The notes beneath the pieces were generated by a model, which saw only the letters and a list, made by a program, of their open reading frames with translations, was not told where the DNA came from and ran no database searches. From a virus, in the IMG/VR virus record IMGVR_UViG_3300025121_000002, positions 1-64,000 of that record: 64,000 bases of DNA; one strand, given 5' to 3'. Below are positions 1 through 64,000 of this stretch, one piece after another. Each line of letters begins with the position of its first letter. Within the stretch, counting starts at the first letter, position 1. The translations under genes and the position numbers were made by a program.

Positions 1-1
1 C

Positions 2-475
2 AATCAGACCGATGAGATTTGTTTAGCTGTTGTTAAACAAAACGGTAGAGCTTTGGAATATGTTAAACATCAGACAGAAGAAATATGTTTAGCTGCTGTT
101 AAAGAGAATGGTATGGCTTTACAATTTGTTAAACATCAAACAGAAGAAATATGTTTAGCTGCTGTTAAGCAAAATGGTTATGCTTTACTATATGTTAAGC
201 ATCAAACTGATGAATTATGTTTAGCTGCTGTCAATCAAAATGGTTATGCTTTGAAATATGTTGAATATCAAACACCAGAATTATGCTTAGTTGCTGTTAC
301 TAATTATGGTAATGCTTTGAAATATGTTAAGCATCAAACTGACGAATTATGCTTAGTTGCGATTAAAAAATATGAATGGTGTTTGTGTTATGTTAAACCA
401 GAGATTAAAACTAAAGATTTTTTATTACGATGTTTAGAAATTAATATAGCTTGTATAAAATATATGGAGATATAG
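2..475 (+). CDS. DUF4116-like tandem-repeat protein, paralog 1 (5' end outside window)
   Basis: Frame is open from the window edge and in frame with ORF 53..475. About 22-aa (66-nt) units ..QT[EDP]E[IL]CLAAV.QNGYAL.YVKH... Shared tail VKPEIKT..FLLRCLE.NIACIKYMEI. nt 1-162 equal 1440-1601 except one base. Confidence 0.8.
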   Translation, partial: NQTDEICLAVVKQNGRALEYVKHQTEEICLAAVKENGMALQFVKHQTEEICLAAVKQNGYALLYVKHQTDELCLAAVNQNGYALKYVEYQTPELCLVAVTNYGNALKYVKHQTDELCLVAIKKYEWCLCYVKPEIKTKDFLLRCLEINIACIKYMEI

Positions 476-477
476 AA

Positions 478-762
478 ATGAATAATATAATAGATTTTCC
501 TAAAATAAAACAATTACAAGAGGAACTAAATAAATTACTAGAAAGCAATCCAGAAAGAAGGGAATATCAAGAGTGGTTAAATAAACAACTAGATAAATAT
601 GGTGATGGTTCTACTCCAGAAAGTAGACATAATAGAATGTTATTTTTTAATGAATTACTAAAGGATAAAATAAGATCTTTAAACAAAGCTTTGTTAGATT
701 GTAAAGTAGATTTAGAAAAGATTAAGACTAAAATAAAGGATATAGAAAATGATAGTAAATAA
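478..762 (+). CDS. hypothetical protein (K/E-rich, coiled-coil-like)
   Basis: ATG 478 with GGAG about 8 nt upstream, right after the paralog-1 stop. The longer 451 start in the ORF track is a TTG inside the upstream gene. Confidence 0.55.
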   Translation: MNNIIDFPKIKQLQEELNKLLESNPERREYQEWLNKQLDKYGDGSTPESRHNRMLFFNELLKDKIRSLNKALLDCKVDLEKIKTKIKDIENDSK

Positions 763-1015
763 AAGGTATCACAGTCCTTTGTTATATAAAGTAAATAAAC
801 GAAACAACTATCAAGTCTGGTGTGCTATAGTTGAAGATAATATATTAAAGATTATGTCATACGAACAATCGTATAATAGATTTAATAAACGTAACTATAT
901 AAAAGAATATGATAACAAAGAAACTGCTATTAATGATTTGAATAAACGTTATGAAGAAAAAAGAAAGAAAGGATTCAGAAATTGGAACGAAATAAACAAA
1001 GATATATCAACTTAG
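749..1015 (+). CDS. hypothetical protein (weak WGR-like pattern ...A...L..RYEEKRKKGF)
   Basis: Co-oriented ORF overlapping the previous stop. Product guess rests on a loose motif only. Confidence 0.45.
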   Translation: MIVNKRYHSPLLYKVNKRNNYQVWCAIVEDNILKIMSYEQSYNRFNKRNYIKEYDNKETAINDLNKRYEEKRKKGFRNWNEINKDIST

Positions 1016-1254
1016 GTTGGTTTATATTACAAAGTAAATATTGTTATTACTTAGAAGTTAAGTTTAAACATTTAAATGATACAGAATATGATAAAATAGA
1101 GGATGAATATAAACAGTTAGCTAAAGATCTAGGGTTACCAATAAGTGCTTGTGATATGGTCGGTTTTGATTTAAATAGGGCAAGTTGTAGATTGGTTAAA
1201 GATAAACTAGAGCAAACAAAGAGTGTTGACTTTGGTTTATTAAATGAAGTATAA
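982..1254 (+). CDS. hypothetical protein
   Basis: TTG-start ORF overlapping the upstream gene by 34 nt, with no in-frame ATG near the 5' end. Start uncertain. Confidence 0.35.
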   Translation: MERNKQRYINLGWFILQSKYCYYLEVKFKHLNDTEYDKIEDEYKQLAKDLGLPISACDMVGFDLNRASCRLVKDKLEQTKSVDFGLLNEV

Positions 1255-1307
1255 TTACTAAATATCACTTCTTGAACGAAGTGAAAGATAATTAGGTATA
1301 GTATGAT

Positions 1308-1336
1308 TTGGATTATATTTATTTGTTCAATATTAT
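1308..1336 (+). promoter_or_regulatory. sigma70-like promoter candidate (TTGGAT-N17-TATTAT)
   Basis: -35/-10-like hexamers with a 17-nt spacer, about 39 nt upstream of the ATG at 1375. Confidence 0.4.
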
Positions 1337-1374
1337 TTTTTATGTGGTTAATAGGATAAAAAAATGAGGCGTAT

Positions 1375-1914
1375 ATGACACAATATGAAAACGACTTAGC
1401 TTGGATTAAAGACAATGGTTGTAATTTACGTTATATTTACAATCAGACCGATGAGATTTGTTTAGCTGTTGTTAAACAAAACGGTAGAGCTTTGGAATAT
1501 GTTAAACATCAGACAGAAGAAATATGTTTAGCTGCTGTTAAAGAGAATGGTACGGCTTTACAATTTGTTAAACATCAAACAGAAGAAATATGTTTAGCTG
1601 CGGTTATAGAGAATGGTTATGCTATATGTTGGGTTAAACATCAAACAGAAGAATTGTGTTTAATTGCTGTTAAAAAATATAGTGATGTTTTGCGTTTTGT
1701 TAAACATCAAACAGAAGAAATTTGTTTAGCTGCTGTTAAACAAGACGGTTATGCTTTGGAATATGTTAAACATCAAACTGATGAAATATGTTTAGCTGCT
1801 GTTAATCAATATGGTAATGCTTTGAAATATGTTAAACCAGAGATTAAAACGGAAGAATTTTTATTACGATGTTTAGAAACTAATATAGCTTGTATAAAAT
1901 ATATGGAGATATAG
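1375..1914 (+). CDS. DUF4116-like tandem-repeat protein, paralog 2 (about 7 repeats)
   Basis: Conserved N-terminus MTQYE.DLA..K.NG, 22-aa repeats, conserved C-terminal tail. 1698-1914 identical by eye to 3768-3984. Confidence 0.85.
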   Translation: MTQYENDLAWIKDNGCNLRYIYNQTDEICLAVVKQNGRALEYVKHQTEEICLAAVKENGTALQFVKHQTEEICLAAVIENGYAICWVKHQTEELCLIAVKKYSDVLRFVKHQTEEICLAAVKQDGYALEYVKHQTDEICLAAVNQYGNALKYVKPEIKTEEFLLRCLETNIACIKYMEI

Positions 1915-1916
1915 AA

Positions 1917-2966
1917 ATGAAGATATCTTGGAGTAGAATAGAGAAGTATTTAACTTGTCCTAAATACTATTATTACTATTACATTTGTGGTTATAGAGAC
2001 ACAACAATTAGTTCAGCTTTATTCTTTGGTACTAGTTTGGGTACAACTTGGCAACAAATACTTTTAACTAAAAAAGAACAGCTAACAGAAGAAGAAAAAA
2101 AGATAATCAACATTAATCCGTATATCTTTTTTGATAATTTATATAAAACAGTTAAGATAAATGATAACATTTACGATTTAGAAGATTGTATGTATGCTCG
2201 GTATTTTAAAAGTGATTTTGATAGTGATATACTAAATACTGAGGATAATGAACGAATAACAACATATAAACAAAAGAATAACATAGAAGAAAGTTTATCT
2301 TTTGATATATTGTATCCTAAATATGAAACTTATTCAACTAATGAAAAAGAAACAAAGTTTATTAACTTCCTATTTTGGGTGTCAACAAGACGTAAAGCTT
2401 ATATGTTAATCGATATTTATATAAAAGAAGTATTACCTTTGGTTCATAAAGTACATAGAATTGAAGGTAAAATATCTATAGAAAATACTAATGGTGATGT
2501 TCTTGAAGGATTTCTAGACGTTGATGCAGACTTTGAATATCCTAAAGATAATGTACAAAGAGTAATATTAGACCATAAAACTAGTAGTGTTAAATATAGT
2601 TCTAATGCTATTTTAACAAAGCAACAGCTTGCTTTATATAGCTATTCTGAAGGAATTGAGACACAAGGGTATATAATTGGATTAAAAAAGATAAAGAAAC
2701 CTAAAATTGGTACAAATAAAGGTAAATTACAAGCAGAAATACAAATATTAGTTGATAAAATATCAGAAGAAAGACAAGAAGAAGTTATAAAAGAAGCAGA
2801 TTCTGTCTTACAAAAGATAAAGAAACAAGAGTTTGAAAAGGATTATAGTAAAGGTTGTTTAGTATTTGGTAAATCTTGTTGTTATAAACCTTTATGTCAT
2901 AAAGGATGTAATCCTGATTATTTGTATATAAAAAAAGGTGAGAATATAAGCAAAAAATGGGAGTAA
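1917..2966 (+). CDS. PD-(D/E)XK nuclease, Cas4/RecB-like, with Cys cluster
   Basis: ATG 1917 after GGAG. N-terminal Cys (LTCPKYYY), acidic motif FLDVDAD, D-x-K motif ILDHKTS, QLALYSY (QxxxY), C-terminal Cys cluster GCLVFGKSCCYKPLCHKGC. Confidence 0.6.
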   Translation: MKISWSRIEKYLTCPKYYYYYYICGYRDTTISSALFFGTSLGTTWQQILLTKKEQLTEEEKKIININPYIFFDNLYKTVKINDNIYDLEDCMYARYFKSDFDSDILNTEDNERITTYKQKNNIEESLSFDILYPKYETYSTNEKETKFINFLFWVSTRRKAYMLIDIYIKEVLPLVHKVHRIEGKISIENTNGDVLEGFLDVDADFEYPKDNVQRVILDHKTSSVKYSSNAILTKQQLALYSYSEGIETQGYIIGLKKIKKPKIGTNKGKLQAEIQILVDKISEERQEEVIKEADSVLQKIKKQEFEKDYSKGCLVFGKSCCYKPLCHKGCNPDYLYIKKGENISKKWE

Positions 2967-3003
2967 TTACCGAATGTAAATGGTGTATTATTACCGAATG
3001 TAA
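2966..3003 (+). repeat. 14-bp direct repeat ATTACCGAATGTAA x2 (2966-2979, 2990-3003)
   Basis: Exact duplicate 24 bp apart in the intergenic region upstream of paralog 3. Confidence 0.7.
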
Positions 3004-3048
3004 TGAATTATCGTGAATGATTAGAATTAAATATGGTGAGGTATATGT

Positions 3049-3984
3049 ATGACACAATATGAAAAAGATTTAGCTGCTGTTAAAGAAAATGGTAGAGCTT
3101 TGAAATATATTGAACATCAAACACCAGAATTATGTTTAACTGCTGTTAATCAAAATGGTTATGCTTTGAAATATGTTGAATATCAAACAGAAGAAATATG
3201 TTTAGCCGCTGTTAAGGAAAATAGTTATGCTTTGAAATATGTTAAACATCAGACTCCAGAACTTTGTATGATTGCTGTTAAAGAAGACGGTCTTACTTTA
3301 TGTTTTGTTAAACAACAAACAGAAGAAATATGTTTAGCTGCTGTTAAACAGAATGGTTATGCTTTGGACTATGTTAAACATCAGACAGAAGAAATATACT
3401 TAGCCGCTGTTAAGCAAAATGGTTATGCTTTACAATTGGTTAAACAACAAACTGATGAAATATGTTTAGCTGCTGTTAATCAATATGGTTATGCTTTACA
3501 ATTGGTTAAACAACAAACTGATGAAATATGTTTAGCTGCTGTTAAACAAAATGGTTATGCTTTGAAATATGTTAAACATCAGACTCCAGAACTTTGTATG
3601 ATTGCTGTTAAAGAAGACGGTCTTACTTTATGTTTTGTTAAACAACAAACAGAAGAAATATATTTAGCTGCTGTTAAAGAGAATGGTATGGCTTTACAAT
3701 TTGTTAAACATCAAACAGAAGAAATATGTTTAGCTGCTGTTAAACAAGACGGTTATGCTTTGAAATATGTTAAACATCAAACAGAAGAAATTTGTTTAGC
3801 TGCTGTTAAACAAGACGGTTATGCTTTGGAATATGTTAAACATCAAACTGATGAAATATGTTTAGCTGCTGTTAATCAATATGGTAATGCTTTGAAATAT
3901 GTTAAACCAGAGATTAAAACGGAAGAATTTTTATTACGATGTTTAGAAACTAATATAGCTTGTATAAAATATATGGAGATATAG
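3049..3984 (+). CDS. DUF4116-like tandem-repeat protein, paralog 3 (about 13 repeats)
   Basis: Same N-terminus, repeat unit and tail as the other paralogs. Internal identical block of about 107 bp at 3224-3331 and 3554-3661 (offset 330 = 5 x 66 nt). Confidence 0.85.
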   Translation: MTQYEKDLAAVKENGRALKYIEHQTPELCLTAVNQNGYALKYVEYQTEEICLAAVKENSYALKYVKHQTPELCMIAVKEDGLTLCFVKQQTEEICLAAVKQNGYALDYVKHQTEEIYLAAVKQNGYALQLVKQQTDEICLAAVNQYGYALQLVKQQTDEICLAAVKQNGYALKYVKHQTPELCMIAVKEDGLTLCFVKQQTEEIYLAAVKENGMALQFVKHQTEEICLAAVKQDGYALKYVKHQTEEICLAAVKQDGYALEYVKHQTDEICLAAVNQYGNALKYVKPEIKTEEFLLRCLETNIACIKYMEI

Positions 3985-3985
3985 T

Positions 3986-4303
3986 ATGCGTTATATTATA
4001 GTTTTTATTATATTTATAATACTAATATCATTAGATACATCACAATCTAATTTAAAAAATCAATCTTGTTATCTAGGTTATGTTGTTAAACTAGAAAAAC
4101 AAGAAAAGAAGTATATACTAAATATAAAACTTAATAACGAAATCCAAGTATTAACCATTAATGAAAATAGTGATGTAAAATTCATTGATTTATTACAAAA
4201 TGTTACAGGTAAAAATGTTTTAATTGGTATAAAATATATGTATACTAATAATGAATATAGTGATAAACTTGAAAATGTTAAAATAATAAGGAGCAAGATA
4301 TGA
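3986..4303 (+). CDS. hypothetical protein with N-terminal signal/TM segment
   Basis: ATG 2 nt after the upstream stop. Hydrophobic N-terminus YIIVFIIFIILISL. Confidence 0.55.
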   Translation: MRYIIVFIIFIILISLDTSQSNLKNQSCYLGYVVKLEKQEKKYILNIKLNNEIQVLTINENSDVKFIDLLQNVTGKNVLIGIKYMYTNNEYSDKLENVKIIRSKI

Positions 4304-4866
4304 GAAACTTTCCATTAGAAAAGGATAAAATAGATAAAAACCAAATATGGACTATTAGTTCAAATGGAACACCAATGTATGTTTGTATTGGTAATGTTGA
4401 TTCGTTTAATCTTTTATATAACTTACCTCAAAATCTTTTAGATGAACTACTAGAATATGGTTGGTGTAATCAATATAATAGATTTCATTTTGAAACGTAT
4501 AACTTTAAATTAAATGATACAATAAAAGATACTAATACAAATACCCAATATGAAATATCCGATGTTACTATGAACATATGTAATAATATATTTGTTGCTA
4601 AATTATGGGATATAGACAATTTTAAGAGTATAGAAATGTCTTTAGGTGATTTAGAATATAATATAAGTAGTCAAGAATATGAAATTATAGAAAAGGAAGA
4701 AGATTTAGTATCTAAAGAAATTGATGATTTTTTTTCTGGTGTTGATGAAAAAAAGGAATTACCTTGTTCTATATATAATAAAGATTGTGAGATAGTAACT
4801 TCATATATGCCTGTATCTGGTAAATCCTTTAAAATGTGTAGAACCCATAAGAAGGAGGTATTTTAA
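4300..4866 (+). CDS. hypothetical protein
   Basis: ATGA overlap with the upstream gene, GGAG upstream, co-oriented array. Confidence 0.55.
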   Translation: MRNFPLEKDKIDKNQIWTISSNGTPMYVCIGNVDSFNLLYNLPQNLLDELLEYGWCNQYNRFHFETYNFKLNDTIKDTNTNTQYEISDVTMNICNNIFVAKLWDIDNFKSIEMSLGDLEYNISSQEYEIIEKEEDLVSKEIDDFFSGVDEKKELPCSIYNKDCEIVTSYMPVSGKSFKMCRTHKKEVF

Positions 4867-5189
4867 TGGAAAAATTTAAAATTGGTGATAAATTTAAATA
4901 TAGAGATGATATATATTTCCAAATTATAAACATAGGTGTGTATGATAATGGTGATCCTAGATATAAACTTGAATGTTATGAACGTCAGTTAATATCGATA
5001 GACCATTGTGGTGATGAATGTTTATTGGTGTGTAAAAAAATTGTTAACTTTCCTTGGGAAAATGAGACTTGTAAAGAAATTAAAAATGAATGTGAACATC
5101 TTTGGTTTGAAACTATATCACCATTTTCGGGTATAAAATGGAAAGATTGTAGTAAATGTGGTATGAAGTGGGAAGATTATCAAAAATAA
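4866..5189 (+). CDS. hypothetical Cys-rich protein (zinc-ribbon-like C-terminus)
   Basis: TAATG overlap, GGAGG RBS. C..C pairs (CEHLW...CSKCG). Confidence 0.55.
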   Translation: MEKFKIGDKFKYRDDIYFQIINIGVYDNGDPRYKLECYERQLISIDHCGDECLLVCKKIVNFPWENETCKEIKNECEHLWFETISPFSGIKWKDCSKCGMKWEDYQK

Positions 5190-5205
5190 TATATGAGGGT
5201 ATAAT

Positions 5206-5541
5206 ATGTATTTCTTAAAATTAGTAATGTCTTTTCTTTCATTTATTATATTATGTGTTATAATTACGAGTGTTTATATTTATCTTGAAGAAAGTAAAAA
5301 AACTAATTTATGTAAAATACTTGAAAAAGAATTTAATATAATATACAATGTATATGAATATAATAATATGTTTTGTAAACAAACAATATGTATAAGTCCA
5401 TATCTTTATAGAAAAGATTATTTTAATAATTTACAAGAGATAACTTTATCAGATACAACATTAGAATGTACCAAAAATATTTATGAAAAATTAAGAATTC
5501 AAAAAGAATATGAAAGTTATAAAATGGAGGTAAAACAATGA
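5206..5541 (+). CDS. hypothetical membrane protein
   Basis: N-terminal TM FLSFIILCVIITSVYIYL, GAGGG RBS. Confidence 0.5.
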   Translation: MYFLKLVMSFLSFIILCVIITSVYIYLEESKKTNLCKILEKEFNIIYNVYEYNNMFCKQTICISPYLYRKDYFNNLQEITLSDTTLECTKNIYEKLRIQKEYESYKMEVKQ

Positions 5542-5975
5542 AAATTTTCGAACTAGCTAAAGAATTAGGTTTAAAAGGTCATGAGTTACTTAACTTGATC
5601 AAAGAAAACGACTATGGTTATACAGCAATTACACAGACTTTAGATGTTGATGATGAAAATAAGTTTAGAAATGAATTTAAAGATGTTAAAAAAGAAGTAA
5701 CAATTGAAGAAATAAAAGAAGAAGTAGATCCTGAGATAAAAGAACATGATAAAATTGAGATGGTTGGTATTTATTATGATTATAAAAGAAAGAAATATAT
5801 ACCAATAACAATGATTATATTACCAGAACAGTTTGAAACATTAAACGTTGTTAAAAATGGAGAATATAATACCATTTACAATGCTAAAAGTAAAATGGGA
5901 GAACTATCAACAAAGGCTAAGTTTTTTAATCCTAGTACATTAGAAAGACTTATAGATAAAAGGAGATTAAAATGA
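5538..5975 (+). CDS. hypothetical protein
   Basis: ATGA overlap, GGAGG RBS. N-terminus MKIFELAKELGLKGHELL resembles a small helix-turn-helix-like module. Confidence 0.55.
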   Translation: MKIFELAKELGLKGHELLNLIKENDYGYTAITQTLDVDDENKFRNEFKDVKKEVTIEEIKEEVDPEIKEHDKIEMVGIYYDYKRKKYIPITMIILPEQFETLNVVKNGEYNTIYNAKSKMGELSTKAKFFNPSTLERLIDKRRLK

Positions 5976-6307
5976 TATTATTAAAAGAAGTATTTGATAA
6001 ATTACCAGAAAAGGTGAGGAAGTTAATAACTGAAGAAAATGAAAAATATTGGGTAAATAGAAAAGGTAATATAAATCCATATATTACTAATATGGGATAT
6101 TATCATGAATATCTTGGTTATAATGTATATTATGAGTTTTGTAAAAATATTGAAACATTAGAAGATGTTAAATTAATAACTCAAATTGATATACCTAAAT
6201 TATTAAAATTAGAAAAAGAGAATGAAGAACTATACAAATTAAAAAAAGAATATGATAATCTAAAGAAAAGTATAGAAGTTATAAAAGATCAATTTAATAA
6301 AGGATAA
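5972..6307 (+). CDS. hypothetical protein
   Basis: ATGA overlap with the upstream gene, co-oriented. Confidence 0.55.
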   Translation: MILLKEVFDKLPEKVRKLITEENEKYWVNRKGNINPYITNMGYYHEYLGYNVYYEFCKNIETLEDVKLITQIDIPKLLKLEKENEELYKLKKEYDNLKKSIEVIKDQFNKG

Positions 6308-6402
6308 TTGAAATGATTAAGGAAATATTCACATACGTTTGGGTTAGTATATTTGTTATTTCGTTGATAATATTAATGTTAAATCTTAACTAAGGAGTAT
6401 AA

Positions 6403-6981
6403 ATGACAGAAAAAGAAATTTATGAAAAACTATCATCACCTTTTCCATCAGAAGCTTTTCAGGTAGATTCTAGTAGAGGATTTGATTTATCTAGTTTAAA
6501 AGCTCAGTATATAGTTGAGCGTCTTAACGAAGTGCTTGGTATTGGTGGTTGGGATTTAGTTGGTGCTTATGAAAGAATTAAAGATGATATAATCTTTCAA
6601 GGTAAATTGTTCATAAGAATTGATGATAAAACTTATGAACATGATGGGGTTGGACATTGTGGACCTAAGAAAAACGTTGGTGATCAATATAAATCTGCTA
6701 AAACTGATTGTCTTAGTAAAACAGCAAGTTGGTTTGGTGTTGGTAATGAATGTTTTAAAGGTTTAGTTGATCCTAAAACGATTAAGAAAGGAAATAATGT
6801 AACAAATTACACTCAAACAACAAAACCGAGTGTAAATAATTACAAAACAGAAGAAAAAAAGGAGGAAAAACAAGAAGAAATACCAACTTTCAGCAAGAAA
6901 AAGAAACAAATGGAAGAAAAAACAGTAGAAACTGTTAAAAATGAAGAAAATACAGCAGTAAAAAGTACAAGTAAATGGTGA
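6403..6981 (+). CDS. Rad52/Sak-type single-strand annealing protein
   Basis: N-terminal pattern L.SPFP.E......G..LS.LKAQYIVERLNEVLGIGGWD typical of phage Rad52-family SSAPs. K/E-rich tail. AAGGAG RBS. Confidence 0.6.
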   Translation: MTEKEIYEKLSSPFPSEAFQVDSSRGFDLSSLKAQYIVERLNEVLGIGGWDLVGAYERIKDDIIFQGKLFIRIDDKTYEHDGVGHCGPKKNVGDQYKSAKTDCLSKTASWFGVGNECFKGLVDPKTIKKGNNVTNYTQTTKPSVNNYKTEEKKEEKQEEIPTFSKKKKQMEEKTVETVKNEENTAVKSTSKW

Positions 6982-7139
6982 TAATATATGTTTAAACAAA
7001 TCTTAATTGATGATATTTTATATTTAATTAATAGTAATGATGAATTAGTAACATATTGGGGTATTAATGGTGTTGGTCAAATACATATAGATCGAATATT
7101 TCCAATTTTAATTATAAATTTATTAACTAAGGAGAATTT

Positions 7140-7436
7140 ATGGCTAGATATTTAAATGTTGGTTCTATTACTAGAAGAAAAGGTAAAGAAGGCGGTGAAG
7201 TGTTACAATTTGAGTTAGACAATGTATCGTTATCTGAATTTATTGATTTGATAAAGGAACACGGTAAACGTTATTTAGGTGATATGAATAAAGAAGATAT
7301 TAAAGCTGGACAAGAGTTGAAATGGGATGATCCTAAGAGAATACCAAGATTAACTTTTGGCGTCTTTGAACCAAAGACGACTAACGAAAATGTTCGTAAA
7401 TTCGTAATGTTTAATATTTCGAAAAAAGTTGACTAA
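7140..7436 (+). CDS. hypothetical small basic protein
   Basis: AAGGAG RBS, followed by a strong intrinsic terminator (likely highly expressed). Confidence 0.55.
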   Translation: MARYLNVGSITRRKGKEGGEVLQFELDNVSLSEFIDLIKEHGKRYLGDMNKEDIKAGQELKWDDPKRIPRLTFGVFEPKTTNENVRKFVMFNISKKVD

Positions 7437-7457
7437 ATAGGGTATCATATGTTATAA

Positions 7458-7495
7458 ATAGGGTAGTGAAGAAATATCATTACCCTATTTTTTTG
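7458..7495 (+). terminator. rho-independent terminator
   Basis: 12-bp stem ATAGGGTAGTGA / TCATTACCCTAT (one G.U), 7-nt loop, then a T7 run. Confidence 0.8.
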
Positions 7496-7513
7496 TAACC
7501 AATGAGGTTTTAA

Positions 7514-9547
7514 ATGGAAAAATTGTATTATAGATTGTGTAAAGGTATGAATTCGAAAGGTAAACTCTATGCTATAGAAGACAATATGTATAACCATATT
7601 GATGATTATGAAAAGGATTGGTACTTTTCAACATATTTATATACCGAAGAACAAAGAAGAGAAATAGAAACTGAAATAGAAGAAGTTGATAAACAAGGTA
7701 ACAAATATACAACAATTAGGGGTGTATCTGGTATTACTGATGTTAAAACAAATAAGATGTGTTTTGACTTCGATAGTCATGATAACCTCGAATTAGCTCG
7801 TAAAGACACTTTAAAGCTAGTTGACAAACTTATTGGTGAAGGTATACCTAAGAAGGATATACAGCTCTGTTATAGCGGTTCTAAAGGCTTTGGTGTCATT
7901 ATAGAGACAGACACATACTTTACTCCAGAAGAGATTAAACGCACAGCATCATTCTTGACTACGGATTCTGAAACTTTTGATAGTAAAATGTATAACGCTA
8001 GTAGGATTTTTAGATGTCCACTAACGAAACATCCAGTAAGTGGGTTGTATAAGTATCCTTTAACTTATACCGAATTGAAAGATAAACATGCTAATGAAAT
8101 AAAGGAATTAGCTAAAAGTAATGATATAGATCCTTTAGATTACCAAGACTATTTTGATGTTGTACAATTACCAGAAAAGATAGTACATTTAAAGAATATT
8201 AAACCTAAAGTTAGTGTTAGTGAAGTTGATAGATTAGAAATGGTAACGAAACTAGATGATATTAACTTTTCAGAAAGACCTAGTTTTTTAACACCAGCAA
8301 AATATATGTTACATTTAGGTCACTTTCAAGAAGGTCAAAGAAGTCATTCAGCTATGATACTATGTTCAACATATAAAAAAGCTGGATTTAGTAAAACAGA
8401 TTCTTATAGATTGCTTAAAAGTGTAATGGAGAGACAATCAGAAATTAATAACGTTGATAGATTTCCAGATGAAGAATTGTGGAATAACGTAGTTTCTGTT
8501 GTATATGGTAGTAACTGGAACGGTGGTACTTATAATAGTGATACTAGTGATTTGTTAGTTAAAACTAATTTATTACTTCCTGAATATTTAAGAGATACTA
8601 ATAAAGGTAGTGGATTGGTTGACAATGATTATATTTTTGGTCAATTTAAAAAATTCATGGATGAGATTGATAAAAATACACTAAGATTTGGTATTAAAGA
8701 TTTAGATAATAAGGTTAAATTACTAACAGGTACAACAGTTGGTGTTTTGGGTATACCATCATCAGGTAAAACCGCTTTAGGTATGAGTTTGTTGGCTAAT
8801 AATTCTAAAGTTGGTGAACAATCTATATTTTATAGCTTAGATATGTCAATAAACATTATAGCTTATAGACAAGTTCAAGCTATAACTGGTTGGGATGATG
8901 ATATGATTAAAAATACATATAAAACAAATCCTAAACTATTCTTTGATAAATACAACGAATCTAAAGAAACTTTATTTAAAAACGTTACTTATTGTTTTAG
9001 ACATGGAACAACACCAGCGGATATTCGCTCTGATATAGTTAATTATGAACAAAATACAGGAAAGAAGGTGAGGTTGGTGTTAATTGATTATCTTGAAAAT
9101 GTTCAAAGTGGTTATACAGACCCAACTATAGGTTCTGGAGTTGTTGCACAAAGTTTATCAAATATTGCAGCAGAACTAAACGTTTTGATTGTTATATTAC
9201 TTCAAACACAAAAAAATATACAACCAACAGAAGAAATAACATCAATGCGAAGCATTAAAGGGGCTTCAATAATTGAACAATCTCTTAGTGTTGCGATAGG
9301 TATAAGTCGTTTAGGACACTCATCAACTTATTCAGACTATGATACTAGTATGCAAGTTAATGTTATTAAGAATAGATTTGGTTCTCAATCTAGAGTTGAT
9401 GTTGGGTGGTCTGGTAATTATGCTAAAATTAGAGATCTTACACAAGAAGATAGGAAGAATATTTCTGAAATTATTAGATTGAAGAAAGAAGATGCTGAAG
9501 AAAGAGAAGAAGAAAGAAGACAAAATAGAGGAAACGGTTGGGGTTAA
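7514..9547 (+). CDS. bifunctional primase (AEP-like) / DnaB-RecA-type helicase
   Basis: N-terminal half: CFDFDS, SGSKGFG and RIFRCPLTKH motifs. C-terminal half: Walker A GIPSSGKT and Walker B LVLIDYLE. Confidence 0.7.
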   Translation: MEKLYYRLCKGMNSKGKLYAIEDNMYNHIDDYEKDWYFSTYLYTEEQRREIETEIEEVDKQGNKYTTIRGVSGITDVKTNKMCFDFDSHDNLELARKDTLKLVDKLIGEGIPKKDIQLCYSGSKGFGVIIETDTYFTPEEIKRTASFLTTDSETFDSKMYNASRIFRCPLTKHPVSGLYKYPLTYTELKDKHANEIKELAKSNDIDPLDYQDYFDVVQLPEKIVHLKNIKPKVSVSEVDRLEMVTKLDDINFSERPSFLTPAKYMLHLGHFQEGQRSHSAMILCSTYKKAGFSKTDSYRLLKSVMERQSEINNVDRFPDEELWNNVVSVVYGSNWNGGTYNSDTSDLLVKTNLLLPEYLRDTNKGSGLVDNDYIFGQFKKFMDEIDKNTLRFGIKDLDNKVKLLTGTTVGVLGIPSSGKTALGMSLLANNSKVGEQSIFYSLDMSINIIAYRQVQAITGWDDDMIKNTYKTNPKLFFDKYNESKETLFKNVTYCFRHGTTPADIRSDIVNYEQNTGKKVRLVLIDYLENVQSGYTDPTIGSGVVAQSLSNIAAELNVLIVILLQTQKNIQPTEEITSMRSIKGASIIEQSLSVAIGISRLGHSSTYSDYDTSMQVNVIKNRFGSQSRVDVGWSGNYAKIRDLTQEDRKNISEIIRLKKEDAEEREEERRQNRGNGWG

Positions 9548-9579
9548 AATATATAATTTTTTAAAAAAGGGATTAATTA

Positions 9580-10107
9580 ATGAAAAAATCATGTAAAATT
9601 GCTATAACATGGGATTGTAATCTAGATTGTTCTTATTGTTGTAATAAGTTAGATGCTGTACAAAATAAGTTTCAAAATTCAACTTTAGATGAAATACTTG
9701 TTCAAAATTATGAAAATATATCAATTACTGGTGGAGAAATAGGTATATGTCCAGAAAAACTTAACAATTATCTTGAGATTTTAGGAAAAACAAAATCGAA
9801 ATTATGGTTATATACTAACGGTAGATTAATGCCACAAATGTTAATTAGACCTGAAAGAATTAATGGTATTAATATTAGCTGTCATAATAGTATATCACAC
9901 AGTTTGTTATGTGTGAATCAATGGGAAAAATATAAGGATATAAATATTAGATTACATATACAAGATGAAAAATATGATGACTATCTTATTAGTATGCAAA
10001 AATTAATAGAGTTATATATTCCTAAACAAAATATTAAATTGTGGACGTTAGATAAATGTTTTGACAATATTGAAGAAGATTGGTATTATATATCAGGAGT
10101 TAATTAA
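9580..10107 (+). CDS. small radical SAM protein (NrdG/QueE-sized)
   Basis: CNLDCSYCC (CxxxCxxC) near the N-terminus, ITGGEIG SAM-binding-like motif. 175 aa. Confidence 0.6.
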   Translation: MKKSCKIAITWDCNLDCSYCCNKLDAVQNKFQNSTLDEILVQNYENISITGGEIGICPEKLNNYLEILGKTKSKLWLYTNGRLMPQMLIRPERINGINISCHNSISHSLLCVNQWEKYKDINIRLHIQDEKYDDYLISMQKLIELYIPKQNIKLWTLDKCFDNIEEDWYYISGVN

Positions 10108-10230
10108 AAATGATTTTACTTATATGTTTACTAATAATATTTTATGTAATTTTATTTATTGGGATTATATCTTATAAAGGTAAGAACTATATTAAAAAAA
10201 CAATAAAATAATCGAACGGAGGTGAGATAT

Positions 10231-10584
10231 ATGACGTTAAAAGAGTGTATAGAAAAAGGATTTAAGAAATTTACTAGACCTAATTATAAAAAATATAATG
10301 TATATTGTTTCTTTGATTCAGATAATGCATTACAATACATGGATAGAGATTGGGTAGGATTTGATACTAATTATATAGTATTTAAAGATGATTTAATTGC
10401 TGATGATTGGGAAAAATATAAAGTAAAAGTTAAAAAAGAAAGATACATTTATTTACATAAATATGATATGATGAAAGAATTTAGAGTGGATTATAGACTA
10501 TTTCTATCAATAGAAGATGCTGAAGAAATTAGAACATCCATGGCTGGAAAAATATTAAAAATAGAATGGGAAGAGGAGGAATAA
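10231..10584 (+). CDS. hypothetical protein
   Basis: ATG 10231 six nt after GGAGGTGA. The track's 10222 start is a GTG inside the RBS. Confidence 0.55.
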   Translation: MTLKECIEKGFKKFTRPNYKKYNVYCFFDSDNALQYMDRDWVGFDTNYIVFKDDLIADDWEKYKVKVKKERYIYLHKYDMMKEFRVDYRLFLSIEDAEEIRTSMAGKILKIEWEEEE

Positions 10585-10877
10585 TGAGCTATACTGAACA
10601 TTTAGCAAGACAATTAGTTGAAGAAGCTATGAAAACAGAACAATCGTTAATCTTAGAACAGTTAACTGATTTAGTTTCTAGAAATTTGTTAGTTATAGAA
10701 TCAACACAGCCAGTTATAATTCAAGATTGTTGTAGTAATAAATTAACAATACAAAAGAAAATAAAGTTGACTTTAAAAGATAAAGAATATATACTAAAAC
10801 TAGAAGAAGAGAATAAAGAATTAAGATCTATAATTAAAAACTTAACTATAAGTTTAACTAATTATAAAGATATTTAA
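10584..10877 (+). CDS. hypothetical protein (coiled-coil C-terminus)
   Basis: ATG 10584 after GAGGAGGA, TAATG overlap with the upstream stop. Confidence 0.55.
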   Translation: MSYTEHLARQLVEEAMKTEQSLILEQLTDLVSRNLLVIESTQPVIIQDCCSNKLTIQKKIKLTLKDKEYILKLEEENKELRSIIKNLTISLTNYKDI

Positions 10878-10891
10878 CAAAAGGAATCAAA

Positions 10892-11170
10892 ATGAATAGT
10901 AAACTACTTACACATTTTTTAAACAAAACAGTATTTGTAACATTTCAACATGGTTCTAAAGTATTTGGTGAAGAAGATTTTGCTATAGAAGGCATCATTG
11001 TTGATATAGACAATGAGTTTATCTATATTAAATCAACAACAGTTAACGATAGAATTGCAGCATTTAAGATAAGTTTAATTGAGAGTATACAGGATGCTGA
11101 AGGAACTGAAGATATTGAAGAAGATTATGATAAATTTGAAAGTAATAATGGTGGTAATATACTGAATTGA
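10892..11170 (+). CDS. hypothetical protein
   Basis: AAGGA RBS, co-oriented. Beta-rich N-terminus and acidic tail. Confidence 0.5.
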   Translation: MNSKLLTHFLNKTVFVTFQHGSKVFGEEDFAIEGIIVDIDNEFIYIKSTTVNDRIAAFKISLIESIQDAEGTEDIEEDYDKFESNNGGNILN

Positions 11171-11202
11171 GGTGTTATTGCTGAAAGAATTGAGGTATAT
11201 GT

Positions 11203-11676
11203 ATGACAGAATATGAAAAAGATTTAGCTATGGTTAAACGAGATAGTTATGCTTTGGAATACGTTAAACATCAAACTTATGAATTATGTTTAGCTGTGGT
11301 TATAGAGAATGGTTATGCTTTGAAATATGTTGAACATCAAACTCCCGAATTATGTTTAGCTGCTGTTAATCAATATGGTTATGCTTTACAATTTGTTAAG
11401 CATCAAACAGAAGAAATATGTTTAGCTGCTGTTAAACAAAATGGTTATGCTTTGAAATATGTTAAACATCAGACAGAAGAAATATATTTAGCTGCTGTTA
11501 AAGAGAATGGTATGGCTTTACAATTTGTTAAACATCAAACAGAAGAAATATGTTTAGCTGCTGTTAAGGAAAATAGTTATGCTTTACGTTTGGTTAAACC
11601 AGAGATTAAAACAGAAGAATTCTTATTACGTTGTTTAGAAAATAATATAGCTTGTATAAAATATATAGAAGTATAA
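11203..11676 (+). CDS. DUF4116-like tandem-repeat protein, paralog 4 (about 6 repeats)
   Basis: Same 5' leader (gaggtatatgtATGACA.AATATGAAAAAGA), repeats and tail (..NIACIKYIEV). Confidence 0.85.
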   Translation: MTEYEKDLAMVKRDSYALEYVKHQTYELCLAVVIENGYALKYVEHQTPELCLAAVNQYGYALQFVKHQTEEICLAAVKQNGYALKYVKHQTEEIYLAAVKENGMALQFVKHQTEEICLAAVKENSYALRLVKPEIKTEEFLLRCLENNIACIKYIEV

Positions 11677-11677
11677 T

Positions 11678-12136
11678 ATGAAAAATAAGAGAAAACTTAG
11701 ACTTCTTCTTAAATGGTTAGGTCCACTTAAACCTAGAATAGTATTCAAACCACTCAAAGGTATTTCTGGTTATATAAATGATACTTCAACTGTTATATAT
11801 GTTAATAATAAAAAAGAAAGTTCTTCTTGGATTCTAACAACAATAATACATGAGTATATACATTTTCTAGCTAGTTTATATAACATAAAAGGGTATAAGT
11901 TTGAAGGTAATTATATAGAAATTGCAAATCTAAATGATATGTTTAAAGTTGTAGATTTGATTAAATCTGATTTATTAATTGAAACACATACAGAATTATT
12001 AACTTTACTAATTTACATAGAATTTTGTAGACAACATGATATTGTTTGTGATAATATTAATTTTAGTAATTATTTAGATGCTAATGAAGATGATTTAATA
12101 GAGGATACATTTAAAAGAATTTATAAGGAAAAATAA
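11678..12136 (+). CDS. putative Zn-metallopeptidase-like protein (HExxH)
   Basis: TTIIHEYIHFLA = HExxH after a basic N-terminus. Layout resembles ImmA/IrrE or SprT-like proteins. Confidence 0.4.
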   Translation: MKNKRKLRLLLKWLGPLKPRIVFKPLKGISGYINDTSTVIYVNNKKESSSWILTTIIHEYIHFLASLYNIKGYKFEGNYIEIANLNDMFKVVDLIKSDLLIETHTELLTLLIYIEFCRQHDIVCDNINFSNYLDANEDDLIEDTFKRIYKEK

Positions 12137-12408
12137 TGGAAAATGTAGTATATACTATTCTTATGTTAATAATTTTATGTTTATTTATGTTAGTGATTGT
12201 ACCACAGGAATATAGTCTTACATTTGTCTCACTTATTGTTATACAATTTATAATGATGATTTATATTATGATATTCTTTCCTGCACAAAATGATGACTTT
12301 TGTGTAATAAATGTTGATGGTAAAGAAAAATTAATGTTATATAAACATATAATAGAAGATAAAACAATACATGATAAAGATAATATTTTATATTTAAAGA
12401 TTAAATAA
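12136..12408 (+). CDS. hypothetical membrane protein (2 TM)
   Basis: Hydrophobic stretches ILMLIILCLFMLVIV and FVSLIVIQFIMMIYIMIFF. TAATG overlap. Confidence 0.5.
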   Translation: MENVVYTILMLIILCLFMLVIVPQEYSLTFVSLIVIQFIMMIYIMIFFPAQNDDFCVINVDGKEKLMLYKHIIEDKTIHDKDNILYLKIK

Positions 12409-12418
12409 GGAGATATCT

Positions 12419-12796
12419 ATGTCTAGAAAATTAATTAATTTTTCAGAATTAAAAAATGTTACTTTTAATGCTATTGATAACACAGATGATATTATAACAT
12501 TTTATTGTGATAATGGTGATAGATACGAAATGTATCATGAACAAGATTGTTGTGAAAAGGTATATATTGAAGATATAAATGGTAACTTAGATGATTTATT
12601 GAATTCTCCTATTCTTTTAGCTGAAGAAACAACTAACAATGAAAATCCAAAAAATACTTATGATGATTCGTTTACTTGGACTTTCTATAAATTAGCAACA
12701 ATAAAGGGTTATGTTGACATTCGTTGGTACGGTGAATCAAATGGATATTATTCAGAAAGTGTTGAAGTGTATAAAATTAGTAAGGAGAAGGAATAA
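12419..12796 (+). CDS. hypothetical protein
   Basis: AAGGAG RBS, co-oriented. Confidence 0.55.
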   Translation: MSRKLINFSELKNVTFNAIDNTDDIITFYCDNGDRYEMYHEQDCCEKVYIEDINGNLDDLLNSPILLAEETTNNENPKNTYDDSFTWTFYKLATIKGYVDIRWYGESNGYYSESVEVYKISKEKE

Positions 12797-12996
12797 TGAA
12801 AAATATTATTAAAAAAATTCGATTATTAATTTTTAAAATAAAAATATGGTATAAACAACCAAGGTATTGTGACTATCCTGAAGCTGCTACTCCTCTTTTT
12901 GGATGTTGGGGATTATTATACAATAAAGATTTTCCAAAATGTTGTAAAGATTGTGAATTAAATAAAGATTTAAAAAAGGATGAATATGAAAGCTAG
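12796..12996 (+). CDS. hypothetical Cys-rich protein
   Basis: TAATG overlap, GGAGAAGGA RBS. Confidence 0.45.
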   Translation: MKNIIKKIRLLIFKIKIWYKQPRYCDYPEAATPLFGCWGLLYNKDFPKCCKDCELNKDLKKDEYES

Positions 12997-13192
12997 AAAT
13001 GGTGAACATTTTGATTACTATACTTGTGAAGATATAGAAAAAGAATTAACAAAAGAAGAATTAAAGCAATTTTCTAAGTGGATTAATGGACAAACTTGTG
13101 GTATAGTAGATAATCAATGTGTGTATTATAGTGAAGATGTTGAGAGATTTATAAGAATGGTTAGAAAAGGAATACCAACATATTTTGATTAA
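12980..13192 (+). CDS. hypothetical protein
   Basis: AAGGA RBS, overlaps the upstream end. Confidence 0.45.
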   Translation: MNMKARNGEHFDYYTCEDIEKELTKEELKQFSKWINGQTCGIVDNQCVYYSEDVERFIRMVRKGIPTYFD

Positions 13193-13205
13193 GAAAGGAC
13201 AAAGA

Positions 13206-13469
13206 ATGAAAATAATACTAACTCCTATAGAAGAAGTAATATTAGAAAAATTATTAAAAGGTGAGATTGTTGGAAATTTAACATATACAATAAACGAGTC
13301 AATTATAGATAGATGTCTAAAAGAACATGGAAAATGTTTAGGTATAGGACATACTGATGTTGTAAAGTGGAAAGAGGTTACAGAAAGATGGGTTGCTTTA
13401 GAAGAAGGAAAACATGAAGAATTTACAATAAATGGTAAAAAAGTTATGTTTCATGCTGTAAGATGGTAG
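13206..13469 (+). CDS. hypothetical protein
   Basis: ATG 13206 after AAAGGA. The track start 13185 is a TTG. Confidence 0.5.
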   Translation: MKIILTPIEEVILEKLLKGEIVGNLTYTINESIIDRCLKEHGKCLGIGHTDVVKWKEVTERWVALEEGKHEEFTINGKKVMFHAVRW

Positions 13470-13501
13470 GATATAAATTATTTTAACAAAGAGATAAACT
13501 T

Positions 13502-13768
13502 ATGGAAACATTAGGAATGGTATTATTTGGTATTGTCTTAATATGGTTAATTAGTATAGAATTTAGAATGGGTAATAATGAATTATTTGACAAATGGTTA
13601 AACAGTTCTATGTTTGAAGATCGATATGTATCTAAGTCTAATTTATTAGATTATATTTTAAGAAAAAATATAGTTGACTATCAAAAAGATTCGTGTAAAG
13701 ATAGTATAAAAGATTATAGCGAAAGAATACAAAATCTAGAGGAAACTATTAAAAAATTGGAAGAATAA
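13502..13768 (+). CDS. hypothetical protein with N-terminal TM
   Basis: LGMVLFGIVLIWLISI hydrophobic segment. Confidence 0.5.
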   Translation: METLGMVLFGIVLIWLISIEFRMGNNELFDKWLNSSMFEDRYVSKSNLLDYILRKNIVDYQKDSCKDSIKDYSERIQNLEETIKKLEE

Positions 13769-13783
13769 TCAATAAGGATTTAT

Positions 13784-14227
13784 ATGCAAATATTTGCTAC
13801 ATATAACTGTCCTATTAAATCTGCAAAATATCTAGATAACAAACGCGTTATTAAACAAGTTTTAGAATCAGCTCAATTACTTTCAAATGCAATACATTTA
13901 AATAATGGTGTTGGACCTTACAAATTAACCCACAGACACCATCCATTAACTATATCAGTAAAATCATCTAGAAGTAACTATAAATGGTTACTAGAGCATT
14001 TCTATGCTTTATGTAAGGAGTATACTAGAAGGTTTAACAAAGTACATAAATGTCGCTATTTGAGTACTTATTTTGAGACTAACGTAAACCTAATACCAGA
14101 CAATGAATTATATTTTGTTAACTGTACAGATTTTAAGGATATACAAGATGTACATTTAGCATACCGAATTTGCTTGAGAAAAAAATGGAAGAATGATATA
14201 ATAAAACCTAGATGGAGGAAAAAATGA
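13784..14227 (+). CDS. hypothetical protein, possibly pyrimidine-dimer DNA glycosylase-like
   Basis: Pattern KYLDNKRVIKQVLESAQLL...HHP...NYKWLLEHFYALCKEYTRRF resembles bacterial/phage Pyr_excise-like proteins. Weak, from memory. Confidence 0.35.
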   Translation: MQIFATYNCPIKSAKYLDNKRVIKQVLESAQLLSNAIHLNNGVGPYKLTHRHHPLTISVKSSRSNYKWLLEHFYALCKEYTRRFNKVHKCRYLSTYFETNVNLIPDNELYFVNCTDFKDIQDVHLAYRICLRKKWKNDIIKPRWRKK

Positions 14228-14583
14228 GTTCAGGACTAAGTTGGGCATATGAACAGATAAAAGAAGAGGAAAGAAGTAATAAATTAACAGAAAAACAAAG
14301 ACAAAAAGAAGCCGATGAAGAAAAAAAGAAGTGGTTAAGAACACAGGAAGTATTTGACCTTCAAAATGAACATAAAAATAGTGATGAATATAGAGAATCT
14401 TTAAAACTTATTGAAGAGAAAAATTTAATTTTAACTATATTACAAGAAGATTATAATTTAAAAGTAAAAGAAATAAATAACAAATATTGGAAAAATATTG
14501 AAAATTTACAAAACATAGCTAAAAATAAAAACAAAGAAGAGTATGAGAGAAAATTAGAGTTAATAAATAAAAAATATAAATAA
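14224..14583 (+). CDS. hypothetical K/E-rich protein
   Basis: ATG 14224 after GGAGGA (ATGA overlap). The string TAGATGGAGGAAAAAATGA recurs at 14588-14606. Confidence 0.5.
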   Translation: MSSGLSWAYEQIKEEERSNKLTEKQRQKEADEEKKKWLRTQEVFDLQNEHKNSDEYRESLKLIEEKNLILTILQEDYNLKVKEINNKYWKNIENLQNIAKNKNKEEYERKLELINKKYK

Positions 14584-14602
14584 TCCATAGATGGAGGAAA
14601 AA

Positions 14603-14839
14603 ATGAAAAATTATAAAAAAGGAACAAAATTAAAGTTTGATAAAACAGGCTTAGAATTAAATGGTGGATATAATGCTAATTCTACATGTGAATTTATTTT
14701 TATAAAAAGTAGAATAGGAAGAATATATAATGTGGATTTTATGGATAAATATGGAAATGTTATACATTCAGATACAGAAGAAGATATTAAAGATTTAGAA
14801 TTTGTAACAACTCCTATACAATACTTTCCTTGGGGGTAA
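14603..14839 (+). CDS. hypothetical protein
   Basis: ATG 14603 after GGAGGA. Confidence 0.5.
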   Translation: MKNYKKGTKLKFDKTGLELNGGYNANSTCEFIFIKSRIGRIYNVDFMDKYGNVIHSDTEEDIKDLEFVTTPIQYFPWG

Positions 14840-14841
14840 AT

Positions 14842-15021
14842 ATGATTGTTTCTTGTTGGATTTTATATTTTAATTTAATGTCATTATTACCTTTTAATGA
14901 TTATACTATGTTAACAAAAATGTATATTATGAATAAAGATGAAAAAATAATTGTTACTGAAATATTATTTCTATATCAATCTAATTATGTAATAGAAAGT
15001 AAAGATATGTTTTGTTATTGA
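14842..15021 (+). CDS. hypothetical small hydrophobic protein
   Basis: ATG 14842 after GGGGG. 59 aa. Confidence 0.4.
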   Translation: MIVSCWILYFNLMSLLPFNDYTMLTKMYIMNKDEKIIVTEILFLYQSNYVIESKDMFCY

Positions 15022-15052
15022 TAAGTACATTAAATTATAATTAGGGGTATTT

Positions 15053-15280
15053 ATGGGTAAAGATGGATGTGGAGGAGCTGTAGGAACTGAAGTTAGATAT
15101 CAGAAAATAGATATTGTATATATAGTTTTATATGATGGATATCTTGTTGAAGTATTTAGCACAAAAGAATTAGCTAATCAATTTATAAATTATTTAGTAA
15201 ATGAAGATTATGAATATAAATCTTATCATAAAGATGGTTTTGATATAGTGGAAAAATATATAAGGGAGGATTTACCATGA
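15053..15280 (+). CDS. hypothetical protein
   Basis: AGGGG RBS, co-oriented. Confidence 0.5.
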   Translation: MGKDGCGGAVGTEVRYQKIDIVYIVLYDGYLVEVFSTKELANQFINYLVNEDYEYKSYHKDGFDIVEKYIREDLP

Positions 15281-15549
15281 AAGTAACTCTTAAAGATAGA
15301 TTTGGATTCACTAAAATTTATAAAGATAAATATATCAAACATGTTATTAAAAAAGGAAATTTATTAACATATGAGATAAGATATCCTTATATTGATAAAG
15401 ATTCTATATTGGAATCAAATGAAGTATTTATTAGACCATATTCCATTTTAGAATCAAATGAAAATTATAAGGTCTTAATTTTTGTTTGGGATAGAATAAG
15501 TAATTTAGAAGATAAAAAGATAACTTTTATAGAAAAGGATTTACTATGA
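15277..15549 (+). CDS. hypothetical protein
   Basis: ATGA overlap, GGGAGGA RBS. Confidence 0.5.
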   Translation: MKVTLKDRFGFTKIYKDKYIKHVIKKGNLLTYEIRYPYIDKDSILESNEVFIRPYSILESNENYKVLIFVWDRISNLEDKKITFIEKDLL

Positions 15550-15722
15550 AATATTTTGTGGCATACAACGCTAGTCCTGGTAATCTTTTAGCAAATTACG
15601 AAGGACATCTATCTGTAGAATTTAGTTCTTTTGAAGAAGCATATGAGTTTGCTATAAAAACTAAAGGAATTATTTATAAAGGAATTGCTATTGTAGATAA
15701 ATCTATAGAAATAAAGGAATAA
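15546..15722 (+). CDS. hypothetical protein (58 aa, below the ORF-track cutoff)
   Basis: ATGA overlap with 15277..15549. Translated by hand as MKYFVAYNASPGNLLANYEGHLSVEFSSFEEAYEFAIKTKG... Confidence 0.45.
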   Translation: MKYFVAYNASPGNLLANYEGHLSVEFSSFEEAYEFAIKTKGIIYKGIAIVDKSIEIKE

Positions 15723-15983
15723 CATGAAAACAACAAAAGAAATTAAAAATTTAGAATTAAAAAAGGAAAAATTAAATGGGTATAATATATTTTATAATGG
15801 TTTTATTTTAAAATATAAAATTGGTTATAAACAAAACTTGGTTTAATATGGTGAAGTAATGATGTGTTATATTATACTTTTAGTAGTGGGTGTGTTTTTT
15901 ATTAAAGTAATACACTATTACTTTTTTCATTATGAATATAAGATAGATAAAGTTAGAAAATATATAAAGAAAAGGAGTAGTTA

Positions 15984-16232
15984 ATGAAAAATATTGTTAA
16001 AAAAATTATATTAAAATCTTATATAAAATTTGCATATCATAATTTACATTGGTTATCTGGTAGTGATTCTTATATTAAAGTTTACATATATAAGTTTTTA
16101 TTTAACTGTTTTAAAATTAAAAAACATATAGATTTTGAAAGATGGTGTGTTTGGTTTAATCCTAAAAAGATAAATAGATATTATAAAAAAACTATGAATA
16201 TTAATTTAAAACTTACTAGTGACTTTATATAA
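15984..16232 (+). CDS. hypothetical basic protein
   Basis: AAGGAG RBS. Confidence 0.45.
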   Translation: MKNIVKKIILKSYIKFAYHNLHWLSGSDSYIKVYIYKFLFNCFKIKKHIDFERWCVWFNPKKINRYYKKTMNINLKLTSDFI

Positions 16233-16241
16233 AAGGAATGC

Positions 16242-16270
16242 TTGATAATAATCCAAATTTAACATATAAT
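16242..16270 (+). promoter_or_regulatory. near-consensus sigma70 promoter (TTGATA-N17-TATAAT)
   Basis: Hexamers at 16242-16247 and 16265-16270 with an exact 17-nt spacer, 35 nt upstream of the polymerase ATG. Confidence 0.65.
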
Positions 16271-16304
16271 GAAGCATATATAATAATCTTTAACAAAGGT
16301 TTAT

Positions 16305-18077
16305 ATGTTATACAAAATACTTAAAAGTGAATACCAAGACTTCCTAGACTATCTTAAAGACACTTCAATCAAATCATTTACAGAAAATTCAATACTTACG
16401 TTAGATAATAACGAATACATATTTGAAGACATATCACAGTTTAATGAATTAAAGAATCCTAAAAAGAAAGATAACTCACAATTAAATGATACAACTATGT
16501 ATAACAAGTGTCAATTAAATGACACAACTGATATAACTACGTCGATTGATAAAGATTTAATCTATGGTAAAGATCCAACTGAACGTATTGTTAATATATC
16601 TATCGATGATAATTTGGTATATATCTATAGAGAATTAGAAGATGGTACAATAGATACTCAGGTTAAACAAGCTAACTACTGGATTATTGGTGCATCTAAG
16701 CCTGCTGGTAAGTATATTACTTTAGAAGGAAGTCAACCATATAAATACTTAAAAGAATATTCAGACTATGAAGATTATAAAGTAGCTAGAATTAACTGTT
16801 ATAAGAAGAAGTCTGATGTATATTCTATATCTAATTTAGTTGAAAGTTACATGGTTAGAAATGGTTATACATATTTTAAGGGAATGAAGATTAGTGAAGT
16901 TTCTGTACTTTCGTTTGATATTGAAACTACAGGATTAGATCCAAAGCTTGATGATGCTAGAGTGTTACTGATTTCCAATACTTATAGGAATAACAAAGGT
17001 GTGATAACTAGGAAGTTGTTTAGTTTAGATGACTATGAGAATGATGCTGAGATGATCGAGGATTGGTGTTCTTGGGTGAGGAAAATGAATGCTAGTATAT
17101 TACTAGGTCACAATATTTTTTCTTTTGACCTACCTTATTTAAACCATCGTGGAGGAGGGTTAGAACTAGGAAGAGATGATAGTTACTTAACTTTCGAAGA
17201 AAGACCATCGAATCTAAGAGTTGATGGTAGTCAACAGTATACTTATTTTAAGGTACATATACAAGGAAGGGAATTGCTGGATACTTGGTTTTTATCGATA
17301 AAGTATGATATACAACGAAAGTATCCTAATTATAAACTAAAAGATATTATAGAATTTGAAGGATTAACACAAAAAGACAGACAGTTTTATGATGCTAGTA
17401 AAATAAAAGATAATTGGCATCTTCCAGAAGAAAGAGTTAAGATTAAGGCGTACTGTATAAGTGATAGTGACGATAGTTTAAAATTGTTCGATTTAATGGG
17501 ACCATCTTTTTTTTACTTTACAATTCACTGTCCTAAACCTTTTCAATTAATGTTGGAAAGCGCCTCTGGATCACAAATCAATAGTATGATGGTTAGAAGT
17601 TATTTACAAATTAATAAATCATTACCAAAAACCACAGAACTATCCCCAGTACAAGGTGCCATAAGTTTCGGACTGCCTAAATTTAGATGCAACGTGTTAA
17701 AATTAGATTTTTCTGGGCTTTACCCCTCAATAATACGAACTTGGCAATTATATGATCCAATAAAAGATCCAAATAGAAATTTCCTAAAGTTAACCGATTA
17801 TTTTGCTGAAGAAAGATTAAAACATAAGAAAATAGCAAAAGATACTGATGATAAATACTATAAAGATTTGGAACAAATGGAAAAACAGACAGCAAATTCA
17901 ATGTATGGTATGTTGAATTGTCAAGGATTATTATTCAATAATAGTTTAATCGCTGGTGAAATAACAAGAAATGCTAGAGAATTATTAAATAAAATAACAC
18001 TATTTTTTACATCAATTGATATAAATAAATGGAAGGAAAAATTAGATACTGAATCCGAAGAAGTTGAAAATGAGTAG
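16305..18077 (+). CDS. family B DNA polymerase, N-terminal fragment (3'-5' exonuclease plus palm motifs A and B)
   Basis: ExoI FDIETTGL, ExoII LLGHNIFSFDLPYL, ExoIII YCISDSDDS, motif A DFSGLYPSII, motif B K.TANSMYG. ORF ends at TAG 18075-18077, before motif C. Confidence 0.85.
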   Translation: MLYKILKSEYQDFLDYLKDTSIKSFTENSILTLDNNEYIFEDISQFNELKNPKKKDNSQLNDTTMYNKCQLNDTTDITTSIDKDLIYGKDPTERIVNISIDDNLVYIYRELEDGTIDTQVKQANYWIIGASKPAGKYITLEGSQPYKYLKEYSDYEDYKVARINCYKKKSDVYSISNLVESYMVRNGYTYFKGMKISEVSVLSFDIETTGLDPKLDDARVLLISNTYRNNKGVITRKLFSLDDYENDAEMIEDWCSWVRKMNASILLGHNIFSFDLPYLNHRGGGLELGRDDSYLTFEERPSNLRVDGSQQYTYFKVHIQGRELLDTWFLSIKYDIQRKYPNYKLKDIIEFEGLTQKDRQFYDASKIKDNWHLPEERVKIKAYCISDSDDSLKLFDLMGPSFFYFTIHCPKPFQLMLESASGSQINSMMVRSYLQINKSLPKTTELSPVQGAISFGLPKFRCNVLKLDFSGLYPSIIRTWQLYDPIKDPNRNFLKLTDYFAEERLKHKKIAKDTDDKYYKDLEQMEKQTANSMYGMLNCQGLLFNNSLIAGEITRNARELLNKITLFFTSIDINKWKEKLDTESEEVENE

Positions 18078-18109
18078 GTATTAATAATCAAATATATGGT
18101 GGTATCATT

Positions 18110-18823
18110 ATGATAAAAAAATATAATTTTGAATTAGTTAACTGTGATACTGATAGTATCAGTATTTGTAATTACGATCAAAGTAAAATAACAAAAGAAA
18201 CCCAAATATTAATGTTAGAAGAAATTAATAAACTATTACCAGGAAAAGTTATATTAGATCACGATGGTTATTTTCCTAAATTCCTAGTTATTAGATCAAA
18301 AAACTATGTGATGGTTAAAGAAGATGGTAAAATAAAATACAAAGGCAGCTCAATTTTAGACAAAAAAAGAGAGCTAAGTACCCGAAATCTCATGAATGAA
18401 ATCATTTCTTCCATCTTAGAAAACGATATTAACTACGACTTAATCAATGCTATCTATGAAAAATACATAATAGAAGCCAACAACGTTACTGACATCAATC
18501 AATGGGCTGTTAAACGTACATACACCAAAGCAATCATGACTAGTGAAAGAACTAATGAATCTAAGGTGCGTGATGCTCTTAAAGATGAAACAATGTCTGA
18601 GGGTGACAGGTTCTATATTTATACAAGTAAAGGTAATACTGTGAAACTAACAAAACATTGGGTTAAAGGTGACGAAGATTGCGAAAAGCTAACAAAACGC
18701 GTGTTTGATACGTTAAACATTTTTAAAGAAATACTTGACATGTCTAAATTTACGAAGTATCATTTAAAGACTAAACGAAAAGAATTGGAGAAATTACTAA
18801 ATGAAAATGCAACAATTTTATAA
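18110..18823 (+). CDS. family B DNA polymerase, C-terminal fragment (motif C plus thumb)
   Basis: Own GGTGG RBS and ATG, in a different frame from the N-terminal fragment. Motif C VNCDTDSI near the N-terminus. Confidence 0.8.
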   Translation: MIKKYNFELVNCDTDSISICNYDQSKITKETQILMLEEINKLLPGKVILDHDGYFPKFLVIRSKNYVMVKEDGKIKYKGSSILDKKRELSTRNLMNEIISSILENDINYDLINAIYEKYIIEANNVTDINQWAVKRTYTKAIMTSERTNESKVRDALKDETMSEGDRFYIYTSKGNTVKLTKHWVKGDEDCEKLTKRVFDTLNIFKEILDMSKFTKYHLKTKRKELEKLLNENATIL

Positions 18824-18977
18824 TATTATAGTAACAATATGCCTTATAATAGCAATATATACTATTTTAAATCTTAACAAAAGTTATATAGAATTAGCAC
18901 AAAAATATAATAATCTTTATATGTGCACATTTAATATTACGGAAATTGAACCTAAAGAATGGTGTGAAAATATTTAA
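18801..18977 (+). CDS. hypothetical small membrane protein (58 aa)
   Basis: Hand-translated MKMQQFYNIIVTICLIIAIYTILNL... Overlaps the polymerase 3' end by 23 nt. Confidence 0.35.
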   Translation: MKMQQFYNIIVTICLIIAIYTILNLNKSYIELAQKYNNLYMCTFNITEIEPKEWCENI

Positions 18978-18987
18978 TGGGGGTTAA

Positions 18988-19212
18988 ATGTTATTAAAAT
19001 TTAAAAATGTTAAAAATAAAACAATATTAATAGATTCTAAGGATACTTTTTTAAAAAGTTATAAAAATAAAGGATCATATTTTATTATTTCCTTAAAATT
19101 TAATAAAGAATGGAAAATAACGAGATATTTTTTTATAAAAATGTATAATTCCAAAATGAATACAGAATTTACTTCTATAAAACAAATATATTTAAATGAT
19201 AATATTAAATAA
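18988..19212 (+). CDS. hypothetical basic protein
   Basis: GGGGG RBS. Low-complexity K/N-rich sequence. Confidence 0.4.
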   Translation: MLLKFKNVKNKTILIDSKDTFLKSYKNKGSYFIISLKFNKEWKITRYFFIKMYNSKMNTEFTSIKQIYLNDNIK

Positions 19213-19289
19213 GTTTACAAAATACCATTTAATGAATAAATATTTCCGATGAAATAGAGTAATTATTTACGATAACTTAGAGAAAATAT

Positions 19290-19727
19290 ATGAAAATAGT
19301 AAACGATAGTATATTTAGTTATTCAGCAACACACACTATAGTTCATTGTATTTCTTTAGACTGTGTTATGGGTAAAGGTATAGCTAAACAAATAGTGGAT
19401 TTAAATCCTAATTTACGTAAATTACTATTAAATGGTCCTTTCGATTTAGATATTGGTAGATCTTACTATATTGAAGATATACATAAAGTTATAAACATGA
19501 TAACAAAAGAATTTTATTATGATAAACCAACATACTTAGATTTTATTAATGCTTTAATTGATATTAGAAGAATAGTAGAAGAAAATGATATAAAAAAAAT
19601 AGTTATGCCTAAAATTGGGTGTGGTTTAGATAAACTGGAATGGACTAAAGTTAAATTCTTAATAGAACAAATACTAGATGATGTTGTTGAAGAATTAATT
19701 GTTTGTGATTTAAGTAAATGGGATTGA
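19290..19727 (+). CDS. macrodomain (ADP-ribose binding/hydrolase-like) protein
   Basis: IVHCISLDCVMGKGIAKQI and IVMPKIGCGLDKLEW match the two conserved macrodomain segments. Confidence 0.6.
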   Translation: MKIVNDSIFSYSATHTIVHCISLDCVMGKGIAKQIVDLNPNLRKLLLNGPFDLDIGRSYYIEDIHKVINMITKEFYYDKPTYLDFINALIDIRRIVEENDIKKIVMPKIGCGLDKLEWTKVKFLIEQILDDVVEELIVCDLSKWD

Positions 19728-19776
19728 CAGAACATAGCAAATTATGCTACTATATTTAAATTGGAGTAATTACTAA

Positions 19777-19995
19777 ATGTTAATTAAACATTATGAAATT
19801 TTAGATATTCAATGTTGGTATGCACATATAAAACCAATGACATACCAAGTTGGTGATTTTTATGAAGTTATTTTAACTAAAAGAATGAATGTATTCACTG
19901 TTACAACAACTGATGGTTATACTTTTGGATTTTATAAACAATATTTAAATTTTGAAGAAGCAAACAAACAGTTTAAAAAATTATTAAGGGGTTGA
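19777..19995 (+). CDS. hypothetical protein
   Basis: GGAG RBS, co-oriented. Confidence 0.5.
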   Translation: MLIKHYEILDIQCWYAHIKPMTYQVGDFYEVILTKRMNVFTVTTTDGYTFGFYKQYLNFEEANKQFKKLLRG

Positions 19996-19996
19996 T

Positions 19997-21181
19997 ATGT
20001 CAAGTTACACAGATAGTATGATTATTTTTATAAGGGAACTAAAAGATAAAGGAAATACTTGGGATGAAATAGCTGTTAAATTTAATAAAAAGTTTGGTGA
20101 AGAAGAAAGAAAGACAGCTAATGCTTTAAGAAAAATATACTCACGTTATTCTGATATAGACTTTACCGATGAAACTGTGATAAACAGTATTCAAAGTAAT
20201 GAAACTTCAAAAAAGAAGTCGTCTATTTTAGCTAAAGAAAATAGAGCTTTAGTTAATTATGTATCTGGTAGGAAGAATTTATTAGAAGAAATTAGAGAAA
20301 TGTTATCTAGTAGATCATTTACACAATATAAAGTACCAATATATAAACCAGATAAGTCTAAACGAAATATGACAATGGAAACATTATTAAGTGATTTGCA
20401 TGATGGTAAAAGAACACCAACATTTAATAATAGAATACTAAAAGAAAGATTACAAAAATATACTTCAGTTATTATTGGTGAAATAAATAGATATGAAAAA
20501 ATATATAATGTTGAACGTATTGTTGCACCTATTTTAGGTGATTTAATAGAAAATTCATATATGCATGGTATAGAATCTTTAGCTGGTTGTGAATATCAGA
20601 ATCCTGAACAAATTAGACATGTTACCCAATTATTATTTCAAGATTTTCTTATACCATTATCATTAACTGGAAGGCAGATAGTAGTTCCTTGTCTGACAGG
20701 AAATCATAGTAAATATTCCTTTAAAGATACATATATTGATCCAGGAAAAAATAATTTAAGTTGGATAATTTATAACATGTTAGAAATGCTATGTAAAGCA
20801 TCTAAATTAACAAATATTGAATTTATAATACCTGAAGGTATATATTGTGTCTATGAAATATATGGAGATCCTATATTATATGAACATAAAGTTGACAGTT
20901 ATCAACAAAAAAATGTAGAAGCTCATATACATGATAGATCTAAACAAGTCAAGAAGATGATAAAATTTGCTAGATTTGGTCATTTTCATGAATCATTATC
21001 TTATGGTAGGGGTAGAATTATATTTAATGCTTCATTTAGTGGTCTTGACTCTTATTCTGAGATAAAAGGATATTCATCTGAGCCAAGCCAGACCATAAAT
21101 TATTATATAGAAACAGATACTAGATGTGATAGCTATTACCACTCATTTATAGTGAATTTAAACAAATATGAAAAAGTGTAG
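19997..21181 (+). CDS. calcineurin-like metallophosphoesterase with N-terminal HTH-like domain
   Basis: Motifs in order: LSDLHDG (DxH), ILGDLIEN (GD), LTGNHSK (GNH), RFGHFHE (GHxH). Confidence 0.6.
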   Translation: MSSYTDSMIIFIRELKDKGNTWDEIAVKFNKKFGEEERKTANALRKIYSRYSDIDFTDETVINSIQSNETSKKKSSILAKENRALVNYVSGRKNLLEEIREMLSSRSFTQYKVPIYKPDKSKRNMTMETLLSDLHDGKRTPTFNNRILKERLQKYTSVIIGEINRYEKIYNVERIVAPILGDLIENSYMHGIESLAGCEYQNPEQIRHVTQLLFQDFLIPLSLTGRQIVVPCLTGNHSKYSFKDTYIDPGKNNLSWIIYNMLEMLCKASKLTNIEFIIPEGIYCVYEIYGDPILYEHKVDSYQQKNVEAHIHDRSKQVKKMIKFARFGHFHESLSYGRGRIIFNASFSGLDSYSEIKGYSSEPSQTINYYIETDTRCDSYYHSFIVNLNKYEKV

Positions 21182-21830
21182 TAAATGTAAAAAATTAAAA
21201 GAAAATTCTGATTTTACAAAAAAACAAAAAGATGGAGAATCGTTAAGATCTCAATGTAAAGAATGTGAACGAGAATATAGTAGATTATATGATACTAGAA
21301 CAAAAAACAAGGTATCAAAAAAATATGAAAAAACAATAAATGGTTTTATAATGAGAGTATATAGAAATATGAAATCTAGAGTTTTAGGTATTCAAAAACA
21401 AAAATTTCATTTATATGAAAATTTAGAACTTTTAGATAAGGATCTATTCTATGAATGGTCAAAAAACAATATAGATTTCTTAACATTATTTAAAAATTGG
21501 GAAAATAATAAATATGTAAGAAAATTAACACCTAGTATTGATAGAATAGATTCAAAAAAGGGATATGTTTTTAATAATATTAGGTGGGTTATTTTTAGTG
21601 ATAATTGTAAAAATATCCAAAGATTACAGTCAAATAACACAAGTTCATATCGTGGTGTATATTTTAATAAATCTAACAATAGATGGGTTTCTCAAATAAG
21701 TCACGATAAAAAACATTATTTTTTAGGATATTTTGAAAATATTGAAGATGCTATAGAAACATATAATAAAAAAGCAATTGAATTATTTGGAAAATTTGCT
21801 TTTATAAATATTAAAAAAATAGAAAATTAA
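21168..21830 (+). CDS. homing-endonuclease-like protein: Zn-finger N-terminus plus AP2 DNA-binding domain
   Basis: CSKCKK...CKECE N-terminus shared with the ORFs at 49089 and 59409. SIDRIDSKKGYVFNNIRWV. AP2 domain SYRGVYFNKSNNRWVSQISHDKKHYFLGYFENIEDAIETYNKKAIELFG. Confidence 0.7.
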   Translation: MKKCSKCKKLKENSDFTKKQKDGESLRSQCKECEREYSRLYDTRTKNKVSKKYEKTINGFIMRVYRNMKSRVLGIQKQKFHLYENLELLDKDLFYEWSKNNIDFLTLFKNWENNKYVRKLTPSIDRIDSKKGYVFNNIRWVIFSDNCKNIQRLQSNNTSSYRGVYFNKSNNRWVSQISHDKKHYFLGYFENIEDAIETYNKKAIELFGKFAFINIKKIEN

Positions 21831-21854
21831 TATATACAAACAAAGGATAGTATT

Positions 21855-22085
21855 ATGAAGTTTTATAAATTTGCAAATGGTCAGCTAATTAACGTTGACT
21901 ATATCAAAGAAAAGTTAGCAATCATTGATATCGTTGAACAATCTTATGGTTGTAATGAATGGTTTTTTACTATTAAGTTTAAAGCTGATACAGGATTAGA
22001 AAGTATACAACCAACGTTTGATAACGAAATATTAGCTAAGGAACAACTTAAAGAGTTTATATATTATCTGGAGACTAATTTATAG
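21855..22085 (+). CDS. hypothetical protein
   Basis: AAGGA RBS. Confidence 0.5.
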   Translation: MKFYKFANGQLINVDYIKEKLAIIDIVEQSYGCNEWFFTIKFKADTGLESIQPTFDNEILAKEQLKEFIYYLETNL

Positions 22086-22258
22086 GAGATACTATGAAAA
22101 ATAAAATAACGGTAATAGTTAGAAACTATAACGATTATTGTTTTCATGTAAAACAATTTGAAACCTTCGAAGAAGCAAAAAATTACTTGATTGATAACTG
22201 TGGTAATGGTATAATAATCATAGGAACAGAATACCATATTATAAACTAGGAGGAAGAT

Positions 22259-22810
22259 ATGGCAAAAAAAGATAAAGAATCAACACAGTATTGGATAGAG
22301 AAGGGAATAGATGTTGAAAATCGTATACTAGATATTGATGATTATATAGATTCAGAGACTGTTTCACCTAAGATTAGAGCTTTACGTTGTATGCAAAGAA
22401 AGAGTAACGACCCAATAACAATCAATGTTAATAGTATGGGTGGTTGTGTTTATAATTCATTCGCATTATATGATACAATACGAGACATATCGAACTCTGG
22501 AATTCTTATTAGAACAATGGCTTATGGTAGTATAATGAGTGGTGGTTCCATTATTTTTTTAGCTGGAGATGAGAGAAGTATGTTGATAAATACCACCACA
22601 ATGATACACACGATCAACTTCGGGGTCGAGGGTAAGGTTAAAGAAGTAGAAATAGAAATGAAAGAATCTAAGAGATTAGAAGAAAAGATGATTGAAATAT
22701 ATGCATCTAGAACTAAGAAAAGTAAACGTTTTTGGAAGAAACAAATAAAATATATAGACAATTATTATGATTATAAAACTTCTAAAAAACTAGGAATAAT
22801 TAATAAATAA
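22259..22810 (+). CDS. ClpP-family serine protease (cytoplasmic type)
   Basis: INVNSMGGCVYNSFALYDTI aligns with ClpP INSPGG..AG..IYDTM. Ser in GSIMSGG and His in TMIHTI. AGGAGG RBS. Confidence 0.65.
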   Translation: MAKKDKESTQYWIEKGIDVENRILDIDDYIDSETVSPKIRALRCMQRKSNDPITINVNSMGGCVYNSFALYDTIRDISNSGILIRTMAYGSIMSGGSIIFLAGDERSMLINTTTMIHTINFGVEGKVKEVEIEMKESKRLEEKMIEIYASRTKKSKRFWKKQIKYIDNYYDYKTSKKLGIINK

Positions 22811-22822
22811 CTTTAACGAATA

Positions 22823-23005
22823 ATGAGATATATGGAAGAACTACTTAAACAATTTAACATTACTAAAGACGAAGTAATTAAAATACTTCAAGATGCTATA
22901 CTAGATACTACAGATACTAATATAATGAAATTACTAAATTTCAGCAAAATATTCAATTGTCACCCAACAAATGCTATTAAATTCTTTAGAAAACCTTGGG
23001 AATAA
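22823..23005 (+). CDS. hypothetical protein
   Basis: Short co-oriented ORF. Start (22823 or 22832) uncertain. Confidence 0.4.
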   Translation: MRYMEELLKQFNITKDEVIKILQDAILDTTDTNIMKLLNFSKIFNCHPTNAIKFFRKPWE

Positions 23006-23007
23006 CT

Positions 23008-23193
23008 ATGGAAAACAACGAAACAAATCCCACAATAATAAATTGTGATGAAAATGATATATGTTACGAATGTCTATTCTTTGATAGACAAGACGAATAC
23101 TGTAACTTATATAGTGTTAATAATCTTGATGCACAAAAAAGTAAACATAAATGTTGTAAAATTAAAAGAATTATTATACAATATAATGAATAA
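23008..23193 (+). CDS. hypothetical Cys-rich protein
   Basis: ATG 23008 (the track start 22996 is a TTG). C-x-x-C pairs. Confidence 0.45.
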   Translation: MENNETNPTIINCDENDICYECLFFDRQDEYCNLYSVNNLDAQKSKHKCCKIKRIIIQYNE

Positions 23194-23202
23194 GGGGTAA
23201 AT

Positions 23203-23670
23203 ATGAATTTTAATCATTATTTGATGGTATTTAACTATCTTGATATCTTTGAAAAATGTTTTTGTATTTTTATAATATTATTATGTGTTGGTATTTTATC
23301 TGTTATATCATATAATATTTATTGGCATTTAAACTATAAATATGAATACTCTGACGCAAAAGAAACTACAGGAATTGTTACTGATATGAACTATAGAGCT
23401 TCGTATATGATAACAGTTTTTAATGGAAAAACAATAAATACTATTCATCATCCAGAAAAAAATGAAGTATATATTTATATTGAGTCTTTAAATTTAAAGA
23501 AAGAATTTGATAGTTCAAAATTATATCAACTTGTTCGAATTGATGATACCATTAAAATAACATATAAAGAGTGTTATATAGTAAAAAAAGATTACTCTAA
23601 AAAGAAAACTTTAGATTCATATGAAATATTAACAATAACAACACCAAAAGGTAGAATTTGGGAGAATTAA
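23203..23670 (+). CDS. hypothetical membrane protein
   Basis: N-terminal TM CIFIILLCVGILSVISY. AGGGG RBS. Confidence 0.5.
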   Translation: MNFNHYLMVFNYLDIFEKCFCIFIILLCVGILSVISYNIYWHLNYKYEYSDAKETTGIVTDMNYRASYMITVFNGKTINTIHHPEKNEVYIYIESLNLKKEFDSSKLYQLVRIDDTIKITYKECYIVKKDYSKKKTLDSYEILTITTPKGRIWEN

Positions 23671-23684
23671 TTTAGGGAGAAAAA

Positions 23685-23981
23685 ATGAAAAAAATATTTA
23701 TAGTATATAGATCTGATTATGACTATAATGAAAATATTATAGCCTTCAATTCTAAAGAAAAAGCAGAAGAAATGATACTAAGAAATAAAGAAGCTAATTA
23801 TCAAACATATTTAAAGGATTTTAATGATTTTTTAAATAATAAGGAATCCCTTTTTTATAAAATTACTAGAGATGAAAAAATTAGAAGAAAAGAACCCTGT
23901 TCTATGAAGGAAGTCTTACAAAGTTGTTCATATGCATCTGATATGTATTTTGAAGAAATAGAATATGATGAGGAGAATTAA
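23685..23981 (+). CDS. hypothetical protein
   Basis: AGGGAG RBS. Confidence 0.5.
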   Translation: MKKIFIVYRSDYDYNENIIAFNSKEKAEEMILRNKEANYQTYLKDFNDFLNNKESLFYKITRDEKIRRKEPCSMKEVLQSCSYASDMYFEEIEYDEEN

Positions 23982-24674
23982 ATGAGTAATATCATTGGTA
24001 TAGGTGGTAAAGCTAAACATGGTAAAGATTCTATTGCTAACGTTTTAATTGATAATTTTGGTTATAAACGTATATCTTTAGCCGATCCACTTAAAAAAAT
24101 ACTTTACATAGGCTTAAAAGAATACTTTACATTAAACGATTTCTACGATCAGAACATCAAAGATTTAACGTTTGATAAATATACTAGTTATCCAGAATTA
24201 GTTTTAACCAAAGTCCAAATAGAGCGTATTGTGTGTGCTATAAACATCAATTACAATCTTACTGGTGTTGAAATGGATATAATACGTGAATGGTTTAGAA
24301 ACGAAAAATTCTATTCTTTACGTGATTTAATGCAAAGATTTGGTACTGATTTATGTAGAAACCTAATTAATAAACAAATATGGATATTGACCTCACAAAA
24401 ACAAATTAATCATACATCAATAAATAGTCCAGAAATTAATTTTGTAATATCTGATATTCGCTTTCCAGAAGAAAGACAAATGGTTAAAAATCTTAATGGG
24501 TTACTATTACTAGTAAAACGTGATTTAAAAATTGAAGGTGAGGTTCATACATCTGAACAATCTTTAGGTGATGATAGTGAATATAATACTATTATACATA
24601 ATACATCAACATTAGAAGATCTAGAAAAAAACATCATTAAATTACACAAATCTAAATATCCTCTTTTTAAATAA
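23982..24674 (+). CDS. deoxynucleoside monophosphate kinase-like P-loop protein
   Basis: IIGIGGKAKHGKDSIA P-loop followed by RISLADPLKK, as in T5-type dNMP kinases. Confidence 0.55.
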   Translation: MSNIIGIGGKAKHGKDSIANVLIDNFGYKRISLADPLKKILYIGLKEYFTLNDFYDQNIKDLTFDKYTSYPELVLTKVQIERIVCAININYNLTGVEMDIIREWFRNEKFYSLRDLMQRFGTDLCRNLINKQIWILTSQKQINHTSINSPEINFVISDIRFPEERQMVKNLNGLLLLVKRDLKIEGEVHTSEQSLGDDSEYNTIIHNTSTLEDLEKNIIKLHKSKYPLFK

Positions 24675-24679
24675 TTCTC

Positions 24680-24708
24680 TTGTCTTTTCTATATTTATAT
24701 CATATAAT
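24680..24708 (+). promoter_or_regulatory. sigma70-like promoter (TTGTCT-N17-TATAAT)
   Basis: Hexamers at 24680-24685 and 24703-24708 with a 17-nt spacer. Confidence 0.55.
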
Positions 24709-24798
24709 GAAAATAACGTTGTTAACCTTAACAAAGGAATAACTATAGAAACTGAATTAAAACAACTAAAAGCTGAGAATGACCGCCTTAAAAAAAGA

Positions 24799-25050
24799 TT
24801 GAAAATCTTGGAGAAGAGATTAGGTAAGTTTCGAAGTAAGAACAAAGAGTTATGTGACGAAATAGAAGAACTAGATGTTGAAGCTGAAACAAAGAAAGCA
24901 TTAAAAACAACACCACTTAAAGAAGATGGATGTCCTAAGTGTGGTAGAGATTTGAACGTTAGTTCTGTTCCTCATGGTGAATTGGAGATATGTACAAATC
25001 CTGATTGTTCTTATAGAAAAGTTAATAGAAAAAAAGTAAAGGAAAGATAA
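24799..25050 (+). CDS. hypothetical coiled-coil plus zinc-ribbon protein (start uncertain)
   Basis: CPKCG...CTNPDC. The frame stays open upstream of the TTG at 24799 (..ETELKQLKAENDRLKKR..) but has no ATG there. Confidence 0.45.
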   Translation: MKILEKRLGKFRSKNKELCDEIEELDVEAETKKALKTTPLKEDGCPKCGRDLNVSSVPHGELEICTNPDCSYRKVNRKKVKER

Positions 25051-25051
25051 A

Positions 25052-25396
25052 ATGACACAATATGAAAAAGACTTAGCTGCTGTTAAACAAAATGGTTATG
25101 CTTTACAATATGTTAACCATCAAACAGAAGAATTGTGTTTAATTGCTGTTAAAGAATATGGTAATGTATTACAATATGTTAAACATCAAACACCAGAACT
25201 TTGTTTAGCTGCTGTTAAAGAGAATGGTTATGTTTTACAATATGTTAAACATCAAACAGAAGAAATATGTTTAGCCGCTGTTAAGGAAAATAGTTATGCT
25301 TTACGTTTGGTTAAACCAGAGATTAAAACAGAAGAATTCTTATTACGTTGTTTAGAAAATAATATAGCTTGTATAGAACATATGGAGATAAAATGA
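25052..25396 (+). CDS. DUF4116-like tandem-repeat protein, paralog 5 (about 4 repeats)
   Basis: Same N-terminus MTQYEKDLAAVKQNG, repeats and tail (..NIACIEHMEIK). Confidence 0.85.
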   Translation: MTQYEKDLAAVKQNGYALQYVNHQTEELCLIAVKEYGNVLQYVKHQTPELCLAAVKENGYVLQYVKHQTEEICLAAVKENSYALRLVKPEIKTEEFLLRCLENNIACIEHMEIK

Positions 25397-25890
25397 TCAT
25401 AACAATAGATTTATCTGTACATTCAACGGGATATACAGTTTTTGATGAAGAAGTCTTAATTGACTATGGAATAATAACACCAGAAAGATACCCAAAACAA
25501 TCAATAGATCGTTATCCTATTAAGTCTGTTAATCAAGTAAAGTCAACAGCTAAACAGGTACATACTCTAATTGAGTCATATTTGCCTCAAATTGAAGCTA
25601 TTGTAATAGAAGAGATAAATGGTGCTGGTAGAAGAAACATCATTGGTACAAAGGCATTGTGTGGCATTCACTACGTTTTAATGTCTTTGATGGATTTGGA
25701 AACATTAAAGAAGGTTGTTTTCATTAAATCATGTGAATGGAGAAAGGCTTTAAACCTTAAACGTAATGGTGATTGGAAACAATCTGCTGTTGATTTTATC
25801 AATGAAAAGCATGGTACTGAGTTTATTAGAGAAGAAAATGATTTGACAGATGCTTTGTGTTTGTACTACGCTTATCTAAAACTTAAGTAA
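25393..25890 (+). CDS. RuvC-like Holliday junction resolvase
   Basis: ATGA overlap start. MIITIDLSVHSTGY (Asp), VIEEINGAG (Glu), ENDLTDALCL (Asp) in RuvC order. Confidence 0.6.
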   Translation: MIITIDLSVHSTGYTVFDEEVLIDYGIITPERYPKQSIDRYPIKSVNQVKSTAKQVHTLIESYLPQIEAIVIEEINGAGRRNIIGTKALCGIHYVLMSLMDLETLKKVVFIKSCEWRKALNLKRNGDWKQSAVDFINEKHGTEFIREENDLTDALCLYYAYLKLK

Positions 25891-25912
25891 AATTATGAGA
25901 ATAATATACCTC

Positions 25913-26023
25913 GTGTTCATCAATTAGTGAACATATAAGTAAAAGTGAACATTTGTATAAATTATCGAGTAGTTATAGTGTTTTTGTTCACATTTATCAT
26001 TATGTTCAGTAAGAAGTGAACAT
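25913..26023. repeat. array of six (G)TGAACA(T) sites in both orientations
   Basis: TGTTCA 25914-19; GTGAACAT 25927-34, 25945-52 and 26016-23; TGTTCAC 25985-91; ATGTTCA 26002-08. Lies in the only long coding-free convergent gap. Confidence 0.75.
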
Positions 26024-26095
26024 TAAAAGAAGGTTAAAAATGAATTGTGAAAGCTTAGAACTCTTATCTTTAGTTATATTTTTAATAATTAATCC

Positions 26096-26650
26096 TTAAA
26101 AATATTTCATTGTTAATTTTTCATATTCTTTTCTAGGTTTTTGATTAAAACTATGATAACAAGTCCAGGGATTCTTCTTATTTTTACAAGCGTTTATTTT
26201 ATCCTTTAGTATCTTAAAATGACTATCAAACATATATTCTAAGTTATTCTTAAGCTTTAAAGGGTCAAGGTTGTAGTTTTGAATCGTTTTAACATGGATT
26301 TGGAATAACCCTAAGTCTGTTTTAGCTTTAACTATCTTAGCAGTCTCTGTACATTTGATAGTATCATCAGAAATAGCCACACAATTATTCTCATATATAA
26401 TAACTTCAGTTTTCCTATGTGTTTTATGGTTGAGATTACTCTCTTGTTTTGCTATAGATATTGATATATTTGGGTCAATGTCGTACTTTTTGCTGTATTT
26501 TTTAAATAGATTTGTGTATTTTTCGGCTAATTTTAAGTCTTTTACTTCCATTAAGTTGTATATCTTATTACAAAGTTTATCTTTTTTACATTCAAAAGCG
26601 TTAATTTGATTAGATAATACTAAAAAACTTATAAATAATAATTTCTTCAT
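26096..26650 (-). CDS. secreted lytic transglycosylase (SLT domain)
   Basis: Signal peptide MKKLLFISFLVLSNQINA. Catalytic AKQESNL (E-S) and DLGLFQI motifs. GGAG RBS. Confidence 0.7.
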   Translation of the reverse strand: MKKLLFISFLVLSNQINAFECKKDKLCNKIYNLMEVKDLKLAEKYTNLFKKYSKKYDIDPNISISIAKQESNLNHKTHRKTEVIIYENNCVAISDDTIKCTETAKIVKAKTDLGLFQIHVKTIQNYNLDPLKLKNNLEYMFDSHFKILKDKINACKNKKNPWTCYHSFNQKPRKEYEKLTMKYF

Positions 26651-26659
26651 TAAACTCCT

Positions 26660-26824
26660 TTAACCAGGTTTAATTAAACTTACATCAACAATCTTAAACC
26701 ATCTATAAATGTTATCTATTTTTATACGTAAACAATACTCATTATCAGCATCAATAGCTCTTATTATTCCTTCATTTCCATTTATCCAAACTTTCTGGTT
26801 AATTCTGAATCTTTCAATGTTCAT
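26660..26824 (-). CDS. hypothetical protein (54 aa, below the track cutoff)
   Basis: Hand-translated MNIERFRINQKVWINGNEGIIRAIDADNEYCLRIKIDNIYRWFKIVDVSLIKPG. Confidence 0.4.
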   Translation of the reverse strand: MNIERFRINQKVWINGNEGIIRAIDADNEYCLRIKIDNIYRWFKIVDVSLIKPG

Positions 26825-26842
26825 ATTAGTCTCTAAAATAAT

Positions 26843-26873
26843 AAAGAGGACTAGGGTTTAATTAGTCCTCTTT
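26843..26873 (-). terminator. hairpin terminator (usable from either strand)
   Basis: AAAGAGGACTA / TAGTCCTCTTT 11-bp perfect stem with a 9-nt loop. T-rich flanks on both strands. Confidence 0.6.
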
Positions 26874-26922
26874 TTAAACAAGGAGGTTGCAAATGAAAAT
26901 AGATCCGATTGTGTCGTTCGGA

Positions 26923-27573
26923 TTATTTAATAATAGCAGTTTTTTTCTTTTTTGTCAATCTCTTTTTTTTAACTTTATTTACTTTTGTTATTTCAGGATC
27001 TAGAGCTTCCTGTTGTTCTTGTTCCGTTAACATATTAAAGTGTTCATTCATCTTTTCTTTAAGAATATAAGCATCTTCTGGAGACATATAATCGAAATTA
27101 GCTTCATCCTTCATATCTAAAGTATAATTACCAGAATACAATTCATCATCATTTAAAAGTATTCTAAAGCTATTCTTCTCCTTTTTACTTTTAGTATAAT
27201 AATCTCTACTCATTGAATTAGCTACATGATTACATTCTTTTCTTTGTTCTGAGGTATTATGTACATTATCTTTAGAGTATTTATATGAATCATCTGTGGT
27301 AAAATTACCATTTTCATCTTTGTAGTATTTAACTTCTTTACGGAATTTTCTTAAATCTCTATCATTAATACAAACATATTCACCATTTTCTATGATATAT
27401 GTATCCCTAATAGTAAAAGCTGCACCATAGTATTCGTCACTAAATTTAGATAACCACTTCTTAGCTTCTGGGTCTAGATTTTTAACATAGTCAAAATCTA
27501 TGAATTCTTTTCTTTCTTTTGGTAAATATTTTTTATTAAATGATTTATCGTTATCTCTTATTTTCTTAGTCAT
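26923..27573 (-). CDS. hypothetical K/D/E-rich protein
   Basis: GGAG RBS, basic C-terminal tail KKKRLTKKKK. Confidence 0.55.
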   Translation of the reverse strand: MTKKIRDNDKSFNKKYLPKERKEFIDFDYVKNLDPEAKKWLSKFSDEYYGAAFTIRDTYIIENGEYVCINDRDLRKFRKEVKYYKDENGNFTTDDSYKYSKDNVHNTSEQRKECNHVANSMSRDYYTKSKKEKNSFRILLNDDELYSGNYTLDMKDEANFDYMSPEDAYILKEKMNEHFNMLTEQEQQEALDPEITKVNKVKKKRLTKKKKTAIIK

Positions 27574-27605
27574 CCTTGACTCCGTAAATGTAAGTTAAAT
27601 GAACG

Positions 27606-27971
27606 TTATTTTGATGTGTTTTTGATTATTTTAGAGGTTGTATAGAATCCAACACCAGTAACTCCAACACCTAGAAAAAACCATCCTATTCTTTCCCAAG
27701 TACCCATTGGAGCTAAATCCTTAGTTTCATCAACATACTTCTTATAACCATCTAATCTTAGTTCCTGAATCTCTATCTTTCTATCTTTTAAAACATTTAA
27801 ATCTTCTAATTTTATCTTTTCTTCATTAGTTTGTCTTAGTTTAGACTCCTCTTCAGAAGTAAATAAATACCCATCGTAAGGTACTTTATCATCCTTCTTA
27901 ACAGGAGTCATAGCTAAGATATTCGTAGTCAATAGAGACAATAAAACAAAGGTTGTGATTATCTTTTTCAT
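27606..27971 (-). CDS. envelope protein with N-terminal signal and C-terminal TM (spanin-like topology)
   Basis: MKKIITTFVLLSLLTTNILA signal and C-terminal IGWFFLGVGVTGVGFY TM. No lipobox Cys. Confidence 0.5.
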   Translation of the reverse strand: MKKIITTFVLLSLLTTNILAMTPVKKDDKVPYDGYLFTSEEESKLRQTNEEKIKLEDLNVLKDRKIEIQELRLDGYKKYVDETKDLAPMGTWERIGWFFLGVGVTGVGFYTTSKIIKNTSK

Positions 27972-28237
27972 AAGTTTCTCTTCCAGTAGTCAACTTTTTG
28001 ATCATCAGTTAAATCTTGAACACCCTCAGTCTTAATTTTTTCTAGTTCCTTTTCTTTCTTATCAATTTCGGTATCAACTTTAGCTTCTTCTTTTGTTAGA
28101 ATTTCTTCTTTAGTTTCAATCTTTATATTAGCGTTTTCTATTTTATCTGAATCATTAATCTTTTTAAAGATCAAGATACCAATTATAGCTGTAACTATAC
28201 CTAATATATACTTTAGTATTTCTTTTACTTTTTCCAT
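27968..28237 (-). CDS. N-terminally anchored coiled-coil membrane protein
   Basis: ATG 28237 after GAAGG, downstream of the upstream stop. TM ILGIVTAIIGILIF then a K/E-rich helix. ATGA overlap with the next gene. Confidence 0.5.
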   Translation of the reverse strand: MEKVKEILKYILGIVTAIIGILIFKKINDSDKIENANIKIETKEEILTKEEAKVDTEIDKKEKELEKIKTEGVQDLTDDQKVDYWKRNL

Positions 28238-28250
28238 ATTTACCTTCAGT

Positions 28251-29003
28251 TTAATAAAGATGTTCACTATTTGATGTATCTTTCTTGATTTCTTTTATTT
28301 CACCAATGGGTTTTCTAAGTAGAGGACACCCTGAATAAACAACGGTTTTTGTTGAACTAAAGAAAAAGAATCCACTAGTTTGTTGTTCTTCTAGTCTTTG
28401 ATTTAGAAGTTCCTTAGAGCATTTAATTTGTATAACTTCATCTGCTGCATTTTCTTTAACAGCATTTTTGTCATATAACCACATTTCATTTTGTATCTTT
28501 TCTTTATACTCTTTAATAGATATTCCCATTCTTTTAGAAACATCTTCTTCCATATCTTTAACAATAGATTTCCATAAATTAAGCTGACTCTCAACTTCAC
28601 CTACTTCAAATTGACCTGAAAATCCACCACTAGCCCTATGACCCATCATAACACCTTTATTGTTTATAAAGCGTTTATCACCATGTTGTGAGATCATGAA
28701 AGTCATAGATGCAGCAAAGATTGTGATTGTGTGTATTTTTTGAGGAATTAGTTTAAACGTATTGATCATATCTATTCCAGCATATACACTACCCCCTGGA
28801 GAATCCAGGACTAGATAAATAATCTCACTTTCAGGTAGTTTCGATGACAATTCTAGGAGTTTTCTTTGAGTTTTATTAACACTATCACCAGATACTTCAT
28901 CACGTAATAATACCATATTGTCTGGTGTTAATGTTATTTGTGTTTGAGAATAACAAGACATTGAAAAAAGTAGAATAAAAAGCATTAAAAATAGTTGACG
29001 CAT
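28251..29003 (-). CDS. secreted ClpP/SppA(S49)-class serine protease
   Basis: Signal peptide MRQLFLMLFILLFSMSCYS. VLDSPGGSVYAGIDMINT, FAASMT (Ser) and MMGHRA (His) align with ClpP-class motifs. Confidence 0.6.
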   Translation of the reverse strand: MRQLFLMLFILLFSMSCYSQTQITLTPDNMVLLRDEVSGDSVNKTQRKLLELSSKLPESEIIYLVLDSPGGSVYAGIDMINTFKLIPQKIHTITIFAASMTFMISQHGDKRFINNKGVMMGHRASGGFSGQFEVGEVESQLNLWKSIVKDMEEDVSKRMGISIKEYKEKIQNEMWLYDKNAVKENAADEVIQIKCSKELLNQRLEEQQTSGFFFFSSTKTVVYSGCPLLRKPIGEIKEIKKDTSNSEHLY

Positions 29004-29051
29004 AATATCACCATTTGTTTTATTTGATAAAAAGGTATTAACCTTATATAC

Positions 29052-29080
29052 ATTTTAACAAATTTCGATATCAATGTCAA
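29052..29080 (-). promoter_or_regulatory. near-consensus sigma70 promoter (TTGACA-N17-TAAAAT on the minus strand)
   Basis: Reverse complement of 29075-29080 is TTGACA and of 29052-29057 is TAAAAT, with a 17-nt spacer. 48 nt upstream of the ATG at 29003. Confidence 0.65.
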
Positions 29081-29104
29081 GTATAATTTGTATTTAAATC
29101 AATA

Positions 29105-29416
29105 TTATTTGAGATAGTTGATTAATTCAAAGATGGCTACAGCTATACCTATTGGTATTGCAATAAATTTAAAAAACTTAGATATTTTTTCGTAGATGTA
29201 TTTTCTAATTTCTATAGGTTTTTCTATTATATCTACTCGATTTTCAAGCAATTCTGTACGTTTCATATGCTCAACCAATGATGTCTTATTTTGTGCAATA
29301 TCAAACCCTTGAGTGATTTGTACACCTTTCATCTGTTTTAGGTCATCAGCAGAATCCTTGACTATATCATATATTAGATTTACTTTTTCATTTAATAAGT
29401 CTATCTTATCATTCAT
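29105..29416 (-). CDS. hypothetical protein with C-terminal TM
   Basis: FKFIAIPIGIAVAIFELI tail. Start abuts the upstream stop. Confidence 0.5.
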   Translation of the reverse strand: MNDKIDLLNEKVNLIYDIVKDSADDLKQMKGVQITQGFDIAQNKTSLVEHMKRTELLENRVDIIEKPIEIRKYIYEKISKFFKFIAIPIGIAVAIFELINYLK

Positions 29417-31642
29417 CTAAGGCTCCTTCTTTTCAAGATCAACACCAAAAGTTTTTAATAATAGATCTTTAGTATTAGGATTTTGCATAGCACTAAATAA
29501 TAATGCTCTACGAGATTGTTCATTTTCAGTAGCAGCTAAGTTTCTAAACAATTGAGCTATCTTTGGATTTTCAGCTTTATCAGCTAATTTAGCTAAGTTA
29601 TTAGGTAATGTGTTTACTATCTCTTTAACCATCTTCCCTGTCCAATCTGAAGCCTTCTCAATACCTTTAGAAACCTTACCTAATCCAATAGCACCTCTAA
29701 TACCAGCAGCTTCAACACCACCAATAAAAGCTTTAGATACTTGTAATCCAGAGTTAGCTGCTGATTGGTTGATATCATATAGTTGGGATAGCTTATTTAC
29801 TGCTGTATATAATTCATCAGCTTTTTCCTGTCCTACAATATCTCTATAGTATTTCATGAATTTTTCAAACTTTCTCTGTGCTTTTTCACCAGCAGCAGTT
29901 TCCAATTTGATATTCTTTAACATGTCAGTTAAATCGTCTATAGCATTATCTTTAGTTACAACGTCTTCACTTATTAAATCTTTCTTTTTTAGTTTTTTAG
30001 TAGCACCATACATTGATTCATAAGATTTCATTACTTTACTAAATTCATCTAACATACCCTTTTCACCTAAAAGACTATCGAAATCTTTTCTAACACCCTT
30101 AGCTAATTCTCTTACTCTACTTTCAATAGTACCTTTATCTTTACCAGCTATTAGTTTTAATGAATCACTAAATTCTTTCATTTCCTTAGGTTTAAGATTT
30201 ATAGCATTTTGTATTTCTCTAGTTTCAACTTTAGTTGGTATCTTACCCCAATAAACAGAATTTACTCTACCTCTAGCATCTTTAAAATAAGCTAACCCCT
30301 TTAGATCATCAACAATAATCTCACCAGGTTCAAATGTTTTAGCTACAGCTTTCATTTCTTTTGGTAAAGACATTTCAACACCTAATTCAGGTATCAATTC
30401 TTTTTGTTTATATTTCAATCTAACAACGTCTTTTAGTATATCAGTAGCTTCTTCTCCTGATATATTTAACAATTTAGAAACTTTAATTGTATCAATTTTG
30501 GCTGGTTGTATATCACCCTCTATTAAAGCATATTTGTCTAACATTTTAGCTATTTCTTTAGAAGCTCCTTCCCCTTCAGAGTCTGCTAATTCCATTAACA
30601 CTTTCTTCTTTTCCAAAGCACCTAAAGCTGTTTCTTTAGCTGTATAATCAGGTACAATAACATCTTCTTTTGTTATGAATTTCTTTTTAATATTATTCAA
30701 TTGTTCTAATACTTTACCAGCTTTCTTTGCTGTATCATCAGTTAAAGCATTCTGATGTTCTAACTTAAATTCATTAGATAGATTATCTATATATGTAGTA
30801 TAATCTTTTTTCATTTGTTCAGCTTCAGTTTTTTGCCATAGATCATCAAATTTCTTAACACCCTCTCTTTTAACATTTTCTAAATTCTTTTGAATTTCAG
30901 TAGCTTTAGAACTCAAATCATCCATAATAGTTTGTTGTATTTTTTGCCCTATTATCTCTTCACCTTCTTTAGCTAATTCACCAGCTTCAAACATTTTTCT
31001 AAATGAAGATGTTGATTTTTCTCTTATATATTCTCTTAAAGAATTAAGTTTTTCCATTCCAGGTTTAATTGCTTTTTGACCAATATAACCCATACCAGCA
31101 CCCAAAGCACCACCAGTAAGTGATCCCATACCAATTTCTTGTACAGCTTTTGGTACTTCAGCTTGAGTTAAATCAGCTTCACCATAACCAAGTCCAGCAG
31201 CTGCACCATATTTAGCTCCAGTAGCAGCACTTTGTTTAACTGCTTCTTTTAAACCTAGTTTACCTAACGTTGCAGCAGCAGTAGCACCACCAGTAAAGAA
31301 AGCAGGAGCTATACCAGATCCAATTTCAGAAGCTGTAAATATGATAGGATTAGCTTCTTGTGCAGCTTCCATCTTAGCTCTTTCTGTATCTCTTTCTCTA
31401 CGATATGTATCCATAAAATTAGATAATTCATCTTGTCCAAATAAAGTACTTCCAACAGCTTTACCAGCACCAATAAGTTCATCACCAAAACCTAAAGTTA
31501 AACCTTGTACGCCACCACGTATAGCAGATTCTGTTTGTGATATTTCTTCATTAGATTTTGATTCTAAATCAAAATTATCATCTTCTATTGGTTCTAAATC
31601 TAATTTTGTATCTTCAATTGGTTCTAAATCTAATTTATTCAT
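29417..31642 (-). CDS. large virion-associated protein (internal/ejection-type) with Gly/Ala-rich hydrophobic segments
   Basis: 741 aa. N-terminal repeat LDLEPIED x2, glycine-zipper-like GIGSGIAPAFFTGGATAAA.., long helical remainder. Position after the other internal proteins. Confidence 0.4.
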   Translation of the reverse strand: MNKLDLEPIEDTKLDLEPIEDDNFDLESKSNEEISQTESAIRGGVQGLTLGFGDELIGAGKAVGSTLFGQDELSNFMDTYRRERDTERAKMEAAQEANPIIFTASEIGSGIAPAFFTGGATAAATLGKLGLKEAVKQSAATGAKYGAAAGLGYGEADLTQAEVPKAVQEIGMGSLTGGALGAGMGYIGQKAIKPGMEKLNSLREYIREKSTSSFRKMFEAGELAKEGEEIIGQKIQQTIMDDLSSKATEIQKNLENVKREGVKKFDDLWQKTEAEQMKKDYTTYIDNLSNEFKLEHQNALTDDTAKKAGKVLEQLNNIKKKFITKEDVIVPDYTAKETALGALEKKKVLMELADSEGEGASKEIAKMLDKYALIEGDIQPAKIDTIKVSKLLNISGEEATDILKDVVRLKYKQKELIPELGVEMSLPKEMKAVAKTFEPGEIIVDDLKGLAYFKDARGRVNSVYWGKIPTKVETREIQNAINLKPKEMKEFSDSLKLIAGKDKGTIESRVRELAKGVRKDFDSLLGEKGMLDEFSKVMKSYESMYGATKKLKKKDLISEDVVTKDNAIDDLTDMLKNIKLETAAGEKAQRKFEKFMKYYRDIVGQEKADELYTAVNKLSQLYDINQSAANSGLQVSKAFIGGVEAAGIRGAIGLGKVSKGIEKASDWTGKMVKEIVNTLPNNLAKLADKAENPKIAQLFRNLAATENEQSRRALLFSAMQNPNTKDLLLKTFGVDLEKKEP

Positions 31643-31644
31643 TT

Positions 31645-33234
31645 TTATTCCACCAATTTATAACCTTGTTTAATTGAATCTTCTAATTGTTCTTTTGGTA
31701 ATTTAAATTTCTTACCTTGACTATCCATAACAGTCACTTTATTTTCTATATTTTTAACTGTTCTATTTTCTTTAATTTTTTTCATATTTTCTAATCTATA
31801 TTTTTCAGCATCAGGATTTGATACATTATAAAAATCCACAATATCATTATACTGCCTTTTAAACGTTTGGTCAAATGAATTTAATCTTGACATAAAAGTA
31901 TCGGCAGTAACGTTAGGATTTGCAACAATATCTTTTAATCTTTCATATTCAGCATCTGTAACAGCTAATCCAGATTGACCTTTAATATAATTGGAAAGAA
32001 ATGAATTCAATTTCGAATAAAATGCAGATCTATCTTTATTTGTGTTCCATATTTTTTCTGAGGTACTACCTAATCTTCCATCAACTGGTCCAACATATGA
32101 TTTTTTAAATAATGATTTCAACTCATCTAAATCATTACTAGTCACATAAGCGTTTTTAGTAATTTCTTGTTGTTTAGATGTTAATTCGTCCTTCTCTTTT
32201 TGAGTCCATTTAAATCTTTCTTCACTAAGATTAGCTTTTTTTGTAGCAGCATCAGCTTGCTGTTGTCTAATTTCAAGAAGTTTAGCTGCGTTATCACTTT
32301 GAAGTTGTTGCATCTTGAGTTTCATTTCTCTATCGTCTTGAAGTAATAATAATTTTTGTAACTCTTCAAGTTGTGGTTTATTCATACCATCTAAATCTTT
32401 AAGATATGGGTTTAACTTATCTTTAAAAGATTGATTGTTTTTAATTAATGTTCTATATAATTCAGAAGCTTTACTATTTGGATCTAGTTCGGCAGCTTTA
32501 CCTTGCATAGCAGCTTCTTCTAAAGCTTCTTTTACTAATCCTTTAGATTCCTTTCTTTGTTGTTTACTCATTTCTATCTTAGACATAGCATCAGACATCA
32601 CTTTCTTAGCGTCTTCTTTAAGTGATTTACCAGCATTAGGATCACCTTCAACTCTAGCCATACCAGCACTTATCTTTTCTAAACCACCTCTAAGACCACC
32701 CATGAAGTCTACCCAATTAGCCATTTTTTTAGATTCTTCATATATTTCATTTTCTTTGTTCTTAGCAGCTTCATCATCTTTTTGTAAACGTTTTAATATA
32801 GAATTAAAACCTTCTTCATCTTTTACTTCTTCTTTTACTTCTTTAACTATAGGTTTATCTTCCTTAACTGGAGATGGTGTAATTTGTTTAGTTTTAGATG
32901 GTATAACTGGTGGTGTAACAGGAGCAACATTAACATCTTTTGGTATGTTTATCGGCTGTTGTGGTATGTTTGTTTGTGGTATAGATGGTTGTGTACTACC
33001 AAAATCAAATCCTTGTTTATTTGGTTGTAAAGGAATATCTTTTGATAAATTAGTTTGTAGATTATACCTATTTAGTAATTCATCTAATCTATTTTGTTCT
33101 AAGTTTTCTTGACTAATAAATGGTGTTGGTTGTTCACCTGTTTGATATGGAATATTAGATGATATAGTTTTACTACCATTTAATAAATCATCAAGAAACT
33201 TACTATAATCTATATTATTTTTATTCTCAGCCAT
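31645..33234 (-). CDS. virion-associated protein (internal-type), P/Q-rich N-terminus and coiled-coil middle
   Basis: 529 aa, tightly packed in the late operon. Confidence 0.4.
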   Translation of the reverse strand: MAENKNNIDYSKFLDDLLNGSKTISSNIPYQTGEQPTPFISQENLEQNRLDELLNRYNLQTNLSKDIPLQPNKQGFDFGSTQPSIPQTNIPQQPINIPKDVNVAPVTPPVIPSKTKQITPSPVKEDKPIVKEVKEEVKDEEGFNSILKRLQKDDEAAKNKENEIYEESKKMANWVDFMGGLRGGLEKISAGMARVEGDPNAGKSLKEDAKKVMSDAMSKIEMSKQQRKESKGLVKEALEEAAMQGKAAELDPNSKASELYRTLIKNNQSFKDKLNPYLKDLDGMNKPQLEELQKLLLLQDDREMKLKMQQLQSDNAAKLLEIRQQQADAATKKANLSEERFKWTQKEKDELTSKQQEITKNAYVTSNDLDELKSLFKKSYVGPVDGRLGSTSEKIWNTNKDRSAFYSKLNSFLSNYIKGQSGLAVTDAEYERLKDIVANPNVTADTFMSRLNSFDQTFKRQYNDIVDFYNVSNPDAEKYRLENMKKIKENRTVKNIENKVTVMDSQGKKFKLPKEQLEDSIKQGYKLVE

Positions 33235-33249
33235 AAATTATTCCTTTAA

Positions 33250-34317
33250 TTATTTACTATAAGGATTAGATCCACCAAAAATACCAGTAGGAGCTTTAGC
33301 TGTTGTCACATTAACACCTGATTGTGTTGGAGCAGCAGAACTACCACTACCAGAAAAAGCTTTACCGGCACTCATTGCTATATCAGCTAATCCTGATCCC
33401 ATAGATTGTATACCAGCAGCTTTGTTTGCACCAGCAGCACTTGTTGCAGCAGCATTACCAGTTAACGCACTCATTTGTAAACCAGCTTTCTGTACTTCTC
33501 TATCATATTTTCTACCAGCAGCTTCGGCGTTCCATTGAGATACCTGATTTGCAGCATTAACTCTGTCAGCTTCAAGTTGTTGAGCTAAACTTTGTTTAGT
33601 TAGATTTGCTGTATTTAAACCAGCTACATTACGTTGTTCAACTCCTGCTTTTTGTAAAGCATTAAATTGAGCTATGATATCTTCAGCACTAGCCTTTTGT
33701 GCTTCTTCACCAAACTCTTGAGATCTCATTTGTGTACTATAATCACCCAATTGACCTAAAGCTGCTAGTTTAGCTTGTGCTGATGTTTGAGCTATACGAT
33801 CAGCTTGTTCAGCTTGAGCTAACATAGCTTGTTGGCTTGACGACTGTCTTTGTGCTAACTCAGCACCAGAACCCAACATACCTCGTTCAGCCATAGATTG
33901 AAGTATTCTAGCATCTCTAGCTTCAGCTTGAGATCCAGTGCTACGTCTTAGTTGTTCAAACTCAGCCATATCAGCACTAGTTAAACCATCCATACTTCTT
34001 TCTTGTATACCACTTAATGCTGCAAGTTGAGCTTCTTTCAATCTAGGGTCAACACCAATATCTGTCATTGATGTTTTCTGTAGTTGAATAGCTTTCTCTT
34101 CTTCTGGTAAGAAATCCCAAACTAATTCAGGACTTTCAAGTATAAGTTTTTCAGCTTCTGCTGTTGGTATTTGAAGACTATTAGCTATATTTAATGCTGC
34201 TTCTCTTAAAGCTTGTGATCTTGCTTCAGCTTCTTCAGCAGCATTTCCAGCCATTATACCACTAACTAATGACGACCCAATTCCTGCTGCTGCTCCTGCG
34301 GCTATCATTCCAGCCAT
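33250..34317 (-). CDS. Ala/Gln-rich internal virion-type protein
   Basis: AAGGAG RBS. Hydrophobic Gly/Ala N-terminus MAGMIAAGAAAGIGS, A/Q/E helical repeats. Confidence 0.4.
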   Translation of the reverse strand: MAGMIAAGAAAGIGSSLVSGIMAGNAAEEAEARSQALREAALNIANSLQIPTAEAEKLILESPELVWDFLPEEEKAIQLQKTSMTDIGVDPRLKEAQLAALSGIQERSMDGLTSADMAEFEQLRRSTGSQAEARDARILQSMAERGMLGSGAELAQRQSSSQQAMLAQAEQADRIAQTSAQAKLAALGQLGDYSTQMRSQEFGEEAQKASAEDIIAQFNALQKAGVEQRNVAGLNTANLTKQSLAQQLEADRVNAANQVSQWNAEAAGRKYDREVQKAGLQMSALTGNAAATSAAGANKAAGIQSMGSGLADIAMSAGKAFSGSGSSAAPTQSGVNVTTAKAPTGIFGGSNPYSK

Positions 34318-34341
34318 ATAAAACTCCTTAAATAATATATT

Positions 34342-36225
34342 TTAAGATAAACCAAAGAATTGTCGAAGTTGATTAAAATAACCACCTTCTCTTGCTGTTG
34401 TTTCACCTTTTACTTTATTACGTTGTTCTACTGTTTTTTCTATGAATTGATTTTTTAAATTAAGTATATTATTAATTTTAGCTTGTCTATTAGCTATTTC
34501 ACTTTGTATTTCTGGCATTGCTAATATTTGTTCCTCTGTAAAACCAGAATAACGATCAGGACCTAATTGATAAACAATATTATTTAAATTCAAAATTGAT
34601 CGATCTATTGGAAACAATCTAGTAACAGCAGGATCATTATCCATAGCAACTCTAATTTCATTATCTGATTTATTAATCCATTCATTATTAGGATTTAAAT
34701 ATTGATAACTAGCTGTTGTTGCATCCTTATCGCCAGGTTGAAATCCATATCCTGTTCTTTCACCTAAAACATCATAATACCATTGGTTCATTGAAGTAGA
34801 AGCTTCTAACGCTTCTTCTTCTTTAGTTTTGTTTGTTTTAGTTTGTCTATCTAGTATTTCTTTTTCTAAGTTAGATACACCTAATCCTTCTAAACCAACT
34901 TGATTAGCTTGCAATCTTCTTGCTGCTTCAACTTCAGATAGATTACTACCTAATTGATCTTGAAATAATTCCTCTAACGCTTGTTGTTTAGCTACTTCTT
35001 CTGATGTAGCAAATCTTGACTTTTCAGCTAAGGATTCACCTATATTAGCTGTATTAAGAAGTTCAGCTAATTTAGCTTGATCTAGAGTTCCATAATTATA
35101 TAAACTAGATTCAGCTTCTCCTGGTGCCTTTCCTGCATAATATGCTGATGTACCACCAACGTTCCATCTACCTTCAACCCCTGTACCGAATTCACCTTGA
35201 TAACTTAAGTTGTTAGCAATGTTTAACATTTTATCAGCAGCTTCTCCTGATGTATTTTGTCTTAAGAAATTTTGTTCATCAGAACTAATAGCTTGACCCG
35301 ATAGTAATTTAGTATATAACTCAGATACTTTATTTTTATTAGTATTATATTGTTTTAACTTTTCAACAACATTAGTTTCAATATTACCGAATGCTTGTTC
35401 TGCACCAGTAGTTACAGCAGACTTTGTTGCTTCAATTTCTTCTAAAGTTTTACCTTTAGCTAATTGTTGTAATTTTTCTAGATCTGTAAGTTGTCTAGAA
35501 ACATCAGTTCCTGCTATTTTAGAATAGTCTTCTAAAGCTTGTTTTTCTTGTTGTTTAGATTGTAACAATAATTGATCTAAAGATTGTTGTCCTGTAGTAT
35601 ATGTTTTATCAGGACGACTAAACATTTCACGAAGTAATTGAAATCTACCAGCTTCACTAGTTCCTAATCCTGCTTTTTGTTGAAAAGCATTAACATCTTG
35701 TTTTAATGTAGGTAAAGCTTGAGATTCGTATGTATTGAATCCACCTTGTTTAGCTGTTAGATATTCTTGATATTCTGGTGTATCCATATATGAACGAATA
35801 TCGGCAGCATTTTTTTCATATAGTCCAGGTAAGTCTTGTTGTACTTTTTGTATACGAGCTATTTCACCACCACCAATTTGTTTTAGATTATCTTGATCTA
35901 ATCCAAATCCGGTTTTAGTTTCAATATCGCTTCTTTCTGTAGCAGTTTTTGTTGCTAATCCAGTTTCTTCTTCTTGAAGTTTACCTGTTATTTTTTCAGC
36001 TAATTTAGGTTCTTGATGTGCTTGAACATATTTTTGAGCAGAAGTACCTTTCATACCAGTACCTAATTTTCCTGCTGTACTAGCTTGAGTAGCAACAGGA
36101 GAAACACCAGCACTAACAGAAGATGGTGATCCACTAACTGATATATCACCAGTTTGTTCTAGATTACCAGCTTTCTTCTTTTTCTCTTCTTCAGTTTGTT
36201 GAAGTGTATCTGCTATATATGGCAT
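34342..36225 (-). CDS. large internal virion-type protein
   Basis: 627 aa, Q/E/T/A-rich, contiguous with neighbours. Confidence 0.4.
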   Translation of the reverse strand: MPYIADTLQQTEEEKKKKAGNLEQTGDISVSGSPSSVSAGVSPVATQASTAGKLGTGMKGTSAQKYVQAHQEPKLAEKITGKLQEEETGLATKTATERSDIETKTGFGLDQDNLKQIGGGEIARIQKVQQDLPGLYEKNAADIRSYMDTPEYQEYLTAKQGGFNTYESQALPTLKQDVNAFQQKAGLGTSEAGRFQLLREMFSRPDKTYTTGQQSLDQLLLQSKQQEKQALEDYSKIAGTDVSRQLTDLEKLQQLAKGKTLEEIEATKSAVTTGAEQAFGNIETNVVEKLKQYNTNKNKVSELYTKLLSGQAISSDEQNFLRQNTSGEAADKMLNIANNLSYQGEFGTGVEGRWNVGGTSAYYAGKAPGEAESSLYNYGTLDQAKLAELLNTANIGESLAEKSRFATSEEVAKQQALEELFQDQLGSNLSEVEAARRLQANQVGLEGLGVSNLEKEILDRQTKTNKTKEEEALEASTSMNQWYYDVLGERTGYGFQPGDKDATTASYQYLNPNNEWINKSDNEIRVAMDNDPAVTRLFPIDRSILNLNNIVYQLGPDRYSGFTEEQILAMPEIQSEIANRQAKINNILNLKNQFIEKTVEQRNKVKGETTAREGGYFNQLRQFFGLS

Positions 36226-36227
36226 TG

Positions 36228-37451
36228 TTATTTACCTTTACTGAAAGTATTTAATACGATATCTTCAATAGCTTTTAATCTTAGTTCTTGTTCTTTCTGT
36301 TTCTGACTTATATTAGTTTCTTCTGGAGTAGATTTTCTAACTATTGGATTTTCATTCTTAAGTGATTCAAATGGTATTTTACCTTGAATTGCTTCCATTA
36401 ATCTTTGTTGACCTTCTAGATTAACAACAGACTCACCTTCATTAACTTGAGCATCAACATTATCACCAACATAATTCATACCATCATCTTCAATTACACC
36501 ACCATTACGATAGTAGTTAATTTTATCCATTGCTAGTTTTTTTAACTGATCTTGCATTGGATCAACGTTATAAGCAACACCACCATCTTCAAATTTAGGT
36601 AACACTCTTTCTTGTGTTCCTTGAGTTTTTTCAGCTAACATTCTTCTTAAATATTCAGTGACAGGATCTTGAATTCCTGGCATTTGTGGAGGTAAAGTAT
36701 AACTAGAAAGATCTTGTGAAGGCATAAATGAATTTAAATTAGGTATTTGAAGACCAGAAACTATACCACCATCTTGATATGCATTTCTAGATGGTATCTT
36801 TTTTTGTGAAAGTTCATTTTCATATTTTTCAGAATCTTTTATGTGTTGTATTAATTCTGAATCACTTAAATTTTTATATTCTGGAAGTGATCTAAATTTT
36901 TCAAATTTCTCAGCTATTCCAAATTTAGAATCTAAATTCTCTGAAATATTAGCACCTAACTTAGAAGTATTTTCTGTATCTCTATTCATATAAACATTTC
37001 CACCATCTTCATATTTCTTAACTACACCACCACATTTATAACCATTATTAGACTTAAGTATTTCCATTTCTTCAGGTGACAAACTATCTCCAGATTCTAA
37101 TTTATAAGCTAAGGTTCCTTCTTTTGGACCCAATGGTTGTACTTCTCCTGCTTTTTGAATGGCTTCACCTAAAGCTGCACCATATACATTACCAAATAAA
37201 TTCTTACCACCAGCCATTCTTACTGTTGGACGAGAAGTTCTAATCATATTTAATTCTTTTTCTAAATTCACTTTTTGTTCTGGAGGAGTTTTTGGATTAT
37301 TCAATGACTTAAGTATTTCACTTTCTCTTAGAAATGATTGAGTTTCATTAGATACAATCTCACCTCTAGGTAAAGGTTTAACCACACCACCTTCCGCATA
37401 TTTAGGTTTTTTAAATTTATCTCTTAAATTTGAAAAATTGTCACTTTTCAT
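36228..37451 (-). CDS. virion protein with about six spaced aromatic-x-(D/E/N/C)-G-G-(V/I/N) motifs
   Basis: YAEGGVV, YKCGGVV, YEDGGNV, YQDGGIV, FEDGGVA, YRNGGVI. GAGGAAG RBS, preceded by the late motif. Confidence 0.45.
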   Translation of the reverse strand: MKSDNFSNLRDKFKKPKYAEGGVVKPLPRGEIVSNETQSFLRESEILKSLNNPKTPPEQKVNLEKELNMIRTSRPTVRMAGGKNLFGNVYGAALGEAIQKAGEVQPLGPKEGTLAYKLESGDSLSPEEMEILKSNNGYKCGGVVKKYEDGGNVYMNRDTENTSKLGANISENLDSKFGIAEKFEKFRSLPEYKNLSDSELIQHIKDSEKYENELSQKKIPSRNAYQDGGIVSGLQIPNLNSFMPSQDLSSYTLPPQMPGIQDPVTEYLRRMLAEKTQGTQERVLPKFEDGGVAYNVDPMQDQLKKLAMDKINYYRNGGVIEDDGMNYVGDNVDAQVNEGESVVNLEGQQRLMEAIQGKIPFESLKNENPIVRKSTPEETNISQKQKEQELRLKAIEDIVLNTFSKGK

Positions 37452-37473
37452 GTCTTCCTCGAATATAGTAATT

Positions 37474-37490
37474 ACATTAATACTTGATAA
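37474..37490 (-). promoter_or_regulatory. late-promoter-like 17-mer TTATCAAGTATTAATGT (minus sense)
   Basis: Identical to the copies at 52047 and 62321. 22 nt upstream of the ATG at 37451. Confidence 0.55.
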
Positions 37491-37495
37491 ACCCT

Positions 37496-37897
37496 TTAAT
37501 TACTGTATATTATGATAGTTAATGTGTAAGTTGTGTTTGCTAGTAAACCTGTAATATTACTAACTTTTATTATTTTATTTTCTTCGGTATATGTTATAAA
37601 GGGATGTGAAGTTATAGCACCACCTAGAACTCTTATGATTTGTGTTCCTGTTGACTTTAAAGCTAAATTATGTTTAAAAGAGATTGAAAATACAGGATTA
37701 CCACTTGCATCAACTTTGATGTTATTAATAGTTTTAATTTCTTGATTAAGATTTTCTGATATTGAAAGATTCTTATTTAAAGCATTGTAAACACTTTCAG
37801 CAAAGGAATTATAACAAATACCAATCTTTTCAACTAGTTCCTTTTCATCGTCTTTAAAATCTTCAACGTTTAATCTTTTTGGGCTATCTATTTTCAT
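37496..37897 (-). CDS. hypothetical virion protein
   Basis: One-nt overlap with the upstream gene. Confidence 0.5.
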   Translation of the reverse strand: MKIDSPKRLNVEDFKDDEKELVEKIGICYNSFAESVYNALNKNLSISENLNQEIKTINNIKVDASGNPVFSISFKHNLALKSTGTQIIRVLGGAITSHPFITYTEENKIIKVSNITGLLANTTYTLTIIIYSN

Positions 37898-40791
37898 TAT
37901 TTATATGCTCTCGGTGTTGTTTGTTCGTTGTAAGTTACTGAATATCCAATAATACCAAACTTCTCTCTGGCTACGTTATGTTCAAATTTCAAATATATAT
38001 AACGACATCTTTGTTTATTTCTAGGCACATACGTTCTAAATGGTCTTTCTCCACCATCACCACCATAAACATACTCACCATATGTTTGAGTACCATAATC
38101 ACCATTACCTTCTGCTTCAAATTCAATACCTTCTAAATGAGCACTTATATCACTTCTAAAAGACATAGTACCATATGTAAAGTTATATTGATCAAACATT
38201 AACGTTGATTCTCTAAATTGTTTCATTAATGATGAATCACCTAAAGTTTCCGCGGAATATTGCGTTTCAGTACTTATACCATTGAATATAATACAATCAC
38301 CAACTAGAATTGGTATTTCGTTATAAAGAATAACTTTACCTAAAGAAAATATTACATCTTTAATAACGGCTTCGTAAGTTATAGCTGTTGTATATTTTTC
38401 ATAGTTAGTAAAGGCAATACCAGTTGATGTATTTAGTTCGTCTACAAGAAGATTAAACCCATCTCTAAGGTCTTCTATATCGTTACTACCAGAATAACTA
38501 GTATAAGTTTGTAGAACGTCATCTAGGGCTATTTTTGACACTAATGCTTGTAGTCTACCACCTAGATCATTACCTGTTGATAATTTCAATTCGGTATAGT
38601 AATCTGAATCATCTAACATCCAATCTTTATCTAACTGATTTAATAATCGATTAAATCTAACAATAGTAATATATTGTATTTGATATAATACATCATGAAT
38701 GTTAACATTAAGTATGTTACTTGGAAAAATTATATCACTTCTAATTGTTGATGGTGATAATGTTTTTTCATATTCTCTATCAGCATAGTCTGTTCTTTCA
38801 AAGTTTTTTCTTTCAATTTCTATCTGGTTAATATCTGATGGACCTAAATAAAGTCTATCATTACCACTATTTACAATACCACAAGTTTTACTCATTATCC
38901 AACGAGTCCAAGTCCTTGTAAATACGTTAAAACGATAACATTGTGTTGCTGTTGTATCTGTTGGTAATGTTGGTAAAAACAATAGATAAGCTCTATCACT
39001 TTCATAAGTTATACCAAAAGACTTCTTAGAGAAATTAGGAAAATTACTAGATGTTGGTTTTAGTATTAAGTCTTCTATCTTTCTAGAAATAATACTAACA
39101 GCACCATCAGTAACGGTAACAACACCTTGACTTGTTAACATATATATTTGATTATTCAATACTTGAGCTGTGTCAGCAGCTATTAATGGACTAGATGAGT
39201 CTGTTAATGTAACAACGAAAGTATCTGGAGTAGTTCCAGTTAATCTATATATACCATCAGTCTTAAGAATAAATAAAGATTCTCTTAAAGACATAACTCT
39301 TAGAATTGGTTTATCTTTAGATCCAATAGCTATGTAATTTAATATTGGAACAGATTCAGGTTGTTCTGCTTTTGAATAATAAATCCTATTAGGATTAACT
39401 TCATTATCAGACTTAACTGATGAAGTAAATGGTGTTGATGGAACTACCAAGGGTATTTTAGGACTAATATCATTACCAGAAGCTTCTATATTTGTTCCTA
39501 AATAAAATGGTATGTTAGCCATAACTCTTTTTTCTAACATCAATTGACCTGGAAGATCATTTGGTCCAGAAAGATAGAAAGCATATACTCTAGATGATTG
39601 ATTACGATTAATTACTTTAATCAAAGAATTAACCGTATCGTCTATATTTTGTGAAGGTGTACCAGCTTTAGCTAAAGCAAACTTTTTATTTGGTATATCC
39701 TCAACTGTTGAAGCTTCATAAGTTTCATAACCACTTATATCACCAATATAAAGTTTAGTTGGTCCACCCACATCACCTTCATCTTTAAAATCATCAACAG
39801 CTAAAACATCAAAAAATAAACGATGTAACGTTGATGTATTTGCATAAAAGACATAACTTTGATATTTAGTTACATCTTTAGCTAATGGTGGTCTATCATT
39901 TGAAGAATTTATTCCTTCTCCTGATATTGGATTTGTATATAAAGTAGTTCCAGAAGCTCTAAAATCTTCAGAAACTAAATCAGTAGCAGTTACATAACCA
40001 TTACTAAAATCTGTTGAAGTTGGATAATCTTCAAACACTAAATTCATTTCATCTTCTGGAACATTTAAAATAGCACCAACCATGTTATCTTTTTGTACAT
40101 CTCTATAGACTTGGTATCCATAGTTGTTTTCAGAAGTTATTGTGTACGCATCAATTATTTCGGTTGGTATTGTAAATGTTAAAGTTGTTGCTTTTGAAGC
40201 ACCTGAAGTATTTCTTATTATTCCTATCTGTCCCGGAGATCCTATTTTTAAATTACCATTAACATCTTTTCTAAACCAAACAACTCTATAAGCTGTCATC
40301 TTATTGTTTTCTAACCAATCTGTAGAGGCGTTTAACTCTATTTGTATATCTAACGCTTTAGGAACACCAGCACTAACTATATAACCTGGATCTGTTGTTA
40401 ATTCTGTAGCTTCCAATGCTGATATTACTTTGATTCCTTCATTTGTTGTAAAATATAAATTACCATTAGATTCAACACTCTTTATTCTAAGTCCTGATTC
40501 TAATTCTGTATATGTTCCTGAGAATTCAGAAAAAGCACCACTACCATCATCAAACAATAATTTAGTAGCGTAGTGTATTAGTATTCTACCTTTATATTGT
40601 AATAGTTGTTTAGAGACATCCGATGCTGTTCCAAAAGAATCACCATATATTTTCATACCTCTACGAGGTTCAATAACACCATCTTTATCTATTACTATAT
40701 TATTAGCTTGAACTAATGCACCATCTTCCAGTGTTAATTCATTTTTAAATGAATGTAATCCCAATGCTGCATTTACTGTTTTTTGTGGCAT
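37897..40791 (-). CDS. large tail protein (nozzle / tail tubular B-like)
   Basis: 964 aa, beta-rich. The N-terminus ..DGALVQANNIVIDKDGVIEPRRG resembles podovirus gp12-type N-termini. Call rests on position and size. Confidence 0.4.
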   Translation of the reverse strand: MPQKTVNAALGLHSFKNELTLEDGALVQANNIVIDKDGVIEPRRGMKIYGDSFGTASDVSKQLLQYKGRILIHYATKLLFDDGSGAFSEFSGTYTELESGLRIKSVESNGNLYFTTNEGIKVISALEATELTTDPGYIVSAGVPKALDIQIELNASTDWLENNKMTAYRVVWFRKDVNGNLKIGSPGQIGIIRNTSGASKATTLTFTIPTEIIDAYTITSENNYGYQVYRDVQKDNMVGAILNVPEDEMNLVFEDYPTSTDFSNGYVTATDLVSEDFRASGTTLYTNPISGEGINSSNDRPPLAKDVTKYQSYVFYANTSTLHRLFFDVLAVDDFKDEGDVGGPTKLYIGDISGYETYEASTVEDIPNKKFALAKAGTPSQNIDDTVNSLIKVINRNQSSRVYAFYLSGPNDLPGQLMLEKRVMANIPFYLGTNIEASGNDISPKIPLVVPSTPFTSSVKSDNEVNPNRIYYSKAEQPESVPILNYIAIGSKDKPILRVMSLRESLFILKTDGIYRLTGTTPDTFVVTLTDSSSPLIAADTAQVLNNQIYMLTSQGVVTVTDGAVSIISRKIEDLILKPTSSNFPNFSKKSFGITYESDRAYLLFLPTLPTDTTATQCYRFNVFTRTWTRWIMSKTCGIVNSGNDRLYLGPSDINQIEIERKNFERTDYADREYEKTLSPSTIRSDIIFPSNILNVNIHDVLYQIQYITIVRFNRLLNQLDKDWMLDDSDYYTELKLSTGNDLGGRLQALVSKIALDDVLQTYTSYSGSNDIEDLRDGFNLLVDELNTSTGIAFTNYEKYTTAITYEAVIKDVIFSLGKVILYNEIPILVGDCIIFNGISTETQYSAETLGDSSLMKQFRESTLMFDQYNFTYGTMSFRSDISAHLEGIEFEAEGNGDYGTQTYGEYVYGGDGGERPFRTYVPRNKQRCRYIYLKFEHNVAREKFGIIGYSVTYNEQTTPRAYK

Positions 40792-40800
40792 TTTTCATCC

Positions 40801-41790
40801 TTATATTGAACGTTTACCTTTTCTACCGATACCACTACTTCTTAAAATATTATGACGAGATTTAGCTTTGATTGGAGATCCTGATATTCTGTTGTCTAAC
40901 ATTAATCCGTTATTGTTCTCCATTTTTTCTAAACGTCTAGTAGCAACGGCTAAATTTTGAACATCACCATTAGCTTCTAAAACTAATGTTGCTGTCATTT
41001 GTGCTAATAATGGGTGTAGTTCACTTGGACAATTAATTAGATCTGTTTCACCAGCTAATGATAATCTATCACCAATAGATAATCTTGGTGGTATGTTCTC
41101 GGGATCTAGTTGTATATATTTACCTGAAGTATTTATCGATATAATAGGAACATCAAAACTTATAATTTTATGAGGTGATTTTGTTCTGACGAAATCATAT
41201 AAAGCTGTTGCTGAAAAATTAGTAGGTAAAGCTGTTTTATTTTCATCAGAATTAATTAAAGTTATAATACCGTTAGTTCTATCAATGTTTTGAATTATCG
41301 CAACTCTTTCATTTAATACTAAAGCGTTTGGTTTTATTAAATAGAAGAATAGTAAACCACCAATACCGTCTATATTATCTTCACTAGTGTGTATTACTAG
41401 ATTCTCACCTTCTATATAGTATCTAAAAACTCCATTATTACCATTATAATCAACTAATTCATCTGTTGATACTTGTATCATATCCTGTTTAGTTTCTTCA
41501 TCATTTATGTCACTAATATAAAACACTTCTTGAAATTTAGCTCCTATTGAACGATATGGTATTTCATATCGTTTTACACCAGCTTCTAATGGTATTATTT
41601 CTTGAATACGAAAATAGTTCTCTTGTTTTGATAAAATTAAAGGAATTAATGAGCTTGACATCTCATCGTTTGCTAATTTTAATATGTCATTATCATCTAG
41701 TAAATTTTGACTGTCTGGTATATTAGTACGTTTTTTTATACTATCTAATAATTCAATAGATGAATAATAGGATTTGTTTGCTGTAGACAT
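40801..41790 (-). CDS. tail/adaptor-type structural protein
   Basis: 329 aa, immediately upstream of the nozzle-like gene. Confidence 0.35.
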   Translation of the reverse strand: MSTANKSYYSSIELLDSIKKRTNIPDSQNLLDDNDILKLANDEMSSSLIPLILSKQENYFRIQEIIPLEAGVKRYEIPYRSIGAKFQEVFYISDINDEETKQDMIQVSTDELVDYNGNNGVFRYYIEGENLVIHTSEDNIDGIGGLLFFYLIKPNALVLNERVAIIQNIDRTNGIITLINSDENKTALPTNFSATALYDFVRTKSPHKIISFDVPIISINTSGKYIQLDPENIPPRLSIGDRLSLAGETDLINCPSELHPLLAQMTATLVLEANGDVQNLAVATRRLEKMENNNGLMLDNRISGSPIKAKSRHNILRSSGIGRKGKRSI

Positions 41791-41804
41791 AGTACATCCT
41801 TATA

Positions 41805-42152
41805 TTATTCTTTTAATTGAGAAGCTAATTCCATTAGTTTTTTAAGTTTAGCTAATTTATTATCTTTTCCTTCTTCCATTCCATCACATTCAGCTTCATC
41901 TTCTTTACATTCTTCCATTTCTTCTTCACTTCCAACAATTTCTTTAGCTTTCTCTAGTCCTTCTTCTAATCCATCTTTATCTGGAGCGGCTACTGTTACT
42001 TTTTTCATACCTTTTAATTCTTCACCACCAGCTTCATTCATGATAGAATCAATATCATCAAGCATTGACTCTTTAATCTTCTTAGATTTATCATCAACAA
42101 ATTTACCTTCTTTTGCTTTCTTTCTTAGTAGATCTTTAAATTTTTCAATCAT
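41805..42152 (-). CDS. hypothetical acidic protein
   Basis: E/K/D-rich. Confidence 0.45.
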   Translation of the reverse strand: MIEKFKDLLRKKAKEGKFVDDKSKKIKESMLDDIDSIMNEAGGEELKGMKKVTVAAPDKDGLEEGLEKAKEIVGSEEEMEECKEDEAECDGMEEGKDNKLAKLKKLMELASQLKE

Positions 42153-42381
42153 TAGAAACTCCTTTATTTTTATTCTCTAAGTAAGTTTTAGTACCACTTA
42201 TCAAATGTTCTGTTAAGTTTGCACCAAAAAAAGATACAGCACAAACCTTTAATAAATCAACTAGCTGAGCACCATCTATATAGTTACCAACTCTAAGTAA
42301 AACACTTAGTAGTGTTATTATTCCCATTATCCAAACTTTACGATAACCCATTAAAAAATCTAGTTTTAATCTAGATAACAT
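42145..42381 (-). CDS. small membrane protein (2 TM)
   Basis: ATG 42381 after GGAG, just past the upstream stop. VWIMGIITLLSVLL and VCAVSFFGANL. Confidence 0.45.
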   Translation of the reverse strand: MLSRLKLDFLMGYRKVWIMGIITLLSVLLRVGNYIDGAQLVDLLKVCAVSFFGANLTEHLISGTKTYLENKNKGVSND

Positions 42382-42382
42382 A

Positions 42383-42778
42383 TTAAACTCCAGTTGTCTC
42401 ACTTCTAAATTTAAAAGTTAGACTAACATAACCACTAACGTCAGGTGAAGTATATTGTACTTGACCACTAGATGTTATATCAAATTCTATACCACTATCA
42501 TCACCTGTACTATTTACTGACATATACCAACCAGAATTATTTTGTACACCTATTAATTCAAATATTTCAAATTTATCACTAGTAGCTTGCAAATCAACAC
42601 TAACTATAGTTTTAAAAGATCTAACATCAGCATTAGCAAAAGCTAATCCTGTTACGTTAGTAAATGATGTTTGATTGTTGCTACCACTAAAAGACGTTTC
42701 TTCGATATCACCTGTGCTAGGTGAAGATATAGACACTAATTTTGGTATTCCATTTACAAAATTTACAGCATATCCCAT
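42383..42778 (-). CDS. stand-alone copy of a fibre-associated module of about 100 aa
   Basis: ..NNQTSFTNVTG...GDDSGIEFDITSSGQVQYTSPDVSGYVSLTFKF.. is paralogous to the C-termini of 49728..51332 and 51354..52022. Confidence 0.5.
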   Translation of the reverse strand: MGYAVNFVNGIPKLVSISSPSTGDIEETSFSGSNNQTSFTNVTGLAFANADVRSFKTIVSVDLQATSDKFEIFELIGVQNNSGWYMSVNSTGDDSGIEFDITSSGQVQYTSPDVSGYVSLTFKFRSETTGV

Positions 42779-42791
42779 TTTATATCCTTGT

Positions 42792-42823
42792 AAAAAGAAG
42801 AGAAGGACTTCATGTCCTTCTCT
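42792..42823 (-). terminator. rho-independent terminator
   Basis: Minus sense: AGAGAAGGAC-atgaa-GTCCTTCTCT followed by TCTTTTT. Confidence 0.7.
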
Positions 42824-42838
42824 GCTTAATTATGTTAA

Positions 42839-44437
42839 TTAGATAGCTAATTCAAGATGTGGAGCAAGAACTATTTTACCAAGAGCACTAGCATGTCCAA
42901 GTAGTACTATGTTTTTATCGGCTGGAGCAGTTTTAGTAGCATTTCCAGCAGTAGCAGAAAGATAAACACGTTTACCTAAATCAAAGTTTCCATCTTTAAG
43001 TACAGTAACTTCACCAGCTACTTGTACTAGTCCAGAAGCTTCATCTGCTATTTCAGCAATAACAACACCAATAGTACCTTCACAAGTACTTAATGCGTCA
43101 GCATCAGCAAGAATGATTTCACCAGCAACAGTTTGACTTAAACAAACAACAGATCCTGCTGGTATAGCACTTCCTGTATTATTAGTTAATGTGATAGAAA
43201 CAGATTGAACAGAACTACGTGCATCTAATTTAGCGATAGCACTTTCAATAGTATCGGTATTTGCTATAACGCCAGCAGAAGCAGCATATGCATCAGAAAG
43301 TCCAATATCATTAGCTTCAAGTACAACGTCACCGGCTTGACCATTTACAGATGTAACTTCATCGCTAACATCCCATTTTTCCCAAGCACTACCATTGTAA
43401 GCTACTTTATCACCAGAAGCAAGAACTATACTACCTCCAAAAGCACCAAAATCATGTGTTCCTGCTGTTGTAACTCTATATAGAGCACCTTGTACTCTTG
43501 CAGCTTCTAAATCTAAATCTGGACTATTTGTAGTAGCATTATAAGTACCAGCATAGAACAATGGACTTGGTATAGATTCTACTTCAGTTTCCAAAGCTTG
43601 TAAAGCTGCTTTGATTGTTGAACTATCAGCAATAACTGATCCTGTAAATGTTCCTAAATGTTGAGCATTTTCAGCAACACCAGAAAGAGTTACTAAATCG
43701 TTAGCGTTAGCATCTATTTCTTCTTGAGCTGTTTCTAGAGCTTGTAGAGCAGCTTTGATTGTTTGATCATCAGCTATAGTAGATCCTGTGAATGATCCTA
43801 GATTATCAGAATCAACAGCTACACCAGAAAGTGTTACAAGATGTCCAACATCATCAGCAGCACCAGAAGCTACACCGGCAGTTGTTTCATGAGCACTTTC
43901 AATTGCTTGTAATGCGACTTTGATAGTTGAGCTATCAGCGATTGTGCTTCCAGTAAAAGCACCTAAGTGTTGTGCATTTTCTGCAACACCTGATAATGTA
44001 ATTAAATCATTAGCATTTACATCAACTTCTTCATGTGCTGTTTCTAATGCTTGTAATGCAGCTTTTACTGTAGAATTATCGACTATTGTTGATCCAGTAA
44101 ATTCACCTAAATTCTCAGCATTAACGGCAACACCAGAAAGTATTACCAAATCACCAATAGCAGTTTCAGCAGTTCCTAAATCTGTATCTAATTTTTCAAT
44201 ACCTGATTGAACAGTTACTTGTGTACGAACAGCAGTTAAACCTACTTGATCAGCACCTGAACTACCATCAACTACAGAAGCGATAAGAATTAACTTATCA
44301 GCAATAGCTCCAGTAATTTCAGCACTATTTGCACCTACTTTAATGGAACTTACTTTAAGTATGTCTGTACCACCATTTAGATCGACTTCTTTATGAAACC
44401 CATCTATATAACGAATTAATTTACTAATGTCTGTCAT
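42839..44437 (-). CDS. tail fibre protein with four shaft repeats of about 47-55 aa
   Basis: Repeat DL(V/I)TLSGVA.NA..LG.FTGS.IAD..TIKAALQALE(T/S)A.EE x4. GGAG RBS. Confidence 0.6.
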   Translation of the reverse strand: MTDISKLIRYIDGFHKEVDLNGGTDILKVSSIKVGANSAEITGAIADKLILIASVVDGSSGADQVGLTAVRTQVTVQSGIEKLDTDLGTAETAIGDLVILSGVAVNAENLGEFTGSTIVDNSTVKAALQALETAHEEVDVNANDLITLSGVAENAQHLGAFTGSTIADSSTIKVALQAIESAHETTAGVASGAADDVGHLVTLSGVAVDSDNLGSFTGSTIADDQTIKAALQALETAQEEIDANANDLVTLSGVAENAQHLGTFTGSVIADSSTIKAALQALETEVESIPSPLFYAGTYNATTNSPDLDLEAARVQGALYRVTTAGTHDFGAFGGSIVLASGDKVAYNGSAWEKWDVSDEVTSVNGQAGDVVLEANDIGLSDAYAASAGVIANTDTIESAIAKLDARSSVQSVSITLTNNTGSAIPAGSVVCLSQTVAGEIILADADALSTCEGTIGVVIAEIADEASGLVQVAGEVTVLKDGNFDLGKRVYLSATAGNATKTAPADKNIVLLGHASALGKIVLAPHLELAI

Positions 44438-44465
44438 TTTTTAAATCTCCAAAAAATTGTTTATA

Positions 44466-44984
44466 TTATGCTTTTTTTACCAGTAAACGAGCAATAGCTC
44501 CTGCTCCTGGATCTGCTGACCATGTTAATGTAATTGCATCTACTGCCTGATTAAAAGATACTAAAGCTGTACTATTAGCTCCTGCTGTTTTTTGTGAACA
44601 AGCAAGAATAACATCACCAGCAGCTAAACCAACAGCAGCAACACTTTCTACAGCACCACCACCAGCAGAAGCTGCGGTATCAATTACAACTAAATCTGCT
44701 ATATCTAATTTTAAAGCTAATGCATCAAATACTACATTTTGTGATGGAGCTTTAGTTGTAACTCCGTCAACTAATGCATCTTCTATATCAGAACTATTAG
44801 CTTTCAATGCTAATGCATCAAATACTGCATTTTGTGAAGGTGCTTTATCAACAACAGCATTAACAATAGCATCTTCTATAACATCAGCAGCAGCATCTTC
44901 AGCAATATCAGTAGCTTCAACTAAAACAGCATCGATAGCATCTTGTACGTTTTTTTCATCAATTCCTTTGTAATCTACACTCAT
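44466..44984 (-). CDS. fibre-like protein
   Basis: NVQDAIDAV and twice KAPSQN.VFDALALK (fibre-repeat-like). AAGGAG RBS. Confidence 0.5.
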   Translation of the reverse strand: MSVDYKGIDEKNVQDAIDAVLVEATDIAEDAAADVIEDAIVNAVVDKAPSQNAVFDALALKANSSDIEDALVDGVTTKAPSQNVVFDALALKLDIADLVVIDTAASAGGGAVESVAAVGLAAGDVILACSQKTAGANSTALVSFNQAVDAITLTWSADPGAGAIARLLVKKA

Positions 44985-44999
44985 TATTATCTCCTTAGT

Positions 45000-45173
45000 T
45001 TATTCATCAATTTTTTCAAATTGATATTGAAGTTTTACTTTTAAAGGCAATCCTGACATCTTTAAAAGTTTGTTAACTCTTGTTACTAATAATTTTAACA
45101 TCTTAGCTACTTTCTTACCTACTTCCTGAGAAAGTTGTTGAATCTCTTCGTTACTTTTTGATTCTAAATCCAT
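45000..45173 (-). CDS. hypothetical small helical protein (57 aa, below the track cutoff)
   Basis: Hand-translated MDLESKSNEEIQQLSQEVGKKVAKMLKLLVTRVNKLLKMSGLP.. AGGAG RBS. Confidence 0.4.
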   Translation of the reverse strand: MDLESKSNEEIQQLSQEVGKKVAKMLKLLVTRVNKLLKMSGLPLKVKLQYQFEKIDE

Positions 45174-45242
45174 GAAATTGCTCCTATTTAATGTTTATCA
45201 CCGTTTATTATTCTTCCTAAATAACAGCTACGATAAATACTC

Positions 45243-45259
45243 ACATTAAAACTTGATAA
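45243..45259 (-). promoter_or_regulatory. late-promoter-like motif variant TTATCAAGTTTTAATGT
   Basis: 16/17 match to the consensus. 69 nt upstream of the ATG at 45173. Confidence 0.45.
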
Positions 45260-45265
45260 AATGAA

Positions 45266-46243
45266 TTAACTTAATTGAATTATTACATCTGGATCTAGTA
45301 TAATATCTTTATTTAAAGGATTATCTTGATTTTTAGAAACCACACCAACTTTTATAACGAAATCTCCAGAAACAAATCCATTAATACCAACTTGAGGTAA
45401 AACATTAGTTAAACCACCAGTTTTACTAACATATAGTATATCACCAAAACTAAAAGCTATTGATACGTTTTTTATAACTCTATCAGACTTAATTTCACCT
45501 TGTTCACCATCTAAAGTGTCTGAAGCTAATAAACCAATAATACCAACACTATTTGATATAGAAACATCTATCAAATCCATATCACCATTAGTATTAACTC
45601 TAACTGGTGTATTCTCTAGAATAGTACTTCCTGTATTATTTTCTAGAAGTATAGGTGGTGTTTGATTCTGTATCTCTAATAGTTCTTGACTATTTTCCCA
45701 TTTACCACTAGTAAAGTTGAATTTAAGTATATCACTTTCATCAGGACTATATAAATCAACATCAGTTAAACTAGATAAAGAAGCACCAGCACTTACAGCT
45801 TTTAAATCAATTTCATTTGTCGAAGCATTTCCTGTGATACTAATTGTAGAATCACTAGAAATAAAATTGAAGCTTCTTGTAGACAAATCATCCCCATTAG
45901 TACAGCCAATCTCTACCGATCCACCAATGGGACGTTTAAAAAAACTTGCAACAACTATTTTTGGTATTCCTGAAGCATTATAAACAGAACATCTAAAACG
46001 TATTAACTCATATGAACTAATATCAACATAAGTGCTATCAACACCAATTATAGTATCGATAGTATCCCAATTAGATTGATTTTTTAGTTTTCCTTCTACA
46101 ACAACAGCATTGATAATTCCTACATTTTCAGTTACAACTCTTAGTGAAGGCTGTTCGGCTAAGTCATAACCATCAGAACTACCAAGTATCCCTGTAGATC
46201 GAAAATCAATTTCTAAATTGAGTCTACGATCTGCTGTAGACAT
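45266..46243 (-). CDS. fibre/tail spike-like structural protein
   Basis: AGGAGG RBS. Beta-rich, 325 aa. Confidence 0.45.
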   Translation of the reverse strand: MSTADRRLNLEIDFRSTGILGSSDGYDLAEQPSLRVVTENVGIINAVVVEGKLKNQSNWDTIDTIIGVDSTYVDISSYELIRFRCSVYNASGIPKIVVASFFKRPIGGSVEIGCTNGDDLSTRSFNFISSDSTISITGNASTNEIDLKAVSAGASLSSLTDVDLYSPDESDILKFNFTSGKWENSQELLEIQNQTPPILLENNTGSTILENTPVRVNTNGDMDLIDVSISNSVGIIGLLASDTLDGEQGEIKSDRVIKNVSIAFSFGDILYVSKTGGLTNVLPQVGINGFVSGDFVIKVGVVSKNQDNPLNKDIILDPDVIIQLS

Positions 46244-46260
46244 TTGTACCTCCTAATAAT

Positions 46261-46728
46261 TTATAAATTCTTAAATTCTTCGAATGTTAATGGACTTTCT
46301 GGTAAAACTTGTTCTTGTGTTATATCTCTTAAGTACATTCTATAGTTCTTCATTAGTATTAATTCTTCTGATGTTATAGGGTAATCAGAAAGCATATACT
46401 TATCTGTAGATTGTAGTAGTACATTTCTTTTGTTTCTTAACTGTTCTATGTTATACTCATTAGTAATGTCTTCAATTGTGATAACATAATCAGCTTTGAT
46501 TGTGTATTCTGTATATATAACAGTTTCTCCTAGTATTTCTTCTGTTTTTTCTTCTTGACTAAGGATTCTAGAAAGAAGTTCTTCTGGGACTGTTCTTAGT
46601 TTACGTTCTGGTAAACCTATTACCTTTTCATCAATTTGTTGTTGTAACCAAGAGTCAATTCTTTCATCTTCAACTTTTGATGGATAGTATTTATTTGTTA
46701 TTTCATTATGTATTATTACTTTTTTCAT
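46261..46728 (-). CDS. tail fibre assembly chaperone (Caudo_TAP-like)
   Basis: LRNKRNVLLQSTDKYMLSDYPIT..E....NYRMYLRDIT matches the R..LL..sD....D......yR..LrDi chaperone motif. Directly downstream of the 761-aa fibre. Confidence 0.6.
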   Translation of the reverse strand: MKKVIIHNEITNKYYPSKVEDERIDSWLQQQIDEKVIGLPERKLRTVPEELLSRILSQEEKTEEILGETVIYTEYTIKADYVITIEDITNEYNIEQLRNKRNVLLQSTDKYMLSDYPITSEELILMKNYRMYLRDITQEQVLPESPLTFEEFKNL

Positions 46729-46739
46729 ATATTATCCTT

Positions 46740-49025
46740 TTAATCAATATTAAAAATACTTAATCTAGTTCTACTATCACCTGAACTAACATTTAATGTT
46801 GAACCATAATTGTGATATAATTGTAATTCAAAGTAGTCTCCAGTTACTCCGGTTAATATCCCTGAAACTCTCTGCATTTGGGGTATTGCTGGAGTTAAAA
46901 AATCCATGTATCTTGGTGATGCTATTCCATTTTTAAGAACTTTCATTGATGCATTCGTTGGATTATTTTCAAGCCAAATCCAAACATCAATAAAAAAACT
47001 TCCATTTCTTTTCAATCTTATCTTTCCATCACTTTCAATCATTCCATGTGTGTCTTTTATTTTTGTTGGAAAAATAACAGTTGTAAATGTACCATCAATT
47101 AATGAATTGCCACCTGTTGCAACATAATTAACTATTACTTTCTCACTCGCAGCTATTGTAGCTGGACCTGATTCTCTAATTATAAATATACCATTGGCAC
47201 TGGCATTGGAACTTAGCGTACCTCCTACTCCCATTGTAATTTTTAACATATCTCCAACATTCAAAGGCAATGCTGTATTAAGGAAAAAATCTGTTTGATC
47301 TCCTAATCTAAAGGACTTGACAATAGAATAAGATCCTCCGACAGGTTTGTATTGTAATTGTATAGTATCACTTGTCACAGCTGTATATTTTAATTGCGCT
47401 CCTATTCTATAATCGCCTGCAATTTGAGTTGTAAATTCTCCAGTAGAAGAATTATAAGAGGAGTGAGTATCCTTGACTTTTGTTTCATAAATTACAGTTC
47501 CACCAGAAGAAATTGTTTGTCCATTAGAACTAGAGTAAATTGTAGTGTTTACTCTTGTATCTGCTCCATCACTTAAAACTACATTAGAAGACCAACCAGC
47601 TACAGGAATAAAATTAGTATGAAATCTATATTCAGTTGAATCTTCAAATTGTGCATTTCCATCTACAGCTTGACAAGCGTCTTGTGCCGAACCATTATTT
47701 CTAATACCAAAAAACAAGGATTTATTAGAACCATTACTATATGTATTAATAATCCAATCAATATTTGAAGTACCATCTTTGTATAGAATTCCGATAGGTG
47801 TGTAGTCACCATCAATCCCTATTTTATCAAAAGTTACACTAGTGTCTGTTATTTTAGCAGCGGTTGCTGTGCAAGTACCTGTAGTAAACCATCCCATATA
47901 TTGAACGCTATCACCAACTCTTCTTTTATAAAATTTAGCAGATGATATTGTACCAAATCCCTCAGTTGTTGGTGTAAATTCTGTCCAATCTGTTGACGGA
48001 GTTCCAGTAACTACACCTTTACTATTAGCTACAACAACATTATCAAATATAAAATCAAAATTCAAAGCACTAGTAGTTGTAAAATGTATATACAATCTAT
48101 AGTTTGTACTAGTATTTGCGTTAGCTTGAAATTCTCCTTTATAACTTCCAGAACCATCAAATATATCTGGCGTTAAAGGAACTATAACATCGGCGTCTTG
48201 ATCACTAATAAAAGCTTTAACATCATTATTTACATAGCTAAAATTAGAAGTTACTTGATATAAAAAACTTAAGAAATGTGGTTTACTAGCATATCCTCTA
48301 GGAACAACAAAGTCATAATAATAACCTTCACCTTGAACAGATGTTGATCCAGTTTTAGCAATTTTAAATGATGCTATACCATCTAAAACTTCACCAGCGG
48401 TTGTTGTTCTAGTTAAAGCTAAATTACCACTAGGTGCTCCTCCAGGAGTTATTTCTGGTGTTGCTGCTGATGTTGTGTTTTTATATGCTGTCCAACTAGT
48501 TGTATCATATAACGCTTTACTATTTCTAATATAACTATCTTCTAAGTATTGACTAGTAAAAGTAGTACCATTATATTGTAATAAATCATAAGCAGCAGGA
48601 CTACCAACAACTAAATTATCAGTATCAATACTTTGAGTATTAATTGTTCCAAATATATATTTACCACCTACAGCTATCCATCTAGTAGTTCCACCATCGT
48701 TAGTACTTAATATAAAAGTATTATCATCAGTCTCAGAACTATTAGATTCATAACGATAGAATGATTCTGTTTCAACAACATAAATTAAATCAGGCTCAGA
48801 ATAACCAGTAGCTGCTTCAGCTAATGCTACTGTTGTGAAAGTATCTAAACCTCCACCACCTCCACCCAATGATACCCAACTTGTGGTATCTAAATCATAT
48901 CGCCAATATTCTTTAGCATAACTTCCTAATCCATCACTAGCCCATAACTGCATATCGACAGGATTTGATGGTGGATTGGTTGTTGGTTCAACTCGAATTC
49001 CTTTTTGATAAGTTCTAATACTCAT
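46740..49025 (-). CDS. large tail fibre / receptor-binding protein
   Basis: 761 aa, S/T/G/N-rich and beta-rich, followed by the chaperone. AAGGAG RBS. Confidence 0.55.
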   Translation of the reverse strand: MSIRTYQKGIRVEPTTNPPSNPVDMQLWASDGLGSYAKEYWRYDLDTTSWVSLGGGGGGLDTFTTVALAEAATGYSEPDLIYVVETESFYRYESNSSETDDNTFILSTNDGGTTRWIAVGGKYIFGTINTQSIDTDNLVVGSPAAYDLLQYNGTTFTSQYLEDSYIRNSKALYDTTSWTAYKNTTSAATPEITPGGAPSGNLALTRTTTAGEVLDGIASFKIAKTGSTSVQGEGYYYDFVVPRGYASKPHFLSFLYQVTSNFSYVNNDVKAFISDQDADVIVPLTPDIFDGSGSYKGEFQANANTSTNYRLYIHFTTTSALNFDFIFDNVVVANSKGVVTGTPSTDWTEFTPTTEGFGTISSAKFYKRRVGDSVQYMGWFTTGTCTATAAKITDTSVTFDKIGIDGDYTPIGILYKDGTSNIDWIINTYSNGSNKSLFFGIRNNGSAQDACQAVDGNAQFEDSTEYRFHTNFIPVAGWSSNVVLSDGADTRVNTTIYSSSNGQTISSGGTVIYETKVKDTHSSYNSSTGEFTTQIAGDYRIGAQLKYTAVTSDTIQLQYKPVGGSYSIVKSFRLGDQTDFFLNTALPLNVGDMLKITMGVGGTLSSNASANGIFIIRESGPATIAASEKVIVNYVATGGNSLIDGTFTTVIFPTKIKDTHGMIESDGKIRLKRNGSFFIDVWIWLENNPTNASMKVLKNGIASPRYMDFLTPAIPQMQRVSGILTGVTGDYFELQLYHNYGSTLNVSSGDSRTRLSIFNID

Positions 49026-49088
49026 TTTTTCTCCTTTTTTATATCAGTTTCACAGGAAGTGGAGTACTTCATTGGTTTATACCAAAGG

Positions 49089-49718
49089 TTATTCCTGATA
49101 TTTATTACTTTTTCTTAAATTATCTATAGCAAATAATGGTTGTAAATTAGTATAGTGAAAACATTTCTTCTGTTCTTCTTCATTTGTTAAATCAAATTTA
49201 CTAATTGGTTTAATATGATCTATATGCCAAACTATTCCTCTATTTTCCCATGTCATCCCTTCCTTAAATTGTTTTTCTAAATATATTTTTAATTCTTCAA
49301 TTGTACATCCAACCAATTCCATAGTTTTTTTATATTTTCTAGTACCTTTTAAAACTTTATTTATTTTTGTACGAATTAACCACATAAATCTATATTCAGG
49401 ATCAGAATGATATCTTTGGTTAACATATCTTCTCTTATAATCTCTAACCTTCTCTATATTATTTAATCGCCAATTTTTATTTCTTATTTTTATTTTATCT
49501 TTATTTTTTAAATATCTCTCATGACTTTTAATCTTTTTTTCTTCTTCAGTCAATTTAATTTTTTCTTTTTTTGGTTTTCTATTTTTTTCTAAATAAATTT
49601 TCCTTTCTATTTTTCTACATTCTTTACAATCATTTCTTAAACCATCTTTGGATGAAGTTTTTTTACCAAATTCATTTAACTCTTTATCTTTTTTACATTT
49701 TGTACAAATTTTTCCCAT
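49089..49718 (-). CDS. free-standing HNH endonuclease with Zn-finger N-terminus
   Basis: CTKCKK...CKECRK N-terminus. HNH core WHIDHIKPIS...NLQPLFAIDNLRKSNK. Confidence 0.8.
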   Translation of the reverse strand: MGKICTKCKKDKELNEFGKKTSSKDGLRNDCKECRKIERKIYLEKNRKPKKEKIKLTEEEKKIKSHERYLKNKDKIKIRNKNWRLNNIEKVRDYKRRYVNQRYHSDPEYRFMWLIRTKINKVLKGTRKYKKTMELVGCTIEELKIYLEKQFKEGMTWENRGIVWHIDHIKPISKFDLTNEEEQKKCFHYTNLQPLFAIDNLRKSNKYQE

Positions 49719-49727
49719 TTTTATCTC

Positions 49728-51332
49728 TTAATCCAAATATATACTAGTAGCAAAATATTTAATAAATGCAGAACTAAATCCGGCAAAGTTCGGACTTGAA
49801 TAAGTTACTTGACCAGCAGACACATCAAATGTAATTCCTGATACATCACCAGAATGGTTGGCATCTAAAACCCATGTACCATTTTTATTAACTAAATTTA
49901 ATTTAAACATTTGATAATAATCAACAGTAGCATCAACGAAAACATATGCTAGTATTTCAACACAATGAGTATCAACATGAAAATTCATACCTAATACGTT
50001 AGTGTTTGTTTGATTATTTTGTAAATTAGCTACTCCAGTTTTTTGTTTTGCATATTTCCAAGTTTGTGTTCCTGAGATTTCTGGATTAGTATAAGTTTTA
50101 TTTGTTAATTCTTGAGTATCACTTGTTCCTACAATACTTCCTGTTACACCATGAACACCACTTGAAGGATCATCAACTTCAGCACCGTGTTCAAAGTTAG
50201 TAAAAGTATTATTATCAGCATCCATAGTTTTATTTGTTAAAGTTTGGTTATCATCTTTACCAACTATGTCTGAGGTAGTTCCATGTGTTGTTGTATCTAA
50301 AATGTGATTATTCAAATCACTTGCAACAGTTCCAGTATTACCAGATACTGTAGCAATTGCTGCATCTAAATCATCTAACACATCTTGTACGTTAGAAGAA
50401 TTACTATATGTAAATTCATCTATTGTACTTATAGCTGAAGCATCATGAGCATCTGTTACATTAGTTATGTGATTGCTTAAATTAGTTCCAACGGTACTTA
50501 CAGCACCTTCAGCGGTTTCTAACCTTCCCTCAACCTCATCTATAGCATCTTGTACATCGGTCGCTACAAGCCCAGAAACAGCGTTATCGTAGGTTATCTC
50601 ACTAGCTTGGTCATGATTAGCAATAGCATCGTTGATCGCTTTATAGATACAAGCGGACGTTGCTATATGGGTTTCATTGTTAATCAACCCTGTCGTTGCT
50701 GTATCCAATATACTACTCTTTATATTTGTAGTATTTATATTACTAATTGTGCTGTTATCAGCATTTATAGTTTTGTTAGTTAATGTTTGGTTATCGTCTT
50801 TACCAACAATATCACTAGTTACACCATGTGTTGTCTTATCTAATTCATGATTTGAAAGATCTGTTGCTACGTTACCTATGTTTGTTTCTGCTGTACCTAG
50901 TCTTCCTTCAACTTCATCTATTGCAGCTTGAACATCTGTGGCTACTAATCCAGAAACTGCATTATCATAAGATATTTCACTAGCTTGATCTTTTGTTGCA
51001 ATAGCATCAGCTAAAGCTTTGTAAATAGAAGCTGATGTTGCTAAATGTGTTTCGTTGTTGATTAGACCTGTTGTTGCTGTGTCTAATATTGAAGTCTTTA
51101 TGTTTGTGGTATTTATGTTAGTTATTGTACTAGTATCAGCATTTATTGTTTTATTTGTTAGTGTTTGAGTTTGTGTATCGGTAATTATTTCTCTATCAGC
51201 ACCATTTATATGTACTTTTATCTTTTCATTATTTTGATTATAAAGATTACCTTCAGAAGATTTATCATATGTTCTAGACGTTAGTTCTTTAACTAATATA
51301 ATACCTTTAATCCATGCCCATGCTTTTTTCAT
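49728..51332 (-). CDS. tail fibre protein with two repeats of about 115 aa and the shared C-terminal module
   Basis: Duplicated (T/N)QTLTNKTINAD..T..NINTTNIK.SILDTATTGLINNETH..YDNAVSGLVATDVQ.AIDEVEGRL. C-terminus GITFDVSAGQVTYSSPNFAGF. Confidence 0.6.
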   Translation of the reverse strand: MKKAWAWIKGIILVKELTSRTYDKSSEGNLYNQNNEKIKVHINGADREIITDTQTQTLTNKTINADTSTITNINTTNIKTSILDTATTGLINNETHLATSASIYKALADAIATKDQASEISYDNAVSGLVATDVQAAIDEVEGRLGTAETNIGNVATDLSNHELDKTTHGVTSDIVGKDDNQTLTNKTINADNSTISNINTTNIKSSILDTATTGLINNETHIATSACIYKAINDAIANHDQASEITYDNAVSGLVATDVQDAIDEVEGRLETAEGAVSTVGTNLSNHITNVTDAHDASAISTIDEFTYSNSSNVQDVLDDLDAAIATVSGNTGTVASDLNNHILDTTTHGTTSDIVGKDDNQTLTNKTMDADNNTFTNFEHGAEVDDPSSGVHGVTGSIVGTSDTQELTNKTYTNPEISGTQTWKYAKQKTGVANLQNNQTNTNVLGMNFHVDTHCVEILAYVFVDATVDYYQMFKLNLVNKNGTWVLDANHSGDVSGITFDVSAGQVTYSSPNFAGFSSAFIKYFATSIYLD

Positions 51333-51353
51333 TATGTAATTCCTTTAAATGTA

Positions 51354-52022
51354 TTATACTGAAATTATTGATTTGGCAAAAAACTTTAATAAAGAAGCGT
51401 GAGATCCAACTTCTCCACTTAAAACTTCTGGATTATAGGTTATTGTACCAGAAGAATTTATATCAAATTCAACCTTAGCATCACCTAATCTTCTTTGGGC
51501 TAATACCCAACCTTGAAGTGAGTAGTTTCCAGAAAGGACACCACTCTCTACTAATTCAATATCAAACTTACCACCAACATCAGAACCATTAAATGTTGAA
51601 AGAATACTAAAAGATGTTGCATTTATTCTAGTAATAACAAATGTACTGTCTATGTTTGAAGTATCTGTTATTGTTACAGTATCACCGTTGTTTAGATTGT
51701 GATTATATGAAAGTACCACAATTGTGGTAACTCCATTACCAGTATAGGAAGTTATTTCTTTAGTAATCCGTCTTGATATGTTATATGGAGCTTCAAATGA
51801 TCTAACTGTTGAAGAATTGAAATGGAATGTTATTATTTCTTTAGCTCCAGAAGTATTTAGTATTGTTTCTGAAGTTTCAATAATGTCATCTGGACCTTGG
51901 AGTGTATTTAATGCATCAATAATTGCATTTATTATATCAGCTTGTTCCTCACCCCAAGGAGCATTCTCACCTTGAAGTGGTAGGTTATAAGTCTTATTAT
52001 TAATATATACGATTTTAGACAT
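51354..52022 (-). CDS. structural protein carrying the shared C-terminal module
   Basis: KVEFDINSSGTITYNPEVLSG...LLKFFAKSI. AAGGA RBS, preceded by the late motif. Confidence 0.5.
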   Translation of the reverse strand: MSKIVYINNKTYNLPLQGENAPWGEEQADIINAIIDALNTLQGPDDIIETSETILNTSGAKEIITFHFNSSTVRSFEAPYNISRRITKEITSYTGNGVTTIVVLSYNHNLNNGDTVTITDTSNIDSTFVITRINATSFSILSTFNGSDVGGKFDIELVESGVLSGNYSLQGWVLAQRRLGDAKVEFDINSSGTITYNPEVLSGEVGSHASLLKFFAKSIISV

Positions 52023-52046
52023 TTGTTTTCCTTGATGTTATTATAT

Positions 52047-52063
52047 ACATTAATACTTGATAA
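52047..52063 (-). promoter_or_regulatory. late-promoter-like 17-mer TTATCAAGTATTAATGT
   Basis: Exact copy, 24 nt upstream of the ATG at 52022. Confidence 0.55.
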
Positions 52064-52089
52064 GATTAAATAAATACTGGAAATTAGAT

Positions 52090-52128
52090 AAAAAAAAGGG
52101 AGAGCAGAACGCCCCCCCCCCCCCCCCC
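52090..52128 (-). terminator. capsid-gene terminator whose 5' arm is a G17 homopolymer
   Basis: Minus sense: G17 (52128-52112), CGTTCTG, CTCTCCC, T8. G-run/CTCTCCC pairing needs two G.U pairs. Confidence 0.55.
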
Positions 52129-52155
52129 TAAAGGTAGGATAACTGTTTGTTATAA

Positions 52156-53244
52156 TTAGTTAACGATACCAGTGAATACGATATTGCGTCCTAAAGCATT
52201 ACAGAAAATTGCTAAGTCACAATAAGTACGATATTCAATACCGTTTTGATTTTCAAGAACAATTAACATTTCTTCATTTTTTCCTGGAAGATTGAAAGTA
52301 ATATCAGAAGATCCAACTCTTTCAAAAGATTCAAGGTCAAGTCCGAAAGCTATTCCTTCTTTAACATAAGTACAGCTAATGATTTCAATCAAACCATTTT
52401 GGCTATGAAATACGATAGTTTGTGAACCATTCTCATATTTCTTGACATCATAAGACTCATCAAATAGTCTTTTTGCTGTTTGTTCATTTAACAAATCAGA
52501 CCATGTTTTAGGATTAACGAAAAGAGAAATCTTTCCTTCAAGTCCTTTAGCTACTGCATCAGCAATACCATCAGAAATTTTTTCGAATGATAAAGCTCCA
52601 CCTACTGGATAAACGTTACCTGTCCATAAGCTGTAATCAGTAGAAACACCAAAAATGTTACCAGTAGTAGTTGTTAACATTTTATAGATACCCATAAATT
52701 CGTTACCCTTAGCACCATGCTCATAAATAACTAGTTCATCACCAGCTAATTTAGAAGCTTTCAAAGTAGCTAAGTTATCACCTACAGCAGAAGCCATATC
52801 AACATAAAGTCTTTTGTTTCTGATATCAACTTTAGTAATTTTGATAATAGTAGTGTTCATTGCTGAATCAGTTAGATTATAAATATCTAACTTCATTTTC
52901 TCACCACCAACCCAAATTCCAGGTGCCCATTCAGCTACTGTAATATCAAAATAAGCAGAAGCATCATCAACAACACTTATAGTAGCCAATCCAGATTGAC
53001 CATAGAAACATTGGTATTCATGCTTCTTATAAGTTGAATTTAAAAGGTTACGAACAACATGTTTTGTTGCTTTACCGTAAGCAGCAGCATCATTAATGGA
53101 ACGTGAAATAGCTGCGAATGATAATTGGGCTTTCAATATCATTTCACAACCTTTTACTGTTGCTTCTTTAGTAGCTCCTGAAATTGCATCTTTTAAAGTT
53201 ACAATTTCTCCAGAATCACCGTTGTAAGAAACTCCGTGCTCTAA
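52156..53244 (-). CDS. major capsid protein, exon 2
   Basis: 362 codons starting LEHGVSYNG... The ATG used by the ORF track (53247-53245) is the last 3 nt of the intron. Lies between the scaffold and fibre genes and is followed by a terminator. Confidence 0.7.
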   Translation of the reverse strand, partial: LEHGVSYNGDSGEIVTLKDAISGATKEATVKGCEMILKAQLSFAAISRSINDAAAYGKATKHVVRNLLNSTYKKHEYQCFYGQSGLATISVVDDASAYFDITVAEWAPGIWVGGEKMKLDIYNLTDSAMNTTIIKITKVDIRNKRLYVDMASAVGDNLATLKASKLAGDELVIYEHGAKGNEFMGIYKMLTTTTGNIFGVSTDYSLWTGNVYPVGGALSFEKISDGIADAVAKGLEGKISLFVNPKTWSDLLNEQTAKRLFDESYDVKKYENGSQTIVFHSQNGLIEIISCTYVKEGIAFGLDLESFERVGSSDITFNLPGKNEEMLIVLENQNGIEYRTYCDLAIFCNALGRNIVFTGIVN

Positions 53245-54123
53245 CATATTGTTATTACTAGCTTTTGATGCTAGTAAGTTTGAGTAATCAAACTCTCAGT
53301 TTTATCTATTTTATAACTGAGATCAGAAACAACTTGAATTTTATAAAGCATATCAGGATGAATATAATCTTTTATTAAATTAATAAATCTTTCTTTATCT
53401 TCTTTTTTTCCAATTCTAATATAAGGATAAAAATTATGTTCAAGATATACTTTACTATGAATATTAAATTTTTCTAATAATAAATTAGAAAGTTTAATAA
53501 CATCTTCTTTTGGAAATCCACCTAAAGAAAATTTAAAAGCTTTTAGTTTTCCTTTATGACTTTCTTTTGAACCATCGTCCATAAAAAGTATAGCTAAAGA
53601 AATTTCATTAAAATGTTTTAGAACATAATCAGTTATTCTTTTTTTACCATCAACAATCATTCTATAATATAAAGAAGTAAATTTATGATGTACAGTTGTC
53701 CAAAATCTATAAAAATTTTGTCTTTTTCCCGAAGGTGATGTCATAGATTTAGCTAAACACATTTTACTTCCAACACCATATTCTGTTGATATCAAATCTA
53801 ATTTCCATTTACCATAATCTTTTTGTTTCTCACAATGACCAAAAAGTATATGTTTATTTTTTTTTCCAGCAAAAGAAGAATCTCCTAACAATGTCCCTAT
53901 TAAAAACGCTTTTTTATTTTTCTTTAATTCCAACATTCGAACTCCCTATTGGGTTTCTTTTATTTTTTCAAGTTGACTTTCGCATCTTCTTTCGAAGTCC
54001 TTTCGTTAAGTCGTTCAGGCTGGTTTTACCCTTGCCCCTTGTTACCTTTATTATATTATAGAAAGGCTTCCAAGTCAATTAGAAAGGATTTTACTTGGGC
54101 TTAGATTGCACTATCTATTGTTA
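53245..54123 (-). mobile_element. group I intron (879 nt) with embedded LAGLIDADG ORF
   Basis: P1: exon UUGGGU with intron GCCCAA (54095-54100), U.G at the splice site. P10: UCUAA (54101-54105) with exon-2 UUAGA. Terminal G at 53245. 8-bp hairpin UUACUAGC/GCUAGUAA before the 3' splice site. Confidence 0.8.
53271..53936 (-). CDS. LAGLIDADG homing endonuclease (two-motif)
   Basis: LIGTLLGDSS and LAILFMDDGS motifs about 100 aa apart. Located inside the intron. Confidence 0.8.
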   Translation of the reverse strand: MLELKKNKKAFLIGTLLGDSSFAGKKNKHILFGHCEKQKDYGKWKLDLISTEYGVGSKMCLAKSMTSPSGKRQNFYRFWTTVHHKFTSLYYRMIVDGKKRITDYVLKHFNEISLAILFMDDGSKESHKGKLKAFKFSLGGFPKEDVIKLSNLLLEKFNIHSKVYLEHNFYPYIRIGKKEDKERFINLIKDYIHPDMLYKIQVVSDLSYKIDKTESLITQTY

Positions 54124-54291
54124 ACCCAAATTAATCGTATTCTTGTATTCCAATCCCATTCTTTTATTAGGTGATACGAAAGGTATCATCTTAGAAATCT
54201 TAACACCTTCTGGTATTAAATCAGTTAATTCGCCATAAATGGATTTATGAAAACCATTTAGAGCTGCCATATCATTATGATTATAAGACAT
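54124..54291 (-). CDS. major capsid protein, exon 1 (56 codons)
   Basis: AAGGAG RBS 7 nt before the ATG at 54291. MSYNHNDMAALNGFHKSIYGELTDLIPEGVKISKMIPFVSPNKRMGLEYKNTINLG. An unspliced reading hits TAA immediately after the splice site. Confidence 0.75.
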
Positions 54292-54321
54292 ATAGAAACT
54301 CCTTAATTTATTTAAAAAATA

Positions 54322-54346
54322 TCATTTATAGACTACCTATAAATGA
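54322..54346 (-). promoter_or_regulatory. perfect 10-bp hairpin in the capsid 5' leader
   Basis: TCATTTATAG-5 nt-CTATAAATGA, followed (minus sense) by TATTTTTT and then the RBS. Confidence 0.5.
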
Positions 54347-54447
54347 AAAACCTACTTTGTTTGTTAATTACTCTTTTTCTATTTCTGGTATTTCATAATC
54401 CATCGTTGGGTATATGAAAATCATAATAAATACTAAAATAATAACCC

Positions 54448-54464
54448 ACATAAGTACTTGATAA
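54448..54464 (-). promoter_or_regulatory. late-promoter-like motif variant TTATCAAGTACTTATGT
   Basis: 15/17 match. 156 nt upstream of the capsid ATG, just after the scaffold terminator. Confidence 0.4.
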
Positions 54465-54487
54465 TTATGTTGTACTAAGATAACAAA

Positions 54488-54512
54488 GGGTTACCTATTA
54501 GCTAGGTAACCT
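54488..54512 (-). terminator. hairpin terminator after the scaffold gene
   Basis: GGTTACCT / AGGTAACC 8-bp stem with a 7-nt loop, then TTTGTTATCTT on the minus strand. Confidence 0.55.
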
Positions 54513-54522
54513 GTTTAAATTA

Positions 54523-55473
54523 TTATATTTTACTCCAAAAATCTTTTTGTTCTATCGTTTTAAATTTTCGGTCAATAACTTCTTTATTTGGTTTACTTCC
54601 AGTATCCTTTATACTATTACTAGTTGGTGGTGCTTCTTTTTTAACTGGTTCAGCTTTCTTTCTTTTCTTTATTATTTGTCCAACTTTATCTTCACCCAAC
54701 AATTTTTCAATAACTTCTAAAGGCATTACACTAGCTATCGATTTGATTTCATTTAGTATTTGATCTTTAACCAAAGGAACGATATCATTAAAACTAACAT
54801 CAATATTATTCTTCAATGCTATTCTCATATATCCAGTCATTCTATTAATAATCTCAGGATTCATTGGTAATTGATTCTTTTCAATAGCAGCCATCAAATC
54901 TCTTTGATATTCAGCAGCATATCTATCTTGTAGTGCTTTCATTTCAATTTCTTCAGCACGTTTTTTAGCTTTCTGTTCTTCTTCTTCCTTTTGTCTAAGC
55001 TTTTCTTGAAGTTCCATTAACTCTCTATCTTTTGGATCTAGTTGAGCTTTCTCTAATTTGTCATTCATTATCTTTTCAGAAAGTCCATCAATATCAATAC
55101 CCATTTTACGTAAAGCATTAGCTGTATCTTTTTGTAAATAGTTAAAGAAGTCTTGTAAATCCTTTTGTACCTTAGCATCTTTCTTTTCTAGTTCAGCAGC
55201 TTTTTGTGCTCTTTTCTGTGACATTTCAGCAAGTTGAACCATTCTAATTAGTTCTTCTTCGTTAGCTAAGTCAATTTGTTTTTCAATTTCTTTACCATCA
55301 ACTTTAATGTTTAACTTTTTTAAAGTTGACTTAACTGCGTCTTTCATTTCAGGACTAGCTTCTGCTGGTTGTTCTGGTGCAGCTTCAACATTACCTTCTT
55401 CTGGTTGTACAACAGCTTCTACATTTTCTGCTGGTGCTTCTTGTGATGGTTGTTCTTGTGTTACTTCAGCCAT
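54523..55473 (-). CDS. scaffolding protein
   Basis: A/E/K/Q-rich helical protein between portal and capsid. ATG 55473 has an AAGGA RBS; the track start 55494 has none. Confidence 0.5.
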   Translation of the reverse strand: MAEVTQEQPSQEAPAENVEAVVQPEEGNVEAAPEQPAEASPEMKDAVKSTLKKLNIKVDGKEIEKQIDLANEEELIRMVQLAEMSQKRAQKAAELEKKDAKVQKDLQDFFNYLQKDTANALRKMGIDIDGLSEKIMNDKLEKAQLDPKDRELMELQEKLRQKEEEEQKAKKRAEEIEMKALQDRYAAEYQRDLMAAIEKNQLPMNPEIINRMTGYMRIALKNNIDVSFNDIVPLVKDQILNEIKSIASVMPLEVIEKLLGEDKVGQIIKKRKKAEPVKKEAPPTSNSIKDTGSKPNKEVIDRKFKTIEQKDFWSKI

Positions 55474-55581
55474 AAATTTTCCTTTGTTTACCATCCATAT
55501 AGGATAGGTGTATTATTTTCTCCATCGATAGTGATAGGAGAATGACGAGTAAATCTTTCGAAAAACTCGTCAAAATGTATA

Positions 55582-57633
55582 CTAACTATTTGATATATTT
55601 GTCATTCCTTCATTTGCTGTTAATGGTGCATTTTCAAAACCTTCAGGCATTCTTGGCTTTTGTAATGTTGTATCTTGTTGATTCAATGCCTGTTCTACTG
55701 GTGGTAGATTTTGGGGTGCTTCCATTTGTGATGGTGATGTTGTCTGTCCTGGATTTGGTTGGGTTATTGGTTGAACTATCGGTTGAATACCCATAGCTTG
55801 TAACAACATAGGATCTGTATTTTTCCAAGTTTGAATATGTTCATTGATATGAGTTAATACTAGATTAACTAACTCAGCATCAGATTTTAATATAGTATCA
55901 TTCAATACACCTCTATGACATTGAATATGTTTGGGGTGATTTTCTATAGCTAATACAATAGGTTTTGTTCCCATTAAGAAACCTTCGTTTTCACCACGTA
56001 TTAAAAATTCCTCTTTTACAATATCTTCTGTACCCATTTCTAATTTACCAGTATGTATAATTGTTATGTATTGTTCTGGGGTAAGTGTGCCATATTGAAG
56101 TAAATTATCAGCCATTTGTGCTCTACCAGCAAGTGTATTAGTTAAAGGATTTGCAACATCAACAATAACTCTATTTATAGAACGTAGGTCTTCTCCTTTA
56201 AATTCTTTCATATACGACCTTCCAGATTTACCAACAATAGCCGCAATTCTTGGAGAGTTAGCAAAATCTTGAAGTATTTCAATTAAACAAATACCGACAT
56301 TTTCAATTAAGTAAATATATTCTTGTTGTAAACCCGACATAAATTGTATAGCATTAGTTTGTACCATAGCCAATGCTGATCCAGAACGTAAAGATGCTTC
56401 TGGATTTCCTCTAGCTGTTGAATTTATAGCCGATAGAGTTTCCATATCTTTAACATAACGATCCATTAAATTATACAATTCAGGAGCTGTTTTTGTTAAG
56501 TTTAAAGCTTCAGGTTTAGCACCACCTTGAGGGTTATAATCCATGATACTTAAACCATTAGCTAATTGTGTGACATCAATATTTGATCCACTAGGATTTA
56601 ATATTGTTTGTACACCAAAAGCAACGTTGTTACTTAATGCTGCTGAATTTAAACTATTATGTGCGTCCTGTATTGATAGTAAATCAAATAAAGGACTATA
56701 TCCTAATGGTGTTCCTAGTATTCTTCCTGGATAAATTGGGAATACAGGTATCCTCCTATATGGTAGTTCACCCTCATGGAGTATTGCTTCTTCAGAAACA
56801 AATAACATATATTTACCTTCAGGCATTGCCTCACTACGCCTGTGATAAAACTCTAACACAGATATATCATCAGTTTCATCTCCACTATATAAACCAACAC
56901 GTACTCTTTTCGAATGATCTTTCGATTCTATAGCCATTATTTCTTTTTCTAAATGTGGATACTTAGCGATCAAGTCATATCTATTTTTAAATGATCTAGT
57001 TATAATCCAATCGAAATCTCTACCTTCTTTGGAAAGATCCATAACAACATCTAAAGCTGATAGAACATTAAATTCAACATCACCTTCATACTGTGGATCT
57101 GGTATTTCTACTTTCTCTCCATTTTCTTGTAGTTCTTTGTATTCTTGTATTTCTTTTTTATTAGTTACTTCACCTAACATACCATTCCAAGACATTTTCA
57201 TCCAACCCAAAGATGTAGATAATGCATATTCACATGCCATCTTTAAGTATTCTTCTAGTTTCTTTTCTCTCATATAATAGTCAAGTAGACCATTTCCTAG
57301 ATATGTCTGTGTAACCGATTTAAAGTCTGTATTTACTGCTCTACATTCCATTGCCGGTCTAGTTGATGTTGTCATAGTCAACATATGTCTAGCTATGTTT
57401 CTGAGATGATTAACTACTATCTGAGCTAGTTCTCCATCTTCACCAGCAAACGTAATTTGATGAGCTTCACCTATTGAATTATAGTATCCACCATAATATG
57501 CAGCATATAAATCTCTAAGTTTATCCATGAATCCACAAGAGTTAAGTGATCTATCCCATGATTCAATTTTAGATAACAAAGCTGAAGCACATTCTTTTGA
57601 TTCTCTTGCTGCAAAATATTTATTATTTTCCAT
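55582..57633 (-). CDS. portal protein
   Basis: 683 aa, directly upstream of scaffold and capsid. P/Q-rich C-terminal tail. Assignment by size and synteny. Confidence 0.6.
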   Translation of the reverse strand: MENNKYFAARESKECASALLSKIESWDRSLNSCGFMDKLRDLYAAYYGGYYNSIGEAHQITFAGEDGELAQIVVNHLRNIARHMLTMTTSTRPAMECRAVNTDFKSVTQTYLGNGLLDYYMREKKLEEYLKMACEYALSTSLGWMKMSWNGMLGEVTNKKEIQEYKELQENGEKVEIPDPQYEGDVEFNVLSALDVVMDLSKEGRDFDWIITRSFKNRYDLIAKYPHLEKEIMAIESKDHSKRVRVGLYSGDETDDISVLEFYHRRSEAMPEGKYMLFVSEEAILHEGELPYRRIPVFPIYPGRILGTPLGYSPLFDLLSIQDAHNSLNSAALSNNVAFGVQTILNPSGSNIDVTQLANGLSIMDYNPQGGAKPEALNLTKTAPELYNLMDRYVKDMETLSAINSTARGNPEASLRSGSALAMVQTNAIQFMSGLQQEYIYLIENVGICLIEILQDFANSPRIAAIVGKSGRSYMKEFKGEDLRSINRVIVDVANPLTNTLAGRAQMADNLLQYGTLTPEQYITIIHTGKLEMGTEDIVKEEFLIRGENEGFLMGTKPIVLAIENHPKHIQCHRGVLNDTILKSDAELVNLVLTHINEHIQTWKNTDPMLLQAMGIQPIVQPITQPNPGQTTSPSQMEAPQNLPPVEQALNQQDTTLQKPRMPEGFENAPLTANEGMTNISNS

Positions 57634-57646
57634 AAATCATCCTTAA

Positions 57647-58327
57647 TTAAGAAAACAAAGGTTTTTGAAAAGTTAAACCCCAAGCCGTATATACATCATT
57701 ACCGTCTATTTTTCCACTAACTAATAAACCACCTGTCATTATTATTTTTATTTTATATCTTTCACCGCGATAGAAATCAAATTCTATAGCACAAGTTAAT
57801 TGTGATACATTTTGTAAAGTATCTTTATAGTCTAAAACAAACCATTCTTCATCAGATTCTTCACCAACTTTAAATATACTTAACGTTACTGTACTAACAT
57901 CAAGTAAAGATTTTAATTTCATTTGTAAGTCTAATAAATATATACCATCTCTAGGTATAACAAATTCGTCATTATCTGAATCATAATTACCATCTAAATC
58001 CCAAAGTACTCTAGATGATGTTACTGCGGTCCAAGAAGTTGATATGTTTTGATCTGTACCATTTTTATCAACAGCTAATGAAGAATAAAAATCAAAAGGA
58101 TTCATTCTATTCATATGTAGAATCGCCTTTTCATACGACAAATCTTCAACACCATCATTTAATATGACTGTACCATTTTCTAATCTAGTTAATACACTCT
58201 CACTAGATAATAATTTGAACCATTGGTTTGATGGTACATCATATGATTCACCAGAAGGAATATCACTATTTAATATTTGTATAGTCTCTTCTGTATTATT
58301 TTTAAGTATCTTTTTCATCATAATCAT
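57647..58327 (-). CDS. beta-rich virion-associated protein
   Basis: ATG 58327 (ATGA overlap, GAGGG RBS) preferred over the track start 58348. Confidence 0.45.
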   Translation of the reverse strand: MIMMKKILKNNTEETIQILNSDIPSGESYDVPSNQWFKLLSSESVLTRLENGTVILNDGVEDLSYEKAILHMNRMNPFDFYSSLAVDKNGTDQNISTSWTAVTSSRVLWDLDGNYDSDNDEFVIPRDGIYLLDLQMKLKSLLDVSTVTLSIFKVGEESDEEWFVLDYKDTLQNVSQLTCAIEFDFYRGERYKIKIIMTGGLLVSGKIDGNDVYTAWGLTFQKPLFS

Positions 58328-58812
58328 ACTGGAACCCTCGAAACCCATAATGTTAAATCCATATCACTACAGTTAGTACCGTCATCTAAGTATTGAGCAT
58401 ATACAACACTACCAGCATCAAAAGTATAATCTAGACCATTAACAAATCCATATCCATCGTTTGGGCTATCAACATCTAATGTATAAAAAATAGTTCCAGT
58501 TTTAGAAACTGATCTAAATTGTACTCTAAAAGATACATTTATAGTTTGATTAGACCAACTTATTTCGTTTATTTTGGTTTTAACAGCAAATACACAAAAT
58601 GGTGTGTTTGGTAGTAATTCTGTTGGACCTAACCAATTATTATTACCAACAATACCGTTATATACACCTCTTATTCCTGCTCTAGGAAATCCTTCACCAT
58701 ATTGTTTAGATTCTTCTATTGCAGACTGAGTATCTGTGGAATTGAATCCATTTGTTGAATTATCAAATGGTGTAGATTTTGCTACTTGAGTTGGGTGTGT
58801 ACGATGTGTCAT
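58324..58812 (-). CDS. fibre-like protein
   Basis: N-terminus ..PFDNSTNGFNSTDTQSAIEE resembles the ..YDNAVSGL.ATDVQ.AIDE motif of the 49728 fibre. Confidence 0.45.
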   Translation of the reverse strand: MTHRTHPTQVAKSTPFDNSTNGFNSTDTQSAIEESKQYGEGFPRAGIRGVYNGIVGNNNWLGPTELLPNTPFCVFAVKTKINEISWSNQTINVSFRVQFRSVSKTGTIFYTLDVDSPNDGYGFVNGLDYTFDAGSVVYAQYLDDGTNCSDMDLTLWVSRVPV

Positions 58813-59105
58813 TATGCTACCTCTGTTATTCTAACATCAACAGTTCCAGTAGCTGTAATAACCCAAACCCTTAATTCTGGTCCAACTTCAAGTGGAAAAA
58901 ATTGATTACTAAATATTTTAGTACCGTTAGATGTTGTAACACCATTACTATATCCGTAATAAATATCACCATTCAAAGGTTGAATTGTTATTATTTTACG
59001 TTCACTTAATGGAGTTGTATCATAAACAACTTCTTGTGCTGTTGTTGTAACACTCAAAGCTTTATTATAGCCAGGACCATCCAGTTGTGAAAAATTTCCA
59101 GACAT
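58812..59105 (-). CDS. small beta-rich virion-associated protein
   Basis: 97 aa, with a 1-nt overlap with the next gene. Confidence 0.45.
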   Translation of the reverse strand: MSGNFSQLDGPGYNKALSVTTTAQEVVYDTTPLSERKIITIQPLNGDIYYGYSNGVTTSNGTKIFSNQFFPLEVGPELRVWVITATGTVDVRITEVA

Positions 59106-59107
59106 AA

Positions 59108-59636
59108 TTATATCCTATTCCCTTTTTTCATATTTTCTATAGCAGGAAGATATTGTAAATTCCAAGGAACATGTAGTCCAGTAATATTTTTACCTTTTAT
59201 CGGTATTATATGATCAACATGATATCCTTTTGGACAATTTTTATATATTAATTTTAATTCTTCTTTTTGTTCTTTTGTTATCCATTTTGGTTGAACTTTT
59301 TTGTTTCTTCTACTATTTTCTCTTACTTTTGCTCTAGAATTATCTATATCTAAATAATATTCTCTTTTAGAACGTTCTCTACTTTTTTGATGTGTTAATT
59401 CTAAATCTTCATAATAATATTTTTTTTGCATTAATTCTTCCTAATTCGCATATTCTATCTTTATTTTTTCTATAATATTTTCTTCTTCTAGAATTAACGT
59501 TGTCTTTTGTTTCTCTTATTCTATCTATTTTACATTTTCTACAATATGAACTTCTTCCAGATTTTTTTGCTCTATCAATACAAAAATCTTCTATATTTTT
59601 TTCTTGTTTACATTTAGGACAGAACTTAGTTGTCAT
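59108..59636 (-). pseudogene. Zn-finger/HNH endonuclease split by a frameshift at an A8 tract
   Basis: ORF 59409..59636 (CPKCK..CRKCK) and ORF 59108..59431 (YHVDHIIPIKG...NLQYLPAIENMKKGN) overlap at AAAAAAAA (59420-59427). A7 would fuse them. Confidence 0.7.
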
Positions 59637-59642
59637 ATATAA

Positions 59643-59858
59643 TTATTCTACCTTACTTTCTTTAGATTTAATAATTCGTTTAACTTCTAAAATATTAGCA
59701 TCTAATTTAGGTATAAATTTAGTTTGAATATAACTAAGTAATTTGAAATAGTCGATTATATCTTGTGTTTTGAAATGATTGAATTCTGCTTTTTTAGCTA
59801 TTGTATTTATAAATTCAATAAACTTTTCTTTGTCTTCTTCATTGAAATAATTTTCCAT
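59643..59858 (-). CDS. hypothetical protein
   Basis: AAGGAG RBS. 71 aa, helical. Confidence 0.45.
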   Translation of the reverse strand: MENYFNEEDKEKFIEFINTIAKKAEFNHFKTQDIIDYFKLLSYIQTKFIPKLDANILEVKRIIKSKESKVE

Positions 59859-59928
59859 ATAAACTCCTTTTATATGAACAAGGGATTAGAGAGAGTATTT
59901 CTACTCTCCCTTCCTACTTGTTATTGAA

Positions 59929-60840
59929 TTATGATAATTCCATGTGTCTAATTTCATGACCTAATGTTGCTGCTATCCATTGAACATCTACAGCAGCTCC
60001 TGCTCTTAGTTCCATAATGTTCGCTGGATCTAGTGGAAATCCGTTTGCTTGTGTAACTGAAGCACCACCAACAAATGCTCTTTTATTTGTATTATTAAAA
60101 ATATATAAATACTTTCTATTAGCTAATGCTGATGCAACAACAGATTCTCTAGTATCTGCAACATCTAGAGTATTAACATCATTTGCAATAGCTGTGTTAG
60201 CTAAAGCTGCATCATTAACAACTATTGAAGAATTGATGATATTAACATCTAATCCAGTATCAGCACCAACAACAGTAGAAGTGATAGATGTTCCTGCTCC
60301 GTCTTTAGTCCAAGAAGATACACTATCAGTAGCAGCAGCTAAGTCTCTAATATCCAAATCTGAAGCATCTACTGTAATTGAATTACCACCATCACCAATA
60401 ACCCAAGGATCTGTTCCTTGATAAGCTGTAACACTATCAGATGTATATACTAAATCTCTAATGTCTAAATCTGAAGCAGTTACTGCTATTGAAGAATTAG
60501 AAATATGAACATCTAATGCAATATCACTGTTTTCAGAAGTAGAAGTAAAATAATTAGTACCATCACCAAGTCTTACAGAATCTTCTGTATGATCTAAATC
60601 AACATCAATTTGAATATCACTAGAAGCAATGTTAACATCTAATGCATTACCGGTAGAAGTAATACCATTACCGGCACTATCAAATAAAGCCGATGCTGTA
60701 TTCAACCATTCTTGAGAATTAATTGTTTGATGGTCAATTAACGTACCATCAGATGATCTTACATATGCACCAACGGAATCACTAGCTAATATAGTGTCAG
60801 CGTCGGTTACATCGAAAATTAGCTTTGTCTTCCAACCCAT
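59929..60840 (-). CDS. beta-helix/fibre-like protein with internal repeats
   Basis: AGGAGG RBS. Recurrent ..DV(N/H)I.(S/N)S.I.V... and ASDLDIRDL x2. Confidence 0.5.
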   Translation of the reverse strand: MGWKTKLIFDVTDADTILASDSVGAYVRSSDGTLIDHQTINSQEWLNTASALFDSAGNGITSTGNALDVNIASSDIQIDVDLDHTEDSVRLGDGTNYFTSTSENSDIALDVHISNSSIAVTASDLDIRDLVYTSDSVTAYQGTDPWVIGDGGNSITVDASDLDIRDLAAATDSVSSWTKDGAGTSITSTVVGADTGLDVNIINSSIVVNDAALANTAIANDVNTLDVADTRESVVASALANRKYLYIFNNTNKRAFVGGASVTQANGFPLDPANIMELRAGAAVDVQWIAATLGHEIRHMELS

Positions 60841-60871
60841 AAAACCTCCTAAAAATTGTTAAAATAATTAT

Positions 60872-61270
60872 CTAGCTCCAACTAGATAATTCTATAGTAT
60901 CATTTGCCTTGTTAGATCTAAAGTATACAACTATCGGAACAACTAATTTTAAATTATCTTCAGTCTTTAAATTTCCAGGACTTAATGTTGAAAATGTTGT
61001 TCCACTTTCACCAATCTGAAAAGACCATTGTATCTCTCCAAATTTCCTTGATTTCCATTCAAATCTTTTAGTACCCAAAGGTATTGTAAAACTATATTCT
61101 GTATTAGCTAGAGGTGCCGCTATATTTTGAGTTAAACCAGAATCAACTTCAATAGCTAAACTTATTTCACCTTGAATACGTACAGCAGTATTACCATCAC
61201 CATCGGTGGTAAACTTTTCAGACTCCTTTCTGTGAAGCCAGTTATTTAAATGATTGAAAACTCCCTTCAC
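60872..61270 (-). CDS. small beta-rich virion-associated protein
   Basis: GTG start after GGAAGGA. Confidence 0.45.
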   Translation of the reverse strand: MKGVFNHLNNWLHRKESEKFTTDGDGNTAVRIQGEISLAIEVDSGLTQNIAAPLANTEYSFTIPLGTKRFEWKSRKFGEIQWSFQIGESGTTFSTLSPGNLKTEDNLKLVVPIVVYFRSNKANDTIELSSWS

Positions 61271-61282
61271 AACAAATCCTTC

Positions 61283-62281
61283 CTAGATTATTTTTTCAAT
61301 AGAAGATATTAATTTAGTAACTACATCATAATGTATTCTAACTTTCGCTACTAACCCTCCGATTTCTCCTATTTGTACAGATTTAATCATTCCATGTTCA
61401 GTATTAACATCTGTAGTTATTGTTGCTACACCATATGTATTATTCTTTATTGTTACTTCATTCGTTCTATATGTAGCAATAAAATAATCTAATATATCTA
61501 TAGCATTATTTGTTTTTTCAGCAATAGTGTTCTCATTATCACTTGATAAAATATTAACAATAATTGGTATACTACCTAGAGGTGATGGATCAACACCTAA
61601 TCCATCTAAATTATACCAAACGTGAAATTTAAACTCATCATTTGTTGTATATAAAAAAAAGTATTTATTATTAAGAGTGTTTAAACCTTTTTGTGATGAT
61701 ATACCTAAACCACTTGTACCATTTGTTGCATCTGGTTTATCACCAACACTATTACTAGCTATAGTTGTCATACACCCAATATTAAGTGATGTAAATTCAC
61801 TATCTAAATTCATAACTTCTTTTAATCTAGAAGCTAATAAATTAGAATTATCTGATGAATATATAACAACTTCTAAATCTCTTAAAGCTCCAGTAACTGG
61901 ATGTATTGATGTACCATTAAGATTAAACCATACACCAACAGATCCAACATCATCATATATTATGAAATATTTACCATCTAAATTTATACCAGTTTTACCA
62001 TTAAAAGTAACTGTAGTAATTTCGCTTCTACCATCTGGTGTTCCTCTACATGAAATTAAAGTTTCATGAGCAATACCTTCACCATAAAAATTAATATATT
62101 CAACTTCAAACGTTCCATCACTCATATCTTTATATTCATAACTAACTTTAACGTAACGTTTAGGAACAAAGTCATTGGCTAATATAACATCAAACGCTCT
62201 TTGTGTGTCGTTAAATGCAGTTTGAAGTGTTTGTCCTGGATCTAATACTGACAAACTATTTGGACTATTTTTAGAAAACAT
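61283..62281 (-). CDS. virion-associated protein with a tandem domain duplication
   Basis: KYFIIYDDVGSVGVWFNLNG...VVIYSSDNSNLLA and KYFFLYTTNDEFKFHVWYNLDG...VNILSSDNENTIA. Preceded by the late motif. Confidence 0.5.
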   Translation of the reverse strand: MFSKNSPNSLSVLDPGQTLQTAFNDTQRAFDVILANDFVPKRYVKVSYEYKDMSDGTFEVEYINFYGEGIAHETLISCRGTPDGRSEITTVTFNGKTGINLDGKYFIIYDDVGSVGVWFNLNGTSIHPVTGALRDLEVVIYSSDNSNLLASRLKEVMNLDSEFTSLNIGCMTTIASNSVGDKPDATNGTSGLGISSQKGLNTLNNKYFFLYTTNDEFKFHVWYNLDGLGVDPSPLGSIPIIVNILSSDNENTIAEKTNNAIDILDYFIATYRTNEVTIKNNTYGVATITTDVNTEHGMIKSVQIGEIGGLVAKVRIHYDVVTKLISSIEKII

Positions 62282-62320
62282 ATATTATATTCCAATAACA
62301 TTAGTTGTTTAATTTAAACT

Positions 62321-62337
62321 ACATTAATACTTGATAA
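62321..62337 (-). promoter_or_regulatory. late-promoter-like 17-mer TTATCAAGTATTAATGT
   Basis: Exact copy abutting the terminase stop codon. 39 nt upstream of the ATG at 62281. Confidence 0.55.
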
Positions 62338-64000
62338 TCATCTACGACGCTTAACTGTGAAAATGTCACGAATACTCTGTTGAACGTCCGTAAGTTGTTG
62401 TTTTTGTTTAGGAGAGTAGAATCCACCTTTAGGTAAATCGTAATCTTTAGGGTATGGATTTTTATGATAGTTGATGTTACGTATCAAATAAATCAATGCA
62501 TCTAAACAGTCAAAATGTGAACCATCAGCAGCTTTCTCATATTTAGTTCTTGCTTTATTCCAAGTAGCATTCATTAAATGAAATATTAGGTTTATACATC
62601 TAGGATTTATCTTTAGTTTTTTACCAGAAACTTTCATACGTAAAGCGTTTATTTGTGCGTTTTTATCATCTTTTCTAGTTGGTATAAACGATAAGTTGTG
62701 TAAGTTATTAAAGTCTACGATAATTTGCCAACTAGTATCACATATCCTTGACTCTGGTAATTTGTCACCCCAAAGCATCTTTTCCTTTAATTTAATAGCA
62801 TCAGCCATATCAATAGTTGTATATTCTTTACCATTGAATACTAATTCATCTTCAACAACAATTTCATCATTTCTAAAATCATAATACGCAAACAAAAAAG
62901 CTGTCCAATCTAGTATACCAAAGTCACCAGAAGTATAACATGTATAGTGTGCTGGTCGTTTCCATGTTTGTATTATGTCTTTCATTTTTTCATCAGTAGC
63001 TTCTGGTATAACTAATGAATTTGTGTCAGCTAATAATTTACATAAGTATTCTCTTTTAAAATCTATAGAATCTTTACCACCAACAGCATTAGCCATTTCT
63101 TCTATTTCATATCCTTTAAATCTAGGACAATCATATATAGTTCTTCTGGTATATGCTTTTTTATAGTCAGCTTCTTTAATATATTTATTAAATGTATGTG
63201 CTGCTGAAGATGGTGGAGTTGAAATCATGATTGTTAATCTACGCTTAGACGTATTCATAGTTGGAAATAATACAGATTTATAATAGTAGTCAAATTCAGA
63301 TGAATCCATAAATCCACACTCATCCATGAATACCCTATCAAATCTTTGACCTCTAGCATTTTCAATATTACCAGAGTCTGTACCAATACAATGAATTTCA
63401 GAACCATTATCAAATACGAATACGTTTTCTTGAGTATTAAATTTAGGTCTTAATTCTTTAGGACAATCTATACATATTTCATTGAAACGAGATTTAATTA
63501 ATTTTCTAGCTTGATTCTGTCTAGGTAAAACGTAAGCTATTTTAAAGTTGGGATTACGAATACATTCTTCGATTGCTAATAAAGAAATTAGGAAAGAGTT
63601 ATGAGTTACCAATCCATCACCAGTAAGATATAAATGTGTATCATTATCAACAGTAATATCCCAACATTGTTCCATTCTTCTATTTTCTTTTCTAACACTA
63701 ACAGAATCTGTCACACCATTTACAACAGTTACTATTTTATCATACTCATTAAAATCTTTTAGTGGTTTCTCCAAAAGATTACCTTCACCATTTTTAACTA
63801 ACCAGTAATGTTCATCAGTACAACCAGCTAAAACTTTACCATTACCAACTAAATCAAATACTTCTTCAACACCACAATCTATTTTATCAACAACTTTAGT
63901 TGGACTTACACTACCGTCTTTATTATATCCATAAATAATATCACCAATATTAATATCTTTGATTAACTTTGGTCCAGTTTCTGTGATGACGTAAGTACTT
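62338..64000 (-). CDS. terL: terminase large subunit (5' end outside window) containing an intein
   Basis: Frame is open to the window edge; the track's start at 63774 is an internal TTG. C-extein has Walker B VFMDECGF and a C-terminal nuclease-like domain (SGDFGILDWTAF..). Confidence 0.75.
   Translation of the reverse strand, partial: STYVITETGPKLIKDINIGDIIYGYNKDGSVSPTKVVDKIDCGVEEVFDLVGNGKVLAGCTDEHYWLVKNGEGNLLEKPLKDFNEYDKIVTVVNGVTDSVSVRKENRRMEQCWDITVDNDTHLYLTGDGLVTHNSFLISLLAIEECIRNPNFKIAYVLPRQNQARKLIKSRFNEICIDCPKELRPKFNTQENVFVFDNGSEIHCIGTDSGNIENARGQRFDRVFMDECGFMDSSEFDYYYKSVLFPTMNTSKRRLTIMISTPPSSAAHTFNKYIKEADYKKAYTRRTIYDCPRFKGYEIEEMANAVGGKDSIDFKREYLCKLLADTNSLVIPEATDEKMKDIIQTWKRPAHYTCYTSGDFGILDWTAFLFAYYDFRNDEIVVEDELVFNGKEYTTIDMADAIKLKEKMLWGDKLPESRICDTSWQIIVDFNNLHNLSFIPTRKDDKNAQINALRMKVSGKKLKINPRCINLIFHLMNATWNKARTKYEKAADGSHFDCLDALIYLIRNINYHKNPYPKDYDLPKGGFYSPKQKQQLTDVQQSIRDIFTVKRRR
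63598..64000 (-). mobile_element. mini-intein (Hint domain) within terL, N-terminal junction outside window
   Basis: VITETGPKLIKDINIGDIIYG, GCTDEHYW (TxxH), CWDITVDNDTHLYL, GDGLVTHN followed by Ser (63597-63595). Confidence 0.75.

What the first reader, a model, noticed from the sequence alone, without database searches (positions are those of the whole stretch)
1..3984. Five-member family of DUF4116-like 22-aa repeat proteins with long identical DNA blocks
Five genes (2..475, 1375..1914, 3049..3984, 11203..11676, 25052..25396) share three features:
- a conserved leader and N-terminus (MTQYEKDLAAVK.NG)
- a variable number (about 4 to 13) of 66-nt / 22-aa units ..QT[EDP]E[IL]CLAAV[KN][QE][ND]G[YM]AL[KQE][YF]VKH..
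- a conserved tail VKPEIKTEEFLLRCLE.NIACIKYMEI whose last codons double as the RBS of the downstream gene

Paralogs share blocks that are identical by eye: 1-162 = 1440-1601 (one mismatch), 1698-1914 = 3768-3984, and inside paralog 3, 3224-3331 = 3554-3661 (offset 5 x 66 nt). Identity this high in a compact phage genome implies recent duplication, gene conversion or repeat-number change. It also creates direct repeats able to delete the intervening genes, including the Cas4-like nuclease. Variation concentrates at a few positions per unit, as expected for a solenoid binding surface. The function is unknown; a host-takeover or anti-defence binding/decoy role is only a hypothesis.
Basis: partly seen in the sequence, partly recalled or inferred. 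Interest (0 to 1): 0.75.

Follow-up and report, generated by a model that had tools for sequence, protein, structure and literature searches.

The report
Recombining DUF4116 repeat-protein genes in phage
An uncultured ~85-kb groundwater phage carries five copies of a small gene for a helical repeat protein of unknown function (Pfam DUF4116). The copies keep swapping blocks of sequence with each other, a real but fairly ordinary case of a virus expanding a repeat-protein family.

Summary
Five + strand genes are DUF4116/PF13475 proteins (E 1e-28 to 5e-72): 2..475 (really 179 aa, cut by the window start), 1375..1914, 3049..3984, 11203..11676 and 25052..25396.

All three claimed identical blocks are exact or have one mismatch. 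There are more such blocks, and all 46 exact repeats of at least 30 nt in the window lie in these genes. Units differ on average at 14 of 66 nt, yet runs of 95-226 nt are identical between paralogs. Gene 2 is a chimera: its 5' end matches gene 1 and its 3' end matches gene 3. That indicates recent gene conversion or ectopic recombination.

AlphaFold gives a regular alpha-solenoid (pLDDT 93) with no counterpart in the PDB. Variation concentrates in helix B and at a few other unit positions. Related phages with the same replication-module synteny lack these genes, so they are accessory. The nearest viral relatives are DUF4116 proteins of giant viruses, some fused to F-box domains.

Caveat: short-read assemblies of this phage repeatedly break inside these genes, so perfect identity and the 13-unit count of gene 3 need read-level confirmation. 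Function is untested; the best guess is diversifying protein-binding adaptors. Verdict: new member of a known, uncharacterised kind.

The parts
1..475 (+). Paralog 1 (p1), DUF4116 repeat protein. It is cut by the window start; the full gene is 179 aa and begins 64 nt upstream of the window. Layout: N-cap, 6 internal units, C-cap.
   Evidence: Pfam E 9.2e-32. Full length from source contig L002. Unit register.
1375..1914 (+). Paralog 2 (p2), 179 aa. It is a chimera: 1375-1601 equals the p1 5' end with 1 mismatch, and 1698-1914 equals the p3 3' end exactly. Only about 96 nt in the middle is private.
   Evidence: AlphaFold2 pLDDT 93.2, pTM 0.83.
3049..3984 (+). Paralog 3 (p3), 311 aa: N-cap, 12 internal units, C-cap. 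It contains an internal exact 108-nt duplication (3224-3331 = 3554-3661, offset 5 units) and a 61-nt repeat at offset 66.
   Evidence: Pfam E 4.5e-72. Exact repeats. AlphaFold2 pLDDT 83.4. The exact 311-aa product is present in 10 contigs of more than 50 kb.
11203..11676 (+). Paralog 4 (p4), 157 aa, 5 internal units. Its last unit and C-cap are identical to those of p5, and its middle units match p3 and p1.
   Evidence: The NCBI record LBPE01000005.1 has a 36-N gap at 11407-11468.
25052..25396 (+). Paralog 5 (p5), 114 aa, 3 internal units. Its stop overlaps the start of the RuvC-like resolvase gene (ATGA).
1698..1914 (+). 217-nt exact direct repeat, copy A. Copy B is 3768-3984. The two copies flank the PD-(D/E)XK nuclease gene.
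   Evidence: 0 mismatches.
3768..3984 (+). 217-nt exact direct repeat, copy B. Several public contigs start at or inside it (3768, 3844, 3868, 3908).
1917..2966 (+). PD-(D/E)XK (Cas4-like) nuclease gene, lying between p2 and p3. It starts 2 nt after the p2 stop.
   Evidence: Pfam PDDEXK_1 E 5.8e-12. PHROG exonuclease. Conserved in related phages that lack flanking DUF4116 genes.
25393..25890 (+). RuvC-like Holliday junction resolvase gene, translationally coupled to p5.
   Evidence: PHROG 827/159. Junction sequence.
6403..6981 (+). Possible Rad52-like single-strand annealing protein. With the nuclease, it is a candidate engine for recombination between the repeats.
   Evidence: Weak Pfam Rad52_Rad22 hit, E 8.7e-4, below the cut-off. 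Relatives carry ERF at the same place. This is inference only.

Best explanation
The five genes are paralogous accessory genes in the early/replication arm of an uncultured ~85-kb tailed phage.

What is shown, with high confidence:
- Each gene encodes a small (13-35 kDa), mildly acidic, cytoplasmic protein made only of DUF4116 repeats.
- The predicted fold is a regular alpha-solenoid. Each 22-aa unit has a loop (VKHQT), a 10-residue helix A ([EDP]E[IL]CLAAV[KN][QE]) and a 6-residue helix B (G[YM]AL[KQE][YF]).
- The stack is closed by a truncated N-cap unit and a degenerate C-cap unit.
- The conserved residues are the hydrophobic core and the helix-capping QT.E motif. The variable residues sit mainly on helix B and the A-B turn.
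- The paralogs exchange sequence by homologous recombination or gene conversion in register with the 66-nt unit. This produces mosaic genes and changes in unit number.

What is inferred:
- The exchange is probably driven by the phage's own recombination genes: the PD-(D/E)XK nuclease, a Rad52-like annealing protein and the RuvC-like resolvase.
- Each copy behaves as a self-contained cassette. It runs from its own RBS to its stop codon, sits directly upstream of an unrelated gene, and supplies a GGAG inside its last codons for that gene.

Likely function (inferred, low to moderate confidence): the proteins are protein-binding adaptors or decoys made early in infection that engage host proteins, for takeover or counter-defence. 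Shuffling of units among paralogs would diversify their binding surfaces.
For: Family membership: Pfam DUF4116 at 98-238 bits.

Fold: AlphaFold2 solenoid with pLDDT 93.2 and 83.4. An independent trRosetta alpha-solenoid model exists for the family (PMC8078820).

Anatomy: cap/unit/cap layout.

Pattern of variation: entropy peaks at unit positions 18 and 21. pN exceeds pS at positions 6, 11, 17-19, 21 and 22. pN is far below pS at positions 4, 5, 7, 9 and 20. Overall pS is 0.30, so the units are old and selected at the protein level.

Mosaic structure:
- p1[N,2,3] = p2[N,2,3]
- p2[6,7,C] = p3[12,13,C]
- p3.4 = p3.9
- p4[6,C] = p5[4,C]
- These runs show 0-1 differences against a mean of 14 per 66 nt. 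Permutation tests gave 0 of 20,000.
- The p1/p2 identity starts exactly at the ATG although the leaders differ.

Accessory status: phages whose primase-helicase is 39-52% identical share the synteny (PD-(D/E)XK nuclease, primase-helicase, DNA polymerase, ClpP) but have no DUF4116 gene within +/-10 kb.

Hint of a protein-binding role: family members are fused to F-box domains (P0042; Marseillevirus LCMAC201 proteins) and to a protein kinase (Sylvanvirus). DUF4116 proteins are also present in many copies in giant viruses and in some phages: Slicky01 has 3 genes, and Atu_ph07 has at least 3 proteins.

Robustness: independent assemblies are 100% identical to the window wherever they overlap.
Against: There is no functional evidence for any DUF4116 protein. 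Only four papers in the library mention the family, and none addresses function. PADLOC and NCBIfam gave nothing above threshold.

The proteins have no solved structural relative. Foldseek against the PDB gave E of 0.02 or worse and TM of 0.33 or lower, so 'protein-binding' rests on analogy with other alpha-solenoids and on domain fusions in distant homologues.

The per-position pN/pS values come from 28 non-independent short units and are crude.

All public assemblies appear to be one population, with zero SNPs. Diversification between populations is therefore not shown, and copy and unit numbers looked invariant where they could be read (10 contigs carry the same p3).

Perfect block identity could be inflated if assemblers traversed one collapsed repeat node twice.
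Confidence: 0.55

Rival explanations
1. Assembly artefact, in part. The genes are real, but short-read assemblers collapsed or mis-threaded near-identical repeats. On this reading the perfect identity of the blocks, the chimeric make-up of p2 and/or the 13-unit length of p3 are products of assembly, not biology.
For: Public contigs of this phage start or end exactly inside the repeats, at window 3224, 3768, 3844, 3868, 3908 and 11448. LBPE01000005.1 has a 36-N gap inside p4. DATDSE010000095.1 begins with 141 nt of p3 units joined to p4 through shared exact blocks. The 85-kb records are labelled 'scaffold'.
Against: Each of the five loci has unique flanks on both sides. Ten contigs of more than 50 kb from different samples give the identical 311-aa p3. 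Records whose names follow three different naming styles (scaffold_, k141_, NODE_) agree 100% with the window up to their ends. The p1/p2 block carries an internal SNP that splits it into 113- and 112-nt exact stretches, which 150-nt reads could resolve. The gene order around p2 and p3 matches the synteny of relatives.
Confidence: 0.15
2. Nucleic-acid-binding solenoids. The repeats read DNA or RNA, as in TALE, PUF, PPR or HEAT-like DNA-glycosylase repeats. They would act with the adjacent recombination or replication genes, or on host nucleic acids.
For: Three of the five copies sit next to DNA-processing genes: the PD-(D/E)XK nuclease follows p2 and precedes p3, and the RuvC-like resolvase follows p5. 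They have a modular one-unit architecture with 2-3 hypervariable positions per unit.
Against: The proteins are acidic, with pI 5.3-5.8 and D+E exceeding K+R, which is unlike known DNA- or RNA-binding solenoids. There is no fold match to TALE, PUF or PPR. The other two copies precede unrelated small genes. Fusions within the family are to F-box and kinase domains.
Confidence: 0.1
3. Selectively near-neutral or selfish cassettes. The repeat gene spreads within the genome by recombination because it is repetitive and carries its own RBS, with little benefit to the phage.
For: Close relatives lack the genes entirely. Homology ends exactly at the cassette borders. The specific C-cap was not found in any other contig searched.
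Against: All five ORFs are intact. Core and capping residues are strongly conserved with abundant synonymous change: pN is far below pS at positions 4, 5, 7, 9 and 20, and the non-variable positions give pN/pS of 0.30. That indicates purifying selection on the protein. Five copies take about 2.8 kb of an 85-kb genome.
Confidence: 0.12
4. The 66-nt repeats work at the DNA level, as iterons, recombination hot spots or packaging or regulatory sites, and the ORFs are incidental.
For: The repeats are strictly periodic and dispersed in the replication arm.
Against: The reading frame is kept through 37 units. Variation follows codon and helix periodicity, and third positions vary freely at conserved residues. 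There is a strong protein-family match. The promoter/terminator scan showed no excess.
Confidence: 0.03

Closest known systems
Pfam DUF4116 (PF13475) repeat proteins, especially those of giant viruses (Klosneuvirus, Hokovirus, Marseillevirus LCMAC201, Mimivirus LCMiAC01, Bodo saltans virus)
   Same: They share the 22-aa repeat with the QT.E.C..AV..[ND]G.AL.YV consensus, at up to 56% identity, and the same predicted fold (Foldseek E as low as 1e-15). Several DUF4116 proteins occur per viral genome. Function is unknown.
   Different: The giant-virus and cellular proteins are usually longer and carry extra domains: F-box, kinase, or an N-terminal DUF7666. The phage proteins are repeat-only, with a private N-cap and C-cap not found elsewhere. 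Here the paralogs also show very recent sequence exchange.
DUF4116 genes of other phages (Pseudoalteromonas phage vB_PtuP_Slicky01, Agrobacterium phage Atu_ph07, Salicola phage SCTP-2, Bacillus phage AgentSmith)
   Same: These are small repeat proteins annotated as hypothetical. Slicky01 (65 kb) has three such genes clustered together.
   Different: There is no DNA similarity and a different genome backbone. Identity is at most 60% and only over the repeats. Long identical inter-paralog blocks were not examined in those phages.
Ankyrin-repeat (and ANK/F-box) multigene families of poxviruses and giant viruses
   Same: By analogy (my own knowledge, not tested here): both are virus-encoded alpha-helical repeat adaptors. 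Both expand as lineage-specific paralog families, vary in repeat number, and are fused to F-box in some members.
   Different: The repeats are unrelated (33-aa ANK versus 22-aa DUF4116). The hosts are eukaryotic, with a known SCF ubiquitin-ligase logic that has no direct bacterial counterpart.
Armadillo/HEAT alpha-solenoids (importin-alpha, designed armadillo repeat proteins)
   Same: They share the general architecture of stacked helical hairpins. They are the top Foldseek hits, though not significant ones.
   Different: TM-scores are 0.15-0.33 and E is 0.02 or worse. The repeat here is 22 aa with two helices, against 42 aa with three helices in armadillo repeats. This is not a membership.
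Concerted evolution or gene-conversion cassette systems (e.g. Neisseria pilS/pilE, Borrelia vls), as a mechanistic analogy only
   Same: Both show mosaic sequence exchange between dispersed paralogs that share conserved framework segments.
   Different: No expression-site versus silent-cassette organisation exists here: all five copies are complete genes with an RBS. No dedicated recombination signal was found, and no population variation was observed.

Membership tests
Pfam DUF4116 (PF13475) | Match to the family HMM above the curated gathering score (24.9 bits) | tested here: met
   The five proteins score 98.3-237.8 bits, E 1.8e-28 to 4.5e-72, with 4-10 matched stretches each.
Pfam DUF4116 (PF13475) | Tandem repeat of about 22 residues with the conserved QT.E.C..AV...G.AL motif | tested here: met
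   66-nt period arrays. Unit register and consensus. The same consensus appears in an alignment with 42 database homologues.
Pfam DUF4116 (PF13475) | Predicted alpha-solenoid fold, as in the trRosetta model of PMC8078820 | tested here: met
   AlphaFold2 gives two helices per unit with pLDDT 93.2 (p2) and 83.4 (p3). Foldseek matches predicted DUF4116 proteins in BFVD at E 1e-15 to 1e-8.
Armadillo/HEAT repeat superfamily | Significant structural superposition on solved ARM/HEAT proteins | tested here: not met
   Best PDB hits have E 0.019 (p3) and 0.10 (p2), with TM 0.33 or lower. A profile search of PDB sequences gave no hit at E of 1 or better.
Known anti-phage defence or counter-defence protein families (PADLOC-DB) | HMM match to a catalogued defence-system component | tested here: not met
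   The only hit is a sub-threshold 23-bit match of p2 to candidate PDC-M52A. The other paralogs have no hit.
Diversity-generating retroelement target genes | A template repeat/variable repeat pair with adenine-specific differences, plus a nearby reverse transcriptase | not tested
   No systematic reverse-transcriptase search was run. All long repeats in the window are between the paralogs themselves, and no RVT domain appears in the Pfam lists for the parts of the genome that were annotated.
Conserved core gene of this phage lineage | Presence at a syntenic position in related phages | tested here: not met
   tblastn of p3 against L007, L008 and L009 found nothing. These loci have a primase-helicase 39-52% identical to the window's and were searched over +/-10 kb.

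The most novel reading that the evidence does not exclude
The five genes form a deliberate combinatorial system. A phage, possibly one infecting a candidate-phyla-radiation/Patescibacteria host, uses its own recombination enzymes to shuffle 22-aa binding modules among dispersed, fully expressed cassettes. This would continually generate new solenoid binding surfaces against host defence or receptor proteins. It would be a recombination-based counterpart of diversity-generating retroelements, built on a fold with no solved structure.
Probability: 0.08. Interest if true: 0.75.

Novelty: new member of a known kind. Interest (0 to 1): 0.35.

Why it matters
DUF4116 is a very large family: 16,298 representatives of 50%-identity clusters match at E of 1e-3 or better. 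It has no known function and no solved structure.

This phage offers minimal, repeat-only members of 114-311 aa with well-defined caps and very confident models. They are convenient targets for structure determination and partner screening.

The mosaic pattern is a clean small-scale example of concerted evolution and unit shuffling in a phage accessory gene family.

It is also a practical warning. These genes are where short-read assemblies of this genome break or mis-join.

The finding does not by itself change any concept.

Tried and rejected
- Megablast of window 1-12000 against GenBank phages found no match.
- Searches of IMG/VR with the nuclease and with the primase-helicase found no relatives.
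- The C-cap ("tail") signature returned nothing in any collection searched: the exact 20-mer in IMG/VR, a degenerate pattern in JGI metagenome contigs, and a degenerate pattern in IMG/VR. The JGI collection apparently does not hold this phage either, so those two negatives are weak.
- A scan of GTDB genomes with p3 gave only two loci, in a Promethearchaeota MAG and a Desulfovibrio MAG. That is not informative about the host.
- Cluster look-ups gave no organism names for the top homologues. The five paralog sequences are not in the clustered collection at all, which also explains why one search returned no self-hit.
- The promoter/terminator scan showed no excess over shuffled sequence, so no claim is made about dedicated promoters. 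The ATTACCGAATGTAA x2 motif upstream of p3 is not significant by count.
- PADLOC, NCBIfam and PHROGs gave no functional label. The PHROG hits are all 'unknown function'.
- The MACPF_D3 hit on the p2 N-cap (30 bits) was judged to be repeat cross-talk and was not followed.
- My end-aligned p4/p5 permutation test was mis-registered, because p5 has one extra codon, and it is discarded. The p4/p5 block rests.
- An apparent strain variant (L015, 99.4% identity) turned out to be a chimeric contig end, not a variant.

Full report
**What is there.** The window has a + strand arm of early, replication and recombination genes (1-25,900) and a - strand structural arm.

Five + strand ORFs match Pfam DUF4116 (PF13475) at 98-238 bits, against a gathering score of 24.9. 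They are at 2..475, 1375..1914, 3049..3984, 11203..11676 and 25052..25396. Tandem Repeats Finder finds period-66 arrays in exactly these five places. A tblastn search with paralog 3 finds no sixth copy in the window. It also finds none in the 2.5 kb upstream or the 8.3 kb downstream recovered from the source contigs. About 75 of the phage's roughly 85 kb has therefore been checked.

**Source.** The same genome occurs in many public assemblies:
- ENA ANAN16-1_SAMN03203004 scaffold_181, 85,054 bp
- a second ENA scaffold of 85,326 bp
- JGI 3300025073, 85,023 bp
- a SPAdes-style contig (NODE_...) of 83,374 bp
- NCBI LBPE01000005.1 and DATDSE010000095.1, the latter deposited in a 'Patescibacteria group' MAG

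All are 100% identical to the window where they overlap. From the ENA contig, paralog 1 is a complete 179-aa gene that begins 64 nt before the window.

There is no nucleotide match to any GenBank phage, and no relative was found in IMG/VR.

**Anatomy.** In a 22-codon register every protein is repeats from end to end:
- a 20-aa N-cap (MTQYEKDLAAVKENG.AL.Y), which is a unit lacking its first two residues
- 6, 6, 12, 5 and 3 internal units in p1 to p5
- a C-cap (VKPEIKTEEFLLRCLE.NIACIKYMEI), which is a degenerate unit: compare QTEEICLAAVKQNGYALKYV with KTEEFLLRCLETNIACIKYM

AlphaFold2 models p2 at mean pLDDT 93.2, pTM 0.83, and p3 at 83.4, pTM 0.76. In both, each unit forms a 10-residue helix, a one-residue break, a 6-residue helix and a 5-residue loop, and the C-cap is modelled as a further helix pair. 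This agrees with the published trRosetta alpha-solenoid model for the family (PMC8078820).

No solved structure resembles the fold. A profile search of PDB sequences is empty at E of 1 or better. Foldseek against the PDB gives only non-significant armadillo/importin-alpha and designed-repeat hits, with E of 0.02 or worse and TM of 0.33 or lower.

The proteins are mildly acidic (pI 5.3-5.8) and have about one Cys per unit.

**Where the variation is.** Among the 32 internal units:
- Q4, T5 and E7 are invariant.
- V1, C9, L10, A12, V13 and L20 are nearly invariant.
- Entropy peaks at positions 18 (2.1 bits) and 21 (2.4 bits) on helix B, followed by 6, 22, 15, 16 and 14.

A crude per-codon Nei-Gojobori count gives pN above pS at positions 6, 11, 17-19, 21 and 22. 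It gives pN far below pS at 4, 5, 7, 9 and 20. Overall pS is 0.30 and pN is 0.19. The same positions are the 'x' columns in the alignment with 42 database homologues.

**Recent exchange between paralogs.** The three claimed blocks are verified: 1 mismatch in 162 nt, 0 in 217 and 0 in 108. Further exact blocks of 99, 95, 82 and 62 nt link p4-p5, p3-p4, p1-p4 and p3-p4. All 46 exact repeats of at least 30 nt in the 64-kb window lie in these genes.

Unit by unit, the mean difference is 14 of 66 nt, but these runs differ at 0-1 sites:
- p1[N,2,3] = p2[N,2,3]
- p2[6,7,C] = p3[12,13,C]
- p3.4 = p3.9
- p4[6,C] = p5[4,C]

Paralog 2 is thus a chimera of the p1 5' end (226 nt from the ATG, one non-synonymous mismatch) and the p3 3' end (217 nt). 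Longest-tract permutation tests give 0 of 20,000 for both pairs.

Identity starts exactly at the start codon and ends at the stop codon, or 7 nt after it for p1/p2. The flanks are unrelated. The short 5' leaders fall into two classes:
- p1 and p5: GTAAAGGAAAGWTAAAATG
- p2, p3 and p4: TGAGGYRTAT(GT)ATG

The pattern is what gene conversion or ectopic homologous recombination in register with the repeat would give. That the phage's own PD-(D/E)XK nuclease, Rad52-like protein and RuvC-like resolvase drive it is my inference.

**Cassette-like placement.** Each copy ends 1-2 nt before, or overlaps (ATGA in p5), the start of an unrelated gene:
- p1: a 94-aa ORF
- p2: the PD-(D/E)XK nuclease
- p3: a 105-aa ORF
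- p4: a 152-aa ORF with an HExxH motif
- p5: the RuvC-like resolvase

Phages whose primase-helicase is 39-52% identical keep the same module order: PD-(D/E)XK nuclease, ERF or an equivalent, primase-helicase, DNA polymerase, ClpP. They have no DUF4116 gene in +/-10 kb. The genes are accessory insertions specific to this lineage.

The particular C-cap was not found in IMG/VR or in JGI metagenome contigs. The JGI negatives are weak, because this phage itself was not hit there. None of the 120 best database homologues ends with it; most of them carry an extra N-terminal domain.

**Assembly caveat.** The repeats are exactly where assemblies fail.
- Contigs start at window 3224 (the start of the internal 108-nt repeat), 3768 (the start of the 217-nt repeat), 3844, 3868 and 3908, and one ends at 11448.
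- LBPE01000005.1 has 36 Ns inside p4.
- DATDSE010000095.1 opens with 141 nt of p3 joined to p4 through shared exact blocks.

Against a gross artefact: every locus has unique flanks, ten long contigs from different samples encode the identical 311-aa p3, and the p1/p2 block contains a SNP that makes it resolvable by 150-nt reads.

What remains uncertain is whether 'zero mismatches' is partly due to a collapsed repeat node being used twice, and whether p3 truly has 13 N-cap-plus-internal units. All assemblies are the same sequence with no SNPs, so they say nothing about polymorphism between populations. No deletion variant was seen.

**What it is related to.** DUF4116 is very large: 16,298 representatives of 50%-identity clusters match at E of 1e-3 or better, and 1,515 hits at E of 1e-5 or better came from the word-indexed search. 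It is essentially unstudied: four papers in the library mention it, none on function.

The best structural and sequence relatives among viral proteins are DUF4116 proteins of giant viruses, several per genome. These include Marseillevirus LCMAC201, Klosneuvirus, Hokovirus, Mimivirus LCMiAC01 and Bodo saltans virus. Some are fused to F-box or protein-kinase domains. An F-box-DUF4116 protein and several DUF7666-DUF4116 proteins appear among the metagenomic homologues.

A few phages have such genes. Pseudoalteromonas phage Slicky01 has three clustered copies. In Bacillus phage AgentSmith the best match lies in a single annotated gene.

PADLOC, NCBIfam and PHROGs add no function.

**Most likely mechanism.** Shown: these are repeat-only alpha-solenoid proteins under protein-level selection, with a variable helix-B face, encoded by accessory genes that recombine with each other.

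Inferred: they are protein-binding adaptors or decoys, made with the early/replication genes, that engage host factors, and unit shuffling diversifies their surfaces. This rests on the general behaviour of alpha-solenoids and on the F-box and kinase fusions in distant homologues. I give this functional reading about 35-40%, and the structural and evolutionary description about 85-90%.

Rivals:
- partial assembly artefact (0.15)
- near-neutral selfish cassette (0.12)
- nucleic-acid binding (0.10; disfavoured by the acidic pI)
- a DNA-level role (0.03; disfavoured by codon-periodic constraint)

**Verdict.** This is a new member, a minimal repeat-only subfamily, of a known uncharacterised family. 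It shows a textbook-style concerted-evolution pattern in a phage. Interest is moderate to low: useful as a handle on DUF4116 and as an assembly warning, but not surprising to a specialist.

Noticed in passing
window 16305-18077 and 18110-18823 (+): The family-B DNA polymerase is split into two ORFs in different frames, each with its own start. The 590-aa part aligns to residues 69-546 of a relative's single 793-aa PolB, and the 237-aa part aligns to residues 557-781. Relatives have one ORF of 793-814 aa. The split is identical in every assembly that could be compared.
   Followed up: partly
window 53271-53936 (-): A LAGLIDADG_2 homing endonuclease gene (Pfam E 2e-28) sits among the structural genes. 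A relative's primase-helicase carries an intein-like Hom_end/LAGLIDADG insertion (P0125).
   Followed up: no
whole window; NCBI LBPE01000005.1, DATDSE010000095.1: This phage genome is deposited as contigs of MAG records, and NCBI labels its helicase 'Patescibacteria group bacterium'. That is either mis-binning or a hint at a candidate-phyla-radiation host. The host is otherwise unknown, and GC is only 0.23-0.35.
   Followed up: no
window 2966-2979 and 2990-3003 (+): An exact two-copy direct repeat, ATTACCGAATGTAA, lies in the 82-nt spacer between the nuclease gene and paralog 3. It is not significant by count (34 of 100 shuffles reach 2 matches), but it is well placed for an operator or promoter element.
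   Followed up: partly
window 11678-12136 (+): The 152-aa ORF directly coupled to paralog 4 contains an HExxH motif (IIHEYIHF) and gives a weak, sub-threshold NCBIfam metalloprotease hit. Its function is unknown.
   Followed up: no
window 1226-1284 (+): The best sigma-70-like match in the first 12.5 kb (TTGACT-18-TATAAT, 11 of 12) lies upstream of paralog 2 and is followed by a hairpin at 1265-1284. A related CTTGAACGAAGT motif precedes paralog 1 in the source contig. The scan as a whole showed no excess over shuffles.
   Followed up: no
window 21168-21830 (+): An ORF with a weak AP2-domain hit (24 bits, below the cut-off). It may be an HNH/AP2-type homing endonuclease lying between the exonuclease and ClpP genes.
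   Followed up: no
window 22259-22810 (+) and 28251-29003 (-): The first ORF is a clear ClpP-family protease (Pfam E 7e-24). The second looked ClpP/SppA-like by eye in its translation but was not run against any library.
   Followed up: no
L015 (DATDSE010000095.1) 1-141: This contig starts with p3 sequence (window 3339-3479), skips one unit and runs into p4 through shared exact blocks. That is either an assembler walk across repeats or reads from a real p3/p4 recombinant, which would lack the primase-helicase.
   Followed up: partly

What the first reader, a model, noticed from the sequence alone, without database searches (positions are those of the whole stretch)
16305..18823. Family B DNA polymerase split into two separately translated ORFs between motifs B and C
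ORF 16305..18077 carries ExoI-III, motif A (DFSGLYPSII) and motif B (K.TANSMYG), then stops at TAG. After a 32-nt gap, ORF 18110..18823 starts in another frame with its own GGTGG RBS and ATG. It begins 12 residues before motif C (VNCDTDSI). The break point (..LNKITLFFTS.. / ..YNFELVNCDTDS) is where a contiguous PolB would run from the fingers back into the palm. The gap is too short for an intron or intein, and stop read-through meets a TGA 12 codons later. The enzyme is therefore either a genuine two-subunit polymerase or a scar of a lost mobile element. Splits of this kind have been reported, from memory, in a few T4-like phages and in some archaea.
Basis: partly seen in the sequence, partly recalled or inferred. 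Interest (0 to 1): 0.65.

Follow-up and report, generated by a model that had tools for sequence, protein, structure and literature searches.

The report
Naturally split phage DNA polymerase B
This groundwater phage encodes its replicative family B DNA polymerase as two adjacent genes cut just before the catalytic DTD motif, a layout shared by more than half of a large family of uncultured phages, where the same cut often holds a homing endonuclease gene.

Summary
ORF1 (16305..18077, 590 aa) carries ExoI-III and polymerase motifs A and B and stops at TAG. After 32 nt, ORF2 (18110..18823, 237 aa) starts in another frame behind a GGTGG. It carries motif C (DTDS), KxY and the thumb.

It is not an error. 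Contigs from four metagenome runs are identical across the junction. 75 of the 119 nearest ORF1 homologues stop at the same place. In an exhaustive profile search, 72 of the 150 best ORF2 relatives are free-standing proteins of about 230 aa.

Split and contiguous forms are interleaved in trees of both halves. In relatives the gap runs from a 20-nt overlap to 1013 nt. It holds HNH genes of two groups, GIY-YIG homing endonuclease genes, or other small genes.

No intein, intron, slippery site or RNA structure is present.

Best reading: a real two-subunit PolB, translated from two cistrons and assembled non-covalently. The break is a homing-endonuclease landing site that is empty in this phage.

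Split PolBs are known from T4-like phages and from Methanobacteriales and Nanoarchaeum. This break point, just upstream of motif C, is different, as is the scale of recurrence. Assembly and activity are inferred, not shown.

The parts
16305..18077 (+). PolB large subunit gene (590 aa): variable N-terminal extension, N-terminal domain, 3'-5' exonuclease, first half of the palm (motif A), fingers (motif B) and the palm helix
   Evidence: ORF listed. Pfam PF03104 and PF00136. phrog_262 DNA polymerase, 1e-30. 1762 homologues at E<=1e-10.
16917..16925 (+). ExoI, D205-I-E207 (FDIET)
   Evidence: Invariant columns D205, I206, E207 in the alignment of ORF1+ORF2 with 38 contiguous homologues.
17706..17729 (+). 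Polymerase motif A, D468-FSGLYPS-475
   Evidence: Invariant D468, L472, Y473, P474, S475; regular-expression hit.
17883..17909 (+). Polymerase motif B, K527-QTANSMYG-535
   Evidence: Invariant K527, N531, S532, G535.
18009..18074 (+). C-terminal tail of ORF1 (T569-E590, TSIDINKWKEKLDTESEEVENE). It has no counterpart in the short contiguous forms. It is acidic and contains the conserved Trp (W576).
   Evidence: Junction listing: split forms end 'WATGKxxxxW...' followed by an acidic or EEKTK tail, while contiguous forms run 'WAExKGYxIVNxDTDS'. Predicted helical with pLDDT 63-71 in the concatenated model.
18075..18077 (+). TAG stop of ORF1
   Evidence: Unchanged in contigs of four runs.
18078..18109 (+). 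32-nt intercistronic spacer, with no ORF and no predicted structure. This is the empty form of the site that holds homing endonuclease genes in relatives.
   Evidence: RNA fold z-score +0.46. No Rfam match. Spacers in relatives run from -20 to +1013 nt.
18098..18102 (+). Shine-Dalgarno-like GGTGG, 7 nt upstream of the ORF2 ATG
   Evidence: An SD-like tetramer occurs in the same position in 15 of 22 split loci against a background of 16% (binomial p 5e-8).
18110..18823 (+). PolB small subunit gene (237 aa): second half of the palm (motif C, KxY) and the thumb
   Evidence: 64 homologues, 62 of them 206-285 aa. Profile match to KOD PolB 530-635. AlphaFold pLDDT 91.5 and Foldseek match to the C-terminal ~230 residues of KOD/9N/Pfu PolB, E 2e-10, TM 0.73.
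18146..18157 (+). Polymerase motif C, D13-T-D-S16
   Evidence: D13, T14, D15 invariant in 34 ORF2 relatives and in contiguous forms.
18299..18307 (+). KxY motif, K64-N-Y66 (primer-terminus contact in PolBs, from general knowledge)
   Evidence: Invariant K64, N65, Y66.

Best explanation
The window is part of a tailed phage genome from groundwater. Its replicative family B DNA polymerase is encoded by two adjacent cistrons.

The 590-aa product carries the exonuclease, motif A, the fingers with motif B and the palm helix. The 237-aa product carries the beta-strands with the catalytic DTD (motif C), the KxY motif and the thumb.

Each cistron is translated from its own start. ORF2 uses the GGTGG and ATG 32 nt after the ORF1 stop. 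The two chains then assemble non-covalently into one polymerase, as shown experimentally for other natural and engineered split PolBs. These steps are inferred, not shown.

The break lies between the palm helix and the motif C strand (KOD residue ~528). In this phage family it is a recurrent landing site for free-standing homing endonuclease genes. The window carries the endonuclease-free form. It either lost the element or never received one after the gene had been split.

The extra C-terminal tail of ORF1 (WATGK..W plus an acidic run in the family) may help docking. It may also be left over from a time when it encoded the ribosome-binding site of an overlapping ORF2. Both ideas are speculative.
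For: SHOWN.
(1) Both ORFs, the stop, the frame change and the SD are present. They are unchanged in another assembly and in contigs of four runs.
(2) All catalytic motifs are intact and invariant in both halves.
(3) 75 of the 119 nearest ORF1 homologues (44-67% identity) end 47-74 residues after motif B and lack DTD; 44 are contiguous.
(4) 62 of 64 ORF2 homologues are 206-285 aa and start 4-15 residues before DTD.
(5) In an exhaustive HMM search of 1.84 billion cluster representatives, the 150 best hits split into 72 complete free-standing proteins, 61 contiguous or contiguous fragments, and 17 others that are mostly short with non-ATG starts or truncated.
(6) In 22 loci the two halves are adjacent, in the same order, and broken at the same place. 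The gap ranges from -20 to +1013 nt.
(7) 15 of 22 have an SD-like motif before ORF2 (p 5e-8).
(8) Gaps contain HNH genes in L003, L054, L044 and L028, and GIY-YIG/NUMOD3 genes in L053, L061 and L068.
(9) The sister pair L068 (split, GIY-YIG in the gap) and L069 (contiguous) is 78% identical in the N part.
(10) ORF1+ORF2 modelled as one chain folds as a complete PolB: pLDDT 87, pTM 0.80, TM 0.72 to 9N/KOD over ~800 columns.

PRECEDENT. Split gp43A/B of phage 25 co-purify and are active (PMC2988022). Pfu split in the fingers reconstitutes full activity from separate fragments (PMC3061061).
Against: There is no direct evidence of two polypeptides, of complex formation or of activity. No RNA run holds the sequence.

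The single-chain AlphaFold model says nothing about the affinity of separate chains, and the tail is only moderately confident (pLDDT 63-71).

The 32-nt spacer is too short to show any remnant of a mobile element, so 'scar' versus 'never occupied' cannot be decided for this phage.

The trees are unbootstrapped neighbour-joining trees of deeply diverged sequences, so the number of independent split or fusion events is only a rough lower bound.
Confidence: 0.85

Rival explanations
1. Pseudogene or sequencing/assembly error: a contiguous polB broken by a recent mutation or an indel artefact, so ORF2 is not made.
For: A stop followed by a frame change is what an indel would give. One relative (L049) does seem broken at a different, non-conserved place, so accidental breaks occur.
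Against: The junction is identical in another assembly and in contigs of four runs at word depths of 30 to 222. The same break point occurs in 75 diverged ORF1 homologues and 72 or more free-standing ORF2 clusters. Catalytic residues are invariant in both halves. ORF2 has its own SD and ATG. The tail of ORF1 is a conserved feature of split forms.
Confidence: 0.02
2. Recoding makes one polypeptide: stop read-through, programmed frameshift, or ribosomal bypass of the gap as in T4 gene 60. That would mean take-off at GAG 18072-74 before the UAG and landing at GAA 18131-33.
For: A sense codon directly followed by UAG, then a coding gap of about 56 nt before a matching Glu codon in the ORF2 frame, superficially recalls the gene 60 bypass. 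That element is linked to a mobile endonuclease (bioRxiv 10.1101/2022.08.31.505936, listed, abstract only).
Against: Read-through meets TGA TAA after 11 more codons. The ORF2 frame is closed by a TGA that overlaps the last sense codon, and there is no slippery heptamer. The region shows no stable structure (z +0.46). Landing at E8 would drop residues 1-7, yet N6 and F7 are nearly invariant in free-standing relatives. In relatives the gap holds whole genes or is an overlap, which no single recoding device could cover.
Confidence: 0.03
3. The halves are joined after translation or transcription: a split intein (protein trans-splicing) or a group I/II intron.
For: Split inteins are known in PolB genes: Nanoarchaeum, and the PolB16 atypically split intein with an N-part of only 15 aa (PMC10189870). 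Introns with endonuclease genes are common in phage polymerase genes (general knowledge).
Against: ORF2 aligns to PolB from its third residue and is PolB fold throughout, so there is no room for a C-intein of 35 aa or more. The ORF1 tail does not sit at a splice junction: the 'N-C' before DTD is part of the normal strand and reads NA, NG or NC in contiguous forms. The extra sequence relative to contiguous forms is about 105 nt, too short for an intron. There is no Rfam hit in the window or in 12 relatives' loci.
Confidence: 0.02
4. The split is ancient and was inherited vertically. The endonuclease genes are later squatters in a harmless intergenic gap, and contiguous relatives arose by repeated re-fusion.
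For: The start of the tail (WATGK..W) is shared by split forms whatever sits in the gap (HNH, GIY-YIG or nothing). It is also shared by contiguous forms that carry a ~30-aa insert at this point (WATGHTLK...). For phage 25 and 44RR the literature also considers invasion of an already split gene (PMC2988022).
Against: Thirty-three contiguous homologues have the canonical 52-residue spacing between motifs B and C with no trace of tail or head. Repeated re-fusion would need repeated precise deletions, unless it happened by recombination with unsplit phages. Split and contiguous sisters are as close as 78%.
Confidence: 0.3

Closest known systems
Split gp43 (43A/43B) DNA polymerase of T4-related Aeromonas and Acinetobacter phages (25, 31, 44RR, 65, 133; Petrov, Karam and co-workers)
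   Same: It is a phage PolB encoded by two adjacent cistrons in the original order. The intercistronic sequence varies from 2 bp to 3 kb, and one case holds a GIY-YIG (seg-like) endonuclease gene. The two products co-purify and are active (PMC2988022; PMC3061061; PMC2677866).
   Different: The T4-type break is in the fingertip, between motifs A and B. Here it is after motif B and the palm helix, 12 residues before DTD. The phage lineage is unrelated: the best cultured-phage match is a Salinibacter phage at 29%. The split is far more frequent here, at more than half of the sampled family.
Split PolB of Methanobacteriales (M. thermautotrophicus PolB1/PolB2, Kelman et al. 1999)
   Same: It is a two-subunit PolB cut in the palm domain. 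From memory, the subunit sizes are 586 + 223 aa, close to 590 + 237 aa here. It is active only as a complex. An origin from a mobile element (erratic intein excision) has been proposed (PMC4104785).
   Different: The genes are about 85 kb apart (PMC3061061). That paper places the break about 83 residues after Pfu 467/468. By my arithmetic this is just past DTD and about 20 residues downstream of the break here. I could not align the Mth sequences directly. No endonuclease gene is associated with it.
Split-intein PolBs: Nanoarchaeum equitans Pol and the metagenomic PolB16 OarG intein
   Same: The PolB is encoded in two pieces cut close to motif C, and the cut comes from a mobile element (PMC4104785; PMC10189870).
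   Different: Those pieces carry intein halves and are ligated by trans-splicing. PolB16 is cut directly after DTD (N-extein ...SGDTD). Here there is no intein sequence, and the break is upstream of DTD.
'Fractured genes' and endonuclease-fragmented genes: Dassa et al. 2009, and Aeh1 nrdA split by mobE (Crona et al. 2011)
   Same: [quoted passage not shown] The element supplies the stop and the start. In Aeh1 NrdA the new tails are essential for activity (PMC2677866; PMC3045599). The ORF1 tail here could play the same role.
   Different: Dassa's class has split-intein halves flanking the endonuclease gene, and none are present here. In the window the endonuclease gene is absent. No role for the tail has been tested.

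Membership tests
Family B DNA polymerase (PolB), proofreading type | ExoI, ExoII and ExoIII motifs with their catalytic Asp/Glu residues | tested here: met
   D205/E207, N270/D275 and Y383/D387 are invariant in the 39-sequence alignment. Pfam DNA_pol_B_exo1 scores 9e-14.
Family B DNA polymerase (PolB), proofreading type | Polymerase motifs A (DxxxLYPS), B (KxxxNSxYG) and C (DTDS) | tested here: met
   Motifs A and B are in ORF1 and motif C is in ORF2. All are invariant.
Family B DNA polymerase (PolB), proofreading type | PolB fold (N-terminal domain, exonuclease, palm, fingers, thumb) | tested here: met
   The concatenated model (pLDDT 87) matches 9N/KOD/Pfu PolB with TM 0.72 over ~800 columns. 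ORF2 alone matches the C-terminal palm and thumb.
Family B DNA polymerase (PolB), proofreading type | DNA polymerase and 3'-5' exonuclease activity | not testable with these tools
   This needs expression and an assay.
Bicistronic gp43A/gp43B of T4-related phages | Two adjacent cistrons in the order of the contiguous gene, with a variable intercistronic sequence | tested here: met
Bicistronic gp43A/gp43B of T4-related phages | Break in the fingertip, between motifs A and B | tested here: not met
   The break is 64 residues after the start of motif B and corresponds to KOD residue ~528. The T4-type position is taken from PMC3061061.
Bicistronic gp43A/gp43B of T4-related phages | Membership of the T4-like phage lineage, with orthology to gp43 | tested here: not met
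   tblastn against 50,697 phage records finds only Salinibacter and Nostoc/Anabaena phage PolBs at 25-29% identity, and no T4-like phage.
Split-intein PolB (N. equitans, PolB16) | Intein N- and C-halves at the ends of the two fragments | tested here: not met
   ORF2 aligns to PolB from residue 3. The ORF1 tail is 22 aa with no intein block. No Hint/intein Pfam hit was found.
Split-intein PolB (N. equitans, PolB16) | Cut at the pol-c site, directly after DTD | tested here: not met
   DTD is residues 13-15 of ORF2, downstream of the cut. The PolB16 N-extein ends ...SGDTD.
Methanobacteriales split PolB | The two genes are unlinked, and the cut is in the palm about 83 residues after Pfu 467/468 | tested here: not met
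   The genes here are adjacent. The cut is about 60 residues after the Pfu 467/468 equivalent, by KOD numbering set against PMC3061061. I did not align the Mth sequences directly.
Fractured genes sensu Dassa et al. 2009 | [quoted passage not shown] | tested here: inconclusive
   It is absent in the window (32-nt gap). It is present in at least 7 relatives: L003, L054, L044, L028, L053, L061 and L068.
Fractured genes sensu Dassa et al. 2009 | Split-intein halves flanking the endonuclease gene | tested here: not met
   In all 22 split loci ORF2 starts 5-10 residues before DTD, and the ORF1 tails are 5-25 residues long.
Programmed recoding (frameshift, or gene 60-type bypass) | A slippery site or matched take-off and landing codons, together with a stimulatory RNA structure | tested here: not met
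   There is no slippery heptamer, and the ORF2 frame is closed up to 18073. No structure is predicted beyond shuffled controls.

The most novel reading that the evidence does not exclude
The split allele itself may behave as a mobile unit. That unit would be the ORF1 tail, the gap with or without an endonuclease gene, and the first ~55 codons of ORF2. Homing endonucleases of at least three groups would cut unsplit or empty polB alleles near the highly conserved motif C sequence. Repair would then copy the split junction and the 5' end of ORF2 into the recipient. This would explain two things: why split and contiguous genes are interleaved in the tree, and why ORF2 heads are more alike among split forms than the rest of the protein predicts. 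The tail and head would then be assembly elements supplied by the mobile DNA, as in Aeh1 NrdA.
Probability: 0.3. Interest if true: 0.65.

Novelty: new variant of a known kind. Interest (0 to 1): 0.5.

Why it matters
Natural split sites show where a polymerase can be cut and still assemble. The known natural cuts are the T4-type fingertip, the N/palm boundary of RM378, and the motif C/intein site of archaea.

This adds a fourth position, one that puts both motif C aspartates on a small palm-thumb subunit. It comes with hundreds of diverged natural examples and matched unsplit relatives. That is a ready-made data set for studying the subunit interface, for engineering split polymerases, and for asking how an essential gene survives fragmentation by selfish endonuclease genes.

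It also matters for annotation. The ~230-aa proteins get no Pfam hit ('-' for most entries) and several are labelled hypothetical. Gene-content surveys will therefore miss that these phages have a complete PolB.

Tried and rejected
- DNA search of the phage collection found no near match, so there is no cultured relative.
- The search for related loci with the broad ORF2 alignment failed because no stretch was conserved enough. A narrower ORF2 alignment worked.
- Pfam on ORF2 gave nothing, so a profile-to-PDB search and a fold search were needed.
- I wanted to place the Methanothermobacter break exactly. A homologue search with a KOD fragment returned only 5 fragments. The Kelman 1999, Petrov 2010 and Gorbalenya 1998 papers are not held. 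The comparison therefore rests on one sentence in PMC3061061.
- The genome-contig scan gave a single 2-kb scaffold of a Bacteroidetes MAG. That is too weak to name a host.
- No metatranscriptome run holds the sequence.
- The 12-mer AAATATATGGWG before ORF2 looked like a recurring start signal. Its excess comes from three copies of a ~90-nt repeat elsewhere, so I dropped it.
- I considered that the whole ORF2 moves as a cassette. I rejected this because the trees of the N and C parts share sister pairs and both interleave the two states. Only the first ~55 residues show excess similarity among split forms.
- Group I intron in the 521-nt gap of L028: rejected. There is no Rfam hit, and the gap encodes an intact HNH reading frame.
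Full report
**What is in the window.**
ORF1 (16305..18077, 590 aa) ends at TAG. ORF2 (18110..18823, 237 aa) starts 32 nt later in a different frame. GGTGG lies at 18098-18102, 7 nt before the ATG. The ORF2 frame is closed by a TGA (18071-73) that overlaps the last sense codon of ORF1. Reading through the TAG meets TGA TAA after 11 more codons. There is no slippery heptamer, and the junction RNA folds no better than shuffled sequence (z +0.46).

The window has 29% G+C and belongs to a tailed phage. It encodes a primase-helicase (7514..9547), an exonuclease (19997..21181), a portal protein and a large terminase subunit. All three stop codons are used as stops: TAA 53, TGA 12, TAG 11.

**Both ORFs are parts of one PolB.**
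Pfam and PHROGs place ORF1 in family B polymerases. ORF2 has no Pfam hit. However, a profile of its relatives matches KOD/9N/Tgo PolB residues 530-635. Its AlphaFold model (pLDDT 91.5) superposes on the last ~230 residues of these enzymes, which are the second half of the palm and the thumb (TM 0.73).

ORF1 and ORF2 modelled as a single chain, with 38 contiguous homologues as the alignment, give a complete PolB. The model has pLDDT 87 and pTM 0.80, and reaches TM 0.72 against 9N/KOD over ~800 columns. ExoI-III, motifs A, B and C, and KxY are all invariant.

The cut corresponds to KOD residue ~528. That is between the palm helix that follows the fingers and the strand that carries D540/D542.

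**It is not an artefact.**
A 2.9-kb contig from a groundwater metagenome assembly is 99.97% identical and has the same layout. About twenty groundwater and soil runs hold the sequence. Logan contigs of four runs, at word depths of 30 to 222, show no difference across 17800-18400. These are contigs, not raw reads, and I did not check that the runs are independent.

**The split is a family trait.**
- Of 64 ORF2 homologues (33-62% identity), 62 are proteins of 206-285 aa that begin 4-15 residues before DTD.
- Of the 119 nearest ORF1 homologues (44-67% identity), 75 stop 47-74 residues after motif B and lack DTD. The other 44 are contiguous.
- An exhaustive HMM search of 1.84 billion cluster representatives found 774 relatives of ORF2. 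Among the 150 best, 72 are complete free-standing proteins and 61 are contiguous or fragments of contiguous genes. The remaining 17 are mostly short proteins with non-ATG starts or truncated ones.
- In 22 loci where both halves could be read, they are adjacent, in the same order, and cut at the same place.
- One further locus (L049) is broken elsewhere and looks like an accident.
- 15 of the 22 have an SD-like tetramer in front of ORF2, against a background of 16% (p 5e-8).

**What lies in the gap elsewhere.**
The gap varies widely between loci.
- Overlaps of 8-20 nt in nine loci (L041 and L042 share one junction).
- Short gaps of 32 nt (the window), 80 nt (its closest relative, L021) and 126 nt.
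- Long gaps of 210-1013 nt in the rest.

The long gaps encode the following.
- HNH endonucleases of one group in L003 and L054 (phrog_1035/3118, 1e-13 to 5e-17).
- HNH endonucleases of a second group in L044 and L028 (phrog_3377, 3e-10; 36% identical to each other).
- GIY-YIG/NUMOD3 homing endonucleases in L053, L061 and L068 (PF01541; phrog_314, 2e-35).
- Three unrelated small genes in L050.
- Small ORFs of unknown function in L002, L027 and L031.

No Rfam family, and hence no recognisable intron, is present in 12 such loci or in the window.

**History.**
Neighbour-joining trees of the N part (120 sequences) and of both parts (45 loci) interleave split and contiguous forms. The median identity is the same within and between the two states. 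Several nearest-neighbour pairs differ in state, at 69-78% identity against a family median of 55%. These trees have no support values, so the number of events cannot be counted reliably.

Contiguous genes come in two kinds. Thirty-three have the canonical 52 residues between motifs B and C. Eleven have a ~30-aa insert at exactly this point (WATGHTLK...EGKGF). Split forms share the first residues of that insert (WATGK..W) before an acidic or EEKTK tail.

In the sister pair L068 (split, GIY-YIG in the gap) and L069 (contiguous), the N parts are 78% identical. The first ~60 residues of the C part are only 36-40% identical, rising to 60-70% further on.

Across 45 loci, the first 55 residues of the C part are 7.5 points more alike among split forms than between split and contiguous forms. 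Other regions differ by at most 2.5 points. A label-permutation test gives p about 1e-4, without correction for phylogeny.

This could reflect co-conversion during homing. It could equally reflect a shared constraint on a free N-terminus. I cannot separate the two.

**Mechanism proposed.**
Two cistrons are translated separately and the products assemble non-covalently. This part is inferred. It rests on conservation, intact motifs, the start signals, and experimental precedent. Phage 25 gp43A/B co-purify and are active (PMC2988022). Pfu split in the fingers regains full activity from separate fragments (PMC3061061).

The break point is a landing site for free-standing homing endonuclease genes, and the window holds the empty form. 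Whether the endonucleases created the split or moved into an existing gap is open. The same question was raised for phages 25 and 44RR.

**Comparison with known cases.**
- T4-type gp43 splits lie in the fingertip, upstream of motif B.
- The Mth PolB split is placed about 83 residues after Pfu 467/468, which by my arithmetic is just past DTD, and its genes are 85 kb apart.
- The Nanoarchaeum and PolB16 genes carry split inteins. PolB16 is cut directly after DTD; I recall the same site for Nanoarchaeum.

Here the cut is 12 residues before DTD, the genes are adjacent, and there is no intein. It is therefore a further natural split site in a known class of split PolBs. It occurs in an uncultured phage family whose best cultured match is a Salinibacter phage PolB at 29% identity. 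I found no paper describing this family or this site in the held library. That is not proof that none exists.

**Limits.**
There is no expression, proteomic or biochemical evidence. No metatranscriptome holds the sequence. The host is unknown; the only genome hit is a 2-kb scaffold in a Bacteroidetes MAG. The exact Mth break was not checked by alignment.

Noticed in passing
window 388-478, 1827-1917, 3897-3986: Three near-identical copies of a ~90-nt direct repeat lie at the 3' ends of three + strand ORFs. They include those ending at 475 and 3984, plus one ending near 1914. Each copy is followed at once by the next ATG. The ORF at 3049..3984 matches PHROGs of unknown function in several repeated stretches. 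These may be paralogous genes with a shared C-terminus, or a recombination or regulatory cassette.
   Followed up: partly
window 21168-21830 (+): An HNH endonuclease gene (220 aa; phrog_99, 4e-24) overlaps the 3' end of the exonuclease gene 19997..21181. A 62-residue stretch is 47% identical to the HNH that sits inside the polB gap of relative L044. This phage therefore carries a related endonuclease gene 2.3 kb downstream of its empty polB gap.
   Followed up: partly
window 16305-16550 (ORF1 residues 1-80): ORF1 has an N-terminal extension of about 80 residues that many homologues of ~505 aa lack. It is predicted with low confidence (pLDDT 29-69). It contains a near-repeat, 'QLNDTT...QLNDTT'.
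   Followed up: no
window 18045-18052 and 18146-18153: The 8-mer GATACTGA occurs in the ORF1 tail (encoding L-D-T-E) and again at motif C (D-T-D) 101 nt downstream. It may be chance. It could also be a remnant of a short duplication of the target at the junction.
   Followed up: no
L050 2935-4019 (relative's polB gap): One relative has three genes in the gap instead of an endonuclease gene: a 61-aa CxxC zinc-ribbon protein, a 120-aa protein, and a 183-aa DUF6939 protein. The gap therefore also accumulates other cargo.
   Followed up: partly
L001-L003, L069 (relatives): Synteny is conserved around polB in this phage family: ERF recombinase, DnaB-type helicase, a few small ORFs, then polB. Nucleotide-metabolism genes lie nearby (dCMP deaminase, dUTPase, thioredoxin, IMPDH), as does a heptosyltransferase-like Glyco_transf_9 gene.
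   Followed up: no
L049 (relative, IMGVR_UViG_3300015360_001071): This polB is broken at a different, non-conserved position upstream of motif B's downstream region, with a 52-nt overlap. It is probably a frameshift error or a pseudogene. It serves as a contrast to the conserved break.
   Followed up: no

What the first reader, a model, noticed from the sequence alone, without database searches (positions are those of the whole stretch)
52156..54291. Major capsid gene interrupted by a group I intron carrying a LAGLIDADG homing endonuclease
ORF 52156..53247 looks like a capsid protein lacking its N-terminus. About 1 kb upstream on the same strand a 56-codon ORF with a perfect AAGGAG RBS (ATG 54291, MSYNHND...EYKNTINLG) runs straight into a stop. 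Between them lies a two-motif LAGLIDADG ORF (LIGTLLGDSS / LAILFMDDGS), flanked by about 190 nt and 25 nt of non-coding RNA.

In RNA sense the junction reads ...AAUUUGGGU|UAACAAUAGAUAGUGCAAUCUAAGCCCAAGU.... The canonical group I elements can be read directly:
- P1: intron GCCCAA (54095-54100) pairs with the exon-1 end UUGGGU, including the terminal U.G wobble.
- P10: the adjacent UCUAA (54101-54105) pairs with the first five nt of exon 2, UUAGA.
- Omega-G: the intron ends in G at 53245, which is the G of the ATG the ORF caller took as a start.
- P9-like: an 8-bp hairpin UUACUAGC/GCUAGUAA sits just before the 3' splice site.

This is the canonical internal-guide-sequence architecture. Splicing there gives an in-frame ...NTINLG-LEHGVSYNG... 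protein of 418 aa. The phage's most abundant structural protein would then depend on RNA splicing.
Basis: partly seen in the sequence, partly recalled or inferred. Interest (0 to 1): 0.85.

Follow-up and report, generated by a model that had tools for sequence, protein, structure and literature searches.

The report
Capsid gene split by mobile intron
This phage's major capsid protein gene is interrupted by an 879-nt group I intron that carries an I-SceI-like LAGLIDADG homing endonuclease gene; the call is well supported, but this kind of element is already known in other phages.

Summary
On the minus strand, a 56-codon exon 1 (54291-54124) and a 362-codon exon 2 (53244-52156) flank an 879-nt insert (54123-53245). 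Hundreds of uninterrupted homologs (405-420 aa) align across the proposed junction without a gap. The spliced protein models confidently as an HK97-fold capsid protein and lies downstream of a P22-type portal gene.

The reason is that the intron belongs to a compact family without a P2 helix that RF00028 misses. Its 17-nt core has more than 117 exact matches in viral contigs. A covariance model built from 52 ORF-less members, without the window, scores the window at 111 bits (E about 1e-21). The group I core topology, including the P3/P7 pseudoknot, shows very strong covariation.

The endonuclease gene sits in its own stem between P7 and P9. Relatives carry the same intron at the same site without an ORF, or with an HNH gene in the P6 loop. 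Capsid-gene group I introns are already documented (Tuc2009, LittleE), so this is a new member of a known kind. Splicing itself is inferred, not shown.

The parts
54299..54304 (-). Ribosome-binding site AAGGAG of capsid exon 1
   Evidence: Read directly from the sequence. It lies 7 nt upstream of the ATG at 54291.
54124..54291 (-). Capsid gene exon 1: 56 codons, MSYNHND...NTINLG, encoding the N-arm and the first E-loop strand
   Evidence: ORF. It aligns to the N-termini of uninterrupted 405-420 aa homologs. In the model, residues 1-56 form N-terminal helices plus strand 48-54.
53245..54123 (-). Group I intron, 879 nt, starting UAACAAUAG... and ending ...AUAACAAUAUG (omega-G at 53245)
   Evidence: The boundaries follow from the gapless protein alignment across LG|LEHG, U at -1 and G at the intron's 3' end, and 37 stop codons in the exon-1 frame. 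L003 and L128 have an intron at the identical site.
54095..54129 (-). P1: exon UUGGGU (54129-54124) paired with the internal guide GCCCAA (54100-54095), U.G at the splice site, 23-nt loop
   Evidence: Across the family, 98 of 108 members have a 6-bp guide partner upstream (14 of 108 after shuffling), and 95 have the U.G pair.
54101..54105 (-). P10 guide segment UCUAA, complementary to the first 5 nt of exon 2 (UUAGA, 53244-53240)
   Evidence: The same pairing is present in L003 and L128.
53972..54095 (-). Catalytic core P3-P8: P3 54088-54082/54004-53998; P4 54074-54071/54041-54038; P5 54066-54062/54049-54045; P6 54037-54034/54020-54017; P7 54012-54008/53979-53975 (pseudoknot with P3); P8 53997-53994/53989-53986. 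It includes the invariant 17-mer UAAUUGACUUGGAAGCC at 54081-54065.
   Evidence: Covariance model R1 (built without the window) gives 111.4 bits, E=1.2e-21, a full-length match with no non-standard pairs. Family covariation: 98% of cells paired, 20 of 29 pairs changed on both sides. Coordinates.
53331..53974 (-). Endonuclease cassette in an extra stem between P7 and P9, closed by AACUUGAA (53974-53967) / UUCAAGUU (53338-53331)
   Evidence: 8-bp stem verified and recovered in the MFE fold. This insertion is absent from the ORF-less L128 intron and from L006, where AGUC is followed directly by UGA and P9.
53271..53936 (-). I-SceI-like two-motif LAGLIDADG homing endonuclease ORF, 221 aa, with its own Shine-Dalgarno GGGAG at 53946-53942. 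Residues 201-221 are read-through into intron helices.
   Evidence: Pfam LAGLIDADG_2 E=2e-28. PDB 6x1j E=9.5e-16 and I-SceI 1r7m E=7e-8, aligned over residues 4-200. Motifs are LIGTLLGDSS and LAILFMDDGS.
53255..53321 (-). 3' peripheral hairpins: P9 (53321-53315/53301-53295), P9.1 (53294-53289/53282-53277), P9.2 (53277-53270/53262-53255)
   Evidence: Pairings verified and recovered by the MFE fold. Hairpins at the same positions, with different sequences, occur in L003, L006 and L128.
52156..53244 (-). Capsid gene exon 2: 362 codons plus stop, LEHGVSYNG...FTGIVN
   Evidence: The ATG at 53247 that an ORF caller takes as the start has no ribosome-binding site and is the last three bases of the intron.

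Best explanation
The phage's HK97-fold major capsid protein gene is interrupted, between codons 56 and 57, by a mobile group I intron.

After transcription, the intron RNA folds into the standard group I architecture. P1 pairs the exon-1 end with an internal guide sequence and has a U.G pair at the splice site. The core is the P3-P4-P5-P6 / P7-P3'-P8 arrangement with a P3/P7 pseudoknot. Three hairpins (P9, P9.1, P9.2) follow, and P10 pairs with exon 2. The inferred steps are that a free guanosine attacks after U54124, and the freed exon-1 3'-OH then attacks after the terminal G53245. This ligates the exons into an mRNA for a 418-aa capsid protein.

An I-SceI-like LAGLIDADG endonuclease gene sits in an extra stem between P7 and P9 and has its own ribosome-binding site. 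Its inferred role is to cut intron-less capsid alleles in co-infecting relatives, so that the intron is copied in by repair (homing).

What is shown: the split gene, the RNA family and its structure, and the identities of both proteins. What is inferred: splicing, endonuclease activity and homing.
For: - Split gene: 718 homologs, most covering 99-100% of the spliced protein, contiguous across ...LG|LEHG....
- Capsid identity: model pLDDT 87.5 and pTM 0.87. The top 50 PDB matches are all HK97-fold capsid proteins or encapsulins. Terminase, portal and a scaffold-like gene lie upstream.
- Not translated through: 37 stops in the exon-1 frame, and the endonuclease ORF is in another frame.
- Intron family: the 17-nt core has more than 117 exact matches in viral contigs.
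- Structure: 52 ORF-less cores give 98% paired cells, against 37-48% when partners are slid. 20 of 29 pairs change on both sides. All 7 P3 pairs covary, and so does P7.
- Independent model: 111.4 bits, E=1.2e-21 on the window.
- P1 with U.G is present in 95 of 108 members.
- All window helices are verified at exact coordinates. The MFE fold has z=-5.25.
- The same intron sits at the same site without an ORF in L128 (118.2 bits), and with an HNH/NUMOD3 ORF in the P6 loop in L003.
- Other group I introns detected by Rfam sit 12 nt downstream and about 28 nt upstream in homologous genes.
- Endonuclease: Pfam E=2e-28; PDB I-SceI family E=1e-15 to 7e-8.
- Precedent: Tuc2009 and LittleE.
Against: - There is no RNA or protein data, so splicing is inferred.
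- Rfam RF00028 gives no hit even at E<=1 on the region, or at gathering threshold on the whole window.
- The intron lacks P2.
- The endonuclease cassette lies directly after P7. It replaces the family's consensus UGA after AGUC with AAC and leaves 5 extra nucleotides (GUUUC) before the UGA reappears. This could reduce splicing efficiency or make it depend on a protein factor.
- No intron-less allele of this same phage was found. The nearest uninterrupted homolog is 65% identical.
Confidence: 0.92

Rival explanations
1. The gene is fissioned by a free-standing endonuclease gene. The capsid is made as two separate polypeptides (56 aa and 363 aa) that assemble without RNA splicing, as in some phage genes split by endonuclease insertions.
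For: Both pieces are ORFs with a start codon. The ATG at 53247 could in principle initiate translation.
Against: The ATG at 53247 has no ribosome-binding site (AAUAACAAU precedes it). The insert contains a complete, covarying group I core. An ORF-less 213-nt version occupies the same site in L128, where there is no endonuclease gene to account for a split.
Confidence: 0.03
2. The intron is degenerate and the capsid gene is a pseudogene. The core is recognisable, but the cassette insertion next to P7 has destroyed splicing, so this genome is defective.
For: The cassette sits directly after P7 and alters the J7/9 junction. There is no expression data.
Against: The identical split protein is found on 22 contigs up to 85 kb, which suggests a circulating phage. 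Every core pair is a standard pair. The endonuclease ORF and both exons are intact. Other family members carry a sense-strand LAGLIDADG ORF downstream of an intact core.
Confidence: 0.04
3. The insert is an intein or a group II intron rather than a group I intron.
For: LAGLIDADG domains also occur in inteins.
Against: Intein: a stop codon follows exon 1 immediately, there are 37 stops in frame, and the endonuclease ORF is in a different frame with its own ribosome-binding site. Group II: the ORF-less form is only 213 nt, and there is no reverse transcriptase. The topology is the group I P3/P7 pseudoknot with a U.G pair at the 5' splice site.
Confidence: 0.01

Closest known systems
Group I intron in the major head protein gene of lactococcal phage Tuc2009 (orf37 / HNH orf38 / orf39)
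   Same: The layout is nearly identical: a 55-aa capsid exon 1, an intron-borne homing endonuclease gene, then the large exon 2, directly downstream of the scaffold gene. The 5' core has the same order (AAA-P3-UAAUUG-P4-GAA-P5...), and my model hits it weakly at the correct position (13.3 bits).
   Different: It is a different intron lineage: Rfam partly recognises it (43.2 and 26.9 bits) but does not recognise the window's. Its endonuclease is HNH, not LAGLIDADG. The capsid proteins are not detectably related by sequence.
Capsid-gene intron of mycobacteriophage LittleE (Cluster J)
   Same: A capsid gene split by an ~820-nt intron carrying a homing endonuclease gene, with U at the exon-1 end and G at the intron end. 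Splicing was shown by RT-PCR and by N-terminal sequencing across the junction (PMC3706429).
   Different: Its endonuclease is HNH and is encoded on the opposite strand. The host has high GC. The authors left the intron type as 'most likely group I'. Here the core is defined by covariation, but splicing is untested.
I-SceI family of two-motif LAGLIDADG homing endonucleases (PDB 1r7m, 6x1j)
   Same: Residues 4-200 align to 6x1j (E=9.5e-16) and to I-SceI (E=7e-8). Both LAGLIDADG motifs, with their acidic residues, and the C-terminal ...MLYKI motif are conserved. Both are encoded inside group I introns.
   Different: From my own knowledge, not tested here, I-SceI is encoded by a mitochondrial rRNA intron. 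This enzyme is in a phage capsid gene and carries a 21-aa tail that is simply read-through into intron helices. Its activity and target are untested.
Rfam RF00028 (Intron_gpI) consensus
   Same: The order and much of the sequence of the joining regions match the consensus printed: P3-AAUUG-P4-(G)AA-P5-UAA-P4'-P6(G.C AA..)-...GACUA(P7)-AAC-P3'-P8-GAAGAU..AGUC(P7').
   Different: The window's family lacks P2, has very short P5, P6 and P8, and scores below reporting thresholds.

Membership tests
Group I intron | P1 helix between the 5' exon end and an internal guide sequence, with a U.G wobble at the splice site | tested here: met
   UUGGGU/GCCCAA with U54124.G54100. The feature is family-wide: 98 of 108 members have a guide partner and 95 have U.G, against 14 of 108 after shuffling.
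Group I intron | Conserved core topology P3-P4-P5-P6-P7-P3'-P8-P7' with a P3/P7 pseudoknot, supported by covariation | tested here: met
   98% of cells paired, against 37-48% when slid. 20 of 29 pairs changed on both sides. P3 covaries at 7 of 7 pairs and P7 at 3 of 5. The window matches the model over its full length at 111.4 bits.
Group I intron | [quoted passage not shown] | tested here: met
   G53245 is the last intron base. UCUAA/UUAGA gives 5 bp. Same in L003 and L128.
Group I intron | Match to the curated Rfam model RF00028 at gathering score | tested here: not met
   No hit at E<=1 or at gathering threshold. ORF-less family members are also missed. RF00028 scores the annotated Tuc2009 capsid intron below its own threshold too, so this reflects the model's sensitivity and is not a defining property of the class.
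Group I intron | Guanosine-dependent self-splicing; G-binding site in P7 | not testable with these tools
   Needs an in vitro transcript plus a GTP assay, or RT-PCR.
Group I intron | Removal restores an uninterrupted host gene | tested here: met
   The spliced 418-aa protein aligns end to end with contiguous homologs and folds as a complete HK97-type capsid protein.
LAGLIDADG homing endonuclease (two-motif, I-SceI-like) | Two LAGLIDADG motifs with conserved acidic residues in one chain, and a family-profile match | tested here: met
   LIGTLLGDSS and LAILFMDDGS. Pfam LAGLIDADG_2, 99.9 bits against a cutoff of 25. PDB 6x1j and I-SceI.
LAGLIDADG homing endonuclease (two-motif, I-SceI-like) | Site-specific cleavage of the intron-less allele | not testable with these tools
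   Needs a cleavage assay on ...AATTTGGGT|TTAGAGCACGG... DNA.
HK97-fold major capsid protein | HK97 fold (N-arm, E-loop, spine helix/P-domain, A-domain) | tested here: met
   Model pLDDT 87.5. Foldseek top hits are the Pa223, SPO1, SU10, A-1(L) and PhiTE capsids, at probability 1.00 and E down to 3e-9. There is no sequence-profile hit in Pfam, PHROGs or PDB.
HK97-fold major capsid protein | Position in the head module (terminase - portal - scaffold - capsid) | tested here: met
   Large terminase at 62338-63774 and portal at 55582-57633. The 323-aa gene rich in charged residues at 54523-55494 is only presumed to be a scaffold protein.
Intein | In-frame insertion translated together with the host protein | tested here: not met
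   TAA directly after exon 1, 37 in-frame stops, and the endonuclease ORF in a different frame.

The most novel reading that the evidence does not exclude
The intron may belong to a widespread, phage-borne, compact subclass of group I introns that current curated models do not detect. The subclass has no P2 or P7.1/7.2 and an invariant UAAUUGACUUGGAAGCC core. The segment of this capsid gene family that encodes the N-arm/E-loop junction may also be a multi-site intron hotspot. Three insertion sites lie within about 40 nt, twin introns can be separated by a 12-nt micro-exon, and unrelated endonucleases have colonised the same RNA scaffold independently (I-SceI-like LAGLIDADG, HNH-NUMOD3). A third type (GIY-YIG) occupies the neighbouring intron. 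These may act as weapons in competition between co-infecting phages.
Probability: 0.35. Interest if true: 0.5.

Novelty: new member of a known kind. Interest (0 to 1): 0.3.

Why it matters
For annotation, gene callers report this phage's capsid protein as a 363-aa N-terminally truncated 'hypothetical protein' (P0001, seen on 22 contigs). At least nine of the top 120 homologs lack the N-terminal segment in the same way, and all seven whose DNA was examined are split by an intron. The correct product is 418 aa.

For method, Rfam's RF00028 misses this whole intron family, which has more than 117 exact core matches in IMG/VR. The model built here, or a curated equivalent, would recover many split phage genes.

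For biology, the locus adds a clear example of modular evolution of introns and their endonuclease genes: one intron scaffold at one site, found empty, with an HNH gene in P6, or with an I-SceI-like gene after P7. It also shows an essential, highly expressed structural gene that depends on RNA splicing. None of this changes current understanding.

Tried and rejected
- Rfam RF00028 on the region (E<=1), on the whole window (gathering), on 19 family loci and on an ORF-less member at E<=10: no group I call in any of them. It was rejected as a decisive test because it also scores the annotated Tuc2009 capsid intron below threshold.
- Pfam, PHROGs and a PDB sequence-profile search on the capsid protein: no hits. 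The identity came from structure prediction instead.
- megablast of the 6-kb region against GenBank phages: no match. blastn of the intron core found one unannotated record.
- A site-specific guide-sequence pattern found nothing in viral contigs. A looser pattern in metagenomes found L128 and L129.
- Intein, group II intron, gene fission and pseudogene readings were considered and rejected or down-weighted (see rival explanations).
- I did not assign a group I subgroup. From memory, the J6/7-P7 signature resembles the Twort-type IA2 ribozyme, but the family lacks the P7.1/P7.2 helices typical of IA, so I leave it unassigned.
- The window's LAGLIDADG enzyme was compared with a double-motif LAGLIDADG ORF from another family member (L124): no significant similarity, so there is no evidence of shared ancestry of that endonuclease gene within the family.
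Full report
**Observation.** On the minus strand the window reads as follows.
- AAGGAG (54304-54299), then ATG at 54291.
- A 56-codon ORF ending ...AAT TTG GGT, followed immediately by TAA.
- 187 nt without an ORF.
- A 221-codon ORF (53936-53271) with the motifs LIGTLLGDSS and LAILFMDDGS.
- 26 nt, ending in ATG at 53247-53245.
- A 362-codon continuation to the stop at 52156.

**One gene split in two.** I searched the proposed 418-aa spliced protein against 5.8 billion proteins and found 718 homologs. Most of the top 120 are 405-420 aa and cover 99-100% of the query. In the alignment they run without a gap across the junction, for example ...VTLG-LEHGVTYGG... in P0003 and P0004. The exon-1 reading frame meets 37 stop codons inside the insert, and the internal ORF is in a different frame with its own GGGAG ribosome-binding site. 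This rules out an intein or read-through. The ATG that gene callers use for 'exon 2' has no ribosome-binding site and is simply the last three bases of the insert.

**It is a capsid gene.** Pfam, PHROGs and a PDB sequence-profile search gave nothing for this protein. An AlphaFold model built with 69 homologs is confident (pLDDT 87.5, pTM 0.87). All top Foldseek hits in the PDB are HK97-fold phage major capsid proteins or encapsulins (Pa223, SPO1, SU10, A-1(L), PhiTE) at probability 1.00. Upstream on the same strand lie a large terminase, a P22/SU10-type portal and a 323-aa gene rich in charged residues that is presumably a scaffold protein. Exon 1 encodes the N-arm and the first E-loop strand, so the exon-2 product alone would lack that whole segment.

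**The insert is a group I intron, although Rfam does not detect it.** RF00028 finds nothing in the region at E<=1, or in the whole window at gathering score. Comparative data resolved this. I fetched DNA for seven of the N-terminally truncated homologs, and it showed the same gene interrupted in relatives.
- L003 has an insert at the identical site, with a similar 5' and 3' RNA sequence, but with an HNH/NUMOD3 ORF in a different loop.
- L006 shares the 3' RNA and also carries an HNH-type ORF.

Comparing these with the window revealed covarying helices.

| Helix | Window | L003 | L006 |
|---|---|---|---|
| P7 | GACUU/AAGUC | GACUG/CAGUC | GACUA/UAGUC |
| P3 | CCUUUC/GAAAGG | CCAAUAC/GUAUUGG | not available |
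| P6 | GGGC/GCCU | GCGG/CCGU | not available |

The shared 17-mer UAAUUGACUUGGAAGCC (J3/4-P4-J4/5-P5) has more than 117 exact matches in IMG/VR viral contigs. The flanks of those matches show one RNA family.

I aligned 52 ORF-less cores, excluding the window and the capsid-gene relatives (L001-L010). On that alignment I counted pairs for the group I topology P3-P4-P5-P6-P7-P3'-P8-P7', with P3 and P7 forming a pseudoknot.
- 98.0% of cells form standard pairs, against 37-48% when the partners are slid by 1-3 columns.
- 20 of 29 pairs change on both sides.
- All 7 P3 pairs covary, as do 5 of 6 P6 pairs, 3 of 5 P7 pairs and all of P8.

A covariance model built from this alignment scores the window at 111.4 bits (E=1.2e-21). 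The match is full-length, every modelled pair is a standard pair, and it is the only hit in 64 kb.

Across 108 distinct family members, 98 have a 6-bp partner for the guide sequence within 51 nt upstream, against 14 of 108 in shuffled controls. 95 of them have the U.G pair at the splice site that is the hallmark of group I introns.

The order and much of the sequence of the joining regions match the RF00028 consensus printed. RF00028 is simply insensitive here. It misses ORF-less members even at E<=10. It also scores the published Tuc2009 capsid intron below its own gathering threshold.

**Anatomy in the window**.

| Element | 5' strand | 3' strand |
|---|---|---|
| P1 | 54129-54124 | 54100-54095 |
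| P10 guide | 54105-54101 | pairs with exon 2, 53244-53240 |
| P3 | 54088-54082 | 54004-53998 |
| P4 | 54074-54071 | 54041-54038 |
| P5 | 54066-54062 | 54049-54045 |
| P6 | 54037-54034 | 54020-54017 |
| P7 | 54012-54008 | 53979-53975 |
| P8 | 53997-53994 | 53989-53986 |
| ORF-closing stem | 53974-53967 | 53338-53331 |
| P9 | 53321-53315 | 53301-53295 |
| P9.1 | 53294-53289 | 53282-53277 |
| P9.2 | 53277-53270 | 53262-53255 |

There is no P2. The intron ends AUAACAAUAUG, with omega-G at 53245. An ORF-deleted precursor folds at -74.1 kcal/mol (z=-5.25, none of 200 shuffles as stable). That MFE structure recovers every helix except the pseudoknotted P7.

**The endonuclease.** The ORF matches Pfam LAGLIDADG_2 (E=2e-28). 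Residues 4-200 align to the I-SceI family in the PDB (6x1j E=9.5e-16; I-SceI 1r7m E=7e-8). The homologous domain ends at ...MLYKI, exactly where the closing stem begins. Residues 201-221 are read-through into P9-P9.2 until the first in-frame stop.

The cassette is an add-on to the intron.
- L128 carries a 213-nt ORF-less version of the same intron at the same site (118.2 bits).
- L003 and L006 carry an HNH/NUMOD3 gene in the P6 loop instead.

Within the wider family, LAGLIDADG genes are the commonest occupants. 14 of the 15 antisense ORFs inside interrupted cores carry a LAGLIDADG motif (regex count), and the two checked with Pfam are LAGLIDADG_1 type. Sense-strand LAGLIDADG ORFs, two-motif in L079, L107 and L124, follow an intact core in L079, L107, L116 and L124. 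The one compared directly (L124) is not significantly similar to the window's enzyme. LAGLIDADG relatives of the window's enzyme occur in only 13 of 50,697 GenBank phage records, mostly crAss-like and Bacillus phages.

**Mechanism.** The RNA family, its structure, the splice-site signatures, the restoration of a complete capsid ORF, and an intact endonuclease ORF are shown. Guanosine-initiated self-splicing after U54124 and at G53245, translation of the 418-aa capsid protein from ligated mRNA, and endonuclease-driven homing into intron-less alleles are inferred. One caution: the cassette abuts P7. The family's UGA after AGUC reappears only after the stem and five extra nucleotides, so efficiency or protein dependence cannot be judged from sequence.

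**Comparison with known cases and novelty.** Group I introns with endonuclease genes in phage capsid genes are established. The Tuc2009 record annotates a 55-aa exon 1, an HNH gene and an exon 2 'linked with orf37 after excision of group I intron'. In mycobacteriophage LittleE, splicing was shown by RT-PCR and protein sequencing (PMC3706429). The window's element is therefore a new member of a known kind. It differs in intron lineage (R1 gives only 13.3 bits on Tuc2009), in endonuclease type and in cassette position.

The less ordinary aspects are contextual: a family that RF00028 does not detect, and a three-site intron hotspot in this capsid family. The sites are about 28 nt upstream (L004, RF00028 82.9 bits), the window's site, and 12 nt downstream (L002, L004, L007-L010, L128).

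**Verdict.** The finding is real and correctly interpreted. Interest is modest.

Noticed in passing
L128 (Ga0213917_1000406), reverse strand about 3410-4480 as printed: A related capsid gene carries twin group I introns separated by a 12-nt micro-exon (TTAGAGCACGGT = LEHG). The first is the ORF-less form of the window's intron. The second is a GIY-YIG-bearing intron whose P1 partner (CACGGU) lies entirely within the micro-exon, which also supplies P10 for the first intron.
   Followed up: partly
L004 3100-4010 and L005: Two tandem group I introns (RF00028 82.9 and 40.2 bits) in the homologous capsid gene, at GF|DYKQ and after LEHG, separated by a 40-nt exon. A 362-aa TnpB/Cas12f1-like ORF sits between the scaffold-like gene and capsid exon 1. 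The called 126-aa 'gene' overlaps intron 1 and is probably spurious.
   Followed up: partly
Viral loci L011-L127: The intron family, with its invariant UAAUUGACUUGGAAGCC core, has more than 117 exact matches in IMG/VR, in many different host genes, and none of the members tested (19 loci plus ORF-less L021) is detected by Rfam RF00028. In members whose core is interrupted in P6, 14 of 15 antisense ORFs are single-motif LAGLIDADG genes encoded on the strand opposite to the intron.
   Followed up: partly
window 52112-52128 (minus strand): A run of 17 G (C on the plus strand) lies about 30 nt downstream of the capsid stop codon, in an otherwise AT-rich genome. It could be a terminator-associated element, a G-quadruplex tract or an assembly artefact.
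   Followed up: no
window 53245-53340 versus L006 640-720: In the window and in L006, unrelated endonuclease ORFs (LAGLIDADG and HNH) both read through the conserved P9-P9.2 RNA in the same frame. This gives similar C-terminal tails (..KIDKTESLITQTY versus ..KVDKTESLAEMTKLTR) that reflect RNA conservation, not protein homology.
   Followed up: no
P0001: The exon-2 product is deposited as a hypothetical protein of a 'Patescibacteria group bacterium' MAG and occurs on 22 contigs up to 85 kb. The phage may therefore be binned with, or infect, a candidate-phyla-radiation bacterium. The only GenBank phage relative of the capsid protein is a Silvanigrella phage at 27% identity.
   Followed up: no
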